From an uncultured Gemmatimonadales bacterium (lineage in GTDB: Bacteria; Gemmatimonadota; Gemmatimonadetes; Longimicrobiales; RSA9), in assembly GCA_963741945.1 (NCBI GenBank), contig CAVUKA010000003.1:128001-192000 (forward strand): 64,000 bases of DNA, in the 5' to 3' direction. Under the pieces are notes generated by a model. It was not told the DNA's origin and made no database searches. It saw only the letters and a program-made list of their open reading frames with translations. Positions 1-64,000 of this stretch are shown in pieces; the stretch's first letter is position 1; every line of letters starts with the position of its first letter. The translations under genes and the position numbers were made by a program.

Positions 1-33
1 CACCTGGTCCAGTACCTCCTGACCCTCAAGTAG
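1..33 (+). CDS. C-terminal fragment of upstream gene, probably NorC (cytochrome c subunit of cNOR)
   Basis: Frame reads HLVQYLLTLK-stop(TAG 31-33), resembling a cytochrome c C-terminal helix, 12 nt before norB. Identity is inferred from position only. Confidence 0.45.
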   Translation, partial: HLVQYLLTLK

Positions 34-45
34 AGAGAGAAGACC

Positions 46-1413
46 GTGCGCTACCGCAGTCAGGCCGTTTCGTACTGGTACTTCGTCGTCGCGCTCCTCC
101 TCTTCGGGCTGCAGATGGTGTTCGGTCTGCTGTCGGCGGTGAAGTACCTGGGACCCGACCCCCTGCTCCACGTGCTCCCCTTCGACGTGACGAAGGAGAT
201 GCACACGAACCTTCTGATCGTGTGGGTCCTGACCGGGTTCATGGGATCGGCGTTCTTCCTGGTCCCGGAGGAGTCGCGGACCGAGCTGTACAGCCCCCGG
301 CTCGCCTATATCCAGCTGGGCATATGGACCGCGGGTGGTGTGGCCATCCTGACCGGCTACCTCTTCGGTTGGACGGCCGGGAACAAGTTCCTGGAGCAGC
401 CGTTCCCGCTCAAGCTGGTGATCGTGGCCGTCATGCTGATGTTCATGTACAACCTGGGCATGACCATCTGGAAAGCGGGCCGCTGGACCACCACGGAAGC
501 GGTGATGGTGGCGGGGCTCGTTTTCTCGGCGCTGCTCTATCTGCCCTCCCTGTTCACGTTCCACAACCTGACCGTCCAGCTTTTCTATCGCTGGTGGACG
601 GTGCACCTGTGGGTGGAAGGTGTGTGGGAGATGATCCAGGGCGGTCTCCTGGCCTACCTGCTGATCCGCCTGTCCGGCGCGGACAGGGAGGTCATGGAGA
701 AGTGGCTGTACGTGATCGTGGGGCTCACCTTCATCGCCGGCATTCTCGGCACGGCCCACCATTACTACTGGCTCGGCGTTCCCCATTACTGGCTTCCCAT
801 CGGCGGGATCTTCAGCGCGCTGGAGCCGCTGGCATTCCTCGGCATGGCCGCATACGCATACGGGGCCATGCGCCGGAGCGGATTCTCCCATCCCAACCGG
901 CTCGCGGTCCACTGGACGGTGGGCAGTGCCATCTTCTCGGCACTGGGCGCCGGCATTCTGGGGCTGGCCCACACGTGGCCCGCGGTGAACAAGTGGACGC
1001 ACGGCACCCAGATCACGCCCATGCACGGGCACATGGCGTTCTTCGGCGCCTACGTCATGATCGTGCTGGCGCTCATCACCTATGCCATGCCGTCTCTCAC
1101 CGGCCGCGCGGAAGAGGATTCCTACAACGCTGTGGGCGTCTGGGCGTTCTGGCTCCAGGTGGCAGGAATGTTCGGCATGACCATGGCCTTCGCGGCCGCC
1201 GGCGTCGCGCAGACCTACCTCGAGCGGATCATCGGCATCGGCTTCCTCCCGACGCAGGACAAGATCCGGGTACACTTCCTCATGCTCGTGGGCACGGGCA
1301 CGATCTTCGTCATCGGGGTGGCGCTGTACCTGTACGACTTCTTCTTCCTCAGCGGGTCGCTCAAGGCGGCGCCCGCGGATGAGCCGGAGCCCGAGCCGGT
1401 GACGGCGGCATGA
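46..1413 (+). CDS. norB: Nitric oxide reductase large subunit (cNOR, heme-copper oxidase superfamily)
   Basis: 455-aa polytopic membrane protein with [34 protein letters not shown] and [10 protein letters not shown] motifs. It lacks the long qNOR N-terminal domain and is followed by norQ/norD. GTG start. Confidence 0.93.
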
Positions 1414-2312
1414 AGGCGGCCGCGAACGGGACCGCCGCCCGCAACGGAAGCCGGCGTGGGGATCAGCGTTCCGATGGCGCAGGGGAGCAGGCCGGGCGCC
1501 GGGCGGGGGAAGCGATCGGTGGCCTGCGCTGGCCGGGTGAGGGGGCGCCCTACTATGAAGCGGTGGGCGATGAGGTCGCCATCTTCGAGAGAGCGCACGA
1601 GCAGGGGCTGGCGGTGATGCTCAAGGGGCCCACGGGGTGCGGCAAGACCCGCTTCGTGGAGCACATGGCATGGCGGCTGAAGCGGCCGCTGGTCACCGTC
1701 GCCTGTCATGACGACCTGTCGGCCAGTGACCTCACCGGCCGCTTCCTGGTCCGCGATGGGGAGACGGTGTGGCAGGACGGTCCGCTCACGCGCGCAGTCC
1801 GGCAAGGCGCCATCTGCTACCTGGACGAGGTGGTGGAGGCGCGTCAGGACACCGTCGTGGTGATCCATCCGCTGACCGATGACCGACGGATGCTGCCGCT
1901 GGACCGGACGGGCGAGATCCTCGACGCCGCGCCCGGCTTTCAGCTGGTGATCTCCTACAATCCGGGGTACCAGCACCTGCTGAAGGACCTGAAGGCCAGC
2001 ACCCGCCAGCGTTTCGTCTCGCTCCAGTTCGACTTTCCCCCGCCCGAGGTGGAGCGCCGGGTCGTACAGCGAGAGGCGGGAGTGGATCGGGCCACCGCCA
2101 CGATGCTCGTGCAGCTGGCCACGCGCATCCGCAGCCTACGGGATCGAGGACTGGCGGAGGTGCCGAGCAGTCGGCTGCTGGTGGCGACCGGTCGCCTGAT
2201 CGCGGCCGGCATCGAACCTCGCACCGCCTGTGCGGTCGCACTGGTCGCGCCGCTCTCCGATGACCCCGACCTGCTCGCGGCCATGGACGACGTCGTCGTC
2301 GCCAGCCTCTGA
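1410..2312 (+). CDS. norQ: NorQ/NirQ/CbbQ family MoxR-like AAA+ ATPase
   Basis: Walker [37 protein letters not shown] and STRQRF motifs; ATGA overlap with the norB stop. The first ~40 aa are low-complexity. Confidence 0.93.
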
Positions 2313-2327
2313 GCCCGGGACCGGCGA

Positions 2328-4334
2328 GTGTCCGAGCCCGAAGAAGTCATCATCGAGGCCGCCCACGCGGTTACGGGCGTCGCCGCCCGCGTCTGGCGGA
2401 GTCAATCGCGGCTGGCGCGGCCGGATTCGCTGCGCCTCGAGGACGTGCGCAGCCGGCTCGAGGTGGTGCTCCACGCCCTCTTCCGTCACCCGTTCCATCT
2501 CGAGCCCGCTGAGCCCCCGCTGGCGCCCAACCTCTTCCGCCGCATCGCCGGCCGCATCCCGCACCACCTGGCCCGCCCGGCTCTCGTGGCCTGGAATGAT
2601 GGTGACCGGCTGGCGCTGCCGCCCGAGATCCCCCGCCGTGCCCCGGGCTCCGATGCACCGCTCGCCCGCTATCGGCTCCTCGCCATCCAGCAGGCGGCGA
2701 GGATCCGGCGGGGGACCGCTGCCGTGGCGACCCGGGCTCCTTCCCTGCTCACCCGGGACCTCTTCCTCCTGGCCGAGGCGCGGGCTGTCGACCTCGCCCT
2801 CGCCCGCGACTTCCCCGGCCTCCTCGGCGGCCTGGATGCCGCCCGCAGCGCCAGCGCCCGACAGATCGCCAGCGAGCGTGCGGCCGCGCTCTCCGCTCCC
2901 GAGCAGTGGCTCCGCCAGCTCAGAGGCGAGGTCCTGTCGAAGGACGCCGCCGACCCGGACGGCCCCATCCCCGTGCTCGCTTCGCCGGAGGAGGCGCTGC
3001 ACTGGGCCCTGGACCACACCGCCCGGGCCCCTGACCCCGACGACTATCGCGGGCTCCCCGCCGTTCCGATCTGGGGTGATGTCCGCGCGCCGTCCTCGAT
3101 CCGGGGAGAGCCGGGCGAAGCCTCGCCCGAGGGCGCCGCGTCGAAGCGCACGACCACGCTCCGACGCCGGCCGCAGGTCCGCCCGGCCCGCCCCGACGAG
3201 GATGACGAGCGTCCCGGCATTTGGGGCTTCCCGCACGATGACCCCCAGGAGAGCGTCGAGGATCCCATGGGCCTCCAGCGCCCGGCAGACCGTGACGCCG
3301 ACGCCGACACCGACGACCTCGCCGATGCGTTCTCCGACCTCCCGGAGGCACGCCTCATCCGCACGCCGGGCGAGCCCGCCGAGGTGCTCCGCGGTCCGGC
3401 GCCGCTGCGGCTGCTCCGTGACGCCGCCCGGACGCCGGCGGCCACCGGCGTCGCATACCCCGAGTGGGACTACCGCGAGGAATCCTACGTGGAGCCGGGC
3501 GCTGTGGTCCGCATCCGGGACGCGGGTGAGATCGACGCGGATTGGGCCGCCTCCGCCCTGCACCGGCAGCGGCGGCTGCTGCTGCAGGTCCGACGCCGCT
3601 TCGAGCGCCTGCGCCTCGAGCGCGTCCATATCGACCGGCAGCCCGACGGCCCGGACGTCGACATCGCCGCGTACGTCCGCGCATTCGCCGATCAGGCGGC
3701 CGGCGGCGTGGTCGACGACCGGTTCTACCGCGACGTCCGCCGATCGCGACGCGAGCTGGCGCTCATGCTCCTCGTGGACGTGAGCGCGTCCACCGATTCA
3801 TGGGTGAGCGGGGGCCAGCGCATCATCGACGTGGAGAAGGACTCCCTCCTCCTGGTGGCGGAGGCGCTCTCCGCCCTGCGCGAGCGTTTCGCCATCCTCT
3901 CCTTCTCCGGCGCGGGCCCCGAGCACGTGGTGGTGCGTCGGATCCAGGATTTCGACGAGCCCACCGGCGAGGCCGTCCATGCCCGCATCGGTGGACTTCA
4001 CCCCGAGCGCTTCACGCGCGTGGGCGCGGCTCTCCGCCACGCTACCGCCCGCTTGAGTCGGGAGCCGGCACGGCATCGTGTCCTCCTGCTCATCTCCGAC
4101 GGCAAGCCCAACGACGACGATGTCTACGAGACCCGCTACGGCGTCGAGGACACCCGCCAGGCCGTGGCCGAGGCTCGCCTCCAGGGCATCCACCCGTTCT
4201 GCATCACCGTGGACCGCGACGCCTCCGCCTATCTGCCGCGCATGTTTGGGCCCGACAGCTACGCCGTCATCCGGCATCCCGCCCGCCTCCCGCACATCCT
4301 GGTCGACTTCGTCCGCCAGCTCCACACGCGCTGA
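2328..4334 (+). CDS. norD: NorD family nitric oxide reductase activation protein (C-terminal VWA domain)
   Basis: YPEWDY, MIDAS DVSAST, TRVGAALRHA, LISDGKPND and YGVEDTRQAV motifs; follows norQ. GTG start. Confidence 0.88.
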   Translation: MSEPEEVIIEAAHAVTGVAARVWRSQSRLARPDSLRLEDVRSRLEVVLHALFRHPFHLEPAEPPLAPNLFRRIAGRIPHHLARPALVAWNDGDRLALPPEIPRRAPGSDAPLARYRLLAIQQAARIRRGTAAVATRAPSLLTRDLFLLAEARAVDLALARDFPGLLGGLDAARSASARQIASERAAALSAPEQWLRQLRGEVLSKDAADPDGPIPVLASPEEALHWALDHTARAPDPDDYRGLPAVPIWGDVRAPSSIRGEPGEASPEGAASKRTTTLRRRPQVRPARPDEDDERPGIWGFPHDDPQESVEDPMGLQRPADRDADADTDDLADAFSDLPEARLIRTPGEPAEVLRGPAPLRLLRDAARTPAATGVAYPEWDYREESYVEPGAVVRIRDAGEIDADWAASALHRQRRLLLQVRRRFERLRLERVHIDRQPDGPDVDIAAYVRAFADQAAGGVVDDRFYRDVRRSRRELALMLLVDVSASTDSWVSGGQRIIDVEKDSLLLVAEALSALRERFAILSFSGAGPEHVVVRRIQDFDEPTGEAVHARIGGLHPERFTRVGAALRHATARLSREPARHRVLLLISDGKPNDDDVYETRYGVEDTRQAVAEARLQGIHPFCITVDRDASAYLPRMFGPDSYAVIRHPARLPHILVDFVRQLHTR

Positions 4335-4350
4335 CCCCGCCACCCTGACG

Positions 4351-4409
4351 GGCCCGGCCGTTGCCCCCTCCGCGCCGCTGCGCGCTCGGAATGGAACTTG
4401 CCCCCTCCG
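4351..4409 (+). promoter_or_regulatory. Two tandem sigma54-like -24/-12 elements sharing a 12-bp direct repeat
   Basis: GG-CCCGGCCGTT-GC (4351-4364) and GG-AATGGAACTT-GC (4388-4401). TTGCCCCCTCCG is repeated at 4361-4372 and 4398-4409, upstream of the ASRT operon. Confidence 0.35.
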
Positions 4410-4511
4410 TAGCCGGACGAGCGGGCACCGACTCCCCCACCAGATCGCCGACGGGCAGGGCGGGAAGCCGGGCTCGCGACCCCGTGGATCCTCGGGTGGA
4501 GGCGGACCGTC

Positions 4512-4898
4512 ATGGCACGTGCAGTCGGATCGAAGGTCTGGGCGATCGCGGAAGGATACATTCCCGACTGGAGCAACGGGCCCGAGCCCCAGATGACCTC
4601 GCACGAGACCGCCTGCCTCCTCAACACCACCGACCACGACGCCGAAGTCCGGATCACCCTCTACTTCTCCGATCGGGAGCCCGTCGGGCCGTACATCATC
4701 CCGCTCCCCGCCCGGCGAACGAAGCACGTCCGCTTCAACGAGCTGGAAGAGCCGGAGCCGGTCCCCCGCGCCACGGACTACGCCAGCGTCATCGAATCCG
4801 ATGTGCCGATCGTCGTCCAGCACTCCCGGTTGGACTCCCGCCAGGCCGAGAACGCCCTGCTCAGCACCATCGCATACGCCGACTCGAACCCCACATAG
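4512..4898 (+). CDS. Anabaena sensory rhodopsin transducer (ASRT) family protein
   Basis: 128 aa with WAIAEGYIP, SHETACLLN, ARRTKHVRFNEL and ESDVPIVVQHSRLDSRQ motifs typical of the family; GGAGG RBS upstream. Confidence 0.85.
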   Translation: MARAVGSKVWAIAEGYIPDWSNGPEPQMTSHETACLLNTTDHDAEVRITLYFSDREPVGPYIIPLPARRTKHVRFNELEEPEPVPRATDYASVIESDVPIVVQHSRLDSRQAENALLSTIAYADSNPT

Positions 4899-4902
4899 CG
4901 CC

Positions 4903-6723
4903 ATGAGCCAGACTGTCGCCGATTTCATGCTCGAACGTCTCCACGAATGGGGCATCAGCCGCATCTACGGCTTCCCCGGAGATGGCATCAACGGGATCAT
5001 GGGCGCCCTCGAGCGCGCCGAAGGGACGGAGCGCGAGATGGAGTTCGTCCAGGCGCGCCACGAGGAGCTCGCCGCGTTCATGGCGTGCGCCCACTCCAAG
5101 TTTTCCGGCGAGGTGGGCGTCTGCCTCGCCACCTCGGGGCCCGGCGCCATCCACCTCCTGAACGGGCTCTACGATGCCAACATGGACCACCAGTCGGTGG
5201 TGGCCATCGTCGGCCAGCAGGACAGCAAGGCGCTGGGCGGGGACTACCAGCAGGAGGTCGATCTGGGCGTCCTGTTCAAGGACGTGTCCCATCATTACGT
5301 CCACACATGCGCCAACCCCGCGCAGATGCGGCACCTGGTGGACCGCGCCGTGCGCATCGCGAAAGCCGAGCGCACCGTTACCACGATCATCATCCCGAAC
5401 GACGTCCAGGAGATGCCGGCCGTGCCGACACCCCCACGACAGCACGGCACCGTCCATTCCGGCGTGGGCTACCGCTTCCCGCGCGTGGTCCCGGAGAGCG
5501 ATGATCTCCAGGAGGCGGCGAACATCCTGAACGGGGCGGAGAAGGTGGCCATCCTCGTCGGCGCCGGTGCGCTCGGCGCCACGGAGGAGGTCATGCAGGT
5601 CGCGAACGTGCTCGGGGCCGGCGTGGCGAAGGCGCTCCTCGGAAAGGCCGTCCTCGACGACTCGCTCCCCTACGTCACCGGCTCCATCGGCCTCCTCGGC
5701 ACGCGCCCGAGCTGGAACCTCATGAGCGACTGCGATGGGCTCCTGGTCATCGGCTCCAGCTTCCCCTACTCCGAGTTCCTGCCGAAGGAGGGCCAGGCGA
5801 AGGCGGTCCAGATCGACATCGAGCCGCGCATGCTCGGCCTCCGCTATCCCATGGACGTCAACCTTCACGGCGACGCCAGGGCCACGCTCCAGGAGCTCAT
5901 CCCGCTCCTCGAGGAGAAGGGCGACCGGAGCTGGCGCAAGAAGATCGAGGAGGACGTCGCCGATTGGTGGAACGTGCTGGACGAACGCGCCCGGCGCGAC
6001 GCCGACCCCATCAACCCGCAGCGCGTCTTCTGGGAGCTTTCGCCCAAGCTGCCGCGCGACGTCATCCTCGCCTCCGACTCCGGCTCCTCCGCCAACTGGT
6101 GGGCCCGTGACCTCAAGGTGAAGCCCTCCATGATGGCGTCGCTGTCCGGGAACCTGGCCACCATGGGGCCCGGCGTTCCCTACGTCATCGCCGCCAAGTT
6201 CGCCTGGCCCGGCCGCCCCGCCATCGCCATGGTCGGCGACGGGGCCATGCAGATGAACGGCATCAACGGCCTCATCACCATCGCCAAGTACTGGAAGAGC
6301 TGGGATGACCCGCGGCTCATCATCGGTGTCCTCAACAACCAGGACCTCAACCAGGTCACGTGGGAGCAGCGCGTCCTGGCCGGCGACGCCGAGTACCCCA
6401 TCACCCAGGACGTCCCCGACTTCCACTTCGCCGAGTACGCCCGCCAGCTGGGCCTCGGCGGCACCCGCGTGGAAACCCCCAACCGGATCGCCGATGCCTG
6501 GGACGAGGCGCTCAGCGCGGACCGCCCGTTTGTCGTAGAATTCGTGACGGACCCGAACGTGCCACCGCTGCCTCCGCACATCACGATCCAGCAGGCCCGG
6601 CACTTCTGGAAGTCGATGCTCAAGGGAGACCCGCACATGGTGGGCGTGTTCAAGCAGACGGCCAAGGACATGTTCTCCTCCGTCGCGGGACGCGTGCCCG
6701 GAGTGGGATCGAGCGACGAGTGA
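4903..6723 (+). CDS. Thiamine diphosphate-dependent enzyme, pyruvate oxidase/dehydrogenase (PoxB)-like
   Basis: Start reassigned to ATG 4903 (MSQTVADF). Motifs: YGFPGDGING, QARHEE, TSGPGAIHLLNGLYDA and the ThDP motif GDGAMQMNG...LNN. Confidence 0.9.
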   Translation: MSQTVADFMLERLHEWGISRIYGFPGDGINGIMGALERAEGTEREMEFVQARHEELAAFMACAHSKFSGEVGVCLATSGPGAIHLLNGLYDANMDHQSVVAIVGQQDSKALGGDYQQEVDLGVLFKDVSHHYVHTCANPAQMRHLVDRAVRIAKAERTVTTIIIPNDVQEMPAVPTPPRQHGTVHSGVGYRFPRVVPESDDLQEAANILNGAEKVAILVGAGALGATEEVMQVANVLGAGVAKALLGKAVLDDSLPYVTGSIGLLGTRPSWNLMSDCDGLLVIGSSFPYSEFLPKEGQAKAVQIDIEPRMLGLRYPMDVNLHGDARATLQELIPLLEEKGDRSWRKKIEEDVADWWNVLDERARRDADPINPQRVFWELSPKLPRDVILASDSGSSANWWARDLKVKPSMMASLSGNLATMGPGVPYVIAAKFAWPGRPAIAMVGDGAMQMNGINGLITIAKYWKSWDDPRLIIGVLNNQDLNQVTWEQRVLAGDAEYPITQDVPDFHFAEYARQLGLGGTRVETPNRIADAWDEALSADRPFVVEFVTDPNVPPLPPHITIQQARHFWKSMLKGDPHMVGVFKQTAKDMFSSVAGRVPGVGSSDE

Positions 6724-7829
6724 CGCGCGCGGCCGGAGGCGTGCCCGTCCGGAGCGTTGAGGTGGGCGCCTACACCGTGCCCACCGACGCGCAGCCGGAG
6801 TCCGACGGAACCCTGGCGTGGGACTCCACGACCATCGTGGTCGTGCACGTCCACGCGGGCGACCGTGTGGGGATCGGCTATGTATACAACCACGCCGCAA
6901 CGGCGCGGGTGATCCGTGACAAGCTCGCGGGCATCGTCGAGGGGATGGACGCGCTGGACACCGGACGCTGCTGGGACGCCATGCGGGCGGCAGTCCGGAA
7001 CATGGGCAGTCGCGGCATCGCATCGGCGGCGTACTCGGCGCTGGACATGGCGCTCTGGGACGTCAAGGCCAAGCTCTTCGAGGTGGCGCTGGTTTCACTG
7101 CTCGGAGCCCGGCGCGACGCCGCCCCCATATACGGGAGTGGCGGCTTCACGTCCTACACCATCGAGCAGCTCCGCGACCAGCTCGGGCGATGGGTGCACG
7201 GGTCGGGGATCCCGCGGGTCAAGATGAAGATCGGCCGCGAGCCGTCGCAGGACCCGACGCGGGTGGCCGAGGCGCGGGACGCCATCGGCCCCGCCGCCGA
7301 GCTGTTCGTGGACGCCAATGGCGCGTACGACCGGCGTCAGGCGCTGGCGCTGGCCGCCCGCTTCGCGGAGCAGGACGTGACGTGGTTCGAGGAGCCCGTG
7401 AGCTCCGACGACCGGGACGGGCTCCGCTTCATCCGCGAGCGCACCCCGGCCGCCATGCGGGTCACCGCCGGCGAGTACGGCTGGAGCGAGTTCCACTTCC
7501 GCGACATGTTGCGGGACGGTGCCGTGGACGTGCTTCAGCCCGATGCCACCCGCTGCGGCGGGTACACCGGCTTCCTGCGCGTCGCGCACCTGTGCGCGGC
7601 CTGGAACACGCCCATCTCGGCCCACACGGCGCCCCAGATCCACGCCCACGTCGCGTGCGCGGCGCCCGGGCTCCTGCACCTGGAGTACTTCCACGACCAT
7701 GATCGGATCGAGCACATGTTCTTCGACGGCGTGCTCGAGCCGGAGGGCGGCGCGCTGCGCCCGGACCGATCCAGGCCTGGAAACGGACTGCACTTCAAGG
7801 GAGAGGACGCGGAGCGCTTCCGCGCCTGA
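6720..7829 (+). CDS. Enolase superfamily enzyme, mandelate racemase subgroup (probable acid-sugar dehydratase/racemase)
   Basis: GTG 6720 overlaps the upstream TGA. KxK motif (VKMKIG), metal ligands DANG / WFEEP / AGEY, and QPD plus SAHT forming the His-Asp dyad. Confidence 0.87.
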   Translation: MTRAAGGVPVRSVEVGAYTVPTDAQPESDGTLAWDSTTIVVVHVHAGDRVGIGYVYNHAATARVIRDKLAGIVEGMDALDTGRCWDAMRAAVRNMGSRGIASAAYSALDMALWDVKAKLFEVALVSLLGARRDAAPIYGSGGFTSYTIEQLRDQLGRWVHGSGIPRVKMKIGREPSQDPTRVAEARDAIGPAAELFVDANGAYDRRQALALAARFAEQDVTWFEEPVSSDDRDGLRFIRERTPAAMRVTAGEYGWSEFHFRDMLRDGAVDVLQPDATRCGGYTGFLRVAHLCAAWNTPISAHTAPQIHAHVACAAPGLLHLEYFHDHDRIEHMFFDGVLEPEGGALRPDRSRPGNGLHFKGEDAERFRA

Positions 7830-7852
7830 GGCCAACATAGAAGGGACCTACC

Positions 7853-10800
7853 ATGGCGACACTGATCCGGTCGGGACAGCCGACGCGCCCCAGCCACTCC
7901 GGCGGAGCTGCGGCCATCGAAGCCACGGACCTCGAGCGGGCGCTGCGCGCGGTGATCAAGGGCGAGGTTCGCTTTGACAGCCAGGCGCGGGCCATGTATC
8001 AGACCGACGCGTCCAGCTACCGTCAGATCCCTGTCGGCGTGGTGCTCCCCCGCGACGCCGAGGACGTCAGGAACACGGTCCGCCTCGCCCGCGAGCACCG
8101 CGCCCCCATACTCGGCCGCGGCGGCGGCACCAGCCTGGCCGGCCAGTGCTGCAACGCGGCCGTCGTGCTCGACTTCTCGAAGTACATGAACCAGGTCCTG
8201 GAGGTGAACGTTCAGGAGAAGTGGGCGCGCGTTCAGCCGGGGACCGTTCTCGATCACCTCCGTGATGCCATCGAGGGCACGGGACTGACCTACGGACCCG
8301 ACCCCGCCACCCACAGCCGCTGCACCCTGGGCGGCATGATCGGCAACAACTCGTGCGGAATCCATTCGGTGCAGGCGCAGCATTACGGCCCTGGCCCGCG
8401 CACCGAGGACCAGGTGCTCGAGCTCACGATCCTGACCTACGATGGTGAGGTGCTCACTGTCGGTCCCACCAGCGATGACGAGATGGAGCGCATCATCGCG
8501 GGCGGCGGCCGGCGCGGCGAGATCTATCGCGGCCTCCGTGACCTGCGCGACCGCTACGCAGACGAGATCCGCGCCCGCTACCCGGACATTCCCCGCCGGG
8601 TCTCGGGCTACAACCTCCCGTCGCTCCTGCCGGAGAACGGGTTCGACGTGGCAAAGGCGGTGGTCGGCTCCGAGAGCACGTGCGTGCTCGTGCTGGAGGC
8701 CAAGGTCCGCCTCATCGACAATCCGCCGAAGCGCGCGCTCCTGATCATCGGTTACACCGACATCTATCACGCGGCCGACCACGTGATGGAGATCCAGAAG
8801 TACAAGCCGCTGGGGCTCGAGGGCATCGATGATGACCTGACGCAGTACATGAAGCTGAAGAAGCTGCACACCAAGCAGCTGAGGTACATGCCCGAGGGGC
8901 ACGGCTGGCTGTTCGTCGAGTTTGGCGGCGACACCACGGAGGAGGCCGAGTCCCGCGCGCGCTCCGCCATGGCGGAGCTGGAAGGGACGAGCGAGCACCT
9001 GCGGGAGATGAGGCTGTACACCGACGAGGAAGTCCAGCACCAGGTCTGGCAGGTCCGGGAGTCCGGGCTCGGGGCGACGGCGTTCGTACCGGGAATGCCC
9101 AGCGCGTGGGAGGGGTGGGAGGACGCGGCCGTTCCCCCCGAGCACGTGGGCGCATACCTGCGCGATTTCCGGGCCCTGATGCAGAAGTACGACTACACGG
9201 CCGCGCTGTACGGCCACTTCGGGCAGGGATGCGTGCACTGCCGCATCACCTTCGACTACGAGACCCGCAAGGGGCTCGACCAGTACCTCGCCTTCATCAA
9301 TGAGGCCGCCGATCTCGTCCTCAGCTACGGCGGATCCCTGTCCGGCGAGCACGGCGACGGCCAGAGTCGCGGCTCGCTCCTGCCGAAGATGTTCGGTGAG
9401 GAGCTGATGGAAGCGTTCCGCGAGTTCAAGCGGATCTGGGATCCGGAGTGGATGATGAACCCGGGGAAGGTGGTGGACGCCTATCCGCCCGACTCCAACC
9501 AGTTTTTCGGCGTGGACTACAACCCCGGGAACGTGAAGACCCACTTCAACTTCCCCCACGACAAGTTCGCGTTCCAGAACGCCACCATCCGGTGCGTGGG
9601 CGTGGGCAAGTGCCGGCGGACCGACGGCGGAACCATGTGCCCGTCGTACATGGTCACGCGCGATGAAAAGGATTCCACGCGCGGGCGGGCACGGCTGCTC
9701 TACGAGATGCTCAGGGGCGACGTCATTCACGACGGGTGGAAGAGCGAGGAAGTGAAGGACGCCCTGGACCTCTGTCTGTCGTGCAAGGGGTGCAAGGGCG
9801 ACTGCCCCGTGAACGTGGACATGGCCACATACAAGGCCGAGTTCCTGTCGCACTACTACGAGGGCCGGCTGCGGCCGCGCTACGCGTATTCCATGGGACT
9901 CATCGACTGGTGGGCGCGCGCCGCCCAGGTCTCCCCCGCCCTGGTCAACTGGGTCATGAGCGCGCCGGGGCTGTCGACCGTGGTGAAGAAGATCGGCGGC
10001 ATCGCCACGCAGCGGGACATGCCGCCGTTCGCCGAGCAGACGTTCCGCCAGTGGATGGACGTGCGCGGCCCTTCCACGGTCGAGGGCCGGCGCGTGATTG
10101 TCTGGCCGGACACGTTCAACAACTACTTCCACCCCGAGATCGGCCGCGCCACGGTGGAAGTCCTCGAGGGCGCGGGCTTCCACCCGGTGCTCCCGGATGA
10201 ACAGATCGCCACCGGGCGCGCGCTCTACGATTATGGCATGTTGCGCCTGGCGAAGCGGCAGCTCCGGCGCATCATGGACGAGCTGCGCGAAGAGATCCGC
10301 GATGGCACCCCCATCATCGGCATGGAGCCCAGCGTGGTTTCCGTCTTCCGCGACGAGCTCCTCAACCTCTATCCCCATGACAAGGACGCGGAGCGGCTGA
10401 GCAAGCAGACGTACATGCTGACCGAGTTCCTCGACCGCTACGGCGACGATGTGGACCTCGGCAGCCTCTCGGGCGAGCACGCCATCGTCCACGGCCACTG
10501 TCATCACAAGTCCGTGCTTGACTTCGACAGCGAGCGGCACATCCTCGATCGCCTCGGGATCGACTACGAGGTCCTGGAATCCGGCTGCTGCGGCATGGCC
10601 GGCTCCTTCGGCTTCGAGGAGGGCCACTTCGATGTCTCCCAGGCCGCCGCCGAACGCGTCCTGCTGCCCGCCGTCCGCAAGGCGGACCCGCGCACCCTCG
10701 TGATCACGGACGGGTTCTCCTGTCGCGAGATGCTGGAGCAGAACCGTCTGAGGCGGCCGCTCCATACCGCCGAAGTGATCCACATGGCCATGGAACGGTC

Positions 10801-10948
10801 CGGCACGCTGCCATCCCCCGCTCGACGTGCTCGCGCCCTGCGTCGCACCGGGGATCGGTCACCCGTTTCCTCGGCCGCGCTGGTCGCTGCGGGCCTCGCC
10901 GCCGGGTTCCTGGTCTACCGGGCCGCCGCCGCGCTCCGCCGCAGCTGA
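7853..10948 (+). CDS. FAD-binding and Fe-S-binding oxidoreductase (GlcD/GlcF fusion, YdiJ/D-2-hydroxyacid dehydrogenase-like)
   Basis: RGGGTSLAGQ, TLGGMIGNNSCG, GHFGQGCVH, SGEHGDG, CLSCKGCKGDCP and GCCGMAGSFG motifs; hydrophobic C-terminal tail. Confidence 0.9.
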   Translation: MATLIRSGQPTRPSHSGGAAAIEATDLERALRAVIKGEVRFDSQARAMYQTDASSYRQIPVGVVLPRDAEDVRNTVRLAREHRAPILGRGGGTSLAGQCCNAAVVLDFSKYMNQVLEVNVQEKWARVQPGTVLDHLRDAIEGTGLTYGPDPATHSRCTLGGMIGNNSCGIHSVQAQHYGPGPRTEDQVLELTILTYDGEVLTVGPTSDDEMERIIAGGGRRGEIYRGLRDLRDRYADEIRARYPDIPRRVSGYNLPSLLPENGFDVAKAVVGSESTCVLVLEAKVRLIDNPPKRALLIIGYTDIYHAADHVMEIQKYKPLGLEGIDDDLTQYMKLKKLHTKQLRYMPEGHGWLFVEFGGDTTEEAESRARSAMAELEGTSEHLREMRLYTDEEVQHQVWQVRESGLGATAFVPGMPSAWEGWEDAAVPPEHVGAYLRDFRALMQKYDYTAALYGHFGQGCVHCRITFDYETRKGLDQYLAFINEAADLVLSYGGSLSGEHGDGQSRGSLLPKMFGEELMEAFREFKRIWDPEWMMNPGKVVDAYPPDSNQFFGVDYNPGNVKTHFNFPHDKFAFQNATIRCVGVGKCRRTDGGTMCPSYMVTRDEKDSTRGRARLLYEMLRGDVIHDGWKSEEVKDALDLCLSCKGCKGDCPVNVDMATYKAEFLSHYYEGRLRPRYAYSMGLIDWWARAAQVSPALVNWVMSAPGLSTVVKKIGGIATQRDMPPFAEQTFRQWMDVRGPSTVEGRRVIVWPDTFNNYFHPEIGRATVEVLEGAGFHPVLPDEQIATGRALYDYGMLRLAKRQLRRIMDELREEIRDGTPIIGMEPSVVSVFRDELLNLYPHDKDAERLSKQTYMLTEFLDRYGDDVDLGSLSGEHAIVHGHCHHKSVLDFDSERHILDRLGIDYEVLESGCCGMAGSFGFEEGHFDVSQAAAERVLLPAVRKADPRTLVITDGFSCREMLEQNRLRRPLHTAEVIHMAMERSGTLPSPARRARALRRTGDRSPVSSAALVAAGLAAGFLVYRAAAALRRS

Positions 10949-10954
10949 CCGGCC

Positions 10955-12847
10955 ATGCCCAGCAACGGGCCCGAGGAGCGCCGGACCGGTCAGCCCTCCA
11001 TCGACGATTACGGCGTGATCGGCGACTGCAGGACCGTGGCGCTGGTCTCCCGTGGCGGGTCCATCGACTGGTACTGCATTCCTCGCTTCGAGGGACCATC
11101 GGTGTTCGCTGCGCTGCTGGACACCGAGAAGGGTGGCTCCTTCTCCATCCGCCCCGTCGGCCCGTTCGATACGGAACGCCGCTACCTGCCGGGGACCAAC
11201 GTTCTGGAGACCACGTTCCGCACCGCCGGCGGCACCCTGCGGCTCACCGACGCCATGACGCTGCCGCAGAGCCAGGCCCATGGGAGAGAGCCCTTCCCGG
11301 ACCACGAGATCCTCCGGCTCGCCGAGTGCCTCGATGGCCAGGTGGAGCTGGAAGTGGTCTGTGATCCTCGCTTCGACTACGGACGCAGGACGCCGAAGGG
11401 CCGGGAGCTCGGCCGCTTCGGAATCCACTTCGACGGTGGCGCTCACACGCTCCTGCTCCGCTCCGACATCCCCGTCCATCGCCGGGAGGGCGCGCCAGGG
11501 TGGGTGGGCCGTGGCACGGTCAGCGCCGGTGAGCGACGCTATGTGTCCCTGGCCTCCGAGCTGGCGCGCCCCGTGATCGGACTGGAGCTCGGAGCCGCCG
11601 CGGACGCCCGGATCGAGGGCACGGCGGCGTGGTGGAAGAAGTGGCTGACCCAGTGCTCCTATGAAGGCAGGTACAGCGAGCAGGTGCTCCGGAGCATGCT
11701 CACGCTGAAGCTGCTCGTGTTTCCTCCATCCGGAGCCATTGTCGCGGCTGGCACCACATCGCTCCCGGAAGTCCCCGGTGGCGTCCGCAACTGGGACTAC
11801 CGCTTCTGCTGGCTCCGGGACGCGTCCATGACCACCGAGGTCCTGCTTCACAGCGGCTTCACCGCCGAGGGCGAGGCGTTCCTCGGATGGCTGCTCCACG
11901 CCACCCGCCTGACGCGACCGAAGCTGCAGGTCCTCTACGATGTCTACGGCCGGACCCGGCACCCCGAGCGCAACCTGTCCCATCTGGCGGGCTATCACGG
12001 CTCGAGCCCCGTTCGCGTGGGCAACGGCGCGGCCGGTCAGCTCCAGATGGACGTGTACGGCGAGGTGATCCGCGCCGCGTGGACGTTCGTCGAGCAGGGC
12101 GGTCAGCTGGACGGCGCCGAGGCCAGCATGCTCGGAGACCTGGGCGAGACGATCATGAAATGGTGGAAGCGCCCGGGCAACGGGATCTGGGAGCTGCGTG
12201 GCGACCGCCACCACTTCACGCAATCACTGGCCATGTGCTGGGTCGGCCTCCACTGCCTCACCCGCCTCGATGACGACGGCGCCGTCAAGCTGAAGCGACC
12301 GCGCGAGAAGGTCGATGCCGTGAAGCAGGCCATCCGCGACGCCATTGACGCCGAAGGGTGGAGCGAGGAGTTGGAGAGCTACGTCGCCTGGTTCGGCAGC
12401 GACCACGTGGACGCCGCCCTGCTGCTCCTGGGCATCATGGGCTACGAGGATCCCGGCAGTGACCGCATGCGCAAGACGCTCGAGCGCGTGGATGACCGCC
12501 TCGGCGTCCGCGGCCTCCTGTATCGGTATCGCTATGACGACCACCTGCCGGGGCAGGAGGGTGCGTTCGGGATCTGCGGCTTCTGGAAGGCGGAGCTGCT
12601 CGCCCAGCAGCGACGACTCCGTGAGGCCGTGGACGCCTTCGAGCACTCCTGCTCCTTCGCCAACGACCTGGGCCTCTTCTCCGAGGAGATCGATCCGGAG
12701 AACGGCGCGCTCCTCGGCAACTTCCCCCAGGCCTTCACGCACATCGGACTGGTCAGCGCCGCCAACGAGATCGCACGCGCACGTGGCAAGCCACCGGAAA
12801 AGGCAGCGAAGAAACCCGAGACGACCCGAGCCCAGCCCGAACCATGA
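10955..12847 (+). CDS. Glycoside hydrolase family 15 (trehalase/glucoamylase-like)
   Basis: IDDYGVIGDCRTVALV N-terminal domain, NWDYRFCWLRDA, GIWELRG, LGLFSEEI and GNFPQAFTH motifs. Confidence 0.92.
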   Translation: MPSNGPEERRTGQPSIDDYGVIGDCRTVALVSRGGSIDWYCIPRFEGPSVFAALLDTEKGGSFSIRPVGPFDTERRYLPGTNVLETTFRTAGGTLRLTDAMTLPQSQAHGREPFPDHEILRLAECLDGQVELEVVCDPRFDYGRRTPKGRELGRFGIHFDGGAHTLLLRSDIPVHRREGAPGWVGRGTVSAGERRYVSLASELARPVIGLELGAAADARIEGTAAWWKKWLTQCSYEGRYSEQVLRSMLTLKLLVFPPSGAIVAAGTTSLPEVPGGVRNWDYRFCWLRDASMTTEVLLHSGFTAEGEAFLGWLLHATRLTRPKLQVLYDVYGRTRHPERNLSHLAGYHGSSPVRVGNGAAGQLQMDVYGEVIRAAWTFVEQGGQLDGAEASMLGDLGETIMKWWKRPGNGIWELRGDRHHFTQSLAMCWVGLHCLTRLDDDGAVKLKRPREKVDAVKQAIRDAIDAEGWSEELESYVAWFGSDHVDAALLLLGIMGYEDPGSDRMRKTLERVDDRLGVRGLLYRYRYDDHLPGQEGAFGICGFWKAELLAQQRRLREAVDAFEHSCSFANDLGLFSEEIDPENGALLGNFPQAFTHIGLVSAANEIARARGKPPEKAAKKPETTRAQPEP

Positions 12848-13317
12848 ACGTCATTGACACGCTCATATGGGGCGGTGTCGCCACCGTGCTCATGACCACG
12901 ATCCTCGAAGGGGCCATGTACATGGGCTGGACGCGGATGAGCCTCCCCTTCATCCTCGGCACCTTCCTCACGGGAGACCGCCGCAAGGCACCCGTATTCG
13001 GCGCCGTGATGCACATCGCGAACGGCTACATCTTCGCCTTCGGCTACGCGTTCGCCTTCCAGAGCGTGGGCATGGCGAACTGGTGGTTCGGCGCCGTTCT
13101 GGGTGTGGTCCACAGCACCGTGGTCCTCGTGCTCATGCCCTTCCTGCCCGGCATACACCCGCGCATGGCCACTGAACAGGCCGGCCCCGACGCGCGCAGG
13201 GCTCTCCAGCCGCCCGGCTACTTCGCCCTCAACTACGGCCGCCGCACTCCGCTCTTCGGGCTTGCGTCGCACGTGGTCTTCGGGCTCATCATGGGGGTCT
13301 TCTATCACCTGGCCTGA
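12844..13317 (+). CDS. Hypothetical 4-TM membrane protein with intramembrane His residues
   Basis: 157 aa, four hydrophobic segments; ATGA overlap with the GH15 stop; H57, H90 and H143 lie in or near helices. Confidence 0.75.
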   Translation: MNVIDTLIWGGVATVLMTTILEGAMYMGWTRMSLPFILGTFLTGDRRKAPVFGAVMHIANGYIFAFGYAFAFQSVGMANWWFGAVLGVVHSTVVLVLMPFLPGIHPRMATEQAGPDARRALQPPGYFALNYGRRTPLFGLASHVVFGLIMGVFYHLA

Positions 13318-13338
13318 GTGCCCCGGAAGGCGCCCCCG

Positions 13339-13887
13339 TCATCGCTCCGCCTCCGCTTCTCCCTCCCCTCTCGGCTCGTCCTCCCGGATCACGCTGATCT
13401 TGCCGTTCGGCTCCAGGAAGACGGTCCGGACCCCCTCCAGTGACGTGACTCCGGCCTCCCGCAGCTTCTCCCACACGTCGTCCTCCGTCAGCAGCGCGCG
13501 GTGCGCCTGGCGCCGGACGATCCGCCCATCGCGCACGATTGCGCGGGGACTGGAGCGGAGGAACGGCCGCAGCACGGGGAAACGGAGCGAGAGCAGGTTC
13601 ACGGCCGTGTGGCAGGCGATCAGTGTGAGGAAGGTGATGGCGCCGTCCACCACGCCCGGGTATTGACCCGTCAGCGCTTCCCGCACCGAGGTGGCCAGCA
13701 GGAAGATGATAAGCAGGTCGGCCACCGTGAACCGCCCTACCTCACGCTTCGGCAGCGCCCGCAGGATCGCGAAGAGCAGCAGGTAGATGCTCGCCGCGCG
13801 CACCACCAGCTCGAGGATCGGTCCGTGCGGCATGAACACGGGGCCCCAGTCATCGGGCAGCCAGCGCACCTCTGTAGCCATCATCAC
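13339..13887 (-). CDS. DUF421 (YetF-like) membrane protein
   Basis: Three TM helices, then PRAIVRDGRI...LTEDDVWEKLREAG...FLEPNGKISV. Start overlaps the antiporter stop; the exact start among 13887/13884/13881 is uncertain. Confidence 0.8.
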   Translation of the reverse strand: MMMATEVRWLPDDWGPVFMPHGPILELVVRAASIYLLLFAILRALPKREVGRFTVADLLIIFLLATSVREALTGQYPGVVDGAITFLTLIACHTAVNLLSLRFPVLRPFLRSSPRAIVRDGRIVRRQAHRALLTEDDVWEKLREAGVTSLEGVRTVFLEPNGKISVIREDEPRGEGEAEAER

Positions 13888-15203
13888 GTCACCTCCCGCC
13901 TCTCGTCTTCACCGAGGAGCGCCCGCTTCACGACCGGGTCCACCTCCCACCGCTCGGCCGCCGCCATGCGCGCTACGCGCCGCCTGACCAGCCGCTCCAC
14001 CGTCAATCCCTGCACGAGGATGGAGAACACCACCACCACGTACGTGATGGCCAGCACCAGGTCCCGCTCCGGAGCCGGTGGGATCGACAGCGCCAGGGCG
14101 ATGGCGATCCCGCCACGCAGGCCGCTCCACGTCAGGATCCGGACCGTGTACGGCTTCACGGCTCGCCGGATCCGCACCACCGAGATGGGCAGCCCCACAC
14201 TGGCGAGGCGGGCGGCCAGCACGATCGGGATCGCCACCAGGCCGGCCACCACCAGCCGCCAGCTCAGCTCCAGGGCGATCACTTCCAGCCCGATGATCAG
14301 GAACAGGATCGCGTTCAGGGTCTCGTCCACAACGATCCAGAACTTGTCCAGGTGATCGCGCGTGGTCTCCGACATGGCGAACGCGCGCCCCCTGTTCCCC
14401 ACCAGCAGCCCCGCCACCACCATCGCCAGCGGCCCGGACGTGTGGAGCCGCGTAGCCAGCGCGTACCCGCCCGTAACAACGGCGAGAGTGATCATGACTT
14501 CCACCGTGTGCTGGTCCACCTGCTTCAGCAGGAGATAGGCACCGTAGCCCAGCACCAACCCGTAGACCAGCCCGCCGATCGCTTCCCATGCGAACAGCTC
14601 CGCGACCTCGGCGGGGGACGTGGCACCGGAGACCAGCACGCCCAGGATCGCGGTGAACACCACTACCCCGACGCCGTCGTTGAACAGCGATTCGCCACTG
14701 ATCAGGACGCGGAGGTCCTCCGGCGCATGGACCCGGTTCAGGACTGCCAGCACGGCCACCGGGTCCGTCGGTGAGATCAGGGCGCCGAAGAGCAGAGCGT
14801 AGACGAAGGGGAGCGGGACGCCTACCGCCCGGGCCGCCACCCAGACCAGCGTCCCGACCAGGAACGTCGAGATCACCACTCCCACCGTGGCCAGCAGCAG
14901 CACCATCACGCGCTGCTCCATCAGAGCATTCACTTCCACGCCCAGCGCGCCAGCGAAGAGCATGGCGCCCAGCAGCCCGTTCAGCAGCAGCTCGTTGAAG
15001 TCCAGGCCACCCATCACCTCGCGGGCGAACGTCCCCTCGACACCCAGGAGATGCAGCTTTCCGAACGCCAGCAGCGCCAGCGAGAAGAGGAGTCCGCCGA
15101 GAGTCACGCCCACCACGGGCACCACCCCGATCCACCGCTCGTTCACCCACCCCAGCAGTGCCGTCAGGGTGACGAGGATGGCCACAAGCTCGAATGCCGT
15201 CAC
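13884..15203 (-). CDS. Na+/H+ antiporter, CPA1 (NhaP) family
   Basis: FGALISPTDPVAV, GESLFNDGVGVV and TWSGLRGGIAIALAL motifs. Start reassigned to GTG 15203 (MTAFELVAIL). Confidence 0.88.
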   Translation of the reverse strand: MTAFELVAILVTLTALLGWVNERWIGVVPVVGVTLGGLLFSLALLAFGKLHLLGVEGTFAREVMGGLDFNELLLNGLLGAMLFAGALGVEVNALMEQRVMVLLLATVGVVISTFLVGTLVWVAARAVGVPLPFVYALLFGALISPTDPVAVLAVLNRVHAPEDLRVLISGESLFNDGVGVVVFTAILGVLVSGATSPAEVAELFAWEAIGGLVYGLVLGYGAYLLLKQVDQHTVEVMITLAVVTGGYALATRLHTSGPLAMVVAGLLVGNRGRAFAMSETTRDHLDKFWIVVDETLNAILFLIIGLEVIALELSWRLVVAGLVAIPIVLAARLASVGLPISVVRIRRAVKPYTVRILTWSGLRGGIAIALALSIPPAPERDLVLAITYVVVVFSILVQGLTVERLVRRRVARMAAAERWEVDPVVKRALLGEDERREVT

Positions 15204-15246
15204 GATCCCATCACACGGTGCGGGGAACCGGGCGCCAGCGCCCATC

Positions 15247-15263
15247 GCAGGAACAGTTCCTGC
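15247..15263. promoter_or_regulatory. Perfect palindrome between divergent genes; reads as a sigma54-like GG-N10-GC on both strands, or a TF operator
   Basis: GCAGGAAC-A-GTTCCTGC, located between the antiporter (minus) and DUF296 (plus) start codons. Confidence 0.45.
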
Positions 15264-15305
15264 TCTTCTGTGCAGGCGCGATCGGACCCGCAACGAAAGG
15301 AACGG

Positions 15306-15755
15306 ATGCGTGTGACCGAGTTGCGTCGCGACGAACGGCGCGTGGACCTGGCCCTCGTTCTCGACACCGACGACGAGTTCATTTCGACGCTCGAGGAATT
15401 CGCCCGGGACAACGATATCACGGCCGCCCACTTCACCGCTCTCGGCGCGTTCCGCCGCGCCACGCTCGCCTACTTCGACTGGGAGCGTAAGGACTACCGT
15501 GACCTCCCCGTCCCGGAGCAGGTGGAGGTCACTTCACTCGTCGGCGATATCGGCGTTCACGACGCGCAGGTCAAGGTGCACGCCCATGGCGTGCTCGCCA
15601 GGAGCGACGGGTCAACCGTGGCCGGCCACGTCCGTGAGGCCCATGTCCGTCCCACGCTCGAGCTCTTTCTCACCGCCTATCCCGGCGCGGCGCTCACTCG
15701 CGTGAAGGACCCGGAAACCGGCCTCGAACTGATACATGGAGAAGATGCAGCATGA
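15306..15755 (+). CDS. PPC domain (DUF296) protein
   Basis: ATG 15306 after GAAAGG; FTALGAF, EVTSLVGDI, HAHGVL, AGHV and VRPTLELFL motifs. Confidence 0.85.
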   Translation: MRVTELRRDERRVDLALVLDTDDEFISTLEEFARDNDITAAHFTALGAFRRATLAYFDWERKDYRDLPVPEQVEVTSLVGDIGVHDAQVKVHAHGVLARSDGSTVAGHVREAHVRPTLELFLTAYPGAALTRVKDPETGLELIHGEDAA

Positions 15756-16753
15756 GCAGTGATCGAGAAGTCGTCGTCATTACCGGGGCTACAGCCGGTG
15801 TCGGCCGCGCCACCACTCGGCGGTTCGCCCGGGAGGGTGCCCGCATCGCGCTCCTGGCCCGTGACCGAGAGCGTTTGGAGGCCACGGCCCGGGAGGTGGA
15901 GGAGCTCGGTGGTGAGGCGCTCGTCCTGTCGGTGGACGTGGCCGATGCCGAGGCGGTACAGACCGCGGCCGACCTCACCGTCGAGCGGTTCGGCCACATC
16001 GACATCTGGGTGAACAACGCCATGACTTCCGTGTTCGCCCGCGTCCAGGAGATCAAGCCCGAGGAGTTCAGGCGGGTCACCGAAGTCAACTATCTCGGCT
16101 TCGTATACGGCACGCTCGCCGCGCTCAAGCACATGCTGCCGCGCGACCGCGGCCACATCGTCCAGGTCGGCTCCGCGCTGGCCTGGCGGGGCATACCCCT
16201 GCAGGCGCCGTACTGCGGCTCCAAGCACGCCATTCTCGGCTTCACCGAGTCGCTCCGCACCGAGCTGATCCACGATGGGAGCAACGTGAAGGTGAGTATC
16301 GCCCATATGCCCGGCATGAACACGCCCCAGTTCGAGTGGGTCCGGTCGAGGCTGCCCAACAAGGCGCAGCCGGTCCCGCCCATCTACCAGCCGGAAGTGG
16401 CCGCCGACGCGATTCACTGGGCGGCCCACCACGACCGCGCCATTCTCTACGTCGGGATGCCCACATTGAAGACCGTGGCCGGAGAACGCGTCTCGCCTCG
16501 CATGCTCGACTACTATCTTGCCAGGACCGGCATCAGCTCGCAGCAGACGCAGGAGCCCCGGGACCCCGACGCGCCGGACAACCTCTTCGAGCCGGTCCCC
16601 GGCGACTTCGCCGCCCACGGCCGCTTCGACCGCCGCGCGCACGGCCACAGTTCGCAGCTCTGGGCATCCACCCACAAGGGCTGGCTCGCTCTGGCTGGTG
16701 GCGCCGTCGCCATCGCCGCAGCAGGCGCGGCAGGGCTCCTGGCCCGCGACTGA
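15752..16753 (+). CDS. Short-chain dehydrogenase/reductase with C-terminal hydrophobic tail
   Basis: TGATAGVG, WVNNA, catalytic Ser (VGSAL) and YCGSK; ATGA overlap with DUF296. Confidence 0.92.
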   Translation: MSSDREVVVITGATAGVGRATTRRFAREGARIALLARDRERLEATAREVEELGGEALVLSVDVADAEAVQTAADLTVERFGHIDIWVNNAMTSVFARVQEIKPEEFRRVTEVNYLGFVYGTLAALKHMLPRDRGHIVQVGSALAWRGIPLQAPYCGSKHAILGFTESLRTELIHDGSNVKVSIAHMPGMNTPQFEWVRSRLPNKAQPVPPIYQPEVAADAIHWAAHHDRAILYVGMPTLKTVAGERVSPRMLDYYLARTGISSQQTQEPRDPDAPDNLFEPVPGDFAAHGRFDRRAHGHSSQLWASTHKGWLALAGGAVAIAAAGAAGLLARD

Positions 16754-16810
16754 CGCTCCCCGACTGGACGGCGCCTCCGCTCTCCCCCAGAATTCGCTGG
16801 CGGAGGTGCC

Positions 16811-17653
16811 ATGGGAACCACGGAAAGACCAGAGCCGCGCCTCGGCCTCGCCCTCGGGGGTGGGGCCGTGCTCGGCTTCGCCCATGTCGGGGTCCTGATG
16901 GAGCTCGAGCGCGCGCGGATCCGGCCCGCCGCCGTGACGGGGACGAGCGCAGGCGCCATCGTGGCCGCGCTCCTCGCGTTCGGCTCCTCGCCGGAGCGCA
17001 TGCGGGACCTCGTCGCCCCGCTGACCTGGCGGAAGGTCTCCAACTTCTCCGCCAGCTCACTCGGCCTCGTCTCGAACGAAGCGCTCGCCGAGCTGCTCCG
17101 TGACGAGCTCGGCGACGTCCGGATCGAGGACGCGCCCGTTCCGCTCGCCATCATTGCCGCGGACATCCATACCGGCGACCCGGTCGTCTTTCGCGATGGT
17201 CCGCTGGCCGAAGCGGTGAGAGCCAGCGCTGCCATCCCGGGGATCTACACGCCCGTCCAGATCGGAGATCGGCTGCTGGTCGATGGCGGGATCGTGGAGA
17301 ACGTACCCGTCCGCCCCCTCAAGCAGATGGGTGTGGACGTGATCGTGGCCGCCACACTCGGCGAAGTCCTGGACTTCCAGCCGGTCCGAACGCTCCTCGG
17401 GGTGCTGACGAACGCGTTCCTGACCGCCGTGAACACGGCCACCCGGCTGGACCTGATGGAGGGTGTCGACGTGGTGATCGCGCCCGATCTCGTGGTCCAC
17501 AACCGCTGGGACATGCGGCAGCGCGAGGAGATCATCGAAAAGGGACGCGCCGCCGCCGCGGCCGCCATCCCGGACATCCTCGCCGCCCTCGATCGCGTCA
17601 GCGCCGCGAAAGCAGGATCGACCCCACCCACCCGCCCACCCGGTCACGCGTGA
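16811..17653 (+). CDS. Patatin-like phospholipase
   Basis: LGGGAVLG, GTSAG nucleophile and DGG motifs; GGAGG RBS. Confidence 0.9.
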   Translation: MGTTERPEPRLGLALGGGAVLGFAHVGVLMELERARIRPAAVTGTSAGAIVAALLAFGSSPERMRDLVAPLTWRKVSNFSASSLGLVSNEALAELLRDELGDVRIEDAPVPLAIIAADIHTGDPVVFRDGPLAEAVRASAAIPGIYTPVQIGDRLLVDGGIVENVPVRPLKQMGVDVIVAATLGEVLDFQPVRTLLGVLTNAFLTAVNTATRLDLMEGVDVVIAPDLVVHNRWDMRQREEIIEKGRAAAAAAIPDILAALDRVSAAKAGSTPPTRPPGHA

Positions 17654-18158
17654 GCGCCACGAGGAGCGTCTCGGCGGCGGCGACAATCGCCAGCCCGGCC
17701 GTGAGCGCGAAGAAACGGGGGCTGTAGCTCCCCGTCAGGAAGAGCCAGCAGGCGAAAACGTACCCCGCCACACCGGCGGCCTTCGCCGAGTAGAGGTGGA
17801 GGTCCCCGATACGACGAAAGCGAACGAACGTTGCCGCCAGAGCAGCACATCCCAGCACCGCCCACGCCAGGAGCGGCACCGCGTTCTCCCTGAAGAACGT
17901 CGGCCGCAGCGCGACCATCCAGACCAGGATCGATCCCATGAGAACGATGTCGGCCGTCGAATCGAGCTGGCTGCCGTAGCGTGACGTGCGGCCGGTCATC
18001 CGCGCCACCGGTCCATCCAGGACGTCCGTCAATCCCGCCACGGCGAGGCCGACGGCCAGCGCTTCCGTGTGCTGGCCGAACGCCAGCGCCCAGAGCGCCG
18101 GTACGAGCAGCACCCGGAGCAGGGTGAGGTGATCTGCAGGACTGCGCTTCGACATCAT
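17598..18158 (-). CDS. CDP-alcohol phosphatidyltransferase family protein
   Basis: Signature DVLDGPVAR...GSQLDSTAD; hydrophobic. Start uncertain (18155, 18158 or 18173). Confidence 0.85.
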   Translation of the reverse strand: MMSKRSPADHLTLLRVLLVPALWALAFGQHTEALAVGLAVAGLTDVLDGPVARMTGRTSRYGSQLDSTADIVLMGSILVWMVALRPTFFRENAVPLLAWAVLGCAALAATFVRFRRIGDLHLYSAKAAGVAGYVFACWLFLTGSYSPRFFALTAGLAIVAAAETLLVALTRDRVGGWVGSILLSRR

Positions 18159-18197
18159 CACCGGCTCGTACACCCCCGCCGCATGAACCGGTTCCCC

Positions 18198-18707
18198 TCA
18201 GTCCACCGTGCCCATCCGTGACTCGCGCTCGAGCACCGCCCGCAGGAGCGAACGGTGCGTCGCGGTCAGGTACCCGGCCATCCCCATCACACCCAGCAGG
18301 CTCGAGGCCACCACGAGCCAGGGAGAAACGAGCGCGCCCGCCAGCACCGTCAGCGCCAGGACACCCGCATAGCTGAGCACGGCCGCCCCGACGAACAGGA
18401 AGAACCCGAGGTACCAGAAATCCGGATGCCGCTCGATCTCGTACACGAGCCACGCGGCGAAGAACCCGAAGCCCACGAACGCCAGCAGGTGCACGCCGTT
18501 GAACGCCAGGACGGGGGCGGACCCCATCACCAGAGCCTGCGCGTCCCGCAGCCCCCAGAACAACGCCTCTCCGAGCAGGGCGGCCGTGTACGCGGCCGGT
18601 CGTCCCGCGGCCACGTTCACCATCGCGAAGAAGATCACGACGATGGCATAGCCGATGATGCCGGCGGCCAGGCCATCACCCACGAGCCGGCTTCTCCTCT
18701 CGTCCAT
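18198..18707 (-). CDS. Hypothetical 4-TM membrane protein
   Basis: 169 aa, strongly hydrophobic; GAGGAGG RBS; directly downstream of the CBS gene. Confidence 0.75.
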   Translation of the reverse strand: MDERRSRLVGDGLAAGIIGYAIVVIFFAMVNVAAGRPAAYTAALLGEALFWGLRDAQALVMGSAPVLAFNGVHLLAFVGFGFFAAWLVYEIERHPDFWYLGFFLFVGAAVLSYAGVLALTVLAGALVSPWLVVASSLLGVMGMAGYLTATHRSLLRAVLERESRMGTVD

Positions 18708-18717
18708 GAACGCCTCC

Positions 18718-19284
18718 TCAGAACCGAGGGGCCGAGCCGCAGCCGATTGCTCGCACCACGTCCGAGCTCGTGACGATCCCCAGCAGGTGATCCTTCTCCA
18801 CCACCAGGCACCGGTGGATGCGGCCGCCCGCGAGGAACCTCGCCAGATCCACCATGCTCGCGTCCGGTGGGATCGTGAACGTGGCCGCGGTCATGATGTC
18901 GCCCACCGTCGTGGCGTCCAGCACCGGCTCGCCCATCCCGCGAGCGGGGACCGCAGGCGGTTGCGCCGCGGCATCCTCGAACAGGCGTTGGAAGAGCGCG
19001 TCCTCTTCGGCCCCGCCGTCGAATCCGGGCACCTCCCAGAGCGGGTCCCCCGTCGGCACCTCGCCTTCCGACGACAGAAGCCGAAGCACGTCGGACGTCG
19101 AGACCACCCCCACGAGCTTTCCCTTCCCGTCCACGACGGGCGCCCCCGAAATCTGCTCTCGAACCAGCAGACGGACCAATGCGCACACTGACGCTCGGGG
19201 ATCGACTGTATGTACCGGATGCACCATGATGTCGCGGACCCGCAGCATCTCCACACCGGCCCGCTCCGATGCCTCTTCCGCCAT
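18718..19284 (-). CDS. CBS domain pair protein
   Basis: RVRDIM...ISGAPVVDGKGKLVGVVSTSDVL and TVGDIMT...IHRCLVVE...LGIVTSSDVV; GGAGG RBS. Confidence 0.88.
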   Translation of the reverse strand: MAEEASERAGVEMLRVRDIMVHPVHTVDPRASVCALVRLLVREQISGAPVVDGKGKLVGVVSTSDVLRLLSSEGEVPTGDPLWEVPGFDGGAEEDALFQRLFEDAAAQPPAVPARGMGEPVLDATTVGDIMTAATFTIPPDASMVDLARFLAGGRIHRCLVVEKDHLLGIVTSSDVVRAIGCGSAPRF

Positions 19285-19484
19285 GGCCCCCTCCGTTCAC
19301 ACTGCGTCCGGGGCGACCGCCTGCGGCAGCGGACGCGTTTCCTGCAGATGCAGCCCCCCGCTGACAGGAGGGCGAGTGGTGAGCGGCCGGACCCTGCGCG
19401 CCGCCCTCCGACAATGTTGCGCCGGCACTGGCGAAGACGCCATCGGGAAAATCCGCATTCCATGTAGGAAATCGGCTGAATCCC

Positions 19485-19514
19485 TTGCATCACACGGGAC
19501 TCCAGGGGCATATT
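19485..19514 (+). promoter_or_regulatory. Putative sigma70 promoter
   Basis: TTGCAT (19485-19490), 18-nt spacer, CATATT (19509-19514), in a locally AT-richer intergenic region. Confidence 0.5.
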
Positions 19515-19520
19515 TCAACG

Positions 19521-19609
19521 GCCCAGAAAAGGGTGGAGCGGGACGAAGCGATCCCCCTCCACTGATAGACAGCCCGCCGGAGGGAGTCACTCCGTCGGGC
19601 TTTTCGCTT
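19521..19609 (+). ncRNA. Candidate small RNA or attenuator/riboswitch-like leader (two hairpins, the second terminator-like)
   Basis: Hairpin 1: GTGGAGCGGGA/TCCCCCTCCAC (19533-19562). Hairpin 2: AGCCCGCCGGAG/CTCCGTCGGGCT (19571-19601) followed by TTTCGCTT. No known family recognised. Confidence 0.45.
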
Positions 19610-19649
19610 GATGGTCGGCCGACAGGGCTCAACGCAGCAAGGAGCAGGC

Positions 19650-19907
19650 ATGAGCGGCACGTACAGGCACCTGAGCCCCGGCCGGTATCGCTTGACTGTG
19701 GACGCCGGTCAGGGCCCGGCGGGGATCCGCCGCCCCGATGGCCATGATGTGGTGGTCGGAGTGGAGGGCGGCGTCCGAACCTTCTCCATCAACAATGGAG
19801 AACGGGTCTACTACTGGTGGCGCGGTCCGGCGCCGCGCACCGGTGTCCGGCTGGCTCCGACGGAGAGGTCGGGCTCCCGCCCGCTGGTGACGGTCCCGTC
19901 CGCTTAG
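19650..19907 (+). CDS. Hypothetical 85-aa protein
   Basis: AAGGAG RBS, ATG 19650, followed by a strong hairpin; no recognised motif. Confidence 0.6.
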   Translation: MSGTYRHLSPGRYRLTVDAGQGPAGIRRPDGHDVVVGVEGGVRTFSINNGERVYYWWRGPAPRTGVRLAPTERSGSRPLVTVPSA

Positions 19908-19930
19908 CGAGGCCGGCTGGAAAGGAGAGA

Positions 19931-19963
19931 GGGGGGCGGGCCGTGCGTCACGGCCCGCCCCCC
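19931..19963. terminator. Probable bidirectional terminator hairpin
   Basis: Perfect 15-bp stem GGGGGGCGGGCCGTG/CACGGCCCGCCCCCC with purine- and pyrimidine-rich flanks, between convergent genes. Confidence 0.7.
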
Positions 19964-19986
19964 TTCCTTTCTCCCCGTGGAACGCC

Positions 19987-21165
19987 TCAGCCGTCGAGAT
20001 AGAGGATGTCCGCCGGGATCATGACCCATTCGCCGAGCGTCACGAGGTCGGAAAGTCCGATCCAGATCTGCTCGAGCGCCGTCACTTCCGGCTGCGTGAG
20101 TGCCGAACCGTCGCCCCGCAGGAACCGGGGGTCGCCATCGAAGCCTCCCACGCGCACCACTTCCCGCCCCTCCGTCCAAACGCCGCCATCCAGCGCATCG
20201 GTCTCGTCGATGCTCACGTCGAGCTGCACTTCCGAGGTCGTGCCCGGGTCGAACGAGCCGACGAACCGGAGCGTGGCCCAGGCCGCCGCGTTGAACGCGC
20301 TGCGCGCATCCACGGTCAGCAGCACCGGCGTGCCCGCCCCTGGCGTCTGGAGCGCGTAGTCCAGCACGAGCGCATCGGTGTTCCCGGCCTGGCTCCAGCT
20401 GTAGTCCTGGATCAGGTCGAACGCCACCTGGCTGGCGGGCTCACCGATTTCGCCCGTTGCATCCAGCGTCAGGCTCCCTTCCGACGTCGTCCCGGTCACG
20501 GACATGTCGACCGTGTAGTCGGCCAGGGTCACGGAGAAGGAGACGCCTGCTTCCACGACCCGCACGCCCACCCGCTCGGACAGCGTGCGGTCCTCGTCCG
20601 TGAGATCGATGTAGCCGATTTCGGTCAGTGGCTGTGACGGGTAGCCGCTGCTCGAGCTCATGGCGTAGAGCACGAGTCGGACGCCGTTTGCGGGGGCGCC
20701 CGGGCGGTCCGAGACCAGGTAGCCGGCGATGGGGTCCCAGACCAGTGTGTAGCCGCGGATCCCCGCGGGCATGGTCACTCTCGCCTGCGTCCGGCTCTCG
20801 CCCGCCGGGGTGCCGCGGCGGGCCAGAATCGCGTCGGCCGCCGCCCGGAATCGTTCGGGCCCCGGTACGAGCCGGGCCTGTGGCCGCCCCCACGCCCGCA
20901 GCGCCGGCTCGAGCGCTGCCGCGCCGGCGGCCAGAGCGGCGGCGCTCGTGCCGTAGCCGTAGTCGGCCACGGTCGCCGTGGCCAGGCTGAGGCCGAGGAA
21001 CGCGTTCTCGCTGGCGTTCAGCGGGTCCACCACTGCGTTCAGCTGCTGCAGTGTGCGCGTGGGGTCGTAGTCGGGGAGCGGCTCGACAGGGGTGTCGCCG
21101 CACGCCCCCAGGAAGACGGCCGAGGCCGTCAGCAGCACCGGTCGGACGCGCGTCAGCGTGGTCAT
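19987..21165 (-). CDS. Hypothetical lipoprotein
   Basis: Signal peptide ending in lipobox FLGA-C; 392 aa with a beta-rich C-terminal half. Confidence 0.78.
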   Translation of the reverse strand: MTTLTRVRPVLLTASAVFLGACGDTPVEPLPDYDPTRTLQQLNAVVDPLNASENAFLGLSLATATVADYGYGTSAAALAAGAAALEPALRAWGRPQARLVPGPERFRAAADAILARRGTPAGESRTQARVTMPAGIRGYTLVWDPIAGYLVSDRPGAPANGVRLVLYAMSSSSGYPSQPLTEIGYIDLTDEDRTLSERVGVRVVEAGVSFSVTLADYTVDMSVTGTTSEGSLTLDATGEIGEPASQVAFDLIQDYSWSQAGNTDALVLDYALQTPGAGTPVLLTVDARSAFNAAAWATLRFVGSFDPGTTSEVQLDVSIDETDALDGGVWTEGREVVRVGGFDGDPRFLRGDGSALTQPEVTALEQIWIGLSDLVTLGEWVMIPADILYLDG

Positions 21166-21193
21166 ACGACTGCTCCGTTCGGAGGAGTGCGGG

Positions 21194-21227
21194 AAAGGGG
21201 GCGGTCCTCTCTGGTAGGACCGCCCCC
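21194..21227 (-). terminator. Probable terminator after purH
   Basis: 12-bp stem GGGGGCGGTCCT/AGGACCGCCCCC followed by TTT on the minus strand; an outer TGCGGGAA/TTCCCGCA repeat extends it. Confidence 0.6.
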
Positions 21228-21260
21228 GGGCAAAAGTTCCCGCAAACGTCCCCGCAGTCG

Positions 21261-22829
21261 TCAGTGCCGGAACACTCGCCGCCCCGTGAACACCATCGCC
21301 ATCCCGTGCTCGTCCGCCGCGGCGATCACCTCTTCATCGCGGACTGAGCCGCCCGGCTGGATGATGGCCGAGACGCCCGCCTCCGCGGCCGCATCCACAC
21401 CATCACGGAAGGGGAAGAACGCATCCGAAGCCATGATCGCGCCGGACAGGTCCACCCCCTGGTCGTGCGCTTTCATGACCGCGAGCCGGGAGGAGTCCAC
21501 CCTGCTCATCTGGCCGGCGCCGATCCCCACGGTGCGACGATCCTTTGCCAGCACGATGGCGTTCGACTTCACCAGGGCCACGGCCCGCCAGCCGAAGCGC
21601 AGGTCCCCCCATTCCGCTTCCGATGGGGCACGGCCGGTGATCACGCGCCACTCTCCCTCCGGGAACTCCAGCCGCATCCTGGCCTGCACCAGCAGACCGC
21701 CGCGAACGCGTCGGTAGTCTTTCTCCCCCGTGGACGAAGACGCCACCGGCAGCTCCAGCAGCCGCAGGTTCTTCTTCTGTCCCAGGATCTCCCGCGCGTC
21801 CGCATCGAAGCCGGGCGCCACGATCACTTCCAGGAAATGCGACGCCATGGCCTCCGCGGCCACTGCGTCCACGGGAATGTTGAGGGCGACGATGCCGCCG
21901 AACGCCGACGCCGGATCGCACGCCAGCGCGCGGCGGTATGCGTCCGCCCCATCGTCGCCGAGCGCCAGTCCGCAGGGCGTGGTGTGCTTCACGATGCAGC
22001 ACGCCACTGCCTCGTTCGCCTGCCACGCGCCCGCGCCCATGACCGCGCCATCCACGTCGATCAGGTTGTTGTACGAGAGCTCCTTCCCGTGCAGCTGCCG
22101 CAGCCGGGGAACGCTGTCCGAGGGCGCCGACCGCTCCGCGTAGAAGGCTGCAGGCTGATCGGGGTTTTCGCCATAACGGAGCTCCTGGACTTTCTCGAGC
22201 TCCAGCACGAGCGACGACGGGAACTCGCCGTCAGCGCCGAGCTCCGCGTCCGGCTCCTCCTGCCGCCGAAAGTAGCCGGCAATGGCGGCATCGTAATCGG
22301 CCGTGTGCGCGAACACCTTGCCGGCCAGCGCGCGGCGCAGCGCAGTGTCGACGCCGCTCCCGCCGAGTGCGTCGAGCACTCGGCCGTAGTCGGCCGGGTC
22401 CACCACCACCAGCACACGGTCGTGGTTCTTGGCTGCCGACCGCAGCATGGTTGGACCGCCTATGTCGATGTTCTCCATGGCAGTCTCGAAGTCGGCGCCC
22501 CCGGCGACGGTCTCCCGGAACGGATAGAGATTGACCACTACCAGGTCGAACGGCGCATAGCCGTGCCGCTCCAGCGCGTCCGCGTCCTCCTGGTGCCCGG
22601 CGCGCGCCAGAATGCCGGCGTGGACCGCCGGGTGGAGCGTCTTCACCCGGCCGTCCATCATCTCCGGGTGCCCTGTCACTTCGCTCACATCCCCCACGTC
22701 GAGCCCCGCTTCCCGGAGCATGGACGCTGTGCCCCCGGTGGAAACCAGCTCCCACCCCAGGCCTGCCAGGCCGCGGGCGAACTCGGCCACACCGCTCTTG
22801 TCGGAAACGCTCAGGATCGCTCTCGGCAT
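21261..22829 (-). CDS. purH: Bifunctional AICAR transformylase/IMP cyclohydrolase
   Basis: AILSVSDK, GRVKTLHP, IDIGGPTM, LRYGENP, SDAFFPF, IIQPGGS motifs and C-terminal FRH. Confidence 0.98.
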   Translation of the reverse strand: MPRAILSVSDKSGVAEFARGLAGLGWELVSTGGTASMLREAGLDVGDVSEVTGHPEMMDGRVKTLHPAVHAGILARAGHQEDADALERHGYAPFDLVVVNLYPFRETVAGGADFETAMENIDIGGPTMLRSAAKNHDRVLVVVDPADYGRVLDALGGSGVDTALRRALAGKVFAHTADYDAAIAGYFRRQEEPDAELGADGEFPSSLVLELEKVQELRYGENPDQPAAFYAERSAPSDSVPRLRQLHGKELSYNNLIDVDGAVMGAGAWQANEAVACCIVKHTTPCGLALGDDGADAYRRALACDPASAFGGIVALNIPVDAVAAEAMASHFLEVIVAPGFDADAREILGQKKNLRLLELPVASSSTGEKDYRRVRGGLLVQARMRLEFPEGEWRVITGRAPSEAEWGDLRFGWRAVALVKSNAIVLAKDRRTVGIGAGQMSRVDSSRLAVMKAHDQGVDLSGAIMASDAFFPFRDGVDAAAEAGVSAIIQPGGSVRDEEVIAAADEHGMAMVFTGRRVFRH

Positions 22830-22841
22830 CGGTTCTCCGGT

Positions 22842-23561
22842 TCAGTCGAGCCCGAACAGCCGGCGAACTCCGCGGGCGTCCGGCTTGTCGCTCTCATCCA
22901 GGCAGAAGCCCACGTTCTCGCTCACCGCGAGCGGTGTGGCGTTCCGCACGGCCTCGATCGCACTCTCTCCCTCGGCCGCCGCCAGCACGTGGGCGAGCCA
23001 TTCCACGGCCGTCGGATAGAGAACGTGCTCCACGCGCAGGACGCGACTGGCCAGCGTCTCCGGCGTGTCGTCCTCCAGCACGGGGACAGGCCACTGGGCC
23101 AGCACTCGCCCGGCGTCGTAGCGTTCGTTCACGAAGTGCACGGTGGCACCGGTGATCCGGCAGCCGGAGTCGAGCACGGCTCTGTGCACTTTCCTCCCGT
23201 ACATCCCCTTCCCTCCGAACGCGGGCAGCAGGGCCGGGTGGATGTTGAGGATGCGGTAGGCGAAGCGCCGCACCACATCCGCCGGCAGGAGCCGGACATA
23301 GCCGGCCAGCGCCACCACGTCCGCGGAAGCGGACCCCAGCGCGTCCAGGAGATCGGCCGTCACCGCCGCGATCGGGCGGGTCTTCACCGGAATCACGTGC
23401 GCCGGGATCCCGGCGCTCCGCGCCCGCGCCTCGGCGCCGGTGTCCGGCCGGTCCGTCACGACCAGCGCGATCCGCGCCAGCTGACTCGCCTGGAAATGAT
23501 CCATCAGCGCCTGGAGGTTCGTTCCGCCTCCAGACGCGAACACCGCGATGCGTACGCTCAT
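22842..23561 (-). CDS. purN: Phosphoribosylglycinamide formyltransferase
   Basis: Start ATG 23561 (MSVRIAVFASGGGTNLQAL); LNIHPALLPAFGG and GATVHFV...YDAG motifs. Confidence 0.95.
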   Translation of the reverse strand: MSVRIAVFASGGGTNLQALMDHFQASQLARIALVVTDRPDTGAEARARSAGIPAHVIPVKTRPIAAVTADLLDALGSASADVVALAGYVRLLPADVVRRFAYRILNIHPALLPAFGGKGMYGRKVHRAVLDSGCRITGATVHFVNERYDAGRVLAQWPVPVLEDDTPETLASRVLRVEHVLYPTAVEWLAHVLAAAEGESAIEAVRNATPLAVSENVGFCLDESDKPDARGVRRLFGLD

Positions 23562-24223
23562 GCCAGCTCCCCCGGGAAATTGGGTGACAGGAACGGGTTC
23601 GTACGACGCTCCCGACCGACCGTGGTCACCGGTCCATGCCCGGAGTACAGCCGGGTTTCGTCCGGTAACGTGAGCACCTGCTGACGAATCGAGCGGAACA
23701 GCTCCGTCGCGCTCCCTCCGGGCAGGTCCGTGCGACCCACGGCCCCCTCGAACACGACGTCGCCCACGAACGCCACGCCCGCTTCCCCGCTGTACAGGAT
23801 GACGTGGCCCGGCGAATGGCCGGGCGCGTGCCGCACGTCCAGCGCGCACGCCCCGATCGCCACCGTCTGGCCCGCAGTCAGGTCGGCATCGGGCGGTGGT
23901 GGATCTTCCACGGGATACCCGAACATCTCGCCCTGTTCCACGACGGCGTCGTAGAGGGGCCGGTCCGCGGGGTGCAGATGGATCGGCGCGGGGACGCGCC
24001 TCGCCAGCTCCGCGACGCCCTCCACGTGGTCCAGGTGGGCGTGCGTCAGCAGGATCGCCACGAGCGGCTCGCCCGCTTCTTTGAGCGCGGCCGCCATGGC
24101 CCCCGCTTCGGCGCCCGGATCAATGGCGGCCCATTCGCCGCTGCGGTTGCAGCGCACCAGATACGCGTTCTCACCGAACGCCCGGGATGTGAACGTCAGG
24201 ATCTTCAGCGGTTCCGCCGTCAT
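23558..24223 (-). CDS. MBL-fold metallo-hydrolase (glyoxalase II/YcbL-like)
   Basis: THAHLDH, PGHSPGH, GDVVF, GRTDLPGG and SGHG motifs; start ATG 24223. Confidence 0.92.
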   Translation of the reverse strand: MTAEPLKILTFTSRAFGENAYLVRCNRSGEWAAIDPGAEAGAMAAALKEAGEPLVAILLTHAHLDHVEGVAELARRVPAPIHLHPADRPLYDAVVEQGEMFGYPVEDPPPPDADLTAGQTVAIGACALDVRHAPGHSPGHVILYSGEAGVAFVGDVVFEGAVGRTDLPGGSATELFRSIRQQVLTLPDETRLYSGHGPVTTVGRERRTNPFLSPNFPGELA

Positions 24224-24254
24224 GCGCCCCCGTTTCACGGTCTGGCCGGGGGTC

Positions 24255-24283
24255 AAGCTATCACGACAGCGGGGCCGGGTCCA
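24255..24283 (-). promoter_or_regulatory. Putative sigma70 promoter for MBL-purN-purH
   Basis: TGGACC, 17-nt spacer, TAGCTT with an extended -10 TG on the minus strand. Confidence 0.45.
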
Positions 24284-26426
24284 CACGCGCAGCCGGGACG
24301 AGCGGCAATTCGAGGGTGAATTCGCTCCAGCTCCCTTCTTCGCTCTCCAGCCGTATGTCGCCACCCAGCAACCGCGCCAGTCGTCGTGCCACGGCCAGGC
24401 CCAGCCCCGTGCCCCCCCTCTCGGGCCGGCACCCGCTCTCCACTCGCCAGTACGGCTCGAAGACCTTCTCCCGGTGCACGGCCGCGATCCCCGCTCCGGT
24501 ATCCCGAACCCGGCAGCGGATGCGGTCTCCCGCCGATTCGAGCGCCAGCTCGACCCACCCCGATCGGGTGTACTTCACTGCGTTCGAGAGCAGGTTGATC
24601 AGGATCTGCCGCACTTTCGGCGCATCGGTGCTCACGTGGAGCGGCGCGTCGGGCAAGCGGGTCCGCAGCGAGAGACCGGCCGCGTCGGCCATGGGCCGCA
24701 CCAGCTCCGCCGCTTCTCCCACGAGCGCTACCATCTCAACGGCCGCGGTCCGCACCCGCTCCTCCCGACCCGCCTCCATTCTTGCAAACGTCAGGACCTC
24801 GTCCACCAGGTACGACAGGTGGCGCACGCTCGCCTTCACCCGGTCCAGGTGCTCGCGCTGCCTGGCGTTCACGGGGCCATGGACCGCCGCGCTCAGGAGG
24901 TCCGTGTAGCCGAGGATCGCGCTCAGCGGAGTCCTGAACTCGTGCGACACCACGGCCAGGAAGCTCGCCTTGGACTGGTCCGCGAGCCGCGCATGTTCGT
25001 ACAGCAGCGCGTTGTCCAGCGCGAGCGCCGCCCGCCGCGCGACCTCCTCGAGCAGTTGCCGCTCCGACTGTCCCCAGCCGCCGCCGGCCCGCACCACCAT
25101 GACCGCCCCGAGCACGCGTTCGCGCACAACCAGCGGGAACACCAGCGCGCACCCTGATCCCAGCGCGGCCAGGCTCGCCTCCCGCCCCTCCGGGTGCCCG
25201 GACACGCTCCCCTCCAGCGCCAGATCCGCGGCTTCATCCACGGCCACGGTCGTTCGACCGCGCACCGCCCGGGAGACCGCATGGTCCTGTGACAGCTCCA
25301 CGGTTCCGACGGCGAGCGGGGCCATCAGCGCCGCCCTGGCCACCTCGGCGTGCGCGGCCGCGGCACGCTCCAGAACGGTCGCGGTCATCCGGTAGACAAC
25401 GCACCAGTCCGCGTGCCGCCTCACCAGCAGATTCGCCAGCGCCCCGAGCGTCGATGCCGCGTCCAGCGAGCCGTGCAGCACGCCCGTGGCCTCCTCCAGG
25501 AAGTCACGGCGTCCGGCTTCCGCGCGCGCTTCGGTGACGTCGAGCACCGTGGCCACCGCAGCCAGGTGACGGCCCTGTCCGTCACACACCGGGGCCGAGC
25601 TCATGTGCACGGTCCCGGTGCTCCCGTCCCCCCGCCGGATCACGACATCCTCCCCCAGCACCGTTTCGCCCTGGCTGACCGTCCGCGCCAGCGGCCACGC
25701 CGATGGCGCCAGCGGGGACCCGTCCGCGTCGAGCCCGCCCCAGTCCCGGTAATCCTCCAGTGACCCGGCGTTCTCGAAGGGCCGCCCCCAGATCCTCGAC
25801 ACCTGGGAATTCGACAGCAGTACGCGCCCGCTGGGGACATCGGCCAGGAGGACGCCGGCCGGAAGCTGCTTCACGACGGATTCCAGCACCGAGCGCTCCG
25901 CCTCGAACCGCAACAGAAGCTCCGCGCGGTCCTGGTCCGTCCGCTCCCGCCACACTGCGAACGCAAGGTAGGACGCCACGGCCGCCATCACCCGCACCTC
26001 GCTCGCCTCGAACGGCTCCGCCCGAGTCCGCAACAGCACGATCTCACCCACCAGGTGGCCGCGGTGCACCAGCGGGACGCACGCGAGCGCGCGGATGCCC
26101 TCGCGCGACAACGTCTGCCGGACTACCGCCACTCGCGCATCAGACCCCACGTCCGCCACCACCACCGGCTCCGCGCCCCGGGCATCCATCGGCCACGGTG
26201 CGAAACCTTCCAGCCCCTCCTCGCCATCCTTCGACAGACCCTGCGACACCTCGATCCCCATCTGCTTCGCGTCGGCCAGCATCAGCACGCCGCCGCTCGC
26301 GTCCATCGCCCCGCAGAGAGATTCGAGGGCGTCACGCTGCACCAGGGCGGCAGGGTCGGGTCCCTGCACCCGCTCGGCGATCGAGAGGAGGAGCGTGAGC
26401 TCCCTCAGCTGTTTCTGATCCTTCAT
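24261..26426 (-). CDS. Cytoplasmic GAF-PAS-GAF sensor histidine kinase
   Basis: H-box SHEFRTPL, N-box NLLSNAVKYT, DTGAGI and GGTGLGL; two GAF-like regions and one PAS; no TM segment or receiver domain. Confidence 0.92.
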   Translation of the reverse strand: MKDQKQLRELTLLLSIAERVQGPDPAALVQRDALESLCGAMDASGGVLMLADAKQMGIEVSQGLSKDGEEGLEGFAPWPMDARGAEPVVVADVGSDARVAVVRQTLSREGIRALACVPLVHRGHLVGEIVLLRTRAEPFEASEVRVMAAVASYLAFAVWRERTDQDRAELLLRFEAERSVLESVVKQLPAGVLLADVPSGRVLLSNSQVSRIWGRPFENAGSLEDYRDWGGLDADGSPLAPSAWPLARTVSQGETVLGEDVVIRRGDGSTGTVHMSSAPVCDGQGRHLAAVATVLDVTEARAEAGRRDFLEEATGVLHGSLDAASTLGALANLLVRRHADWCVVYRMTATVLERAAAAHAEVARAALMAPLAVGTVELSQDHAVSRAVRGRTTVAVDEAADLALEGSVSGHPEGREASLAALGSGCALVFPLVVRERVLGAVMVVRAGGGWGQSERQLLEEVARRAALALDNALLYEHARLADQSKASFLAVVSHEFRTPLSAILGYTDLLSAAVHGPVNARQREHLDRVKASVRHLSYLVDEVLTFARMEAGREERVRTAAVEMVALVGEAAELVRPMADAAGLSLRTRLPDAPLHVSTDAPKVRQILINLLSNAVKYTRSGWVELALESAGDRIRCRVRDTGAGIAAVHREKVFEPYWRVESGCRPERGGTGLGLAVARRLARLLGGDIRLESEEGSWSEFTLELPLVPAARVDPAPLS

Positions 26427-26519
26427 GAGATGGGAACCGTGCGGAGCCGGACTCGTCGGAAGCGGAGGCGCCGCGCTTCGGCTTATCTGCGCAAGGGTGG
26501 AACTGCCGGGATGGCTCCC

Positions 26520-26548
26520 AATATCGTCGCCGGCGCACGAACGGGCAA
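26520..26548 (-). promoter_or_regulatory. Putative sigma70 promoter for the histidine kinase
   Basis: TTGCCC, 17-nt spacer, GATATT on the minus strand. Confidence 0.4.
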
Positions 26549-26613
26549 CGATTTTCCGTCCGGCGCCGCCCGGTTCCGCCAGTCCCCGGCCCGCGCTCCA
26601 GAGATGGATGCGA

Positions 26614-26647
26614 ACGGGGCCCGGACGCGTGTGCGTCCGGGCCCCGT
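26614..26647 (-). terminator. Probable terminator hairpin after erpA
   Basis: Perfect 15-bp stem ACGGGGCCCGGACGC/GCGTCCGGGCCCCGT about 20 nt past the stop; weak U-tract. Confidence 0.6.
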
Positions 26648-26668
26648 CTCTCGCGACGGATCAGGCGG

Positions 26669-26998
26669 TCAGGCGGTGAACGAGCTCCCGCAGCCGCAGC
26701 CACCCGTTGCATTCGGGTTCTTGAACGTGAAGCCCGACCCCATCATGGTGGTGACGTAGTCGATCTCCACGCCATCCAGATACTGCCCGCTGAAGGGGTC
26801 GACGAAGAGGCGGAGCCCGTTCAGATCGAGGACGTCGTCGTCATCCTGGGGCTCGTCCTCGATGTTCAGCCCGTACTGAAACCCGGAGCACCCACCCGGG
26901 AGAACGGCCACTCGCAGTCCGGCCGTGTCCGTTGCGCCCTGCTCCTCCATGAACTTCTGCACCTCCGCCACCGCATTGGGCGTGACCGTGATGGTCAT
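26669..26998 (-). CDS. erpA: A-type Fe-S cluster carrier (ErpA/IscA/HesB family)
   Basis: GGCSGFQY and NPNATGGCGCGSSF motifs; GGAGG RBS. erpA versus iscA cannot be resolved by eye. Confidence 0.92.
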   Translation of the reverse strand: MTITVTPNAVAEVQKFMEEQGATDTAGLRVAVLPGGCSGFQYGLNIEDEPQDDDDVLDLNGLRLFVDPFSGQYLDGVEIDYVTTMMGSGFTFKNPNATGGCGCGSSFTA

Positions 26999-27042
26999 GG
27001 CTCCTCCCTGCTCGTTTCCCGTTCAGTGATCCGACGCAACCG

Positions 27043-27063
27043 TGTACCCCCTATGGGGGTGCA
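27043..27063. promoter_or_regulatory. CsoR/RcnR-family-like operator (or 5'-UTR hairpin) upstream of erpA
   Basis: Near-palindrome TGTACCCCC-TAT-GGGGGTGCA just downstream of the predicted transcription start. Confidence 0.45.
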
Positions 27064-27075
27064 GGTTTCGCGCCT

Positions 27076-27104
27076 ACGTTATCGGCGCCGGCCCGGGGTG
27101 TCAA
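27076..27104 (-). promoter_or_regulatory. sigma70 promoter of erpA
   Basis: Consensus TTGACA (27104-27099), 17-nt spacer, TAACGT (27081-27076), overlapping the gmhB 3' end. Confidence 0.7.
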
Positions 27105-27660
27105 CGCCGCCCGGCCGGGCGAGCACCGCCTCGGCCGCAACCTGCAGATCGCGGACCACCTGCACCTCCTGCGGCGCCTCGCGCCCCTCCTCCCGACCAT
27201 AGCCGGTGGTGACGAGGATCGCTCGGGCGCCCCAGCGCGAGGCCGCGCTGATGTCGCGGAGCCGATCGCCGATGAAGACCGAGCGGGCGAGGTCGAGACC
27301 CAGCTCCCGCGCCGCCCGCTCGAAAAGGCCCGGCCTGGGCTTGCGGCACTCGCAGGGGCCGGTGAATTCCGGGTGGTGTGGACAGTGGTAGCTGCCTGCG
27401 ATCGCCACGTCAGCATCGCCGAGGCGGCGCACCATCTCGCGCTGAACGGCCACGTAGTCCGCCTCGGCGTACAGGCCGCGGGCGATCCCGGACTGGTTCG
27501 ACACCACCACCAGGACGTAGCCGGCCTCCTGCAGCCGGCGGAGCCCTTGCACGGCGCCCGGCAGCAGCTCGACCCCCTGCGGGTCCGAAAGGTACTCCCG
27601 CTCACGGATGATCGTCCCGTCCCGATCCAGGAATGCCGCCGGTCGGCCGCGCGGACGCAT
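27079..27660 (-). CDS. gmhB: D,D-heptose 1,7-bisphosphate phosphatase (HAD-IIIA)
   Basis: FLDRDGTI, VSNQSGIARG, CPHHP...CECRKP and FIGDRLRD motifs; start ATG 27660 (alternative 27696). Confidence 0.88.
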   Translation of the reverse strand: MRPRGRPAAFLDRDGTIIREREYLSDPQGVELLPGAVQGLRRLQEAGYVLVVVSNQSGIARGLYAEADYVAVQREMVRRLGDADVAIAGSYHCPHHPEFTGPCECRKPRPGLFERAARELGLDLARSVFIGDRLRDISAASRWGARAILVTTGYGREEGREAPQEVQVVRDLQVAAEAVLARPGGVDTPGRRR

Positions 27661-27688
27661 CGCAGCCTCTTCGGTGCGGTGGACCCGC

Positions 27689-29122
27689 TCAGGCATGCGC
27701 GGGCGCATCTCCCCCGAGCGCCCATCGGACCGCGGCGACGAGCGCTTCCTCGTCCTCCGGTGCGATCGTTCGCGGGTCCAGGAGGAGCCGCCCGGCATGG
27801 ACCCGGCCGACCACCGGCGGATCCGCCGCGCGCAGCTCCCGCGCCAGCTCCTCGACGCTGCCGCCCACGGGCTCCAGCGAGACGACGATCGTGGCCAGCC
27901 CGGTCCCGGGCAGCGCGCCGCCCCCGACGGCGGAGCGCGCTTCCATCGTCGCCACCGCGACGCCGACCGCTTCCAGCCGCCGCGCGAGCCCTTCGGCCCG
28001 CTGTCGCAGGTCGGCTGTGGTGGCCGCGAGCATGCGCAATGCGGGGACACGGCTCAGGGGCTCGCCTCCCGGCCGGTACAGGGCCAGCGTGGCTTCCAGC
28101 GCGGCCAGGGTCATCTTGTCGGGCCGCAGCGCGCGAGCGAGCGGGTTGGCCCGCAGCCGCGCGACCATGTCCTCCCGCCCGAGCAGGATCCCCGCCTGCG
28201 GGCCGCCCAGCAGCTTGTCACCACTCATGGAAACGAGATCCGCGCCCGCCGCCACGGCCTCGGAAGCTGTGGTCTCGTGAGGGAGTCCGAGCGTCTCCAG
28301 GTCTATCAGCGCGCCGGAGCCCAGGTCGTGCACCACGGGAACGCCGCGCGCCCGTCCCAGCGCCACAAGCTCCGGCACGGCCACTTCCGTCGTGAATCCC
28401 TCGACGCGGAAGTTGGACCGGTGGACTTTCAGCATCACGCCGGTCTCCTCCCCCACCGCCGCCTCGTAATCCCGAAGGTGCGTGCGGTTCGTCGTGCCGA
28501 CCTCGCGCATCCGGACGCCGCTCCGTTCCATGATCTCCGGCACGCGGAATGACCCGCCGATCTCCACCAGTTCCCCCCGGCTGATCACGCCCTCCCGCCC
28601 GCGCGCCACGGTGTTGAGCGCCAGCACCAGCGCTGCGGCGTTGTTGTTCACCACGAGCGCCGCCTCTGCGCCCGTCAGCTCGCGCAGCAGGCCCACACAG
28701 TGGTCGTGCCGCGAGCCGCGCCGTCCTTCCTCGAGATCATACTCGAGGCTCGCATAGGAGCTGGCGTCCAGCACCGCCCGGACGGCTTCCGCCGCGAGCG
28801 GGGCGCGCCCAAGGTTCGTGTGCAGGACCACGCCCGTGGCGTTGATGACCCGCCGCAGCGACGGGGCGTCCGCCCGCGTCAGCCTCGCCTCCGCCGCCGC
28901 CGCGTACCACGATGCGTCCGATGGGGGCTCCGATTCTTCGGCCGCCCGCGAACCACCATCAATGTCGTCGGCCATGCGCCCGAGCCGCTCCCGCAGTTCC
29001 GCCTGGACCTCCCGGAGCGCTGCCACCGCCCGCTCTCTTCCCCAGCGCGCCACCACCGGCTCCAGTGCACGGGCTTCCAGCAGCGCGTCCACGGATGGGA
29101 TGCGGCGCCTCGGGTCCGTCAC
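27689..29122 (-). CDS. selA: L-seryl-tRNA(Sec) selenium transferase
   Basis: RRIPSVD N-terminus, VINATGVVLHTNLGRA, VNNNAAA, SRGELVEIGGSFR, EVGTTNRT and PLP lysine in SGDKLLGGPQAG; GTG 29122 overlaps the upstream stop. Confidence 0.95.
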   Translation of the reverse strand: MTDPRRRIPSVDALLEARALEPVVARWGRERAVAALREVQAELRERLGRMADDIDGGSRAAEESEPPSDASWYAAAAEARLTRADAPSLRRVINATGVVLHTNLGRAPLAAEAVRAVLDASSYASLEYDLEEGRRGSRHDHCVGLLRELTGAEAALVVNNNAAALVLALNTVARGREGVISRGELVEIGGSFRVPEIMERSGVRMREVGTTNRTHLRDYEAAVGEETGVMLKVHRSNFRVEGFTTEVAVPELVALGRARGVPVVHDLGSGALIDLETLGLPHETTASEAVAAGADLVSMSGDKLLGGPQAGILLGREDMVARLRANPLARALRPDKMTLAALEATLALYRPGGEPLSRVPALRMLAATTADLRQRAEGLARRLEAVGVAVATMEARSAVGGGALPGTGLATIVVSLEPVGGSVEELARELRAADPPVVGRVHAGRLLLDPRTIAPEDEEALVAAVRWALGGDAPAHA

Positions 29123-30606
29123 CGGCCCGGCCACCTGCCACCTCCGCTGGACGCCGGGGCCGCGGCGGGCGCACGTTGCGGCATCGCGCCCCCCGTATCG
29201 GGCGGGAGTGTCCCTGCGGGACGAGGCGGAACGGCGCTTCCCGTGTCGGGCGACGGGGGCACGGCACCGGGCGGCACCGCGGAGCCGGCGCTGTCCCGCG
29301 GGGCGGGTCCGGGCCCGCTCGCCGCCGCCGTGTCCGCGGGTGCCCACCGGGGCGTGCGGAACCGTACGCTGCCCCCGCCGCCGGGCACGTCCCGGATGTT
29401 CGTCGCCCCCGAGACCGAGACCACGTAAGTGGTATCCGGGATCAGCGGGCGATCCAGGAGCAGGATCAGCTCACGTGAGGGGAGTGGCTTTGTCGGGCTC
29501 CCGTTTCCCGCCGCTGCGCGCCGGCCACCCGCGGCCGCGTTGAGCGCTCCCGCCCGCGTCACGGGCGCGCGGGAGGCGAGTGTGTCGGAGCGGACCCTGG
29601 TGGTGTCCGCGAACGCGCGGGCCGTATCCGCGAACGCGCGGGCCGTGTCCGCCCCGGCGCTGGCGCTATCTGCGGCGGCCCGTGCGGAGTCGGCCACCGC
29701 CTGCTCCGCCGCACGGATCGAATCGAGCACCGCGGACTGAACGAGGCGGCCGGTCCCGGCCGGGACGCTGTCCGGGAGCAGGAAGACCGCGGCCTGGCCT
29801 GCGACGGGCGCGGCCGCGAAGAAATCGTCGAACTGGAGGCGGAGCTGGACGGAGTCCACCGGCTCGGCCCGGACCAGCCTGGCCGGCGTGCTGTCCCGTG
29901 GCAGCAACGCCATTTCCAGGACTGCGGTGTCGCCCGCCGCGATGCTGAACGCGGCCGTGTCCTGTGGCTCGGCGAAGTCCTCCGCCCGGTCGCCGTCCGG
30001 GTCCAGCCACGCCCGGACGTCATACGTACCGGCCGGGACGTAGCGCATGGCGAAGAACCCGGCGGTGTCCGTGACGGCCACGTACCTGGGGCCGCTGTCT
30101 CCGCGCACGGCCTCCACTCGCGCCATCGCCACCGGCTTCCCCGTGAGCCGATCCCTCACGAACCCGGCGACCCCCGTCTCCTCGAACGGCGCACCGGTGC
30201 TGAAGACCAGTTCGATCGGCGTGGTTCGCCGATTGTTGAACAGGTCACGCAGCACGGGGAGGACCACCACCCGGTAGACGAGGTCCCTCTGCCATCCGTC
30301 GGAGAGGGAGATCTCGATGGCCCGCCGGCCCCGCTTCGCCTTCACGGCCCCGGTCTCGGGCGAGACCAGCACCGCGGACCGCAGATTCGGCACACCCTCC
30401 AGGTGCTCGCTGATCCGTTCGTCGAACCGGATCACCACGGGGTCATCCAGGTCCTTCAGCGTGTCGAAGGGCAGGGGCGTCACGGACACCACTCGCGGCG
30501 GCGACTTGTCCGGCTGGCCGCCCGGAGGCGCCTTGGGCTGAGCGCACGCCGCGCTCGCCGCGACCGCCGCGACGACGAGCCACGGCGATGCGGCGCCACC
30601 CTTCAT
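29119..30606 (-). CDS. Ig-like (Big_5-type) domain lipoprotein with carboxypeptidase-regulatory-like domain and low-complexity linkers
   Basis: Lipobox SAA-C followed by AQPKAPPGG-PD-SPP; FDERI and FSTG beta-sandwich motifs; ATGA overlap with valS. Confidence 0.75.
   Translation of the reverse strand: MKGGAASPWLVVAAVAASAACAQPKAPPGGQPDKSPPRVVSVTPLPFDTLKDLDDPVVIRFDERISEHLEGVPNLRSAVLVSPETGAVKAKRGRRAIEISLSDGWQRDLVYRVVVLPVLRDLFNNRRTTPIELVFSTGAPFEETGVAGFVRDRLTGKPVAMARVEAVRGDSGPRYVAVTDTAGFFAMRYVPAGTYDVRAWLDPDGDRAEDFAEPQDTAAFSIAAGDTAVLEMALLPRDSTPARLVRAEPVDSVQLRLQFDDFFAAAPVAGQAAVFLLPDSVPAGTGRLVQSAVLDSIRAAEQAVADSARAAADSASAGADTARAFADTARAFADTTRVRSDTLASRAPVTRAGALNAAAGGRRAAAGNGSPTKPLPSRELILLLDRPLIPDTTYVVSVSGATNIRDVPGGGGSVRFRTPRWAPADTAAASGPGPAPRDSAGSAVPPGAVPPSPDTGSAVPPRPAGTLPPDTGGAMPQRAPAAAPASSGGGRWPGR
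29603..29652. repeat. Intragenic 21-bp tandem repeat (~2.4 copies) encoding ADTARAF
   Basis: GT(G/A)TCCGCGAACGCGCGGGCC at 29603-29623 and 29624-29644, plus a partial copy at 29645-29652. Confidence 0.85.
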
Positions 30607-33332
30607 GCCAGCGCCGTCAGCTTGCGCGCGAGCCGGTCCCGCTGGTCTGCCAGGCTCGCCGCCTTCTCCCGCTCCCTCGCCACCACCTCTTCCGGGGCGC
30701 GCTCCACGAACTGCGCATTCCCGAGCCGCTTCTCCGTGGACGACAGCAGCCCGTCCACCCGCTCGAGCTCGCCCCGCAGCCGCTCCCGCTCACGCGCCAG
30801 GTCGATCAGCCCCTCCAGCGGGACGAACAGTTCCGCGCCCGACTGGAGCACCGCGTGCGCGCCCGCACCCCGCTTCCCCGTGCCATCCAGGAGCAGCGAT
30901 CCGACGCCCGCAAGCCGACGCAGTGACCGCTTCTCGATCTCTGCCGCGCGCCGCAGCGCGGACGGCGCGTCCGCCAGCTCCACCGTCACTTCCGCCTTCG
31001 CCGGCACGTCGTACTCGGCGCGGATCGAGCGGACCGCATTGATCAGCTCCTGCAGAGAGCGCATCTCGCGTTCTGCTTCCGCACTCTCGCGCTCCGGCCT
31101 CGGCTCCGGCCACGCCGCGATCATCAGCGAATCGGCGCGCGCCACGTCTTCCGGCCACGGGAGGCGGCGCCAGAGCGACTCCGTGATGAAGGGCATGATC
31201 GGGTGCAGCAGCCGGAAAACACCGTCCAGCACGGCCACCAGCGTGGCCTTGGCGGCCTCCCGGCTCCCCTCCCCCGATTCGCCCAGCATCCGCACCTTCA
31301 CCAGCTCCAGGTACCAGTCCGCCACCTCGGCCCAGAAGAACGAGTGCACGGCGTCCGCCGCCTCGTGCAGCCGATAGCTTTCCAGCGCAGCGTCCACTCG
31401 CCTCGTGGTGCTGGACAGGCGGGACAGGATCCACCGGTCCGCCAGCTCCAGTCGGTCCTGCACCGCCTCGGGTGTCTTTACGGGCTCGTCGCCCAGGTTC
31501 ATGAGCGCGAAACGTCCCGCGTTCCACAGCTTGTTCGCGAAGTTGCGCCCGGGCGCGAACGCTTCCTCCAGGTCCTCGTAATTGAGCTGGATGTCCGTGC
31601 CCACCGCCGCGCCCGCCACCACCGTGTAGCGCAGCGCGTCCGCGCCGAAGCGCTCCACCACTTCCAGCGGGTCGATGCCGTTGCCCAGCGACTTCGACAT
31701 CTTCCGCCCGTGATGGTCACGCACGGTGGCATGGAGCAGAACGTCCGTGAACGGCGGCTCGCCCATGAACTCGTACCCGGCCATGATCATCCGGGCCACC
31801 CAGAAGAACAGGATCTCTGGGGCGGTCGAGAGCGTGTTCGTCGGATAGAACGCCCGCAGATCCTCCGTCTCCTCCGGCCATCCCATGGTGCTGAACGGCC
31901 AGAGCCAGCTGCTGAACCACGTGTCCAGCACGTCCGGGTCCTGCTCCAGCTCCGTCCCGCCGCACTTCGGACACGCCGTCGGGTCTTCCCGCGCGACGAT
32001 GACCTCCCCGCAGTCGTCGCTGCGGCAGTACCAGACCGGGATCCGGTGTCCCCACCACAGCTGCCGGCTGATGCACCAGTCCCGGATGTTCTCCAGCCAG
32101 TTCTCGTAGACCGTCTTCCAGTGCTCGGGCGTGAAGCGGATCGTCCCGTCCCGGCTCGCTGCCAGCGCCGGCACGGCCAGCGGCGCCATCTTCACGAACC
32201 ACTGCTCGCTCAGCCGCGGCTCCACCACCGTGTCGCACCGGTAGCACCGGGGCACCGAGTGCGTGTACTCCTCCACACGCTCCAGCAGCCCCTGCTCCTC
32301 CAGCTCCGCCACCACACGGTCCCGCGCCTCGAAACGGTCCAGCCCCACGAACTGCGCCGGCACCGCGTCGCTCATCCCGCCGGTTGGCGTGAGAACGTCG
32401 ATCGCCGGGAGATCGTGGCGTCGCCCGATCTCGAAATCGTTCGGGTCGTGCGCTGGCGTCACTTTCACTGCGCCGCTGCCGAACTCCGGGTCGACCCAGT
32501 CGTCGGCCACGATCGGGATCTCCCGCCCCGTGAGCGGGAGCATCACGCGCCGGCCCACCAGCGCGGCGAATCGCTCGTCCCCCGGGTGCACGGCCACGGC
32601 CGTGTCCCCCAGCATGGTCTCCGGCCGCGTGGTCGCCACCACGAGGTAGGGGCGACCATCGGAGAGACGGGGCAGCCCGCCCGCCTCGCCGCTCCCGGAC
32701 AGAGGGTAGCGCAGGTGGTACAGCCGACCGGCCGTCTCGTGCGGCTCCGCTTCCTCATTGCTCAGCGCCGTGAGACACCGGGGACACCAGTTGATGATGT
32801 AGTTCCCGCGATAGATCAGCCCCTTCTCGTACAGGCGAACGAACACCTCCCGTACGGCGGCCGAAAGCCCGGGATCCAGCGTGAACCGCTCCCGACTCAG
32901 GTCGAAGGAGCACCCGGTGGCTTCCAGCTGTCGGATGATCCGCGGCCGCGTCTGCCCCACCCAGTCCCACACCCTCGCCTCGAATGCGTCACGCCCCAGG
33001 TCCTGACGCGTCAGACCATCCTTCGCCAGCTGACGCTCCACCACGTTCTGCGTGGCGATGCCGGCGTGGTCGGTCCCCGGGATCCACAGCGCTTCGCGCC
33101 CCTTCATCCGCCGCCACCGGATCAGCAGGTCCTGCAGCGTGTTGTTCAGGCCGTGCCCCATGTGCAGCACGGCCGTCACGTTCGGCGGCGGGATGACGAT
33201 GACGTACGGCTCACGCTCGCCGCTCAGCACCGCTTCGGCGGACGCGCCGAAGTACCCCTTCGCGAGCCACTCCTGGTAGAGCGGCCCCTCGATCTCGGCC
33301 GGGTCGTAGGTCTTCGAAAGTGGTTCGGTCAT
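30603..33332 (-). CDS. valS: Valine--tRNA ligase
   Basis: PPPNVTAVLHMGH, GTDHAGIATQ, DWCISRQLWWGH and KMSKS motifs; C-terminal coiled coil. Confidence 0.98.
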   Translation of the reverse strand: MTEPLSKTYDPAEIEGPLYQEWLAKGYFGASAEAVLSGEREPYVIVIPPPNVTAVLHMGHGLNNTLQDLLIRWRRMKGREALWIPGTDHAGIATQNVVERQLAKDGLTRQDLGRDAFEARVWDWVGQTRPRIIRQLEATGCSFDLSRERFTLDPGLSAAVREVFVRLYEKGLIYRGNYIINWCPRCLTALSNEEAEPHETAGRLYHLRYPLSGSGEAGGLPRLSDGRPYLVVATTRPETMLGDTAVAVHPGDERFAALVGRRVMLPLTGREIPIVADDWVDPEFGSGAVKVTPAHDPNDFEIGRRHDLPAIDVLTPTGGMSDAVPAQFVGLDRFEARDRVVAELEEQGLLERVEEYTHSVPRCYRCDTVVEPRLSEQWFVKMAPLAVPALAASRDGTIRFTPEHWKTVYENWLENIRDWCISRQLWWGHRIPVWYCRSDDCGEVIVAREDPTACPKCGGTELEQDPDVLDTWFSSWLWPFSTMGWPEETEDLRAFYPTNTLSTAPEILFFWVARMIMAGYEFMGEPPFTDVLLHATVRDHHGRKMSKSLGNGIDPLEVVERFGADALRYTVVAGAAVGTDIQLNYEDLEEAFAPGRNFANKLWNAGRFALMNLGDEPVKTPEAVQDRLELADRWILSRLSSTTRRVDAALESYRLHEAADAVHSFFWAEVADWYLELVKVRMLGESGEGSREAAKATLVAVLDGVFRLLHPIMPFITESLWRRLPWPEDVARADSLMIAAWPEPRPERESAEAEREMRSLQELINAVRSIRAEYDVPAKAEVTVELADAPSALRRAAEIEKRSLRRLAGVGSLLLDGTGKRGAGAHAVLQSGAELFVPLEGLIDLARERERLRGELERVDGLLSSTEKRLGNAQFVERAPEEVVAREREKAASLADQRDRLARKLTALA

Positions 33333-33346
33333 AAGTTGTTTAGATT

Positions 33347-33384
33347 AAACGAAAAACGGCCCGGCCGCCACCGGCCGGACCGTT
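33347..33384 (-). terminator. Intrinsic terminator after the BON gene, immediately upstream of valS
   Basis: Minus-strand RNA forms a 13-bp stem AACGGUCCGGCCG/CGGCCGGGCCGUU (one G-U pair) running into UUUUUCGUUU. Confidence 0.75.
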
Positions 33385-33407
33385 CCCGCTGTCGCCAGGA
33401 GAGTTGG

Positions 33408-34100
33408 TCAGGCGCCGTCCGGCGACTCCGGCTCGGTCGAGCGCTTCGGCGTGCTGTTCGGCCTCGGCGCCGGGTCGAGCCCCGCATCGCGAATCGCTTC
33501 CTCGTCACCCGGCTTCACGTCCGCGCTCTCCACTGCCTCATCGCCCGAGATCGGGTGCACGCGGGACTCGGGCTCATCGTCGATGTTCGCCACATCCAGC
33601 TCCCGCTCCAGGAGCCGCTGGCGGTCGCTCGGCCGGTCCGGGTCCGTGGCCGGCGACTGTCGGCGCCGCCCCATGCCCACGCCCATGCCGTAGTGGTGGG
33701 ACTCGCGCAGGTCCGGCGCGCCGTCGTTCCAGCGGTGGCGAGCCGAGTCTCGCCGACCTTCCTCCTCCGCGATCACCAGACGGTTCACCACCGTGTACAC
33801 ACCCGCCGTGGCCTGGGCCGCACCCATGGCCCGCTCCGCTTCCGCCCGTTCCGCCACTTCGCCGGTGAGCTCGATCACGCCCTCGGCGATGGCGTCCACC
33901 GTGATCCGGCGGCGCGACAGCTTCGGGTCGCGCTGCAGCGCGTCCATGACCTCCGCTGCCGTTCCGCGCGGGCGTGCCCGCCCCCGTCCCGCCTCGGGCG
34001 GCCTGACCCGGCGCCACCACACCCAGGCGCCCGTGGCCACCAGTCCTGCCGAGACTCCGATCACTGCCACGATCCGTTGCCTGCCGCGATCCGCTGCCAT
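33408..34100 (-). CDS. BON domain-containing membrane-anchored protein
   Basis: N-terminal TM helix, then ALQRDPKL...ITVD...GVIELTGEV...GVYTVVNRL, then an acidic disordered tail; AGGAGG RBS. Confidence 0.82.
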   Translation of the reverse strand: MAADRGRQRIVAVIGVSAGLVATGAWVWWRRVRPPEAGRGRARPRGTAAEVMDALQRDPKLSRRRITVDAIAEGVIELTGEVAERAEAERAMGAAQATAGVYTVVNRLVIAEEEGRRDSARHRWNDGAPDLRESHHYGMGVGMGRRRQSPATDPDRPSDRQRLLERELDVANIDDEPESRVHPISGDEAVESADVKPGDEEAIRDAGLDPAPRPNSTPKRSTEPESPDGA

Positions 34101-34146
34101 GCTTCGACCGCCTCCTGACTGTGGTGGGAAATCCGTCGGCTATGCG

Positions 34147-34162
34147 TGCAAGCCATGAGCCA
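34147..34162 (-). promoter_or_regulatory. sigma54 (RpoN)-type promoter of the BON gene
   Basis: Minus strand TGGCTC-ATGGC-TTGCA, close to the TGGCAC-N5-TTGCW consensus, about 47 nt upstream of the ATG. Confidence 0.6.
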
Positions 34163-34179
34163 GCGTGGCGGCCACCGGG

Positions 34180-34992
34180 TCAGCTGCCGCCGCTATCCCC
34201 GGACCCGCCGCCGTTCTCCGCCGCCTTCCGCTCGGCACGTTCCTTGTCCCGCCGCTCCCGGATCGCTTTCACCCGGTCCTTGAAGCTCTCCAGCACCGCG
34301 GCGCGATCCACCTGGTTCTCCAGCTCGATCCAGCGCGAGGCCTTCGGGTCGAACTCGTCGTCCGAAAGGATGAAGATGGGAAGCGGGAGCGTCATCTTGC
34401 CCAGGTGAAGCTGGCCGGGGCTGATCCCCCACTTTCCGCCGTTCTTGTCCTCCACGGTCCAGTCGTGGCTGCGGAGCGCCCGGTCCGTTGCCGCGAGCGC
34501 CGAGTCGTTCAACATCTCCACGGCGGCGCTCAGCCGGTCCTCCACTTCCGACAGTGTGGGCGCGTGCGGCACGAGCACCATCGGCTCGTAGAAACGGGGA
34601 TCGACCACACGTGGCGCCAGCCGGTCCGCGGCCGATTGAACGTCCGGTCTGCGCGCTTCCACGTCGCCGGCCGGAGGTGCGGGAGCCGACCGCGGCGCAG
34701 GCTCCGGCTCCGGAGCCACGGGGCGCGGCCGCGGGGGAATGGACGTGGCTTCCGTATTCGGCTCCACCACGGCGAGCTGCACCGCCCGCATTCCGTGCGG
34801 CGGCACCACCACCACGCTCCGGGGACGGACGGCCGGCGGCGGCTCCGGCGTGAGGAGATCGCTCACCCAGGCAATGGCGAGAACGTGCACCAGTACGGAT
34901 ACGATGAATCCCACCCGAAGCGCCCGGCGCTCCCGGCCCCGCCGCCGCGCCGACCCCGGTCGCGCTCCGTCGTGCCCGCTGATGCTCGCCAT
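34180..34992 (-). CDS. Hypothetical membrane-anchored Pro-rich protein (TonB/TolA-like N-terminus)
   Basis: Basic N-terminus, one TM helix with S-x3-H (SVLVH), Pro-rich linker and an unrecognised C-terminal domain. Confidence 0.75.
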   Translation of the reverse strand: MASISGHDGARPGSARRRGRERRALRVGFIVSVLVHVLAIAWVSDLLTPEPPPAVRPRSVVVVPPHGMRAVQLAVVEPNTEATSIPPRPRPVAPEPEPAPRSAPAPPAGDVEARRPDVQSAADRLAPRVVDPRFYEPMVLVPHAPTLSEVEDRLSAAVEMLNDSALAATDRALRSHDWTVEDKNGGKWGISPGQLHLGKMTLPLPIFILSDDEFDPKASRWIELENQVDRAAVLESFKDRVKAIRERRDKERAERKAAENGGGSGDSGGS

Positions 34993-35060
34993 GTCCGGAG
35001 TTGATAACCCGCTCGGCGGCTTCAGGTCCTTGGGGACCAGGCCGCGCCCGGACCGCCGCG

Positions 35061-36221
35061 CTACAGCACCCGCCCGAGGCGCGCTGCCGCCTCTTCGAGG
35101 CGCGACTCACCCCTGGTCAGCGCGATCCGCAGGAACCCCTCACCCCCGGCGCCCAGCGCGGCGCCCGGCATGATCACGACGCCTTCCTCCTGCAGCGCGC
35201 GCATGGCGAACGCCTCCGACGGCTCGCCGCCGGGCACCGGCACCCAGAGGTACATGGTGGCCCGGGGAGGCTCCACGTCGAAGCCCGCCTTGCGCAGCGC
35301 CTTCACCGCCACGTCGCGCCGGCGCTGGAACGCCGCCACGTTCCCTGGCACGAAGTCCTCGTAGCTCTCGAGCGCAGCCCGCGCGCCCGCCTGCACGGCC
35401 ATGAAGTGGCCCGTGTCCACGAACGTCTTCACCCGCTGGAGCGCCGAAACGAGAGCGGCATCACCGGCGGCCCAGCCCACGCGCCACCCGGTCATGTTGT
35501 ACGTCTTGGAGAACGAGTGGAACTCGAGGGCCACTTCCGCCGCCCCATCGATCTCCAGGATGCTCGGCGGGCGGTAGCCGTCATACGCGATCTCGCTGTA
35601 GGCGTTGTCATAGCAGAGCACGGAGTCGTGCTCTCGACACCACGCCACGGCATCCTCCAGGTACGCGCGCGGCGCGGCCGCCGCCGTGGGATTGTTGGGA
35701 TAGTTGAGGTAGACGATCCGGGTCCGCCGCGCCACGTCCTCCGGAATGGTCTCGAACGGGATCAGGAATTCGTGCTCCGGGCGGAGCGGGACGAGGTACG
35801 GCTCGCCGCCGGCCAGCAGCGTGCCCCCGCGGTACGGCTGGTATCCGGGGTCCGGCACCACCGTCGCATCGCCGGGACCCACGAAGCCGAACGCCAGGTG
35901 CGCGATCCCCTCCTTCGAGCCGATCAGCGGCAGTACTTCGGCCATCGGATCCAGCGCCACCCCGAAGCGCCCCTCCATCCACACCGCGATCGCCTCGCGC
36001 AGCTCCACCAGCCCGAGCTGAAACCCGTACCGGTTCATCGGCACGTCGTCGATCGCCCGCTTCACTGCCGCCACGGCGGCGGCCGGAGGCGCCAGGTCGG
36101 CATCGCCGGCTCCGAGGTCGATCACGTCCACACCCCTCGCCCGCAGCTCCCGCCGGATGCGGGGAACCTCGGCCAGGGGGTACGCGGGGAAATCGTCGAA
36201 TCGTGCGTGTACCTTGGGCAT
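35061..36221 (-). CDS. Class I/II PLP aminotransferase, probable LL-diaminopimelate aminotransferase
   Basis: Start ATG 36221; VIDLGAGD, LIGSKEGIAH, LNYPNNPT, DNAYSE and EFHSFSKTYNMTGWRVG motifs. Substrate is inferred. Confidence 0.85.
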   Translation of the reverse strand: MPKVHARFDDFPAYPLAEVPRIRRELRARGVDVIDLGAGDADLAPPAAAVAAVKRAIDDVPMNRYGFQLGLVELREAIAVWMEGRFGVALDPMAEVLPLIGSKEGIAHLAFGFVGPGDATVVPDPGYQPYRGGTLLAGGEPYLVPLRPEHEFLIPFETIPEDVARRTRIVYLNYPNNPTAAAAPRAYLEDAVAWCREHDSVLCYDNAYSEIAYDGYRPPSILEIDGAAEVALEFHSFSKTYNMTGWRVGWAAGDAALVSALQRVKTFVDTGHFMAVQAGARAALESYEDFVPGNVAAFQRRRDVAVKALRKAGFDVEPPRATMYLWVPVPGGEPSEAFAMRALQEEGVVIMPGAALGAGGEGFLRIALTRGESRLEEAAARLGRVL

Positions 36222-36400
36222 CGCAGCGCGCTTGCATGGGTGAACGTCCCGGTCGCCGGCAATCGAATGCGACGGAGCATCGGGGGCAAGAGCGTCCGCC
36301 CGACCGACCTTGTGGCCCACCTCCGAAGCGCCCACATTTCCTGTCAGCCCCCCTCCGCGCGCTCCCGTGCGGCCGCCGTGGTCCTCGAACAGGGACGACC

Positions 36401-37678
36401 ATGCGATCTTCTGCCTTCCGCTCCGATGTTCTCGCGGCGCTCGCGCTACCGCCCCGCGTTCACCCCCTCCCCCCCGGCGCGCTGCTGGCCGTCGCGCTGG
36501 TCCTCGGCGCCTGCGGCTCCTCGCCACCGAACCAGGTCGCCACGCGCGACTCCGCCGGCGTCACCATCACGCGCTCCGAAACGCCGGTGTGGGCCCCCGG
36601 CGCCGAATGGCGCGTCGCGGCCACTCCGACCATGGTCACCGGCGGCCTCGCCGGACAGTCCAACTACGAGTTCACCAACGTCGTGGACGCGCGCAGACTG
36701 CCCGACGGCCACGTCCTGGCGACGCAGTGCAGTCCTCCGCAGGTGCGCCTCTACGGCCCCTCCGGCGAGTTCGTTCGCGCGTTCGGAGGGCTCGGCGTTG
36801 CGCCGGGCCGCTGCCAGTTCATCCTGCACAGCTGGCTCGCCGGCACGGACACCCTCCTCGTCTATGATCCGACCCTGGGCCGGGTGACCCGGTTCGGTCT
36901 CGGCGGCGAGCTCATCGGCGTCGATGACGTGGGCGCAGCCAGCGACGAGGGCGGGTTCGTGTGGGTGGACCGTTTCGCGGACGGATCGCTCCTGGGGCGG
37001 CCGAACAGCCCCCCACCTTCGGTCAACGGCCGCTCGCGCGCCAGCTTCGCCTACGTGCGCCGCGACCCCTCTACCGGGGCCATTGACACGCTGCTGACTG
37101 CCGCCGGGGCCGAGTACGTGGCCGAGGGCATCGGCACGCCGGAAGCACGGACCGAGCAGGTCCTGTTCAGCCCGTTCACCAGCGCCATCGCCCTCGACAG
37201 TACGATGCTGGTGGCTGATACGCGCGATTTCTGGATCGAGGAATGGACGCGGGACGGTCGCCTGCTGCGGCGGTTCGGCCGGGCGTACGAGCCGCGCTCC
37301 ATCGACCGGGACTTCATCCGCGCCTACACGCAGCAGCGCCTTGCCGCAGCCGGCTCGCGGGCGAGGGATGTGCGGGTCGAGCTCGCTCGCGCCGTGTTCG
37401 CCGACGCGTTCCCCGCCCATGAGGGCACGATCCTGGTCGACCCTTCCGGCAACGTGTGGGTGCTCGACTACCCCGGCGCGGCCGACCAGACGCGGGCGTG
37501 GAGCGTATTCGACCCCGACGGTCGCTGGCTCGGAGATGTCCAGCTCCCCAGGGAGTTGCGCGTGACCGATGTCGGGACGGACTACCTCCTGGGCGTCTGG
37601 CGCGACGCGGATGGCACGCAGACGGTTCGCGCCTATGCGCTGGACCGCTCACCCTCTCCGGTCGCGGCCGGAAGCTAG
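36401..37678 (+). CDS. 6-bladed beta-propeller-like lipoprotein
   Basis: Start ATG 36401; lipobox LGA-C; repeated blade motifs (YGPSGEFVRAFG, WTRDGRLLRRFG, FDPDGRWLG). Confidence 0.75.
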   Translation: MRSSAFRSDVLAALALPPRVHPLPPGALLAVALVLGACGSSPPNQVATRDSAGVTITRSETPVWAPGAEWRVAATPTMVTGGLAGQSNYEFTNVVDARRLPDGHVLATQCSPPQVRLYGPSGEFVRAFGGLGVAPGRCQFILHSWLAGTDTLLVYDPTLGRVTRFGLGGELIGVDDVGAASDEGGFVWVDRFADGSLLGRPNSPPPSVNGRSRASFAYVRRDPSTGAIDTLLTAAGAEYVAEGIGTPEARTEQVLFSPFTSAIALDSTMLVADTRDFWIEEWTRDGRLLRRFGRAYEPRSIDRDFIRAYTQQRLAAAGSRARDVRVELARAVFADAFPAHEGTILVDPSGNVWVLDYPGAADQTRAWSVFDPDGRWLGDVQLPRELRVTDVGTDYLLGVWRDADGTQTVRAYALDRSPSPVAAGS

Positions 37679-37728
37679 CCAGCCGGCCCGGCGGTGCGTT
37701 CCCACCCGGAGACGCGCCGCCAGGGGGG

Positions 37729-38370
37729 TTACGCGTCGGCGATGGCGCTGCCGACCTTCGACAGGACCCGCGCCCCGAGCTGCACCTCGACCACGACGTC
37801 CGACCCGGCCGGGAGCGGGCCGACCCCCGCCGGCGTCCCCGTGGCGATCAGGTCTCCCGGCTCGAGCGTCATGATGGCGCTGATGTAGCTGACCAAGTAC
37901 GGGATCCCGAAGGCCATCTGCCGGGCTGCGCCCCGCTGCCGCACCTCCCCGCCCACCCGGCACTCCACGACCAGCTCCCTCCAGTCCGCGACCTCCGCCG
38001 CCGGCGCCATGGCTCCCACCGGGCAGAACGTGTCGAAGCCCTTCGCCCTCGTCCACTGGCCGTCCACTTTCTGCAGGTCGCGGGCGGTCACGTCGTTAAG
38101 CGCGCAGTACCCCGCCACGTGATCCAGCGCGTCCCCCTCGCCCACGTTGCGACAGCGGCGCCCGATCACCACGCCGATCTCACCCTCGTGCTCCACCTGC
38201 GACGACTGCCGCGGCCGAACGATCGTCCCACCGTCCTCCAGCAGCGCCGATGACGGCTTCAGGAACAGAAGCGGCTTCTCGGGCACCGCGTTCCCGAGCT
38301 CGGCCGCGTGCTCAACGTAGTTGCGCCCGACGCAGACGATCTTGCTCGGGCGCGGCAGTCCCTCCGGCAT
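37729..38370 (-). CDS. Fumarylacetoacetate hydrolase family protein
   Basis: KIVCVGRNY, FLKPSS, EHEGE, NDVTARDLQ, AKGFDTF and GDLIATGTPAGVG motifs; start ATG 38370. Confidence 0.93.
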   Translation of the reverse strand: MPEGLPRPSKIVCVGRNYVEHAAELGNAVPEKPLLFLKPSSALLEDGGTIVRPRQSSQVEHEGEIGVVIGRRCRNVGEGDALDHVAGYCALNDVTARDLQKVDGQWTRAKGFDTFCPVGAMAPAAEVADWRELVVECRVGGEVRQRGAARQMAFGIPYLVSYISAIMTLEPGDLIATGTPAGVGPLPAGSDVVVEVQLGARVLSKVGSAIADA

Positions 38371-40867
38371 CCGTCTCCTCCCCCCGTTCCTCGTAGAACC
38401 GTTCCAGCTCCTCACGCAGGGCCGACCAGGAGCCCGTGCGCACCGGCGCCGGCGGCAGCGTATCGATAAAGTAGCGGCCGTACGACTTCTCCAGCACGCG
38501 CGCATCCAGCAGGACCACCGCGCCACGGTCGGTGGTGGAACGGATCAGACGTCCGAATCCCTGCTTCAGCCGCAGCGCCGCATGCGGGAGCATGTAGTCG
38601 AAGAACCCGCTCCCGCCTCCCTGCTCGATGCTCTCCATCCTCGCCGCCGTGAGCGGCTCCGTGGGGACCCTGAACGGGAGCTTTGCGATCACCAGTCCCC
38701 GCAGCGGGTCACCGGGAACGTCCACACCCTCCCAGAACGATGCGACGCCCAGCAGGATCCCGCGCCCGTTCTCGGCGAATCGGCGCACCAGCTCCGCCCG
38801 CGGGCCTTCACCCTGCACGAACAGCGGCCATCGTCCGTCCACCCCCCGCTCCCGCAGCACGCCGGCCACGTGCCGGAGCGAGCGGTAGCTGGTGAACAGC
38901 CCGAAGATCCCGCCATCGCTGAGCGCGGCCACGTCCTCGATCACCGCCGCCGTGGCATCGTCGTGGCCCCGCCCGGGCCGGGGCACGTCGGTGGGAACGG
39001 CCACGAGCGTCTGGGTGCCGAAGTCGAACGGGCTCGGGTAGGCAGCCTCCCGGACGCGCACGGCGCGGTCGAGCCCGAGCCGCGCGGTCACGAAGCCGAA
39101 TCCCGCGCGCGTGCTCAGCGTGGCCGACGTGAGGACCGCGGTGTCGACCGGCTCCCACAGCGCTTCCCGGAGGACATCCCCCAGCTCGATCGGTGCCGCG
39201 CACACCGCCACGTTCGGGCTCGCCTGCCCGACCCCGCCCCGCCGCTCCAGCCACCGCACCATGGCCACCGCCTCCTGACCGGGGACCAGCGCCAGCCGCA
39301 GACCGTCCGCCTGCGCCCGCACACGGGACGAGAGCGCGCTCAGCTCCACCAGCTGCTCTTCCAGCTTCTGCGTGGCGGCACGGTCCGTCAGCACCGCCTC
39401 CCGAATCCCGTCCAGCGCCCGCGCCACCCGGTCCAGCACCTTCAGCAGATCCTCAAGCGCCTCCCCCACGACATTCGCCCAGCCGTCATCCCGCTCGAAC
39501 CCGTCCGCGAGTCGAAGCACGCTGTCCGGGGACCGGGTCACTACCGATTCCAGCCGTGCAAAGAGGTCCGCCGCCCGCTGCTTCGCGTTCGCGACGTCCG
39601 GCCGGACCTGGCGCTCGATCCGCGCGATGCAATCCTTCCGGACACTGCCGTCCGCCAGCAGCTTCAGTCGCTCCTCGACACCACGGACCACGCCCTTGCC
39701 ACGCCGGTCGATCCGGTTCAGGAGACGGAAAAGACCGCGCTGCGAAACGGCCACCCCCAGATGGCTGGTGGCCGCGTCCTCGATGTTGTGCGCCTCATCC
39801 AGCACGACCCGGCGGTAGGCCGGCAGCACCGCGGGCGCCGTGTAGTTGCCCTGGACACGACGCACGGCCAGGTCACTGAACAGGAGATGGTGATTCACCA
39901 CCAGCACATCCGCCCCCGCGGCATCGCGCCGCGCACGCTGGTAGAAACAGCTCTCGAAGTGCGGGCACTTCGCCCGGAGACACACGTCCGCGTCGCTCTG
40001 CACCTCGTCCCACACTTCCGCTGATGGCTCGAACGGCAGGTCCTGCCGAGATCCGTCCTGCGTCCGCTCCAGCCATGTGGTCAGCGCCTCCAGCTCCCTC
40101 GCCTGCGCTCCTTCCAGCAGCGCGCCCGCCGTCTCCAGTGCCAGCTTCGCTCGCCGGATCGAGATGTAGTTCCCCCGCCCTTTCACCAGTGCGTAATGGA
40201 ACGGCACGTCCAGCACTTTTCGCAGAAACGGCAGGTCCTTCATTACCAACTGCTCCTGCAGGTTGATCGTGTTCGTGCTCACGACCGTGCGCTCGCGGTT
40301 CAGCACCGCCCATTTCACGGCGGGAATCAGGTACGCGATGCTCTTTCCCGTCCCCGTCCCGGCCTCCGCTACGAGAACGCCCCCCGCGTTGTACGCTTCG
40401 GCCACGGCCACGGCCATGTCACGTTGTGTCGGCCGATCCTCGTACCCGGCGTGCTCCCGGGCCACGGGGCCGCCTGGCGCCAGCGCAGAGGCCACGTCCT
40501 CTGCCTCGAGCAGCTCCAGCTCCCGCTGACGCGGCGGCTCCGATACTACGTAAAGCTCCTGCGCAGCATTGTCGCATATGGCCATGCCGAGGCCGCGCCC
40601 GTACAGCTCGGCTGCCACACCCAGGTCCGCGTCGCTCGGCTCCAGCTGCCCCGATGGGTGGTTGTGGATCACGAGGCTGCCCCGCTCCGCGTCCGCCACC
40701 GCGGCCAGAACCGCCGTCTTGTGACCTCGCGCCACGGCCCGCGGGCGCTTCACCGCACCGTTCTCACCCACCACCGCTACGAAGCACACTTCGTTGCCCC
40801 CCGCCTTCTCGATCTCGTGGCGGAGGGCGCCGGCTGCCGATTTGGTGAGATGAAGGATGCGTGGCAT
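38312..40867 (-). CDS. DinG/YoaA-family SF2 helicase with an N-terminal JAB/MPN (RadC-like) domain
   Basis: JAB motif E26...HNHPSGQLEPSDAD; helicase motifs AEAGTGTGKS, DEAH, TSATL, LFTSY, SFWEGVDVPG and QGFGRLIR. Confidence 0.92.
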   Translation of the reverse strand: MPRILHLTKSAAGALRHEIEKAGGNEVCFVAVVGENGAVKRPRAVARGHKTAVLAAVADAERGSLVIHNHPSGQLEPSDADLGVAAELYGRGLGMAICDNAAQELYVVSEPPRQRELELLEAEDVASALAPGGPVAREHAGYEDRPTQRDMAVAVAEAYNAGGVLVAEAGTGTGKSIAYLIPAVKWAVLNRERTVVSTNTINLQEQLVMKDLPFLRKVLDVPFHYALVKGRGNYISIRRAKLALETAGALLEGAQARELEALTTWLERTQDGSRQDLPFEPSAEVWDEVQSDADVCLRAKCPHFESCFYQRARRDAAGADVLVVNHHLLFSDLAVRRVQGNYTAPAVLPAYRRVVLDEAHNIEDAATSHLGVAVSQRGLFRLLNRIDRRGKGVVRGVEERLKLLADGSVRKDCIARIERQVRPDVANAKQRAADLFARLESVVTRSPDSVLRLADGFERDDGWANVVGEALEDLLKVLDRVARALDGIREAVLTDRAATQKLEEQLVELSALSSRVRAQADGLRLALVPGQEAVAMVRWLERRGGVGQASPNVAVCAAPIELGDVLREALWEPVDTAVLTSATLSTRAGFGFVTARLGLDRAVRVREAAYPSPFDFGTQTLVAVPTDVPRPGRGHDDATAAVIEDVAALSDGGIFGLFTSYRSLRHVAGVLRERGVDGRWPLFVQGEGPRAELVRRFAENGRGILLGVASFWEGVDVPGDPLRGLVIAKLPFRVPTEPLTAARMESIEQGGGSGFFDYMLPHAALRLKQGFGRLIRSTTDRGAVVLLDARVLEKSYGRYFIDTLPPAPVRTGSWSALREELERFYEERGEETDAGGTAAPEQDRLRRAQLR

Positions 40868-40955
40868 GCGGCGCGGGGCGAAAGGAAACCGAAGACAGTC
40901 TAACGCTTCCAGCGCCGGAACGGGAGAGCGCCGCGAGCGGGCCCGATGTTCGAGG

Positions 40956-40985
40956 TTGTCCCGGCGAGGGCGCGGATGCTATCGT
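40956..40985 (+). promoter_or_regulatory. Putative sigma70 promoter for the amidohydrolase operon
   Basis: TTGTCC, 18-nt spacer, TATCGT with an extended TG. Confidence 0.45.
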
Positions 40986-41048
40986 GCAGCTTCATCATAC
41001 CCTGGCCTCGCGCGCCCGCTCGCTCCCATTGACGGAGGATACGGACTG

Positions 41049-42353
41049 ATGATCCGCGTGCGCACTCTAGCTTTCCCCGCCGCTCTTTTCATCACCATCC
41101 TGGGCCGGCCGGGTGCCGCCCAGGCGCCCGGGCAGTCGTTGGACCGCGTCGTCGCCGGTAGAGTGGACGAGATCACTGCGATCCGCCACCGCATCCACCA
41201 GAACCCCGAGCTTTCCAATCGCGAGACGGAGACGGCCGCGCTGGTGGCCTCGGAGCTCAGGAAGCTCGACTTCGATGAAGTCCGGACTGGCATCGCTCAC
41301 ACGGGCGTGGTGGGAGTGCTGCGTGGAGGGAAGCCGGGCCCGGTATTGGCGATCAGGGCGGACATGGACGCGCTACCGGTGACCGAGACCAGTGCGCTGC
41401 CGTACGCGTCGAAAGTGCGAGCGGTCTTCGGTGACCAGCAAGTAGGCGTCATGCACGCCTGTGGTCACGACATTCATACATCGGTCGGCCTGGGGACGGC
41501 CGCGGTGCTTTCCGACATGAAAGCCGAGCTGCCCGGGACGGTGATCTTCGTCTTCCAGCCCGCGGAAGAGGGCGCGCCCGAAGGAGAGGAAGGCGGCGCA
41601 CCCCTGATGCTGAAGGAAGCCGTTTTCGGCGACATGCACCCGGAAGCGATGTTCGCGCTTCATAGCATGCCGGAGCTGGAGGTGGGCGAGCTGGCGTATA
41701 CGTCAGGCCCGGCCATGGCCGCCGCGGACACGTGGCGCGCGGTGATCCACGGCAGGCAGGCCCACGGCGCTCGGCCCTCCGAGTCCATCGACCCCATCGT
41801 CATGGCGTCCCAGGCCGTGCTCGCCCTGCAGACCATCCGCTCGCGCAGTATGCCCTCCATCGCCCCGGGTGTGGTCACCGTGGGGGTGCTTCGCGGCGGC
41901 GAGCGACACAACATCATCCCTGCCGAGGTCCGCCTCGAGGGCACGGTTCGAACATTCGATCCGACCGTCCAGGACATGGTCGAGCGGCGCATGCGCGAAA
42001 TTTTCGATGGGATCACCCGGGCGGGCGGGGGAAGCTTCGAGCTCACGTACGATCGGGGCGTGCCCGTCCTGGTGAACGATCCCGACCTCGCCGCCCGCTC
42101 GGCCGGGATTCTGGCCAGCACGTTCGGTGACGCGCACATGCACGTGGCCCCGCTCACTACGGCCGCCGAGGACTTCGCCTATTTCGCCCGCGAGATCCCT
42201 TCCTTCTATTTCCGGCTCGGGACCACACGGCCCGGCACCACGTCCGGCGGCCTGCACACGCCCACGTTCCTGGGCGATGATGCGGCCATCCCGGTGGGGA
42301 TCCGCGCCATGACGACCCTCGTCCTGCAGTACGCCCGGAGTCACCCGCGTTGA
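41049..42353 (+). CDS. M20D family amidohydrolase with probable signal peptide
   Basis: Start ATG 41049; HQNPELS, RADMDALP, MHACGHD, FQPAEEG, AEDFAYF and LHTP motifs. Confidence 0.92.
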   Translation: MIRVRTLAFPAALFITILGRPGAAQAPGQSLDRVVAGRVDEITAIRHRIHQNPELSNRETETAALVASELRKLDFDEVRTGIAHTGVVGVLRGGKPGPVLAIRADMDALPVTETSALPYASKVRAVFGDQQVGVMHACGHDIHTSVGLGTAAVLSDMKAELPGTVIFVFQPAEEGAPEGEEGGAPLMLKEAVFGDMHPEAMFALHSMPELEVGELAYTSGPAMAAADTWRAVIHGRQAHGARPSESIDPIVMASQAVLALQTIRSRSMPSIAPGVVTVGVLRGGERHNIIPAEVRLEGTVRTFDPTVQDMVERRMREIFDGITRAGGGSFELTYDRGVPVLVNDPDLAARSAGILASTFGDAHMHVAPLTTAAEDFAYFAREIPSFYFRLGTTRPGTTSGGLHTPTFLGDDAAIPVGIRAMTTLVLQYARSHPR

Positions 42354-43330
42354 GATACCTGGTCACGGGCGGCACGGGGTTCATCGGCCACCGCCTGGTC
42401 CGGCAGCTGCGCGCGGCCGGACACGAGGTCGTGGCACTGGTCCGCGACATGGAGCGCGCCGCCGACCTCCGCGCGCTCGGCGCGGACCTGGTCCGCGGCG
42501 ACATCACCGATCCCACCTCCCTCCCCGCTCCGATGGTCGGAGCGGACGGCGTGTTCCACCTGGCCGCCTGGTATCACCTGGGGGCTCGGGACAGCAGCGC
42601 CGCCTACCGGATCAACGTGGAGGGAACGCGCAATGTGCTCGATGCCGCCGGCGCGGCCGCCGTCCCCAAGGTGGTCTATACGAGCACCATCGCTGTCTTT
42701 GGAGACACGCACGGGCAGGTGGTGGACGAGGACTATCGGATGGAAGGCCCGTGGCTCAGCGAATACGACCGGACCAAGTGGCTCGCCCACTACCAGGTGG
42801 CGCTCCCCGCCGCCGAGGCCGGACTGCCCCTGGTCATCGTGCAGCCCGGGATCGTCTACGGCCCTGGTGACCACAGCCAGGTCGGGAGCGTGCTTCGGGA
42901 CTACCTGCGCCGCCGCCTTCCCGTGATCCCCCCCCAGGGTGGCTGCTGGAGCCACGTCGGGGACTCCGCGGCCGGCCACGTCCTGGCGATGGAGCGCGGT
43001 CGCCCCGGCCGCGCCTACGTCCTCGCGGGTCCGTGCATGATGTGGAAGGACGTGCTCTCGCTCGCCGAGGAGATCACCGGCATCCCCGCGCCCCGCATCA
43101 CGCTGCCGCCGTGGGCCGCGCGCGCGGCTTCCTGGGCCATGAAGCCAGTGGCGGCGATCGTCCCCGTGCCGGAGACGTATCATCCCGAAACGCTGCGCGT
43201 GGGCGCCGGCAGCACGTACTTCGCCGACGACACGCGGGCTCGCCGCGAGATCGGCTGGGCGCCCCGCCCCGTCCGCGATGGCCTTCGGACCACGCTCGAG
43301 CGCGAGCAGGCGGCGCTGGAAGGAACGTGA
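42350..43330 (+). CDS. NAD-dependent epimerase/dehydratase (extended SDR, dihydroflavonol reductase-like)
   Basis: TGGTGFIG, VFHLAA and YDRTK motifs; TTG start overlapping the upstream TGA. Confidence 0.9.
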   Translation: MRYLVTGGTGFIGHRLVRQLRAAGHEVVALVRDMERAADLRALGADLVRGDITDPTSLPAPMVGADGVFHLAAWYHLGARDSSAAYRINVEGTRNVLDAAGAAAVPKVVYTSTIAVFGDTHGQVVDEDYRMEGPWLSEYDRTKWLAHYQVALPAAEAGLPLVIVQPGIVYGPGDHSQVGSVLRDYLRRRLPVIPPQGGCWSHVGDSAAGHVLAMERGRPGRAYVLAGPCMMWKDVLSLAEEITGIPAPRITLPPWAARAASWAMKPVAAIVPVPETYHPETLRVGAGSTYFADDTRARREIGWAPRPVRDGLRTTLEREQAALEGT

Positions 43331-43340
43331 GGGCCCGTCG

Positions 43341-43355
43341 GGGCACGGCCGTTGC
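43341..43355 (+). promoter_or_regulatory. sigma54-like promoter upstream of the LEA gene
   Basis: GGGCAC-GGCCG-TTGC, about 57 nt before ATG 43412. Confidence 0.45.
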
Positions 43356-43411
43356 CCGCCGCTCGACCCTATGCTGGCGAACAGAACCGCGCCCGAACCA
43401 GGGAGACCTCC

Positions 43412-43924
43412 ATGCGCGCCCGTGAATCCGCGCCCATTCCGTTCCTGATGGCACTCACGTTGGTCCTCGGCGCCTGCGCCACTCTGGGCAATCTGATCCA
43501 GCCGCCCACGTTCAATGTGGCCGACCAGTCTCCATCGCAGCTGCGGCTCCTCGGCCCGTCCATCGAGCATCCGCTGGGCGGCGCGCAGCTCCGCGTCTGG
43601 GCGCGGGTGCGCAACCCCAACGCCGTGGGCTTCACGCTGACGCGACTGGTCGGGAACGTGGTCCTCGAGGACAGGCCGGCGGCCGATGTGGACCTCCCCA
43701 TGGGGCTGCCCCTCCAGGCCGTCAGTGACACCGTCATCCCGCTGGATCTGGCCATCAGCTTCGCCGACATTCCCAACCTCGCCCGGGAGATCGCGGCGGC
43801 CGTCACAGGGCAGCCCATCGCCTACGCGCTGCGCGGCACTGTCACCGTGGACGCCGGCCCGCTCGGTCAGCCGAGCTTCGGCCCCACCACTCTCCTCCAG
43901 GGCCACGTGACCGTGGTCCGCTGA
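43412..43924 (+). CDS. LEA type 2 (WHy domain) lipoprotein
   Basis: Lipobox LGA-C and the VRNPN motif; GGGAG RBS. Confidence 0.82.
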   Translation: MRARESAPIPFLMALTLVLGACATLGNLIQPPTFNVADQSPSQLRLLGPSIEHPLGGAQLRVWARVRNPNAVGFTLTRLVGNVVLEDRPAADVDLPMGLPLQAVSDTVIPLDLAISFADIPNLAREIAAAVTGQPIAYALRGTVTVDAGPLGQPSFGPTTLLQGHVTVVR

Positions 43925-43976
43925 TGCTCGGCGGCGAGGCCGAACAACGGGAGGAAGTACTTCGACTGCTGTACGG

Positions 43977-44807
43977 CTACTCCTTCAGGCGCTGCACGAT
44001 CTCGTATGCGCGGTTCCGTGGCACGCCGAGCCGACGCGCCACTTCCTGCGCCACCACGCTCGGCCTGCCCCCATCCTCCAGCATCGCACGCGCCAGTGCG
44101 GACGCCGCCTCCTCGTCCACCGCCGCCGCCACGGCAGTCCCGCCTTCGACCACCACCACCACCTCGCCGCGCACCCCCGACTCACGGTAGTGCGCCGCGA
44201 CTTCCGCCACCGGGCCCCGGATCTGCTCTTCGTGCACTTTCGTGAGCTCGCGGCCTACCATCACCCGCCGATCCGGACCCATCCGCTCCGCCAGCGCGTC
44301 CAGTAGCTTCACCAGCCGGGCCGGGCTCTCGTACAGCACTGCCGTGTGGCGCAGCACCGCCAGCTCATCCAGCCGCTCCGCCCGCTCCCGACCGCTGCGC
44401 GGCAGAAAGCCGTAGAACGTGAATGGCTCCGCCGGCAGCCCCGATACCACCAGCGCGGCGAGAACGGCTGATGCGCCGGGGACCGGCACCGCCTCATGCC
44501 CGCTTTCCGTCACGGCCGCCACAAGCCGGGAACCCGGATCCGAGATCAGCGGTGTCCCGGCGTCCGAGACGAGCGCGAGGTTCTCCCCGGCCGAAAGCCA
44601 TCCGAGCACCTGCCGCGCCCGGGCGGCTTCGTTGTGTTCGTGCAGTGAGACCAGCGGCGTATCGATCCCATGCTCCACGCACAGGATCCCGGTGTGGCGG
44701 GTGTCCTCCGCCAGGATCCGGTCCACGGACCGCAGGACGTCCAGTGCTCGCAGCGTCACATCGGCGAGGTGACCGATCGGTGTACTGACGATATAGAGGA
44801 TAGACAT
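43977..44807 (-). CDS. rsmI: 16S rRNA (cytidine1402-2'-O)-methyltransferase
   Basis: Start ATG 44807; LYIVSTPIG, AEDTRHT, VSDAGTPLISDPG, YESPARL and RELTKVHE motifs. Confidence 0.95.
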   Translation of the reverse strand: MSILYIVSTPIGHLADVTLRALDVLRSVDRILAEDTRHTGILCVEHGIDTPLVSLHEHNEAARARQVLGWLSAGENLALVSDAGTPLISDPGSRLVAAVTESGHEAVPVPGASAVLAALVVSGLPAEPFTFYGFLPRSGRERAERLDELAVLRHTAVLYESPARLVKLLDALAERMGPDRRVMVGRELTKVHEEQIRGPVAEVAAHYRESGVRGEVVVVVEGGTAVAAAVDEEAASALARAMLEDGGRPSVVAQEVARRLGVPRNRAYEIVQRLKE

Positions 44808-44911
44808 ATGTGTCTGGGGACCGCGGGTGCACCGGCTGCCATGAACGCGACCGGGGCAGGAGCCTCTGCTCCCGCCCCGCTCTTTCCCGCGACCTGCGCG
44901 CGCCTGGCGCG

Positions 44912-45250
<339 letters not shown>

Positions 45251-45391
45251 CCCGCTACCTCCATTCACGCCCGCCGCGCTCCCGCCACGGACGAGCCTCA
45301 TGTTCGCTCTCGTTTGCGTCAATGACCCGCAATATCCCGGCCGATCGTCGCGCGACCAGCCGGATCGCACGACTCCCGCTTCGGTGACTCG

Positions 45392-45832
45392 TCAGCCGCC
45401 GCCGGTGATCTGCTCCACGTCGATCTTCTCGATGATCCAGCCGCCGCTGGCCGTGCGGACCACCAGGTGGGGCACGGTCACGGTCCGTTCGCCTTTCCGG
45501 AGCTGGACCATCAGCTCGGTGGCGTCCTCCGATCGGCCGGGAACGGTGCGCCGCCCCCGGATGGAGAAGTCGTCGTGCCGCAGCAGGGAGGCGAGCAGAT
45601 ACATGCGTCGCTCGGCCTGCTCCCGCCCGTCCAGCTGGATGATGTTCTTCTGCGGCGTCCCGAACAGCTCCGCCATCGTCTTCAGGTCGTTGACGTTGGC
45701 GGCCTGGAGAAAACGCTCCACCACGAGCCCCGGACCGGGCGCTTCGGCCGCCGGCTGACCGGGCACCTTGCGCGCGCATGCGGCCACGGCGATCCCCAAC
45801 ACGACGATTCCGATCACCCGCATGCTTCGCAT
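45392..45832 (-). CDS. Hypothetical lipoprotein (possibly NTF2-like fold)
   Basis: Lipobox VAA-C; VVERFLQA...WIIEKID pattern; start 45832 or 45823. Confidence 0.72.
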   Translation of the reverse strand: MRSMRVIGIVVLGIAVAACARKVPGQPAAEAPGPGLVVERFLQAANVNDLKTMAELFGTPQKNIIQLDGREQAERRMYLLASLLRHDDFSIRGRRTVPGRSEDATELMVQLRKGERTVTVPHLVVRTASGGWIIEKIDVEQITGGG

Positions 45833-45885
45833 CACTTCCCTTTCATTCCGGGGTTGCCGGAACGTGATCGCGGGACCGGACGGTG

Positions 45886-48510
45886 TCAAGCGACTCCGTC
45901 CTCGGCGCCCGGCGCGGGGCGGGACACGACGAACTCGAGGCGATCGCCCCCCGGCGCCACGTCCCCCCGAACCGTGGCGCCATCGGGGATGTCCTCCTCC
46001 AGGAGACGCAGCGCCAGCGGGTTCTGCACCAGCCGCTGCACGGCACGCTTCAGTGGACGCGCGCCGAACGCCGGATCGTACCCGTCCCTGGCCACCAGCG
46101 CCTTCGCGGCATCGCTGAGCTCCAGCGAGATGTGCCGCTCCGCCAGCAGCTGCTCCACGCGCCGGAGCTGGAGCTCGACGATGCGCGCCAGCTCCTCCTC
46201 GCCCAGTGGGCGGAAGACGATCACGTCGTCCACGCGGTTCAGGAACTCCGGCCGGAAATCCCGGCGCAGCTCGGCCATGACGTGCGCTTCGGTGCCACTC
46301 CAGTCCTCGCCCGAGTGCTCCAGGATGTAATGACTCCCCAGGTTCGAAGTCATGATCACGACCACGTTGCGGAAGTCCACCGTTCGACCCTGGCTGTCCG
46401 TCAGCCGCCCATCGTCCAGGATCTGGAGCAGCACGTTGAACACGTCCGGGTGCGCCTTCTCGATCTCGTCGAAAAGCACCACGCTGTACGGACGACGCCG
46501 CACCTGCTCCGTGAGCTGCCCCCCTTCCTCGTAGCCCACATAGCCGGGGGGCGCACCGATGAGCCGCGCCACGGCATGCTTCTCCATGTACTCGGACATG
46601 TCGATCCGGACCATGGCATCCTCGTCGTCGAACAGGAACTCCGCGAGCGCCCGGGCCGTTTCAGTCTTCCCCACCCCCGTGGGCCCGAGAAAGATGAAAC
46701 TGCCGATCGGGCGGTCCGGGTCCTGTAACCCTGCCCGGCTCCGCCGAACGGCGTCCGACACGGCCCGGAGCGCGGGCGCCTGGCCCACCACACGCGCGCC
46801 CAGGAGCGTCTCGAGCTGCCGTAGCCGCTGTCGCTCGGTCTCCATCATCCGGCTCACGGGGATCCCCGTCCAGCGCGATACCACCCCGGCGATGTCCTCC
46901 GCGTCCACCTCCTCCTTCAGGAACTGGTTCTCGGACTGCAGCGCCTCCAGCCGCGATTCCGCCTCGTCGAGCTCCCGCTGCGCCTGCGGGATCTCACCGT
47001 ACTGGATCTCGGCGGCCCGGCTCAGGTCGCCCGTGCGCGTGGCCCGCTCCGCTTCCACCCTGAGCTCGTCGATCCGCTCCTTCAGCGCCCGGATCCGCGC
47101 GATCCGGTCCTTCTCGCCCTGCCACTGCGCCTTCATGCCGCTCGCCTCCTCCCGCAGCTCGGCGAGCTCGTGCCCGATGGCTTCACGACGCTGGACCGCT
47201 TCGCGGTCCTCCTCCCGGCTCATCGCCTGCTTCTCGATCTCGAGCTGCGTGATCCGCCGCTCCACTTCATCGATCTCCTGCGGCAGACTGTCGATCTCGA
47301 TGCGCAGTCGGCTCGCCGCCTCGTCCACCAGGTCGATGGCCTTGTCCGGCAGGAATCGCCCCCCGATGTAGCGGTCGCTCAGCCGAGCCGCGGCGATCAG
47401 CGCGGCGTCCGTGATCCGGACGCCATGGTGCACTTCGTAGCGCTCGTTCAACCCCCGCAGGATGGCGATCGTGTCCTCCACGCTCGGCTCGCCCACGTAC
47501 ACCGGCTGGAACCGCCGCTCCAGCGCCGCGTCCTTTTCGATGTGCTTGCGGTACTCGTCCAGCGTGGTGGCCCCCACGACGTGGAGTTCGCCCCGGGCCA
47601 GCGGCGGCTTGATCATGTTGCCGGCGTCCACCGCTCCTTCCGCGCCGCCGGCACCCACCAGCGTATGGAGCTCATCGATGAAGACCACGAAGCGCCCTTC
47701 CGCTTCCGTCAGCTCCTTCAGCACCGCCTTGAACCGCTCCTCGAACTCGCCGCGGTACTTGGCACCGGCCACCATGGCGCTGATGTCCAGCTGCAGCAGC
47801 GCCTTCTCCTTCAGGCTCTCCGGGACATCCCCGCTCACCATCCGCTGGGCCAGTCCTTCCACGATCGCCGTCTTGCCGACGCCGGGCTCGCCGATGAGGA
47901 CGGGGTTGTTCTTCGTACGCCGGCTCAGCACCTGGATCACCCGGCGGATCTCTTCATCCCGACCGATCACCGGATCCAGTTTCCCCTGCCGCGCCAGTGC
48001 CGTCAGATCCCGGCTGAACCGCTCCAGCGCCCGGTACTTCTGCTCCGGCTCCTGGTCCGTCACGCGGTGCGGACCGCGAACGGACTCCAACGCTCGCCCG
48101 AGCGCCTCGTGTGTCGCACCCTCACCCTCCAGGAGCTCCTTCGCCGTGCTTCCCTTCTGCGCGGACAGCGCCAGCAGCAGGTGCTCGGTCGAGACATACT
48201 CGTCACCAAGAGTCCGGGCCTCCTCCTCCGAGCGGTCCAGAACCTGGTTCAGCTCACGGCTCACAGTGGGACGCACACTTCCGGTCTGTTTCGGAAGCCG
48301 CTCCAGCGCCCCCGCCAGCCGCTCGCGCGTCCGCGCCACGTTCAGTCCCACCTTGTGGAGGATCGGCACCACCACCGTCTCCTCCTGCTCCAACAGCGCG
48401 CTCAGCAGGTGAACGTCCTCCAGCGTCGGGTTTCCGCGACGCTGCGCGTCCGATGACGCCGCCTGGATCGCCTCTCCCGCCTTTATCGTCAGTCGATCTG
48501 AATTCAGCAT
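45886..48510 (-). CDS. clpB: ATP-dependent chaperone ClpB
   Basis: Start ATG 48510; two AAA modules ([16 protein letters not shown]), a long coiled-coil M domain, GYVGYEEGG and FGARPLKR. Confidence 0.97.
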
Positions 48511-48772
48511 TCCGTCCCCACTGAACCGCAAGGTGCGCCGGCGCGCGGACCGGATCCCCCGATGGCGCAGCGGCAGTTTCGCTTCTCTCTGCTCCGGTAC
48601 ACAACGCGTGCCGCCTGGCGCTGCCGATACGGCAGAGCCCTGGCGGCGCAGAGATGGCCCGAGCGCCGCCCCGTCGCCGACCGGTCGTGCCGGCTGTGCT
48701 GAAGCCGCCGCATCGGTATCTTGTCTCGGGCAGGTTTCGAGCGCACTGCGGTGGAGCCATGAGCGAGAAAGC

Positions 48773-49303
48773 GTGAGACGGCGAGTTCGAGGGAACCGGG
48801 CGCTTCCGACGGCTGGCTGGGCCGCGGGGCTGCTTTGCATCCTGGCAATGTCCGGTTGCCACGGCGGCGAAGCGGGGACGTCCGCCACCCGACTGGACCC
48901 ATCGGAGTTCGTGGACATCATGGTAGAGCTGCGCGCGGCCGAGCGTGCGCTCCAGCCATCCGACAGCACCGTCGCGACGTTCGAGGAGCGGAAGCAGGAG
49001 ATCCTGTCCCGGCACCACGTCACGGAAGCCGATGTGCGCCGGTTCATGGAAGTGCACGCGGGTGATCTTCAGCTGATGGCCGAGGTCTGGGACTCCATCA
49101 CGCAGCAGCTCCGGTATGCGCGGGGGGATTCCGCGGCTGTGGGCCCGCTGAGCGCACCGGCCCCCTCCGGCCGGACGCAGACCGGCCCACCGCCCCGGCC
49201 GGACAGTGTCTCCCCGGATTCCACCCCCGTATCGCCATCAGGCCAGGCGCGGCGCAGAACGGGCTCTGTACCGGCAGGACGGGTACGGACGTTGCACCAG
49301 TGA
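48773..49303 (+). CDS. Hypothetical lipoprotein (DUF4296-like)
   Basis: Probable GTG 48773, lipobox MSG-C, helical FVDIMVEL...ILSRHHVT...VWDSI core and a Pro-rich tail. Start uncertain. Confidence 0.65.
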
Positions 49304-49346
49304 ACCTCTCGGGAAACGCAACGGAAGCGCGACCGAGGGAACCATC

Positions 49347-49559
49347 GTGCTGGAACACAAGGAAGGGAGCTGCACGGGAAACTGGCGCCTCACCGGCAGC
49401 GGTGAGAGCCGCATGATCGTATGCGACCGCTGCCGCGCGGAGTTCCACCCCACGCCGGAGAACCGGTTGGCGGCCATTGATGAGAACTACGCGGGCATCT
49501 ACCTCCGGCGCCTCACGGCGGAGGGAGGGACCCAGCGAGGCGACCGCGACGTGGCCTGA
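49347..49559 (+). CDS. Hypothetical 70-aa protein, possible Zn-binding
   Basis: GAGGGA RBS before GTG 49347; H-x4-C...C-x2-C pattern. Confidence 0.55.
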   Translation: MLEHKEGSCTGNWRLTGSGESRMIVCDRCRAEFHPTPENRLAAIDENYAGIYLRRLTAEGGTQRGDRDVA

Positions 49560-49565
49560 CCGGCC

Positions 49566-51116
49566 TCACTCCCACTCGATCGTGGCCGGAGGCTTCGAAC
49601 TGACGTCGTAGGTCACCCGGTTCACGCCCGCCACCTCGTTGATGATGCGGTTCGAGATCCGTCCGAGCACGTCGGGAGGGAACGGGAACCAGTCCGCGGT
49701 CATGCCATCGCGGCTCGTCACCGCCCTGAGCGCGATGACGTGGTCATACGTCCGGTAGTCGCCCATCACTCCCACGCTCCGTACCGGCAGCAGCACCGCG
49801 AACGCCTGCCAGATGTCGTCATAGAGGTCGGCGGCCCGGATCTCCTCCAGGTAGACGGCGTCCGCCTCCCGCAGGACCGCGAGGCGCTCCCGCGTGATCT
49901 CGCCCAGGATCCGGACCGCCAGCCCCGGACCGGGGAAGGGATGCCGGCCCACCAGCTCCTCCGGCAACCCCAGCTCACGCCCCACGTTCCGCACTTCGTC
50001 CTTGAACAGCTCCCGCAGCGGCTCGATCAGCTCCAGGTTCATGTCCTTCGGCAGCCCGCCCACATTGTGGTGCGTCTTGATCACGGCCGACGGGCCCCGC
50101 ACGGACTGGGATTCGATGACATCCGGGTAGAGCGTCCCCTGAACCAGGTAGCGTGCGCTCCGACCCAGGTCTGCCGCCGCTCTCTCGAACACCCGGATGA
50201 AGCGCTCCCCGATCACCCGGCGCTTTGCCTCCGGGTCGGTCACACCGTCCAGTCGCCCCAGGAACTCGTCCGATGCGTCCACCACCTCCAGGCGGATGCC
50301 GAGGTGACGGCGGAACGTGCGCTCCACGCCATCCCGCTCCCCTTTCCGGAGCAGTCCCGTGTCCACGAAAATCGCCGTCAGCTGATCGCCGATCGCCCTG
50401 TGCACCAGCGCAGCCGCCACGGAGGAGTCCACCCCGCCGGAGAGACCGCAGATCACGGTCGCCGAGCCGACCTGCTCGCGGATGCCGTCCACGTGGGTGT
50501 CGATGAACGAACCCGGCGTCCAGGTCGGCTCGCAGTCGCAGATCCGGAACAGGAAGTTCGAGAGGATCTGGTCGCCGCGCGGCGTGTGTGCCACCTCCGG
50601 GTGGAACTGGACGCCATACAGCTGCCGCGACGCGGACCGGAACGCGGCCACCGGGAGCGACTCCGTGGTCCCCGTGGTCTCGTATCCTGAAGGCGGCTCG
50701 TCCACGTGATCCCCGTGGCTCATCCAGACCGTGATCCGCTCGTCGGGATCGAAGCCGTGGAACAGTCCCGTGCTCTCCAGGATCCGCATCTCGGCCCGGC
50801 CGTATTCCCGCCGCCCCGGCTGGACCCGGGCGCCGTGGGCCTGCGCCACGAGCTGCATCCCGTAGCAGATGCCGAGCACGGGCACCCCCAGCTCGAGCAG
50901 GCCGGGATCGAGGCTGGGACCGGCGCTGTCGTACACGGACGCGGGGCCGCCCGAGAGGATGATTCCGCGCGGACGCCAGTCCTTCACGTCGTTCAGCGAA
51001 AGCGTGGGCGGGTGAATCTCGCAGTATACGCGCTCCTCCCGGATCCGCCGGGCGATCAGCTGCGTGAACTGCGAGCCGTAGTCCAGGATCAGGATCCGGT
51101 TTTCGGTGCCATTCAT
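49566..51116 (-). CDS. guaA: GMP synthase (glutamine-hydrolysing)
   Basis: [39 protein letters not shown] and KPPATIEWE motifs. Confidence 0.98.
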
Positions 51117-52375
51117 TCGATCAGCAGGTTCTCCTCGCCTTGGATGAGGTCACGGTAGCTCTCTCGCTGCCGGATCAGCCGGGCCGCTCCGCCGTCCACC
51201 AGCACTTCCGCCGGCCGCGGACGCGCGTTGTACGTGGACGCCATGGAGAATCCGTACGCGCCCACGGTGTGGATCGCCAGCACCTCACCGGGCTCCGGCA
51301 CCGCCATGACGCGGTCCAGGGCGAGAAAGTCTCCAGACTCGCAGATCGGGCCCACCACGTCCACCCGCGCCTGCGGGCGCTCCGCCGCCCCGTCCACCCG
51401 CTGCACCCGGTGGAAGCTCGCGTAGTGGCTCGGCCGGAGCAGGTCGTTCATGCCGGCGTCCGTGATCACGAACGTCTTGCCGCCGCTCTGCTTAACGTAC
51501 AGCACCCGTGTCAGCAGCACCCCTGCGTGGCCGGTCACGTATCGCCCCGGCTCCAGGATCAGGCGCAGCTCACTCGTCGCGAGGTGAGGGACGATCCGAT
51601 CCGCGAACTCCGCCGGATCCGGGTCCTGCTCCTGGTCGTAGGCCACCCCGAATCCACCGCCGAGATCCAGCAGCTTCAGCCGGATGCCGTGGTGGGCCAG
51701 GTCGTCCACGAGATCCAGCAGGTGCAGCAGCGACTGACGGTATGGCTCCGGATCCAGGATCTGGCTGCCGATGTGGGCGTCGATCCCCACCGGATCGAGG
51801 CCGGGCAGCTCCGCCGCAATGCGGTAGAGTCGGCGGGCATCCTCGCTCGGGATCCCGAATTTCGTGCTGCGGTGACCCGTCCGCGTGTAGGCGTGCGGCG
51901 TCGGGCTCTCGATGTCCGGATTGATGCGCAGCGACACGGGCGCCGTACGGCCCATCGTCGCGGCCACGGAGGCCAGGAGATGCAGCTCCCCCTCGCTCTC
52001 CACGTTGAAGCACAGGATCCCGACGCCCAGCGCGGCCGCCAGCTCCGCTCGCGTCTTCCCTACCCCGCTGAACACGATGCGATCGGGCGGGATTCCCGCC
52101 CGCAGCGCACGCTGAAGCTCGCCACCGCTCACGATGTCCGCGCCGCATCCAGCCTGCCCCAGCAGCCGCAGGATCGACAGGTTTCCGTTCGCCTTCACGC
52201 TGTACGCGATCAGGCGGTCGAGCGGTCGGAACGCCGCGTCCAGCGCCGCCAGCCGATCGAGCATGCTCCTGCGGCTGTATACGTACAGCGGCGTTCCATG
52301 CTCCGCCGCCAGCTCGCCCAGCGGTACCTGCTCGCAATGGAGCCGGTGCTCGCGGAAAGTGAAGTTGCCGGGCAC
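51113..52375 (-). CDS. lysA: Diaminopimelate decarboxylase
   Basis: [37 protein letters not shown] and GAYG motifs. Confidence 0.96.
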
Positions 52376-52381
52376 CGCCCG

Positions 52382-53881
52382 TCAGTACGCGCGGGCCCAG
52401 ACTGCTTCGTGCTTCGCGTCACCGCCACATACCAGGCACCGCTCCGGAGGCGTCTCCGACCGGTACCGCTCCCCCGGCAGCACCCGGATCGTGGCCTTCG
52501 TCTCCTCCTTCACCTTCGCCTCGCACTCCTCCGACCCGCACCAGCCGCCGAAAAAGAAGCCGCCCTTCTCGTCGAGCAGCGACCTGAATTCGTCATAATC
52601 CGTCACGCGGTGCGACGCCGCTTCCATGCGCCCACGGGCGCGGTCCAGCAGCATCTGCTGGATCTCGTCCAGGAAAACGGGAATCCGCCGGATCCCTTCC
52701 TCTTCGCCGAGGAACTCCTTGCGGTCCGCCCCCTCCGCGAGCACGCGGGGCACCAGCACGAGCTGCTGCTTCGCCACGTCGCGTGGACCGATCTCCACGC
52801 GCAGCGGCACGCCCTTGCGCTCCCATTCGTAGTACTTCGCGCCAGGCGAAAGATGGTCGCGCAGGTCGATGTGCACACGCACGTCTCGCTCGCGCAGCGC
52901 GCCCGCGACCTGCTCCGACTTCGCCGTCACCAGCGTGCGCTGCTCGTCACTCTTCCAGATGGGCGTGATCACCACCTGGTACGGCGCCAGCCGAGGCGGC
53001 AGGACCACGCCGGCGTCGTCGCCGTGGGTCATCACCAGGCCACCCACGAGACGCGTGCTCACGCCCCAGGACGTGTTCCACGCGTACTCCCAGTCCCCAC
53101 TCTCCGCCTGGAACTTCAGGTCGAACTGCCGGGAGAAGTTCTGGCCCAGCATGTGGCTCGTCCCCGCCTGGAGCGCCTTGTTGTCCTGCATCAGCGCTTC
53201 CAGGCCGTAGGTGTAGTCCCCGCCCGGGAACTTCTCCGACTCGGTCTTCTTCCCCGTGATCACGGGCATGGCCATCCAGTCCTCCATGAAGGACCGGTAC
53301 ACGCCCAGGATGGTCTTCGCCTCTTGCTCGGCTTCCGAACGCGTGGCGTGCGCCGTGTGCCCTTCCTGCCACAGGAACTCGGCCGTCCGCAGGAAGAGCC
53401 GGGTCCGCATCTCCCACCGCACCACGTTCGCCCACTGGTTTATCAGGATCGGCAGGTCGCGATAGCTCTGCACCCAGCGCGAGTACGCGTCATAGATGAT
53501 CGTCTCCGACGTGGGGCGCACCACGAGCGGCTCTTCCAGCTTCGACTCGGGATCCGGGATCAGCCCGCCCTCCCCGTCGGAGATCAGCCGCGTGTGCGTG
53601 ACCAGCGCCATCTCCTTGGCGAAGCCCTCGACGTGCTTCGCCTCCCGCGCGATGTAGCTCAGGGGAATGAAGAGAGGGAAATACGCGTTCTGGTGCCCCG
53701 TCGCCTTGAACTTGTCGTCGAGGGCGCGCTGCATGTTCTCCCAAACTGCGTACCCCCACGGGCGGATCACCATGCTCCCGCGCACCGGGGAGTAGTCCGC
53801 CAGCTCTGCCCGGAGGACCACCTCGTTGTACCAGCTCGAGAAGTCTTCCGCCCTGGGCGTCAGCCCCTTTTCCTCAGCCAT
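52382..53881 (-). CDS. proS: Proline--tRNA ligase (archaeal/eukaryote-like type)
   Basis: VRPTSET, QWANVVRWE, FLRTAEFLWQEGHT and QAGTSH motifs; C-terminal Cys-containing domain ending ARAY; no INS editing domain. Start 53881 or 53887. Confidence 0.96.
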   Translation of the reverse strand: MAEEKGLTPRAEDFSSWYNEVVLRAELADYSPVRGSMVIRPWGYAVWENMQRALDDKFKATGHQNAYFPLFIPLSYIAREAKHVEGFAKEMALVTHTRLISDGEGGLIPDPESKLEEPLVVRPTSETIIYDAYSRWVQSYRDLPILINQWANVVRWEMRTRLFLRTAEFLWQEGHTAHATRSEAEQEAKTILGVYRSFMEDWMAMPVITGKKTESEKFPGGDYTYGLEALMQDNKALQAGTSHMLGQNFSRQFDLKFQAESGDWEYAWNTSWGVSTRLVGGLVMTHGDDAGVVLPPRLAPYQVVITPIWKSDEQRTLVTAKSEQVAGALRERDVRVHIDLRDHLSPGAKYYEWERKGVPLRVEIGPRDVAKQQLVLVPRVLAEGADRKEFLGEEEGIRRIPVFLDEIQQMLLDRARGRMEAASHRVTDYDEFRSLLDEKGGFFFGGWCGSEECEAKVKEETKATIRVLPGERYRSETPPERCLVCGGDAKHEAVWARAY

Positions 53882-53919
53882 GGCCATCCGTCGTTTGATC
53901 CATTGTCCGATTCCCGCCC

Positions 53920-54171
53920 TCAGTCCGCTTCGTTCCCGTTCCGCCTGCGTCCGGGAAGCAGGTGCACGAGAGCCGGGACCAGCACCAGCAGCGCGCTCAG
54001 CGTCAGCCACGTGCGAAGGAACGGCATCCCTGCACCCATCAGGAACCAGGCGACGAGGGCACCACCTCCCAGCGCGGCTACGGCGACGCCACCCCAGATC
54101 GCGGCGAGAATCCAGTCGAGCCGGCGGAGAAGGCGTCGCCGGTCCCGATCGTGCTCCTCCCCGGGCCTCAT
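53920..54171 (-). CDS. Hypothetical small 2-TM membrane protein
   Basis: 83 aa with two hydrophobic helices; ATGA overlap with the hisS stop. Confidence 0.65.
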   Translation of the reverse strand: MRPGEEHDRDRRRLLRRLDWILAAIWGGVAVAALGGGALVAWFLMGAGMPFLRTWLTLSALLVLVPALVHLLPGRRRNGNEAD

Positions 54172-55442
54172 GCGCCCAGCTCGTCCAGCGCGACCTCCCG
54201 CTCTTCGCCGGTGGCCATCGAGCGTACGACGCCCACGCCCCGCTCCACTTCCGATGGGCCCAGCACGATCGTCTCGCGGGCGCCCCGCGTATCCGCGTCC
54301 TTGAACTGCTTCCCTACGCCCGTCTGCCGGAGCGTGTACGTCACCGAGTGCCCACGGGAGCGCAGCGCTCGCGCAAGGCGCCGCATGATCGGCCGCTCCT
54401 CCGCGGTGATCGTGACGATGCAGTAGTCCGGCCCGTCCACGGTATCCGGCAGGAGTCCGCGCTCGCGAAGGAGCTCCCCGAGCACGACATCGCCCATGCC
54501 GAAGCCCACGGCGGGCAGCGACAGGTCGCTCACCGCGGCGAGCAGGTCGTCGTAGCGCCCGCCCCCGCAGATGGCCCGCAGCTCGCCCTGCCGGTCGAAG
54601 ATCTCGAACACGGTCCCCGTGTAGTACGCCAGCCCTCGGACGATGGTGGGGTCGAACCGGACGTGCCCCGCCCAGCCGAGGTCGTCCAGCAGGCCGAAGT
54701 ACTCACGCAGGCGGGCGACATCGGCCGCGAGCGCTTCGTCGCCGGCGGAGAGGGCGGCCAGACCTTCCAGGTCGTGGCGGAGGACGTCGAGCACGCGCTC
54801 GGCCACGTCCGGCGCGAGCCCCACCGACTCCCGCATCCGGCGGCGAGTCTCCTGCTCGTCCTCCCGGCTCATCTTGTCGATGGCTGCGTACGCGGCGCCC
54901 AGGCGGTCGTGCGGCACGCCGGCGCCCGTGAGGACGCGCTCGAGCACGCGCCGGTCGTTGACACGCGCGACCACGTCCTCCGCCGTGAGCCCGAGCGCGG
55001 CGAGGGAGTCCAGGGCCACCGAGAGGACTTCCGCATCCGCGGCCACGTCCGCTTCACCGATGATGTCGGCATTCCACTGGAAGTGCTCGCGCAGCCGGCC
55101 ACGCTGCGTGCGCTCGTACCGGAACAGCTGCGGGATCGTGAACCATCGGATCGGCTTCGGCAGCGCGCGCCCGCGCTCGCCCACCATCCGGGCGAGGGTC
55201 GGGGTCATCTCGGGGCGGAGAGCCACCGCCCGACCACCCTTGTCCTCGAAGCTGTAGAGCTGATCGACGATCTCCTCGCCGCTCTTCTCGACGTACAGCT
55301 CCAATGGCTCGAGAGGCGGGCCGTCGTATTCCTCGAAGCCGTACTTCCGGGCCGTGGCCCGCCACGCCGAGACAATGTGGTGCCGGGCCGCGTAGTCGGC
55401 CGGGAAGAAATCGCGGAAACCTGGGAGACTCTGGAACGCCAT
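54168..55442 (-). CDS. hisS: Histidine--tRNA ligase
   Basis: LRPEMTP, FRYERTQRGRLREH, VRGLAYYTG and GGGRYD motifs. Confidence 0.97.
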   Translation of the reverse strand: MAFQSLPGFRDFFPADYAARHHIVSAWRATARKYGFEEYDGPPLEPLELYVEKSGEEIVDQLYSFEDKGGRAVALRPEMTPTLARMVGERGRALPKPIRWFTIPQLFRYERTQRGRLREHFQWNADIIGEADVAADAEVLSVALDSLAALGLTAEDVVARVNDRRVLERVLTGAGVPHDRLGAAYAAIDKMSREDEQETRRRMRESVGLAPDVAERVLDVLRHDLEGLAALSAGDEALAADVARLREYFGLLDDLGWAGHVRFDPTIVRGLAYYTGTVFEIFDRQGELRAICGGGRYDDLLAAVSDLSLPAVGFGMGDVVLGELLRERGLLPDTVDGPDYCIVTITAEERPIMRRLARALRSRGHSVTYTLRQTGVGKQFKDADTRGARETIVLGPSEVERGVGVVRSMATGEEREVALDELGA

Positions 55443-55451
55443 CGGGCGAAC

Positions 55452-56768
55452 CTATCCCGCGCCCGCCGGGCGCTGCAACCCCGCGTCGGGCACGAACGGC
55501 ACGATCCCCAACTCCCGCATGGCGTCTCCCACAGTGTGCACGGACCCGGTGCAGACCACCGTCCCCCTTCCGGCCGCGGCCGCGGCCGCCGCGAGCGCCG
55601 CCGCGAACGGGCGAACCACTTCCACGCCGGTGGGCGTCCCGAGGCGGCTCACCACGGCGGCCGGGTCCCAGCGACGCTCCGCTGGAGCGGACGGCGGCTC
55701 CACGAGGAGCGCCGTGTCCGCCAGTTCGAACAGCGGGGGAAGCATGCGGTCCCAGTCCTTGTCCCCCAGGATGCCCACGAGCGCCACGAGCGGCCGGGGC
55801 AGGTGCAGGTCCGAGAGCGCCGTGACGAGCGACTCCATTCCGGGCGCGTTGTGGGCCACATCGAACACCCACGTGGTGGCACCCACCCGTTCCACCTGCA
55901 GCCGGCCGGGCCAGCGGGTGGCGGCCACGCCCTCGATCAGCGCCTGCCGGTCGGGCCGCAGCCGCTCGGGCAGAAGCTCCAGCGCCCGAACGGCCACGGC
56001 CAGGTTGGTTGCCTGGTGACGGCCCGCCAGCGGGACGCGCAACGAGAGCTCGCCCCATGCCGTATCCACCACGGCCGTGGTCCCGCGCACGTCCACCTCC
56101 ACCGTCTTTGGCGTCACCCGGTGAAACGGGGCGCTCTCTTCCGCCGCACGCGCCTCCAGCACGGCCAGGACCTCCGGATCGATCTCGCCCGTCACGACGG
56201 CGACGCCGGGCTTGATGATCCCGGCCTTCTCACCGGCAATCGTGCGCGGGTCATCGCCCAGGTACTGCGCGTGATCCATGCCCACGTTCGTGATCACCGA
56301 AACCTCCGGAGTGATCACGTTCGTGGAATCCAGCCGCCCCCCCATCCCCACTTCCACTACGGCCACGTCCACGGACTGGCGCTGCAGGGCGAGGAACGCG
56401 ATCACTGTCGCGGCCTCGAAGAAGGAGGGCTCCTCCTCCTCGATGCGGGGCCAGAGCGCTTCCGCGGCCTCCAGCAGCGCCGCTCGCGAGATCGGACGGC
56501 CGTCCACCTGGATGCGCTCGCGGAAGTCCACCAGGTGCGGTGACGTGTACAGCCCCGTGCGCAGTCCCCGACGCCGCAGGACCGACGCCATGATCGCCGC
56601 GACCGAGCCCTTCCCGTTGGTGCCGCCGATATGGATGGAAGGATACGTCGTGTGCGGATCGCCGACGCTGGCGAGCATGCTTCGCGTCCGGTCCAGCCCC
56701 CATCGGATTCCACCCCGGAGGCGGGGGAACAGCGTCTCGAGAAGGACGCCGTACGAGAGCTCGGTCAA
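55452..56768 (-). CDS. folC: Folylpolyglutamate/dihydrofolate synthase
   Basis: [38 protein letters not shown] and DVAHN motifs; TTG start. Confidence 0.95.
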
Positions 56769-57634
56769 GCGGGTTCCGCCGCTTCGGACGGAGGCAATCC
56801 GAGCAGATGGCGAAGGTAGCCCGCCACCCGGCCCTTCATGGCGCGCCGGTCCACGATCGCGTCCACCATTCCGTGCTCCAGCAGGAATTCCGCGCGCTGG
56901 AACCCTTCCGGCAGCTCCTGCCGGATCGTCTGCTCGATCACGCGCGGTCCCGCGAAACCGATGAGGGCGCCCGGCTCCGCGAGGTTCACGTCCCCGAGCA
57001 TCGCGAACGAGGCCGTGACGCCGCCCGTGGTGGGATTGGTCATGATGGAGATGTACGGCAATCCCGCCTCGTGCAGTCGGGCCAGCGCGCCTGAGGTCTT
57101 GGCCATCTGCATGAGCGAGAGGATCCCCTCCATCATGCGGGCGCCGCCCGATGCGCTCACCACGATCAGCGGCTCCGCCTCCGCCCGAGCTCGCCGGGCC
57201 GCCCGCGTGATCTTCTCGCCCACGACCGAGCCCATGCTGCCGCCGATGAACGCGAAATCCATTACCGCGACATCGACGGGGATACCCTCGAGGCGGCCAT
57301 GGCCCGTGATCACCGCCTCATTCCGCCCCGTCTTCCGCTCCGCGCTCCGCAGCCGCTCCGGGTACCCTTTCAGGTCCCGAAATCCCAGCGGGTCACCGCT
57401 CCGCATCGCCTCGTCCGCCTCCGTGAACGTGCCCTCGTCCAGCAGAAGGTCCACGTAGTCGACCGCCTCGATTCGGTGGTGGTGACCGCACGCCGGACAC
57501 ACGAACAGATTCTGCGCCAGCCGGTTACGGTACAGGATCTCCCCGCACTCCGGGCACTTGTCGAAGACATCGCTCGGCAGCTCGCGCTTGTCCGCGGAAG
57601 TGAGCTTCTGCTTTTCCTTCCGGAACCAGGCCAT
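56765..57634 (-). CDS. accD: Acetyl-CoA carboxylase carboxyltransferase beta subunit
   Basis: Start ATG 57634 (MAWFRK); Zn ribbon CPEC...[24 protein letters not shown] and [11 protein letters not shown]. Confidence 0.96.
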
Positions 57635-58881
57635 CAGTACATCCTCGCCTGCTCGGCTGCGATGCGCTGCGCCAGTCCCATGGCCAGGAAGCTCGCGAGC
57701 AGGAACGAGCCGCCATAGCTCAGGAACGGCAGCGGAATCCCCGTGACCGGCATCACGCCGATCGTCATGCCGACGTTCACGAGGATGTGGGCGAACCAGG
57801 CCCCGAAGATACCGAAGACCACAATCCCGGCAAAGGGGTCCGACACCCGCTCGGCGATCCGGGCCAGCCGCCAGAGCACCAGCCCGAATGCCAGCAGCAC
57901 CAGGCTCGTACCCACGAATCCCAGTTCCTCCCCGAGCACGCTGAATATGAAATCCGTGTGCTGTTCGGGGAGGAACGCCAGCCGCTTCTGTGTCCCGTGC
58001 AGGAACCCCTTTCCCAGGAGCCCACCGCTGCCGATCGCGACCCGTGACTGGATCACGTTCCACCCGGCCCCGCGTGGATCCACCATCGGGTCCAGGAACA
58101 CTTCGAGCCTGGCCTTCTGATACGGCTCCAGCGAATTCCAGAGCGGCACAGCTATGGTACCCGCGGCCAGGTTCGCGCCCGCCACCAGGATCCCCTCCCA
58201 CAGGTACACGCGATAGAAGTAGAGGAACGCGATCACCCCGATCATGTAGGCGCTGAAGATCCAGGTCTGAAACGCCAGGAAGAGCGCCACGAGCGGGCTG
58301 ATGAAGAGGAACAGGATCCCCACCGGCGTGCCCGCCCAGAACAGCGTCGCCAGCAGCACGGCGCCGAACACCATGGCCGTGCCCAGGTCCGGCTGAAGCA
58401 GCACGAGCCCCAGCGGCATGGCGACGATCAGCACCGGCTTCCACAGCGCGCTCAGTGAGCGCGGGGGCTCGCGCCACCCTCCCATCACCCGGGCCAGCAT
58501 CAGGATGGTGGCGAGATTGGCGAACTGCGCCGGCTGGATGCTGAGGCCGCCAAGTCGGAGCCAGCTCTTCACCCCCTGGGCCGTTCCTGCCCCCGTGCCG
58601 ATGAAGAGCGTCGCACCGAGGACGGCGAGACTGAGGAAATAGACCGGGACGGCCGCCCATTCGAACCACTTCACCTCGATCCGCATCACGATGACGACGG
58701 CCACCAGCGACACGGCGAGGAAGAGGAGCTGCCGCTTCCAGGCGTTGAGCACGGTAGGGTTCGGCACGTCCACCTGCCCGGCCGAGAAGATCATGGCCAC
58801 CCCGAGCAGCGCCAGCAGGAGGACCAGCAGGAACAGGGGAGGGTCCCCGAAGATGGCCCGGATGCGGTCGCCTATTGCCAT
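57634..58881 (-). CDS. rodA: Rod shape-determining SEDS protein RodA
   Basis: [30 protein letters not shown] and [12 protein letters not shown] motifs; follows PBP2. Confidence 0.95.
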
Positions 58882-60722
58882 CGATCCGCCCAGGGTGCGT
58901 ACCGCCCCGATAGCCAGTGCTCGCGCAGCGTCTGTATCGTGTCCGTCGGCATTCCGTGCGCCTTCCGCAAGTAGTAGTCCGCCGCCTTGGCCGCGATCTG
59001 CGCCACGTCCGAGCCGTGGCGCCCACCCTCGATGATCACCGCCACCACCACCTCTGCCGGGGCGCCCGGCTCACCGCCGATCCCGACGAACCACCCGTGG
59101 TCCGCACCATGGGGGTTCTGCGCCGTGCCCGTCTTCCCCGCCCAGTCCCAGTACTCCAGCGCCGAGCCGTACGCCGTGCCGCCCTGATGGATCACCCGCC
59201 GCAGCCCCTCGCGCAGCCATGCCAGGTGCTCCGGCGACAGGTTCAGCCGCATGGAGTCCCCTGCCACGGACCGCGGCGAGTCCGCCACCACGTGCGGTGC
59301 CGGGGCCGCGCCCTTCGTGGCCAGTGCCGAATAGAACTGCGCCATCTTCAGCACCGTCTGGTCGTCGGCCCCCTGGCCGATGGCCAGGCTCAGGACTTCG
59401 GCCTCCGTCGGCGACCACCCGAAGCGACGCTCGTACCACCTCCGGTCGCCGGGGAAGTTGCCCGCCCGCTCCGCTGGCAGGTCCACCCCGCTGGGGCGGC
59501 TGAAGCCCAGCCGCGTGCCCTCCTCCAGCAGCCGGTCGAGGCCGATCTTCAGCCCCAGCTGATAGAAGTACACGTCACACGAGTGCTTGATCGCGTCGGT
59601 CAGGTTCAGGAGCCCGTGCCCGGAAGGCTCCCAGCAGCGAAAATAGCGATTGCCGTACCGCATCCCGCCGCGGCACGCCAGCGGCATTGTGGCCGCGGGA
59701 TCCACGATTCCGAGCTCGAGCCCGATGGCGGCCGTGGCCAGCTTCCAGGTCGACCCGGGCGGATAGAGGCCTGTCAGCGCGCGGTTCAGCAGGCGCTTGG
59801 TCGAGTCCTGGAGCAGGGCGTCCCAGTGCGACGGGGCGACATAGCCCACGAGCGTGTTGGGGTCGAACGATGGCGAGGAGTAGAGCGCAAGCACATCGCC
59901 CGTCCAGGGGTCCAGTGCTGCCAGCGCTCCGCGCAGCGTGTCCGGGACGATCCGTGCCACGAATTCCTGGAGGTCCATGTCCACGGTGAGCCGCAACGGG
60001 TGACCGGGCACGGGCGTGCGGTCATGCGGGGTGGGCAGGTCCCCGCGGATCCGCCCCAACGCGTCCACTTCCAGGTACCGGACCCCCGGTACGCCCGCGA
60101 GTCGCGCCTCATAGCTGCGCTCCACGCCCGTCTTGCCCACGGACTGACCTGACCGGTAGCCGGGGAAGAGGGAGTCGGCCAGCTCACGCTCGCTGATCTC
60201 GCCCACGTAGCCCACCAGGTGGGCGGCGGCTCGGCCGCCGGGGTAGCGTCGCTTCGGGCCCATCTCGATGAGGAGCTCCGGGAACGATGAATGGCGTTCC
60301 TCCAGCGCTGACACCTGGTCGAAGGACAGGTCCCCGGAGATGACCAGGGGCTGCTGCGGATGACGTCGCTGCCGGACCAGCAGGGTCTGGACGTCGGCGT
60401 CGCTGAGTCCGAGAAACGGCACGAGACGCTGGAGTGTGCTGCGCAGAGAGTCGGCGGGAGCGGGCAGCAGGGAAACCGTATAGCCGGGCAGGTTCTCGGC
60501 CACGAGCCGCCCATTCCGGTCCAGGATCGTGCCACGCGCCGCTGGCAGCGAGATCGGCCGCAGGCGGTTGCGATCCGACTGCATGGCGTACGCCGGATTG
60601 CGCACCACCTGGGCGTGGAAGAACGACAGGCCCAGGACGCCCAGAAGCAGCCACACCGCGGCCAGTGCGCCGCGAGCGCGACGGCGCCGCTCGTGGAAAT
60701 GGAAGGTTTGAAGGTCCGGCAC
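58872..60722 (-). CDS. mrdA: Penicillin-binding protein 2
   Basis: [17 protein letters not shown] (SxxK), SCDVYFY and KTGTAQ motifs; located in the mre cluster. Confidence 0.95.
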
Positions 60723-60746
60723 GCTGCTGCCTGTTGATCGCGAAGA

Positions 60747-61220
60747 CTACCGTCGCACCGAGCGGTACAGCATGACCGCGATCATGCCGGCGGCAGCCGA
60801 GTACAGGGACCAGAGCGGAGCCTCTACGAGCAGCGACGACACCGCGCCGCTCTGCCGGGCTCCCTCCGCCAGCAGATAGTATAGCGCATCGTGGAGCCAG
60901 CAGCCGAGGAAGAGGTAAAGGCCCAGGAAGAGCCCGGTTTCCCCCACGAACAGGTCGCGGGAGCGCGCGCCGAGGTAGCCCACCACGGTTTCCACCGCCG
61001 TGGCCGCGCCGAAGGCGACCACGGCCACCGCATCCTCCAGAAGACCGAAGAAGAAGCCGAGCGCCGCAGCGCCGGCGCCGGGAAGCTGACGGGCCCCGAG
61101 CAGGACGGCCACGGTGAGGAGGTCGGGAGCGCGCATCCCGAGCCCCAGGCTGAGGTGCAGAAAGAAGTGCAGCACGGCCAGGCCGGCCACCATCAGCCAG
61201 AACGGCCACCCGCCCTTCAC
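60747..61220 (-). CDS. mreD: Rod shape-determining protein MreD
   Basis: Hydrophobic, with PDLL and GFFFGLLED motifs; lies between mreC and mrdA. Confidence 0.85.
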   Translation of the reverse strand: MKGGWPFWLMVAGLAVLHFFLHLSLGLGMRAPDLLTVAVLLGARQLPGAGAAALGFFFGLLEDAVAVVAFGAATAVETVVGYLGARSRDLFVGETGLFLGLYLFLGCWLHDALYYLLAEGARQSGAVSSLLVEAPLWSLYSAAAGMIAVMLYRSVRR

Positions 61221-62101
61221 GGCGTTCCTCCCCCGTTCTCCGCCGTGTCCGTGGGCGCGGCGCTCCAGAGACCGGAAAGGTCACCGCTGTCGAGAGCGTC
61301 GCCCAGACCCACCAGAACGTGGGTAACGGCCTCCGGCCGGACGGCCGGTTTCAGCAGGTAGCTCTTGCGCCACCCGGTGTCCGCCTCCTCGATCCCCAGC
61401 ACCGTTCCCAGGAGGATCCCCCGCGGATACACGCCGCCCCGGCCCGACGTGACGACCCGGGTCCCCGGCCGTACGTCCACGTGGAACGGCGCTCCCACCA
61501 ACGCCATTTCGTCTTCCTCCCGGTAGGCCCCGCGCCGCGATTCGACGATTCCGTACGCTTCGCCATCCGCCGTCATGGCGCTCGCCCGGAAGTCGGGGTG
61601 TGTCCAGTCGATCCCCTGCGACCAGCTCGGCCCCACTTCCTGCACAACCCCCAGCAACCCCGAGGACGCCACCACCGGGCTCCCCTTCACCACCCCGTCA
61701 TTCTTCCCCACGGCAAGCATGAATCCGCTCTCGCCCCCGGTCGTGCCCACGCGCACCACTTCCGCGGGGACGAAAGAGCGCGGCGCCCGCTCCCGCAGTC
61801 CCAGCAGTTGACGGAGATGGCGATTCTCCTCCGACAGCGTCGCCTGGGCCGTCACCACCACCAGCAGCGAGTCGCGCTGCGCCCGCAGCGCCGACACGTC
61901 CACCGAGCGCAGACCACTTTCAACGATCGCCGCCTGCGTCCAGATGAACGGGCGCAGCACTGTGCCCTGGATCCCCTGGCGCAAGACCGAACGGTAGGCC
62001 GGAGGGAGGAACATGAGGAAGAAGGCCAGCACGACGAGACCCGCGGCCGCGCCGAGCTGGCGCCAGCGTCCGCGAGGAGACCGATCGAAGTAGTCGACCA
62101 C
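61217..62101 (-). CDS. mreC: Rod shape-determining protein MreC
   Basis: TM helix, coiled coil EENRHLRQLLGL, and VVTSGRGGVYPRG. Confidence 0.92.
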   Translation of the reverse strand: MVDYFDRSPRGRWRQLGAAAGLVVLAFFLMFLPPAYRSVLRQGIQGTVLRPFIWTQAAIVESGLRSVDVSALRAQRDSLLVVVTAQATLSEENRHLRQLLGLRERAPRSFVPAEVVRVGTTGGESGFMLAVGKNDGVVKGSPVVASSGLLGVVQEVGPSWSQGIDWTHPDFRASAMTADGEAYGIVESRRGAYREEDEMALVGAPFHVDVRPGTRVVTSGRGGVYPRGILLGTVLGIEEADTGWRKSYLLKPAVRPEAVTHVLVGLGDALDSGDLSGLWSAAPTDTAENGGGTP

Positions 62102-62116
62102 GGCGCCGCGACCCGC

Positions 62117-63148
62117 TCAGGCCGCCAGGACGCTGCGGTAGCGCGGGAGGTCGTCCAGGATGCGCCCCGCTCCCCGCACCACGCACGTGAGCGGCTCCTC
62201 GTCCACATGGATCGGGAGGTTCGTCTCGTGTGCCAGCAGTTGATCGAGTCCGCGAATCAATGCGCCACCGCCGGTCATGATGATCCCGCGGTCCACGATG
62301 TCCGATGCGAGCTCGGGCGGCGTGATCTCCAGCGCGCGGCGGACGGCGTCCACCACCGCCTGGATCGGCTCCTGGATGCACTCCCGGATCTCCTGCGAAT
62401 GCACCCGCACCGTCTTGGGGATGCCGCTGACGAGGTCGCGTCCCTTCACTTCCATCTCACGCTCCTCGCCGCTGGTGAACGCGGAGCCGATCTGGATCTT
62501 GATCGCCTCCGCAGTCGGCTCGCCGATCAGCAGGTTGTAGTTCTTCCGCAGGAACGTGACGATGGCGCTGTCGATCTCGTCCCCACCCACCCGGATCGAT
62601 GTATCGCTCACGATGCCGTTGAGCGCGATTACTGCAATTTCCGTGGTCCCGCCCCCGATATCGATCACCATGTTGCCGGTGGGCGTGTCCACGGGGAGGC
62701 CGACGCCGATGGCCGCCGCCATCGGTTCCGCCACCATGTACACCTCCTTCGCGCCTGCCGCCGCGGCACTCGAGCGCACGGCGCGGCGCTCCAGCTCGGT
62801 GATCCCGGACGGCACGCCCACCACGACGCGCGGCTTTATTCGGAAGATCCGCTTGGACGTGACCTGCCGGAGGAAGTGCCGCAGCATCACTTCCGTGATG
62901 TCCACGTCGGCGATCACCCCATCCTTCAGGGGTCGGATCGCGATGATCCCTTCCGGCGTCCGGCCCAGCATCCGTTTCGCCTCGAGCCCGATGCCCTTGA
63001 TCCTGCTCGTGCCCCGTTCCACGGCCACGACGGACGGCTCGTTCAGGACGATCCCCTCGCCCTTCACGTAGATGAGCGTGTTCGCGGTCCCGAGATCTAC
63101 GGCGATGTCGTTGACCGGGATGAGCCCGGCGGTCAGCCAGCTAGGCAG
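62117..63148 (-). CDS. mreB: Rod shape-determining actin-like protein MreB (proposed CTG start)
   Basis: DLGTANT, EPMAAAIG, DIGGGTTE and TGGGAL motifs. No in-frame ATG/GTG/TTG between the dut stop and DLGTANT; GGGGAG lies 8 nt before CTG 63148. Confidence 0.93.
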   Translation of the reverse strand: MPSWLTAGLIPVNDIAVDLGTANTLIYVKGEGIVLNEPSVVAVERGTSRIKGIGLEAKRMLGRTPEGIIAIRPLKDGVIADVDITEVMLRHFLRQVTSKRIFRIKPRVVVGVPSGITELERRAVRSSAAAAGAKEVYMVAEPMAAAIGVGLPVDTPTGNMVIDIGGGTTEIAVIALNGIVSDTSIRVGGDEIDSAIVTFLRKNYNLLIGEPTAEAIKIQIGSAFTSGEEREMEVKGRDLVSGIPKTVRVHSQEIRECIQEPIQAVVDAVRRALEITPPELASDIVDRGIIMTGGGALIRGLDQLLAHETNLPIHVDEEPLTCVVRGAGRILDDLPRYRSVLAA

Positions 63149-63231
63149 TGGATCGTCTCCCCACCGGCGCAGAGCCGGTCCCTTTAATGCACAATGGATG
63201 CGCCCCGAAAGGCCCCGGGGCGGACCGATGC

Positions 63232-63260
63232 AAACTAGGCGCAGTCCACTCCGACGGCAA
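63232..63260 (-). promoter_or_regulatory. sigma70 promoter of the mre operon
   Basis: TTGCCG (63260-63255), 17-nt spacer, TAGTTT (63237-63232). Confidence 0.6.
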
Positions 63261-63279
63261 GCCGATGCTGGGCTTGATT

Positions 63280-63747
63280 TTACCGCCCCGTACTGCCGAA
63301 TCCGCCAGTCCCGCGCTCCGTCTCCGGGAGCTGCTGCACCTCTTCCCAGCCGATCTGGAGCACCCGGGCCAGGACCAGCTGCGCCACACGCTCTCCGTGC
63401 GCGATCTCCTGCGGTCCCGGATCGTGGTTGATCAGCGGGATCTGCACTTCCCCGCGGTAGTCGCTGTCGATCGTGCCCGGCGAGTTGATCAGGCCGATGC
63501 CACGCCGTATGGCGAGACCCGAGCGCGGCCTGACCTGTGCCTCCATCCCCGCCGGCAGTGCGATCGCCAGTCCCGTCGGCACCAGCACGCGCGCACCAGG
63601 CCCCAGCGTCACCGCGGGGCCCGCGTTGCGCAGGTCCACGGCCGCCGAGCCTGGCGTGGCGTACTCCGGCAGCGCCCAGTCCGCCGGATAGTGTGCCAGG
63701 CGCCGCACCCGGACCCGCGCGACCTCTCCCCGGAATTCGCTCTCCAC
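63280..63747 (-). CDS. dut: dUTP diphosphatase
   Basis: GSAAVDL, RPRSGLA, GTIDSDYRGE, GERVAQ and RGTGGFGSTG motifs; probable GTG 63747 after GGAGG. Confidence 0.94.
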   Translation of the reverse strand: MESEFRGEVARVRVRRLAHYPADWALPEYATPGSAAVDLRNAGPAVTLGPGARVLVPTGLAIALPAGMEAQVRPRSGLAIRRGIGLINSPGTIDSDYRGEVQIPLINHDPGPQEIAHGERVAQLVLARVLQIGWEEVQQLPETERGTGGFGSTGR

Positions 63748-63780
63748 AGGTTTCGCGGCCTCCCTCCACAAACGACCGAC

Positions 63781-63822
63781 GGCGCCCCGGAGCCCGCGTT
63801 CCGCCACGGTCTCCGGAGCGCC
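63781..63822 (-). terminator. Long stem-loop between ald and dut
   Basis: Minus strand GGCGCUCCGGAG-A-CCGUG / CGCGG-G-CUCCGGGGCGCC; the G-U pairs favour the minus-strand RNA. Weak U-tract. Confidence 0.45.
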
Positions 63823-63892
63823 ACCGCCCAGGACTACGGATCCGACCTCGTGCGTGTGTACCACCTCGACCACGAGGTGGAGGGCGTACTCG

Positions 63893-64000
63893 TCAGAGCA
63901 CGTCCTCCACCGCCGTGAAGTCGAGTCCGAACGCCTCCGCGACACCGGGATAGGTGACCTTCCCGCGCACGACGTTCAACCCGAGCGCCAGCGCGCGGTC
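63893..64000 (-). CDS. ald: C-terminal fragment, probable alanine dehydrogenase
   Basis: Translates DRALALGLNVVRGKVTYPGVAEAFGLDFTAVEDVL-stop, matching the typical AlaDH C-terminus; truncated by the window edge. Confidence 0.75.
   Translation of the reverse strand, partial: DRALALGLNVVRGKVTYPGVAEAFGLDFTAVEDVL

Follow-up and report, generated by a model that had tools for sequence, protein, structure and literature searches.

The mandelate pathway of Pseudomonas putida is made up of the racemase MdlA, the (S)-mandelate dehydrogenase MdlB and the benzoylformate decarboxylase MdlC. In the membrane-bound FAD gluconate 2-dehydrogenase the third subunit is a cytochrome c. Predicted operons in which ASRT-like genes lie together with genes for a pyruvate decarboxylase/oxidase, for a sugar-acid dehydratase/racemase and for a glycolate oxidase-related FAD oxidoreductase were described in 2009 by De Souza, Iyer and Aravind, with Rubrobacter xylanophilus among the examples, and the passages of that paper considered here predict ASRT to be a sugar binder (PMC2739507). 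The stretch of DNA that we analyzed (the window, 64,000 nucleotides from an uncultured Gemmatimonadales bacterium) holds a cluster with the same core as in those passages, and this core neighborhood was thus already noted in 2009. What the present analysis adds to the passages is that ASRT is facultative (24/80 loci), that GMC and LarA proteins displace core enzymes, that GH15, PCC and SDR occur in fusions and that some loci are linked to a terminal oxidase, although the gene-neighborhood lists of the same paper may cover some of this. We propose, with a probability of roughly 45%, that the cluster is a widespread and biochemically uncharacterized module in which a 2-hydroxy acid is oxidized at the membrane and its electrons enter respiration.

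The gene block and its recurrence in other genomes

The coordinates of eight genes described in the first-pass annotation were confirmed in the ORF list of the window, and so was its tightly packed block of six co-directional plus-strand genes with intergenic gaps of 4, -4, 23, 6 and -4 nt. The domain identities stood up against Pfam and NCBIfam, as did the nearby DUF296-SDR pair, while two details had to be corrected: the sixth co-directional gene encodes a weakly DUF1440-like membrane protein, and the PCC/DUF296 gene probably starts further downstream. Between the six-gene block and the PCC-SDR pair the minus strand carries a YetF gene (13339-13887) and a gene for a Na+/H+ antiporter (13884 to about 15245), each of which was found in 0 of the 80 best-scoring ThDP-seeded loci and is not conserved with the cluster. 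LEA_2, BON and a ClpB-like gene are also situated in the window.

Conservation was examined in 80 loci from other genomes of at least 13 phyla, seeded on the ThDP enzyme. They were the top scorers among at least 595 relatives of the ThDP enzyme and not a random sample, and their genes were called with a crude ORF picker; 53 of them, with at least 9 kb on either side, form a full-flank subset. The enolase-family enzyme of the mandelate racemase subgroup (MR) was present in 51 of the 80 best-scoring loci, and in 43 of them its gene directly followed the ThDP gene in the same orientation; 52 loci had a flavoprotein dehydrogenase and 46 had both. ASRT was found in 24 of these loci, GH15 in 25, SDR in 26 (counting orthologs of at least 45% identity) and PCC in 14. 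The 53 full-flank loci contain MR in 38, the FAD/Fe-S dehydrogenase in 27 and the GMC dehydrogenase in 11 cases. Ten unrelated control genes from the window flanks recurred in none of the 80 best-scoring loci, while the cluster families recur there, and the clustering therefore exceeds chance. The first-pass annotation had named co-occurrence across genomes as its own test, and the genes do co-occur, with MR in 51/80, the dehydrogenase in 52/80 and GH15 in 25/80. Plasmid records numbered 122 for the ThDP enzyme and 37 for MR, and in the reciprocal, MR-seeded check the ThDP gene was adjacent in all 13 records examined of the 37. The ThDP gene was without any cluster partner in 15 of the 80 best-scoring loci (7 of the 53 with full flanks) and in one Rhizobium plasmid examined, which indicates that this enzyme can also work independently. 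Unbiased clustering of the neighbors in the 80 best-scoring loci gave no recurrent transporter, kinase or aldolase, in accordance with their reported absence from the cluster in the window, and no conserved aldose dehydrogenase or lactonase. A conserved aldehyde dehydrogenase is likewise absent from the cluster.

Core enzymes and their displacements

None of the enzymes reaches the cutoff of a characterized isofunctional family (PoxB 371 of 792 bits, YdiJ 509 of 1350, L-talarate/galactarate dehydratase 178 of 500, TreH1 356 of 820), so the functions given below are predictions. The ThDP enzyme (4903-6723, plus strand, 606 aa) contains three TPP_enzyme domains (Pfam) and belongs to the uncharacterized PRK08273 family (NF006129, 1009.7 bits, cutoff 724). 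Its residues 1-574 align to residues 1-552 of E. coli PoxB (3ey9, 301 bits), that is, over the whole length, and the alignment takes in each of the three ThDP-enzyme domains as well as the C-terminal PPxIxxxQA segment that precedes the PoxB membrane-binding peptide. It differs from PoxB, a pyruvate:ubiquinone oxidoreductase, in its family and sub-cutoff score, in its unusual conservation (62-80% identity across phyla) and in being usually operonic with MR. We predict it to be a 2-oxoacid:quinone oxidoreductase, an oxidative decarboxylase.

The MR-like enzyme (6720-7829, plus strand, 369 aa, Pfam MR_MLE_N/C) scores 200 bits with MR_MLE_C and 420.7 bits with the uncharacterized structure 3cyj, but only 89.7 bits with mandelate racemase. 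Its nearest characterized relatives are acid-sugar dehydratases (L-talarate/galactarate, arabinonate, rhamnonate, galactonate) and not racemases. Residues K168, K170, D198, E224, E252, D275 and H302 are invariant in 28 MR orthologs; we take the KxK motif, the three metal ligands and the Asp-His pair to have the roles known from mandelate racemase. A LarA-family protein occupies the MR position in three of the 29 best-scoring loci without MR, two of them from one order, with proteins below the family cutoffs and one Ni-ligand position ambiguously aligned. The gene lies between ThDP and FAD/Fe-S in L007 and L034 and is divergent beside ThDP in L018, and its products score 266-280 bits with the malate-racemase model, 227-236 with lactate racemase and 177 with PDB 6d6z, against 87-92 with the hexonate epimerase model. 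A LarA-family racemase in the place of MR favors a racemase/epimerase step over a dehydratase route and weakens the assignment as an aldonate dehydratase made in the first-pass annotation. The MR-like enzyme is thus predicted to be a 2-hydroxy-acid racemase/epimerase, with a dehydratase as the possible alternative.

The third core gene (7853-10948, plus strand, 1031 aa) encodes a fused VAO-type FAD/4Fe-4S/CCG protein of YdiJ-like architecture, with FAD_binding_4, FAD-oxidase_C and Fer4 domains (Pfam), a CxxCxxCxxxC motif (residue 641), a CCG motif (residue 912) and a hydrophobic stretch spanning 1003-1022; a C-terminal hydrophobic segment is present in 13 of 25 full-length orthologs. E. coli YdiJ, given as a D-2-hydroxyglutarate dehydrogenase in PMC9504171, is of the same length class and shares the fused FAD_binding_4, FAD-oxidase_C and 4Fe-4S dicluster domains and the GlpC/CCG-like C-terminal half, but the low score with its model, the best stretch of which covers only residues 32-621, places the FAD/Fe-S enzyme in a paralogous family. 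Scores were also below the cutoff for GlpC (158 vs 278 bits) and GlcD (218.6 vs 567.9), and the N-terminal half matches structures of LctD, D-lactate dehydrogenase and glycolate oxidase (9qgz, 106 bits). We predict it to be a membrane-associated D-2-hydroxy-acid dehydrogenase.

The FAD/Fe-S enzyme is found in 38 and a GMC set in 14 of the 80 best-scoring loci, in the same position and never together (0/80). A tree built from 30 MR sequences shows at least four changes in the type of dehydrogenase, two of the changes being forced by well-supported branches, and one sister pair consists of a locus with GMC (L010) and a locus with FAD/Fe-S (L015). The GMC set comprises a GMC oxidoreductase, a small subunit (PF13618) and a membrane protein. 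The first two are shared with the FAD gluconate 2-dehydrogenase type, but the third is a multi-pass membrane protein without CxxCH and not a cytochrome c. The twin-arginine motif is missing in two of the three small subunits checked, and in the third it lies close to the beginning of an N-terminus that is probably over-extended. Absence of CxxCH from the membrane protein and of the motif from two small subunits suggests that the GMC complex faces the cytoplasm.

In 14 of the 80 best-scoring loci an operon for an aa3-type cytochrome c oxidase is found no further than 10 kb away. That of Nitrobacter hamburgensis is accompanied by genes annotated as cytochrome c3, 4Fe-4S dicluster, NrfD and DUF3341, which we take to be an alternative complex III. 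Together with the PoxB alignment and the CCG motif and hydrophobic segment of the FAD/Fe-S enzyme, this supports the link to the respiratory chain that had been suggested earlier.

Accessory genes

ASRT (4512-4898, plus strand, 128 aa) is a small beta-sandwich protein (PF07100, 188.5 bits; 197.7 bits to Anabaena ASRT 2ii7). All 24 ASRT-bearing loci among the best-scoring 80 carry MR, and in the full-flank subset ASRT occurs in 21 of 38 loci with MR and 0 of 15 without it (Fisher, p=0.0001). GH15 is similarly enriched (20/38 vs 1/15, p=0.002), while for SDR and PCC the enrichment with MR in the full-flank loci was not significant (p=0.065 and p=0.31). Proteins in the databases fuse ASRT to complete GH15 (P0143, P0145), GH13, PCC (P0154, P0167, P0168) and SDR (P0171), which supports a link to sugars. 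ASRT is predicted to be a small-ligand sensor, its ligand possibly being an alpha-glucoside or glucose.

GH15 (10955-12847, plus strand, 630 aa) starts 6 nt after the FAD/Fe-S gene and combines a catalytic domain (PF00723, 195.5 bits) with a trehalase-like N-terminal domain (PF19291, TREH_N, 47 bits). Both domains are common to the archaeal GH15 trehalases TreH1 and TreH2, and TreH1 is its best NCBIfam match, but at a score far below the cutoff; no solved structure was found by phmmer at E<=1e-10. GH15 might act on trehalose, another alpha-glucan or dextran, and the mobilization of stored trehalose after stress, named as an example in the first-pass annotation, would be one possible setting. 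The following ORF (12844-13317, plus strand, 157 aa) overlaps GH15 by 4 nt and encodes a small hydrophobic protein with three predicted membrane segments, weakly DUF1440-like (PF07274, 24.4 bits, under the cutoff of 34.7). Such a gene was present in six of the 80 best-scoring loci, in five of them beside GH15, and in Deinococcus peraridilitoris a DUF1440 protein follows the GMC gene.

The longest ORF of the plus-strand PCC/DUF296 gene (PF03479, 94.5 bits), 15051-15755, collides with the ORF of the antiporter on the opposite strand. As the domain starts only at residue 101 of this ORF, and an ATG at 15306 is preceded by AAGGAA and gives a protein of 150 aa, in accordance with the median of 149 aa in relatives, the gene is probably 15306-15755. 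In the best-scoring loci with PCC (14/80) it is often situated directly after FAD/Fe-S. SDR (15752-16753, plus strand, 333 aa) overlaps PCC by 4 nt and belongs to the PRK07109 subfamily (NF005495, 486 vs 264 bits; adh_short 158 bits), with a C-terminal hydrophobic segment at 311-331. Neither GH15 nor SDR nor PCC is obligatory, and their place and orientation differ between loci (upstream or downstream, on either strand).

Alternative readings and the proposed route

The first-pass annotation had read the block as a kinase-free sugar route, in which glucose from GH15 becomes an aldonate, the enolase-family enzyme dehydrates this to a 2-keto-3-deoxy acid for decarboxylation by the ThDP enzyme, and the FAD/Fe-S enzyme oxidizes a hydroxy-acid intermediate, the whole feeding respiration. 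The dehydratases closest to MR, the gluconate 2-dehydrogenase type of the alternative set (GMC with PF13618), the enrichment of GH15 with MR and the fusion of ASRT, predicted in the passages considered to bind sugars (PMC2739507), to GH15 and GH13 are in accordance with such a route. However, GH15 is missing from 55 of the 80 best-scoring loci, aldose dehydrogenase and lactonase are not conserved, and the proteins that replace MR in three loci come from a racemase/epimerase superfamily in which no dehydratase is known and score 227-280 bits with the models for malate and lactate racemase but only 87-92 bits with the hexonate epimerase model. The sugar route is therefore unlikely, and the earlier interpretation as a whole is partly supported. 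Glycolate is a still poorer candidate. A GlcD/GlcF-like enzyme would convert it to glyoxylate, and the ThDP enzyme would be a carboligase rather than an oxidase, as the matches to GlcD, glycolate oxidase 9qgz and glyoxylate carboligase (7ct6, 119 bits) might indicate. But the GlcD score is below cutoff, the ThDP enzyme resembles PoxB far more strongly (301 bits) and has the C-terminal segment of the latter, and glycolate has no stereocenter, which leaves the conserved racemase/epimerase (MR or LarA) without a role, so that this reading is very improbable.

It could also be that a common pathway is limited to ThDP, MR and the dehydrogenase, and that GH15, DUF1440, PCC, SDR and ASRT are co-expressed and co-transferred with them as a stress or dormancy island without common intermediates. 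The variable place and strand of GH15, SDR and PCC, the lack of significant enrichment of SDR and PCC with MR, the many plasmid-borne copies (122 ThDP and 37 MR records), the generic stress-type genes (DUF892, DJ-1/PfpI, DUF1360, ECF sigma factors, YetF and ferritin-like) that recur near the loci, and LEA_2, BON and the ClpB-like gene in the window would fit this. Yet the constant presence of MR with ASRT (24/24) and the fusion of ASRT to complete GH15, PCC and SDR in independent database clusters suggest that the genes are linked in function and not just neighbors; GH15 shows significant enrichment with MR, and in the window only 6 nt separate it from FAD/Fe-S. We consider such an island doubtful.

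The mutual exclusion of FAD/Fe-S and GMC and the occurrence of LarA in the place of MR favor the combination of a racemase/epimerase, a membrane dehydrogenase and a PoxB-like decarboxylase. From the observed gene content, conservation, order, displacements, catalytic residues and fusions we infer the reactions, electron acceptor and substrate of the respiratory 2-hydroxy-acid module as follows. The MR-subgroup enzyme would interconvert the C2 stereoisomers of a 2-hydroxy carboxylate, the FAD/Fe-S/CCG enzyme would oxidize one of them to a 2-oxo acid and pass two electrons to the quinone pool, and the PoxB-like ThDP enzyme would convert the 2-oxo acid to CO2 and a carboxylate one carbon shorter, with two more electrons going to quinone, which is presumed by analogy to be the acceptor in both steps. 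As substrate, a short 2-hydroxy acid (lactate, for instance) or an aldonate derived from a sugar would be conceivable. The accessory genes (ASRT, the pair of GH15 and the small membrane protein, and the pair of PCC and the membrane-anchored SDR) would tie the module to carbohydrate mobilization and may supply or signal its substrate.

In the logic of its three steps (racemase, stereospecific dehydrogenase, ThDP enzyme) this route follows the mandelate pathway, with which it has two superfamilies in common; in both, an enzyme of the enolase superfamily that carries the MR catalytic set stands beside a flavoprotein 2-hydroxy-acid dehydrogenase of the membrane and a ThDP enzyme for the 2-oxo acid. 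The route differs from that pathway in that not an FMN enzyme but a VAO-type FAD/Fe-S/CCG fusion or a GMC protein serves as dehydrogenase, that the ThDP enzyme is PoxB-like, presumably oxidative and FAD-containing, and not a simple decarboxylase, that an aldehyde dehydrogenase is not conserved and that the MR-like enzyme is distant from mandelate racemase itself. If the proposed route is correct, the logic of the mandelate pathway would here have been rebuilt from other families of enzymes, with the quinone pool as recipient of the electrons.

Gene block and its surroundings

Six co-directional genes and a nearby PCC (DUF296)-SDR pair lie where the first-pass annotation had placed them, with gaps of 4, -4, 23, 6 and -4 nt within the block, and every domain assignment made there was borne out by Pfam and NCBIfam. 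All on the plus strand (ORF coordinates, Pfam and NCBIfam), the six are ASRT (4512-4898), the PoxB-like enzyme ThDP (4903-6723), the enolase-family protein MR (6720-7829), a fused VAO-type FAD/4Fe-4S/CCG dehydrogenase, FAD/Fe-S (7853-10948), GH15 (10955-12847) and a small membrane protein (12844-13317, assigned with Pfam), a 157-aa ORF that is weakly DUF1440-like only, since its 24.4 bits to DUF1440 (PF07274) are under the gathering threshold of 34.7. ThDP aligns end to end with PoxB (3ey9) and MR with 3cyj, which supports the start sites assigned to both. The longest PCC ORF is over-extended, and the ATG at 15306 behind AAGGAA gives a protein of 150 aa, like its relatives. Between the block and the PCC-SDR pair come YetF and a Na+/H+ antiporter, both encoded on the minus strand. 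A scan for sigma-70 promoters returned 0 sites, and operon ends are not marked by the terminator-like sites (7 vs 3.8 expected). The antiporter and PCC diverge from probable starts at 15245 and 15306, and the short stretch that separates them holds a perfect 15-bp palindrome, CAGGAACAGTTCCTG (15248-15262), a possible operator with no second exact copy in the window.

The window is a chromosome stretch of 66-74% G+C with housekeeping genes also aboard. Three genes directly upstream of the block, at 46-4334 (+), look like a NOR-type or oxidase maturation trio: one resembles haem-copper oxidase subunit I but is divergent (PF00115, 201 bits; nothing in NCBIfam), and after it come a CbbQ/NorQ-type AAA ATPase and a NorD-like VWA gene. 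A gene for selenocysteine synthase, SelA (27689-29347, minus strand), shows selenocysteine use by the organism; its longest ORF shares about 230 nt with the downstream end of the neighbouring Big_5/CarboxypepD_reg ORF (29119-30606, minus strand), so its start is probably further in. Stress-type genes elsewhere in the window are a BON-domain gene (33408-34100), LEA_2 (43352-43924) and a ClpB-like ATPase (45886-49047; 1053 aa) whose N-terminal extension is unusually long.

Conservation of the neighbourhood

Species-representative genomes were scanned with a 15-sequence ThDP alignment, and the best 80 of at least 595 related loci, a top-scoring and not a random sample, were kept with up to 10 kb per side. 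Genes were counted as present by tblastn with the window proteins (E<=1e-10, merged HSPs, at least 40% coverage; for SDR at least 45% identity). MR was present in 51/80 loci, directly downstream of ThDP on the same strand in 43 and divergent upstream in 4. The other counts were FAD/Fe-S 38/80, SDR 26/80, GH15 25/80, ASRT 24/80, PCC 14/80 and the DUF1440-like gene 6/80, and 15/80 loci had ThDP without any of these seven. When only the 53 loci flanked by at least 9 kb on each side are taken, the counts become MR 38, FAD/Fe-S 27, SDR 22, GH15 21, ASRT 21, PCC 13 and ThDP alone 7. GH15 was enriched with MR (20/38 vs 1/15 without it, p=0.002), as was ASRT (21/38 vs 0/15, p=0.0001); the enrichment was not significant for SDR (p=0.065) and PCC (p=0.31). 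Ten control genes from the window flanks (COX1-like, CbbQ, VWA, YetF, Na+/H+ antiporter, patatin, CDP-alcohol transferase, CBS and two hypotheticals) were found by tblastn in 0/80 loci. The same families thus recur together across genomes, and the conservation is strong, so the cluster proposed from the sequence alone is real. On the control result, both the upstream COX1-like, CbbQ/NorQ and VWA/NorD genes and the intervening YetF and antiporter genes were rejected as members of the system.

The loci come from Pseudomonadota, Verrucomicrobiota, Acidobacteriota, Actinomycetota, Bacteroidota, Gemmatimonadota, Myxococcota, Chloroflexota, Planctomycetota, Binatota, Balneolota, Thermomicrobiota and Nitrospirota, to which a plasmid copy of the cluster adds Deinococcota. 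A reciprocal plasmid search seeded with MR gave 37 records, and in all 13 that were examined (nine by listed coordinates, four by fetched regions) ThDP lay directly beside MR. Rhodococcus jostii RHA1 (pRHL1), Nitrobacter hamburgensis X14, Azospirillum oryzae and Deinococcus peraridilitoris, all non-pathogenic, are among the carriers of the cluster.

Part of this neighbourhood is already on record. The excerpted text of PMC2739507 (2009) gives as one of several ASRT contexts, Rubrobacter included, a core of ASRT, pyruvate decarboxylase/oxidase, dehydratase/racemase and a glycolate-oxidase-like FAD enzyme. Our literature search turned up no study of what the cluster does, no paper placing these enzyme families in the general stress response or the EcfG regulon, only an algorithm paper for 3CYJ, and nothing relevant for the RHA1 desiccation/starvation context. 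Each enzyme belongs to a known superfamily and is under the cutoff of every characterised family tested; no characterised member of the ThDP family or of its two operon partners was found.

Core enzymes and their replacements

ThDP belongs to PRK08273 (NF006129; 1009.7 bits vs a cutoff of 724, residues 1-595 on profile positions 1-591 of 598), while its 371.4 bits to the PoxB model (NF006591) are under the cutoff of 792. Its closest homologues, Gemmatimonadota assemblies among them, are 77-80% identical. It aligns over its full length with E. coli PoxB (3ey9), including the segment that precedes the membrane-binding peptide of PoxB. PoxB binds FAD, reduces quinone and is activated by lipid through its C-terminal peptide; what ThDP shares with it is a similar sequence in the central domain and the C-terminal segment. 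A complex prediction for ThDP (alignment A1) with ASRT (alignment A2) scored 0.00, with the mark at 0.32, and was counted neither way.

Enzymes of the MR subgroup can be racemases, epimerases or dehydratases. The window MR carries MR_MLE_N/C Pfam domains, and its K168, K170, D198, E224, E252, D275 and H302 do not vary among 28 orthologues, which places it in the mandelate racemase subgroup if, as we assume from mandelate racemase, these residues are the KxK motif, the three carboxylate metal ligands and the Asp-His dyad. Its closest structure, 3cyj (420.7 bits), has a generic name only. The match to L-talarate/galactarate dehydratase (NF047820, TalGalacDh) is 178.4 bits, under the cutoff of 500, and the models for arabinonate, rhamnonate and galactonate dehydratases are all far under their cutoffs. 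Three loci have a LarA-family protein instead of MR. It lies between ThDP and FAD/Fe-S in the two from Gemmatimonadales, L007 and L034, and is divergent beside ThDP in L018 (Phycisphaerae). These proteins carry Lar_N and LarA_C (160.8 and 35.8 bits in L034) and are under the cutoffs of all equivalog models, the best being malate racemase (266-280 bits, cutoff 500), ahead of lactate racemase (227-236 bits) and a putative hexonate epimerase model (87-92); against Mar2 (6d6z) they score 177 bits, with one Ni-ligand position aligning ambiguously. What the MR and LarA families have in common is the ability to invert a 2-hydroxy acid at C2, and the presence of LarA-family proteins in the MR position disfavours the dehydration that the first-pass annotation had suggested for this step. 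Contexts with thiamine, FAD or pyruvate oxidase go unmentioned in the LarA paper PMC11770544.

Two architectures were recognized. Type I, that of the window, is [ASRT]-ThDP-MR-FAD/Fe-S-[ASRT]-[PCC-SDR]-[GH15-DUF1440], and Type II is [ASRT]-ThDP-MR-membrane protein-PF13618 small subunit-GMC oxidoreductase-[GH15][SDR][PCC]; ASRT directly precedes ThDP in 10 loci and directly follows FAD/Fe-S in 11. None of the 80 loci combines FAD/Fe-S (present in 38) with the GMC set (present in 14). In a quick tree restricted to the 30 MR sequences, out of 51, that have clean full-length ORFs, the type of dehydrogenase switches at least 4 times, and 2 switches are forced by well-supported branches, one of them separating a Verrucomicrobiota sister pair (100% support) with one type each, so the two dehydrogenases look interchangeable within a single orthologous system. 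FAD/Fe-S has a GlcD/GlcF-type architecture (PF01565, PF02913, PF13183; CxxCxxCxxxC at residue 641 and CCG at 912), with an N-terminal half like D-lactate dehydrogenase, LctD and glycolate oxidase, and 158.6 bits to the GlpC model over residues 631-981. The Pfam CCG domain gave no match at E<=0.001, and the 509.1 bits to the YdiJ D-2-hydroxyglutarate dehydrogenase (NF049975) are under the cutoff of 1350. By a crude hydropathy test its C-terminal hydrophobic segment is also present in 13/25 full-length orthologues. In Type II, two of three small subunits checked have no twin-arginine motif, and their partner protein spans the membrane several times and lacks haem-binding motifs; this suggests a membrane complex facing the cytoplasm. 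One Type II locus, L085 on a Granulicella tundricola plasmid, has a cyclase-family gene (13097-13840) inserted between MR and the membrane/GMC set, and YetF-domain and ferritin-like genes upstream, an echo of the window YetF gene (13339-13887).

Accessory genes, proposed route and significance

The window ASRT matches PF07100 (188.5 bits vs a gathering threshold of 25) and Anabaena 2ii7 (197.7 bits over residues 2-125). A rhodopsin transducer would be expected to have a sensory rhodopsin gene next to it; no rhodopsin family was found among the 15 ORFs scanned across 46-17653 (both flanks) or among 32 further ORFs of the window, and the neighbours of ASRT are metabolic enzymes. Among longer ASRT-containing database proteins, 12 of which were checked with Pfam, both domains are complete in fusions to GH15 (P0143, P0145), a GH13 alpha-amylase-family domain (P0159), PCC (P0154, P0167, P0168), SDR (P0171) and BON (P0144), and P0127 is a tandem ASRT; in those to MR, ThDP and GMC fragments (P0146, P0182, P0172) the domains are truncated, possibly through errors of assembly or gene calling. 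Many ASRT proteins (P0121-P0142), about 263 aa long, have two domains in tandem, one cluster having 88 member sequences. The fusion of ASRT to the accessory genes supports their belonging with it to one system, and fits the proposal of ASRT as a sugar sensor in the excerpted text of De Souza et al. (PMC2739507). GH15 is a member of its family (PF00723, 195.5 bits vs 22; TREH_N, 47.1 bits), is under the cutoff of alpha,alpha-trehalase TreH1 (NF041084; 356.4 bits, cutoff 820) and matched no solved structure by phmmer at E<=1e-10. The SDR (15752-16753) falls in PRK07109 (NF005495; 486.3 bits vs 264) and ends in a hydrophobic stretch (residues 311-331), likewise found in 15/23 orthologous ORFs, which suggests a membrane anchor for SDRs of this type.

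In the mandelate pathway a racemase, a dehydrogenase and a ThDP decarboxylase act in turn. We propose that the cluster follows the same logic but is built from other families: the MR or LarA enzyme would invert a 2-hydroxy acid, a stereospecific membrane flavoprotein dehydrogenase would then oxidise it, and the PoxB-like enzyme would decarboxylate the product oxidatively, and four electrons per substrate would pass to quinone. Within 10 kb, 14/80 loci have an operon for an aa3-type cytochrome c oxidase (CoxB-cyt c, CtaD, CoxC, SCO1). On a Nitrobacter hamburgensis plasmid it is preceded by genes annotated as cytochrome c3, 4Fe-4S dicluster, NrfD and DUF3341, presumably an alternative complex III, with ASRT at the junction. 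Such genes and the SCO1/aa3 operon adjoin the cluster in L084 (Nitrobacter hamburgensis plasmid 1, 1-9812) and also in L012, L044, L062, L077 and L080, and loci of this kind suggest a complete dedicated electron-transport chain beside the cluster. From the sequence the genes had been read as a possible kinase-free route from glucoside through sugar and aldonate to a 2-keto-3-deoxy or 2-hydroxy acid, its decarboxylation and respiration; this reading is partly supported, in that the cluster is real, linked to respiration and free of kinases and transporters, and its dehydratase step is disfavoured.

Two classes of substrate have to be weighed for the racemase-dehydrogenase-decarboxylase route. 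ThDP often stands alone (15/80 loci and a Rhizobium plasmid that was examined), so its 2-oxo acid is perhaps a common metabolite, and pyruvate, lactate and other small acids are thereby favoured. Aldonates stay among the candidates because the GMC oxidoreductase with its PF13618 subunit is the alternative dehydrogenase and the accessory genes are linked to sugars. A DJ-1/PfpI family gene is within or beside the cluster in three loci, L053 (11823-12404, between ThDP and MR), L037 and L048; if a glyoxalase III, it would yield D-lactate, which would fit the lactate reading. A very improbable but more novel reading is that the cluster by itself, with no kinase, burns a sugar acid by respiration at one carbon per round. 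In this reading GH15 would free glucose, ASRT would sense it, and glucose would become an aldonate. The dehydrogenase would oxidise C2 and the PoxB-like enzyme remove C1 as CO2 to leave a shorter aldonate, and the core trio would iterate, the MR- or LarA-type epimerase resetting each new C2 for a single stereospecific dehydrogenase, and all electrons would pass along a dedicated chain of quinone, alternative complex III and aa3 oxidase, encoded next door in some genomes.

The substrate question is directly testable at the bench, and the two non-orthologous displacements narrow the substrate class for enzymologists' screening. The ThDP family, with at least 595 relatives in species-representative genomes, 62-80% identical across more than a dozen phyla is frequent on plasmids, and many of its host phyla, such as Verrucomicrobiota, Acidobacteriota and Gemmatimonadota, are dominant soil groups. 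If the proposed logic is true, it would be a common, overlooked entry of electrons in soil bacteria from a hydroxy acid, possibly sugar-derived, directly into the respiratory chain without substrate-level activation, and ASRT, a family that owes its name to a rhodopsin link limited to a single cyanobacterial lineage, would gain a general metabolic role.
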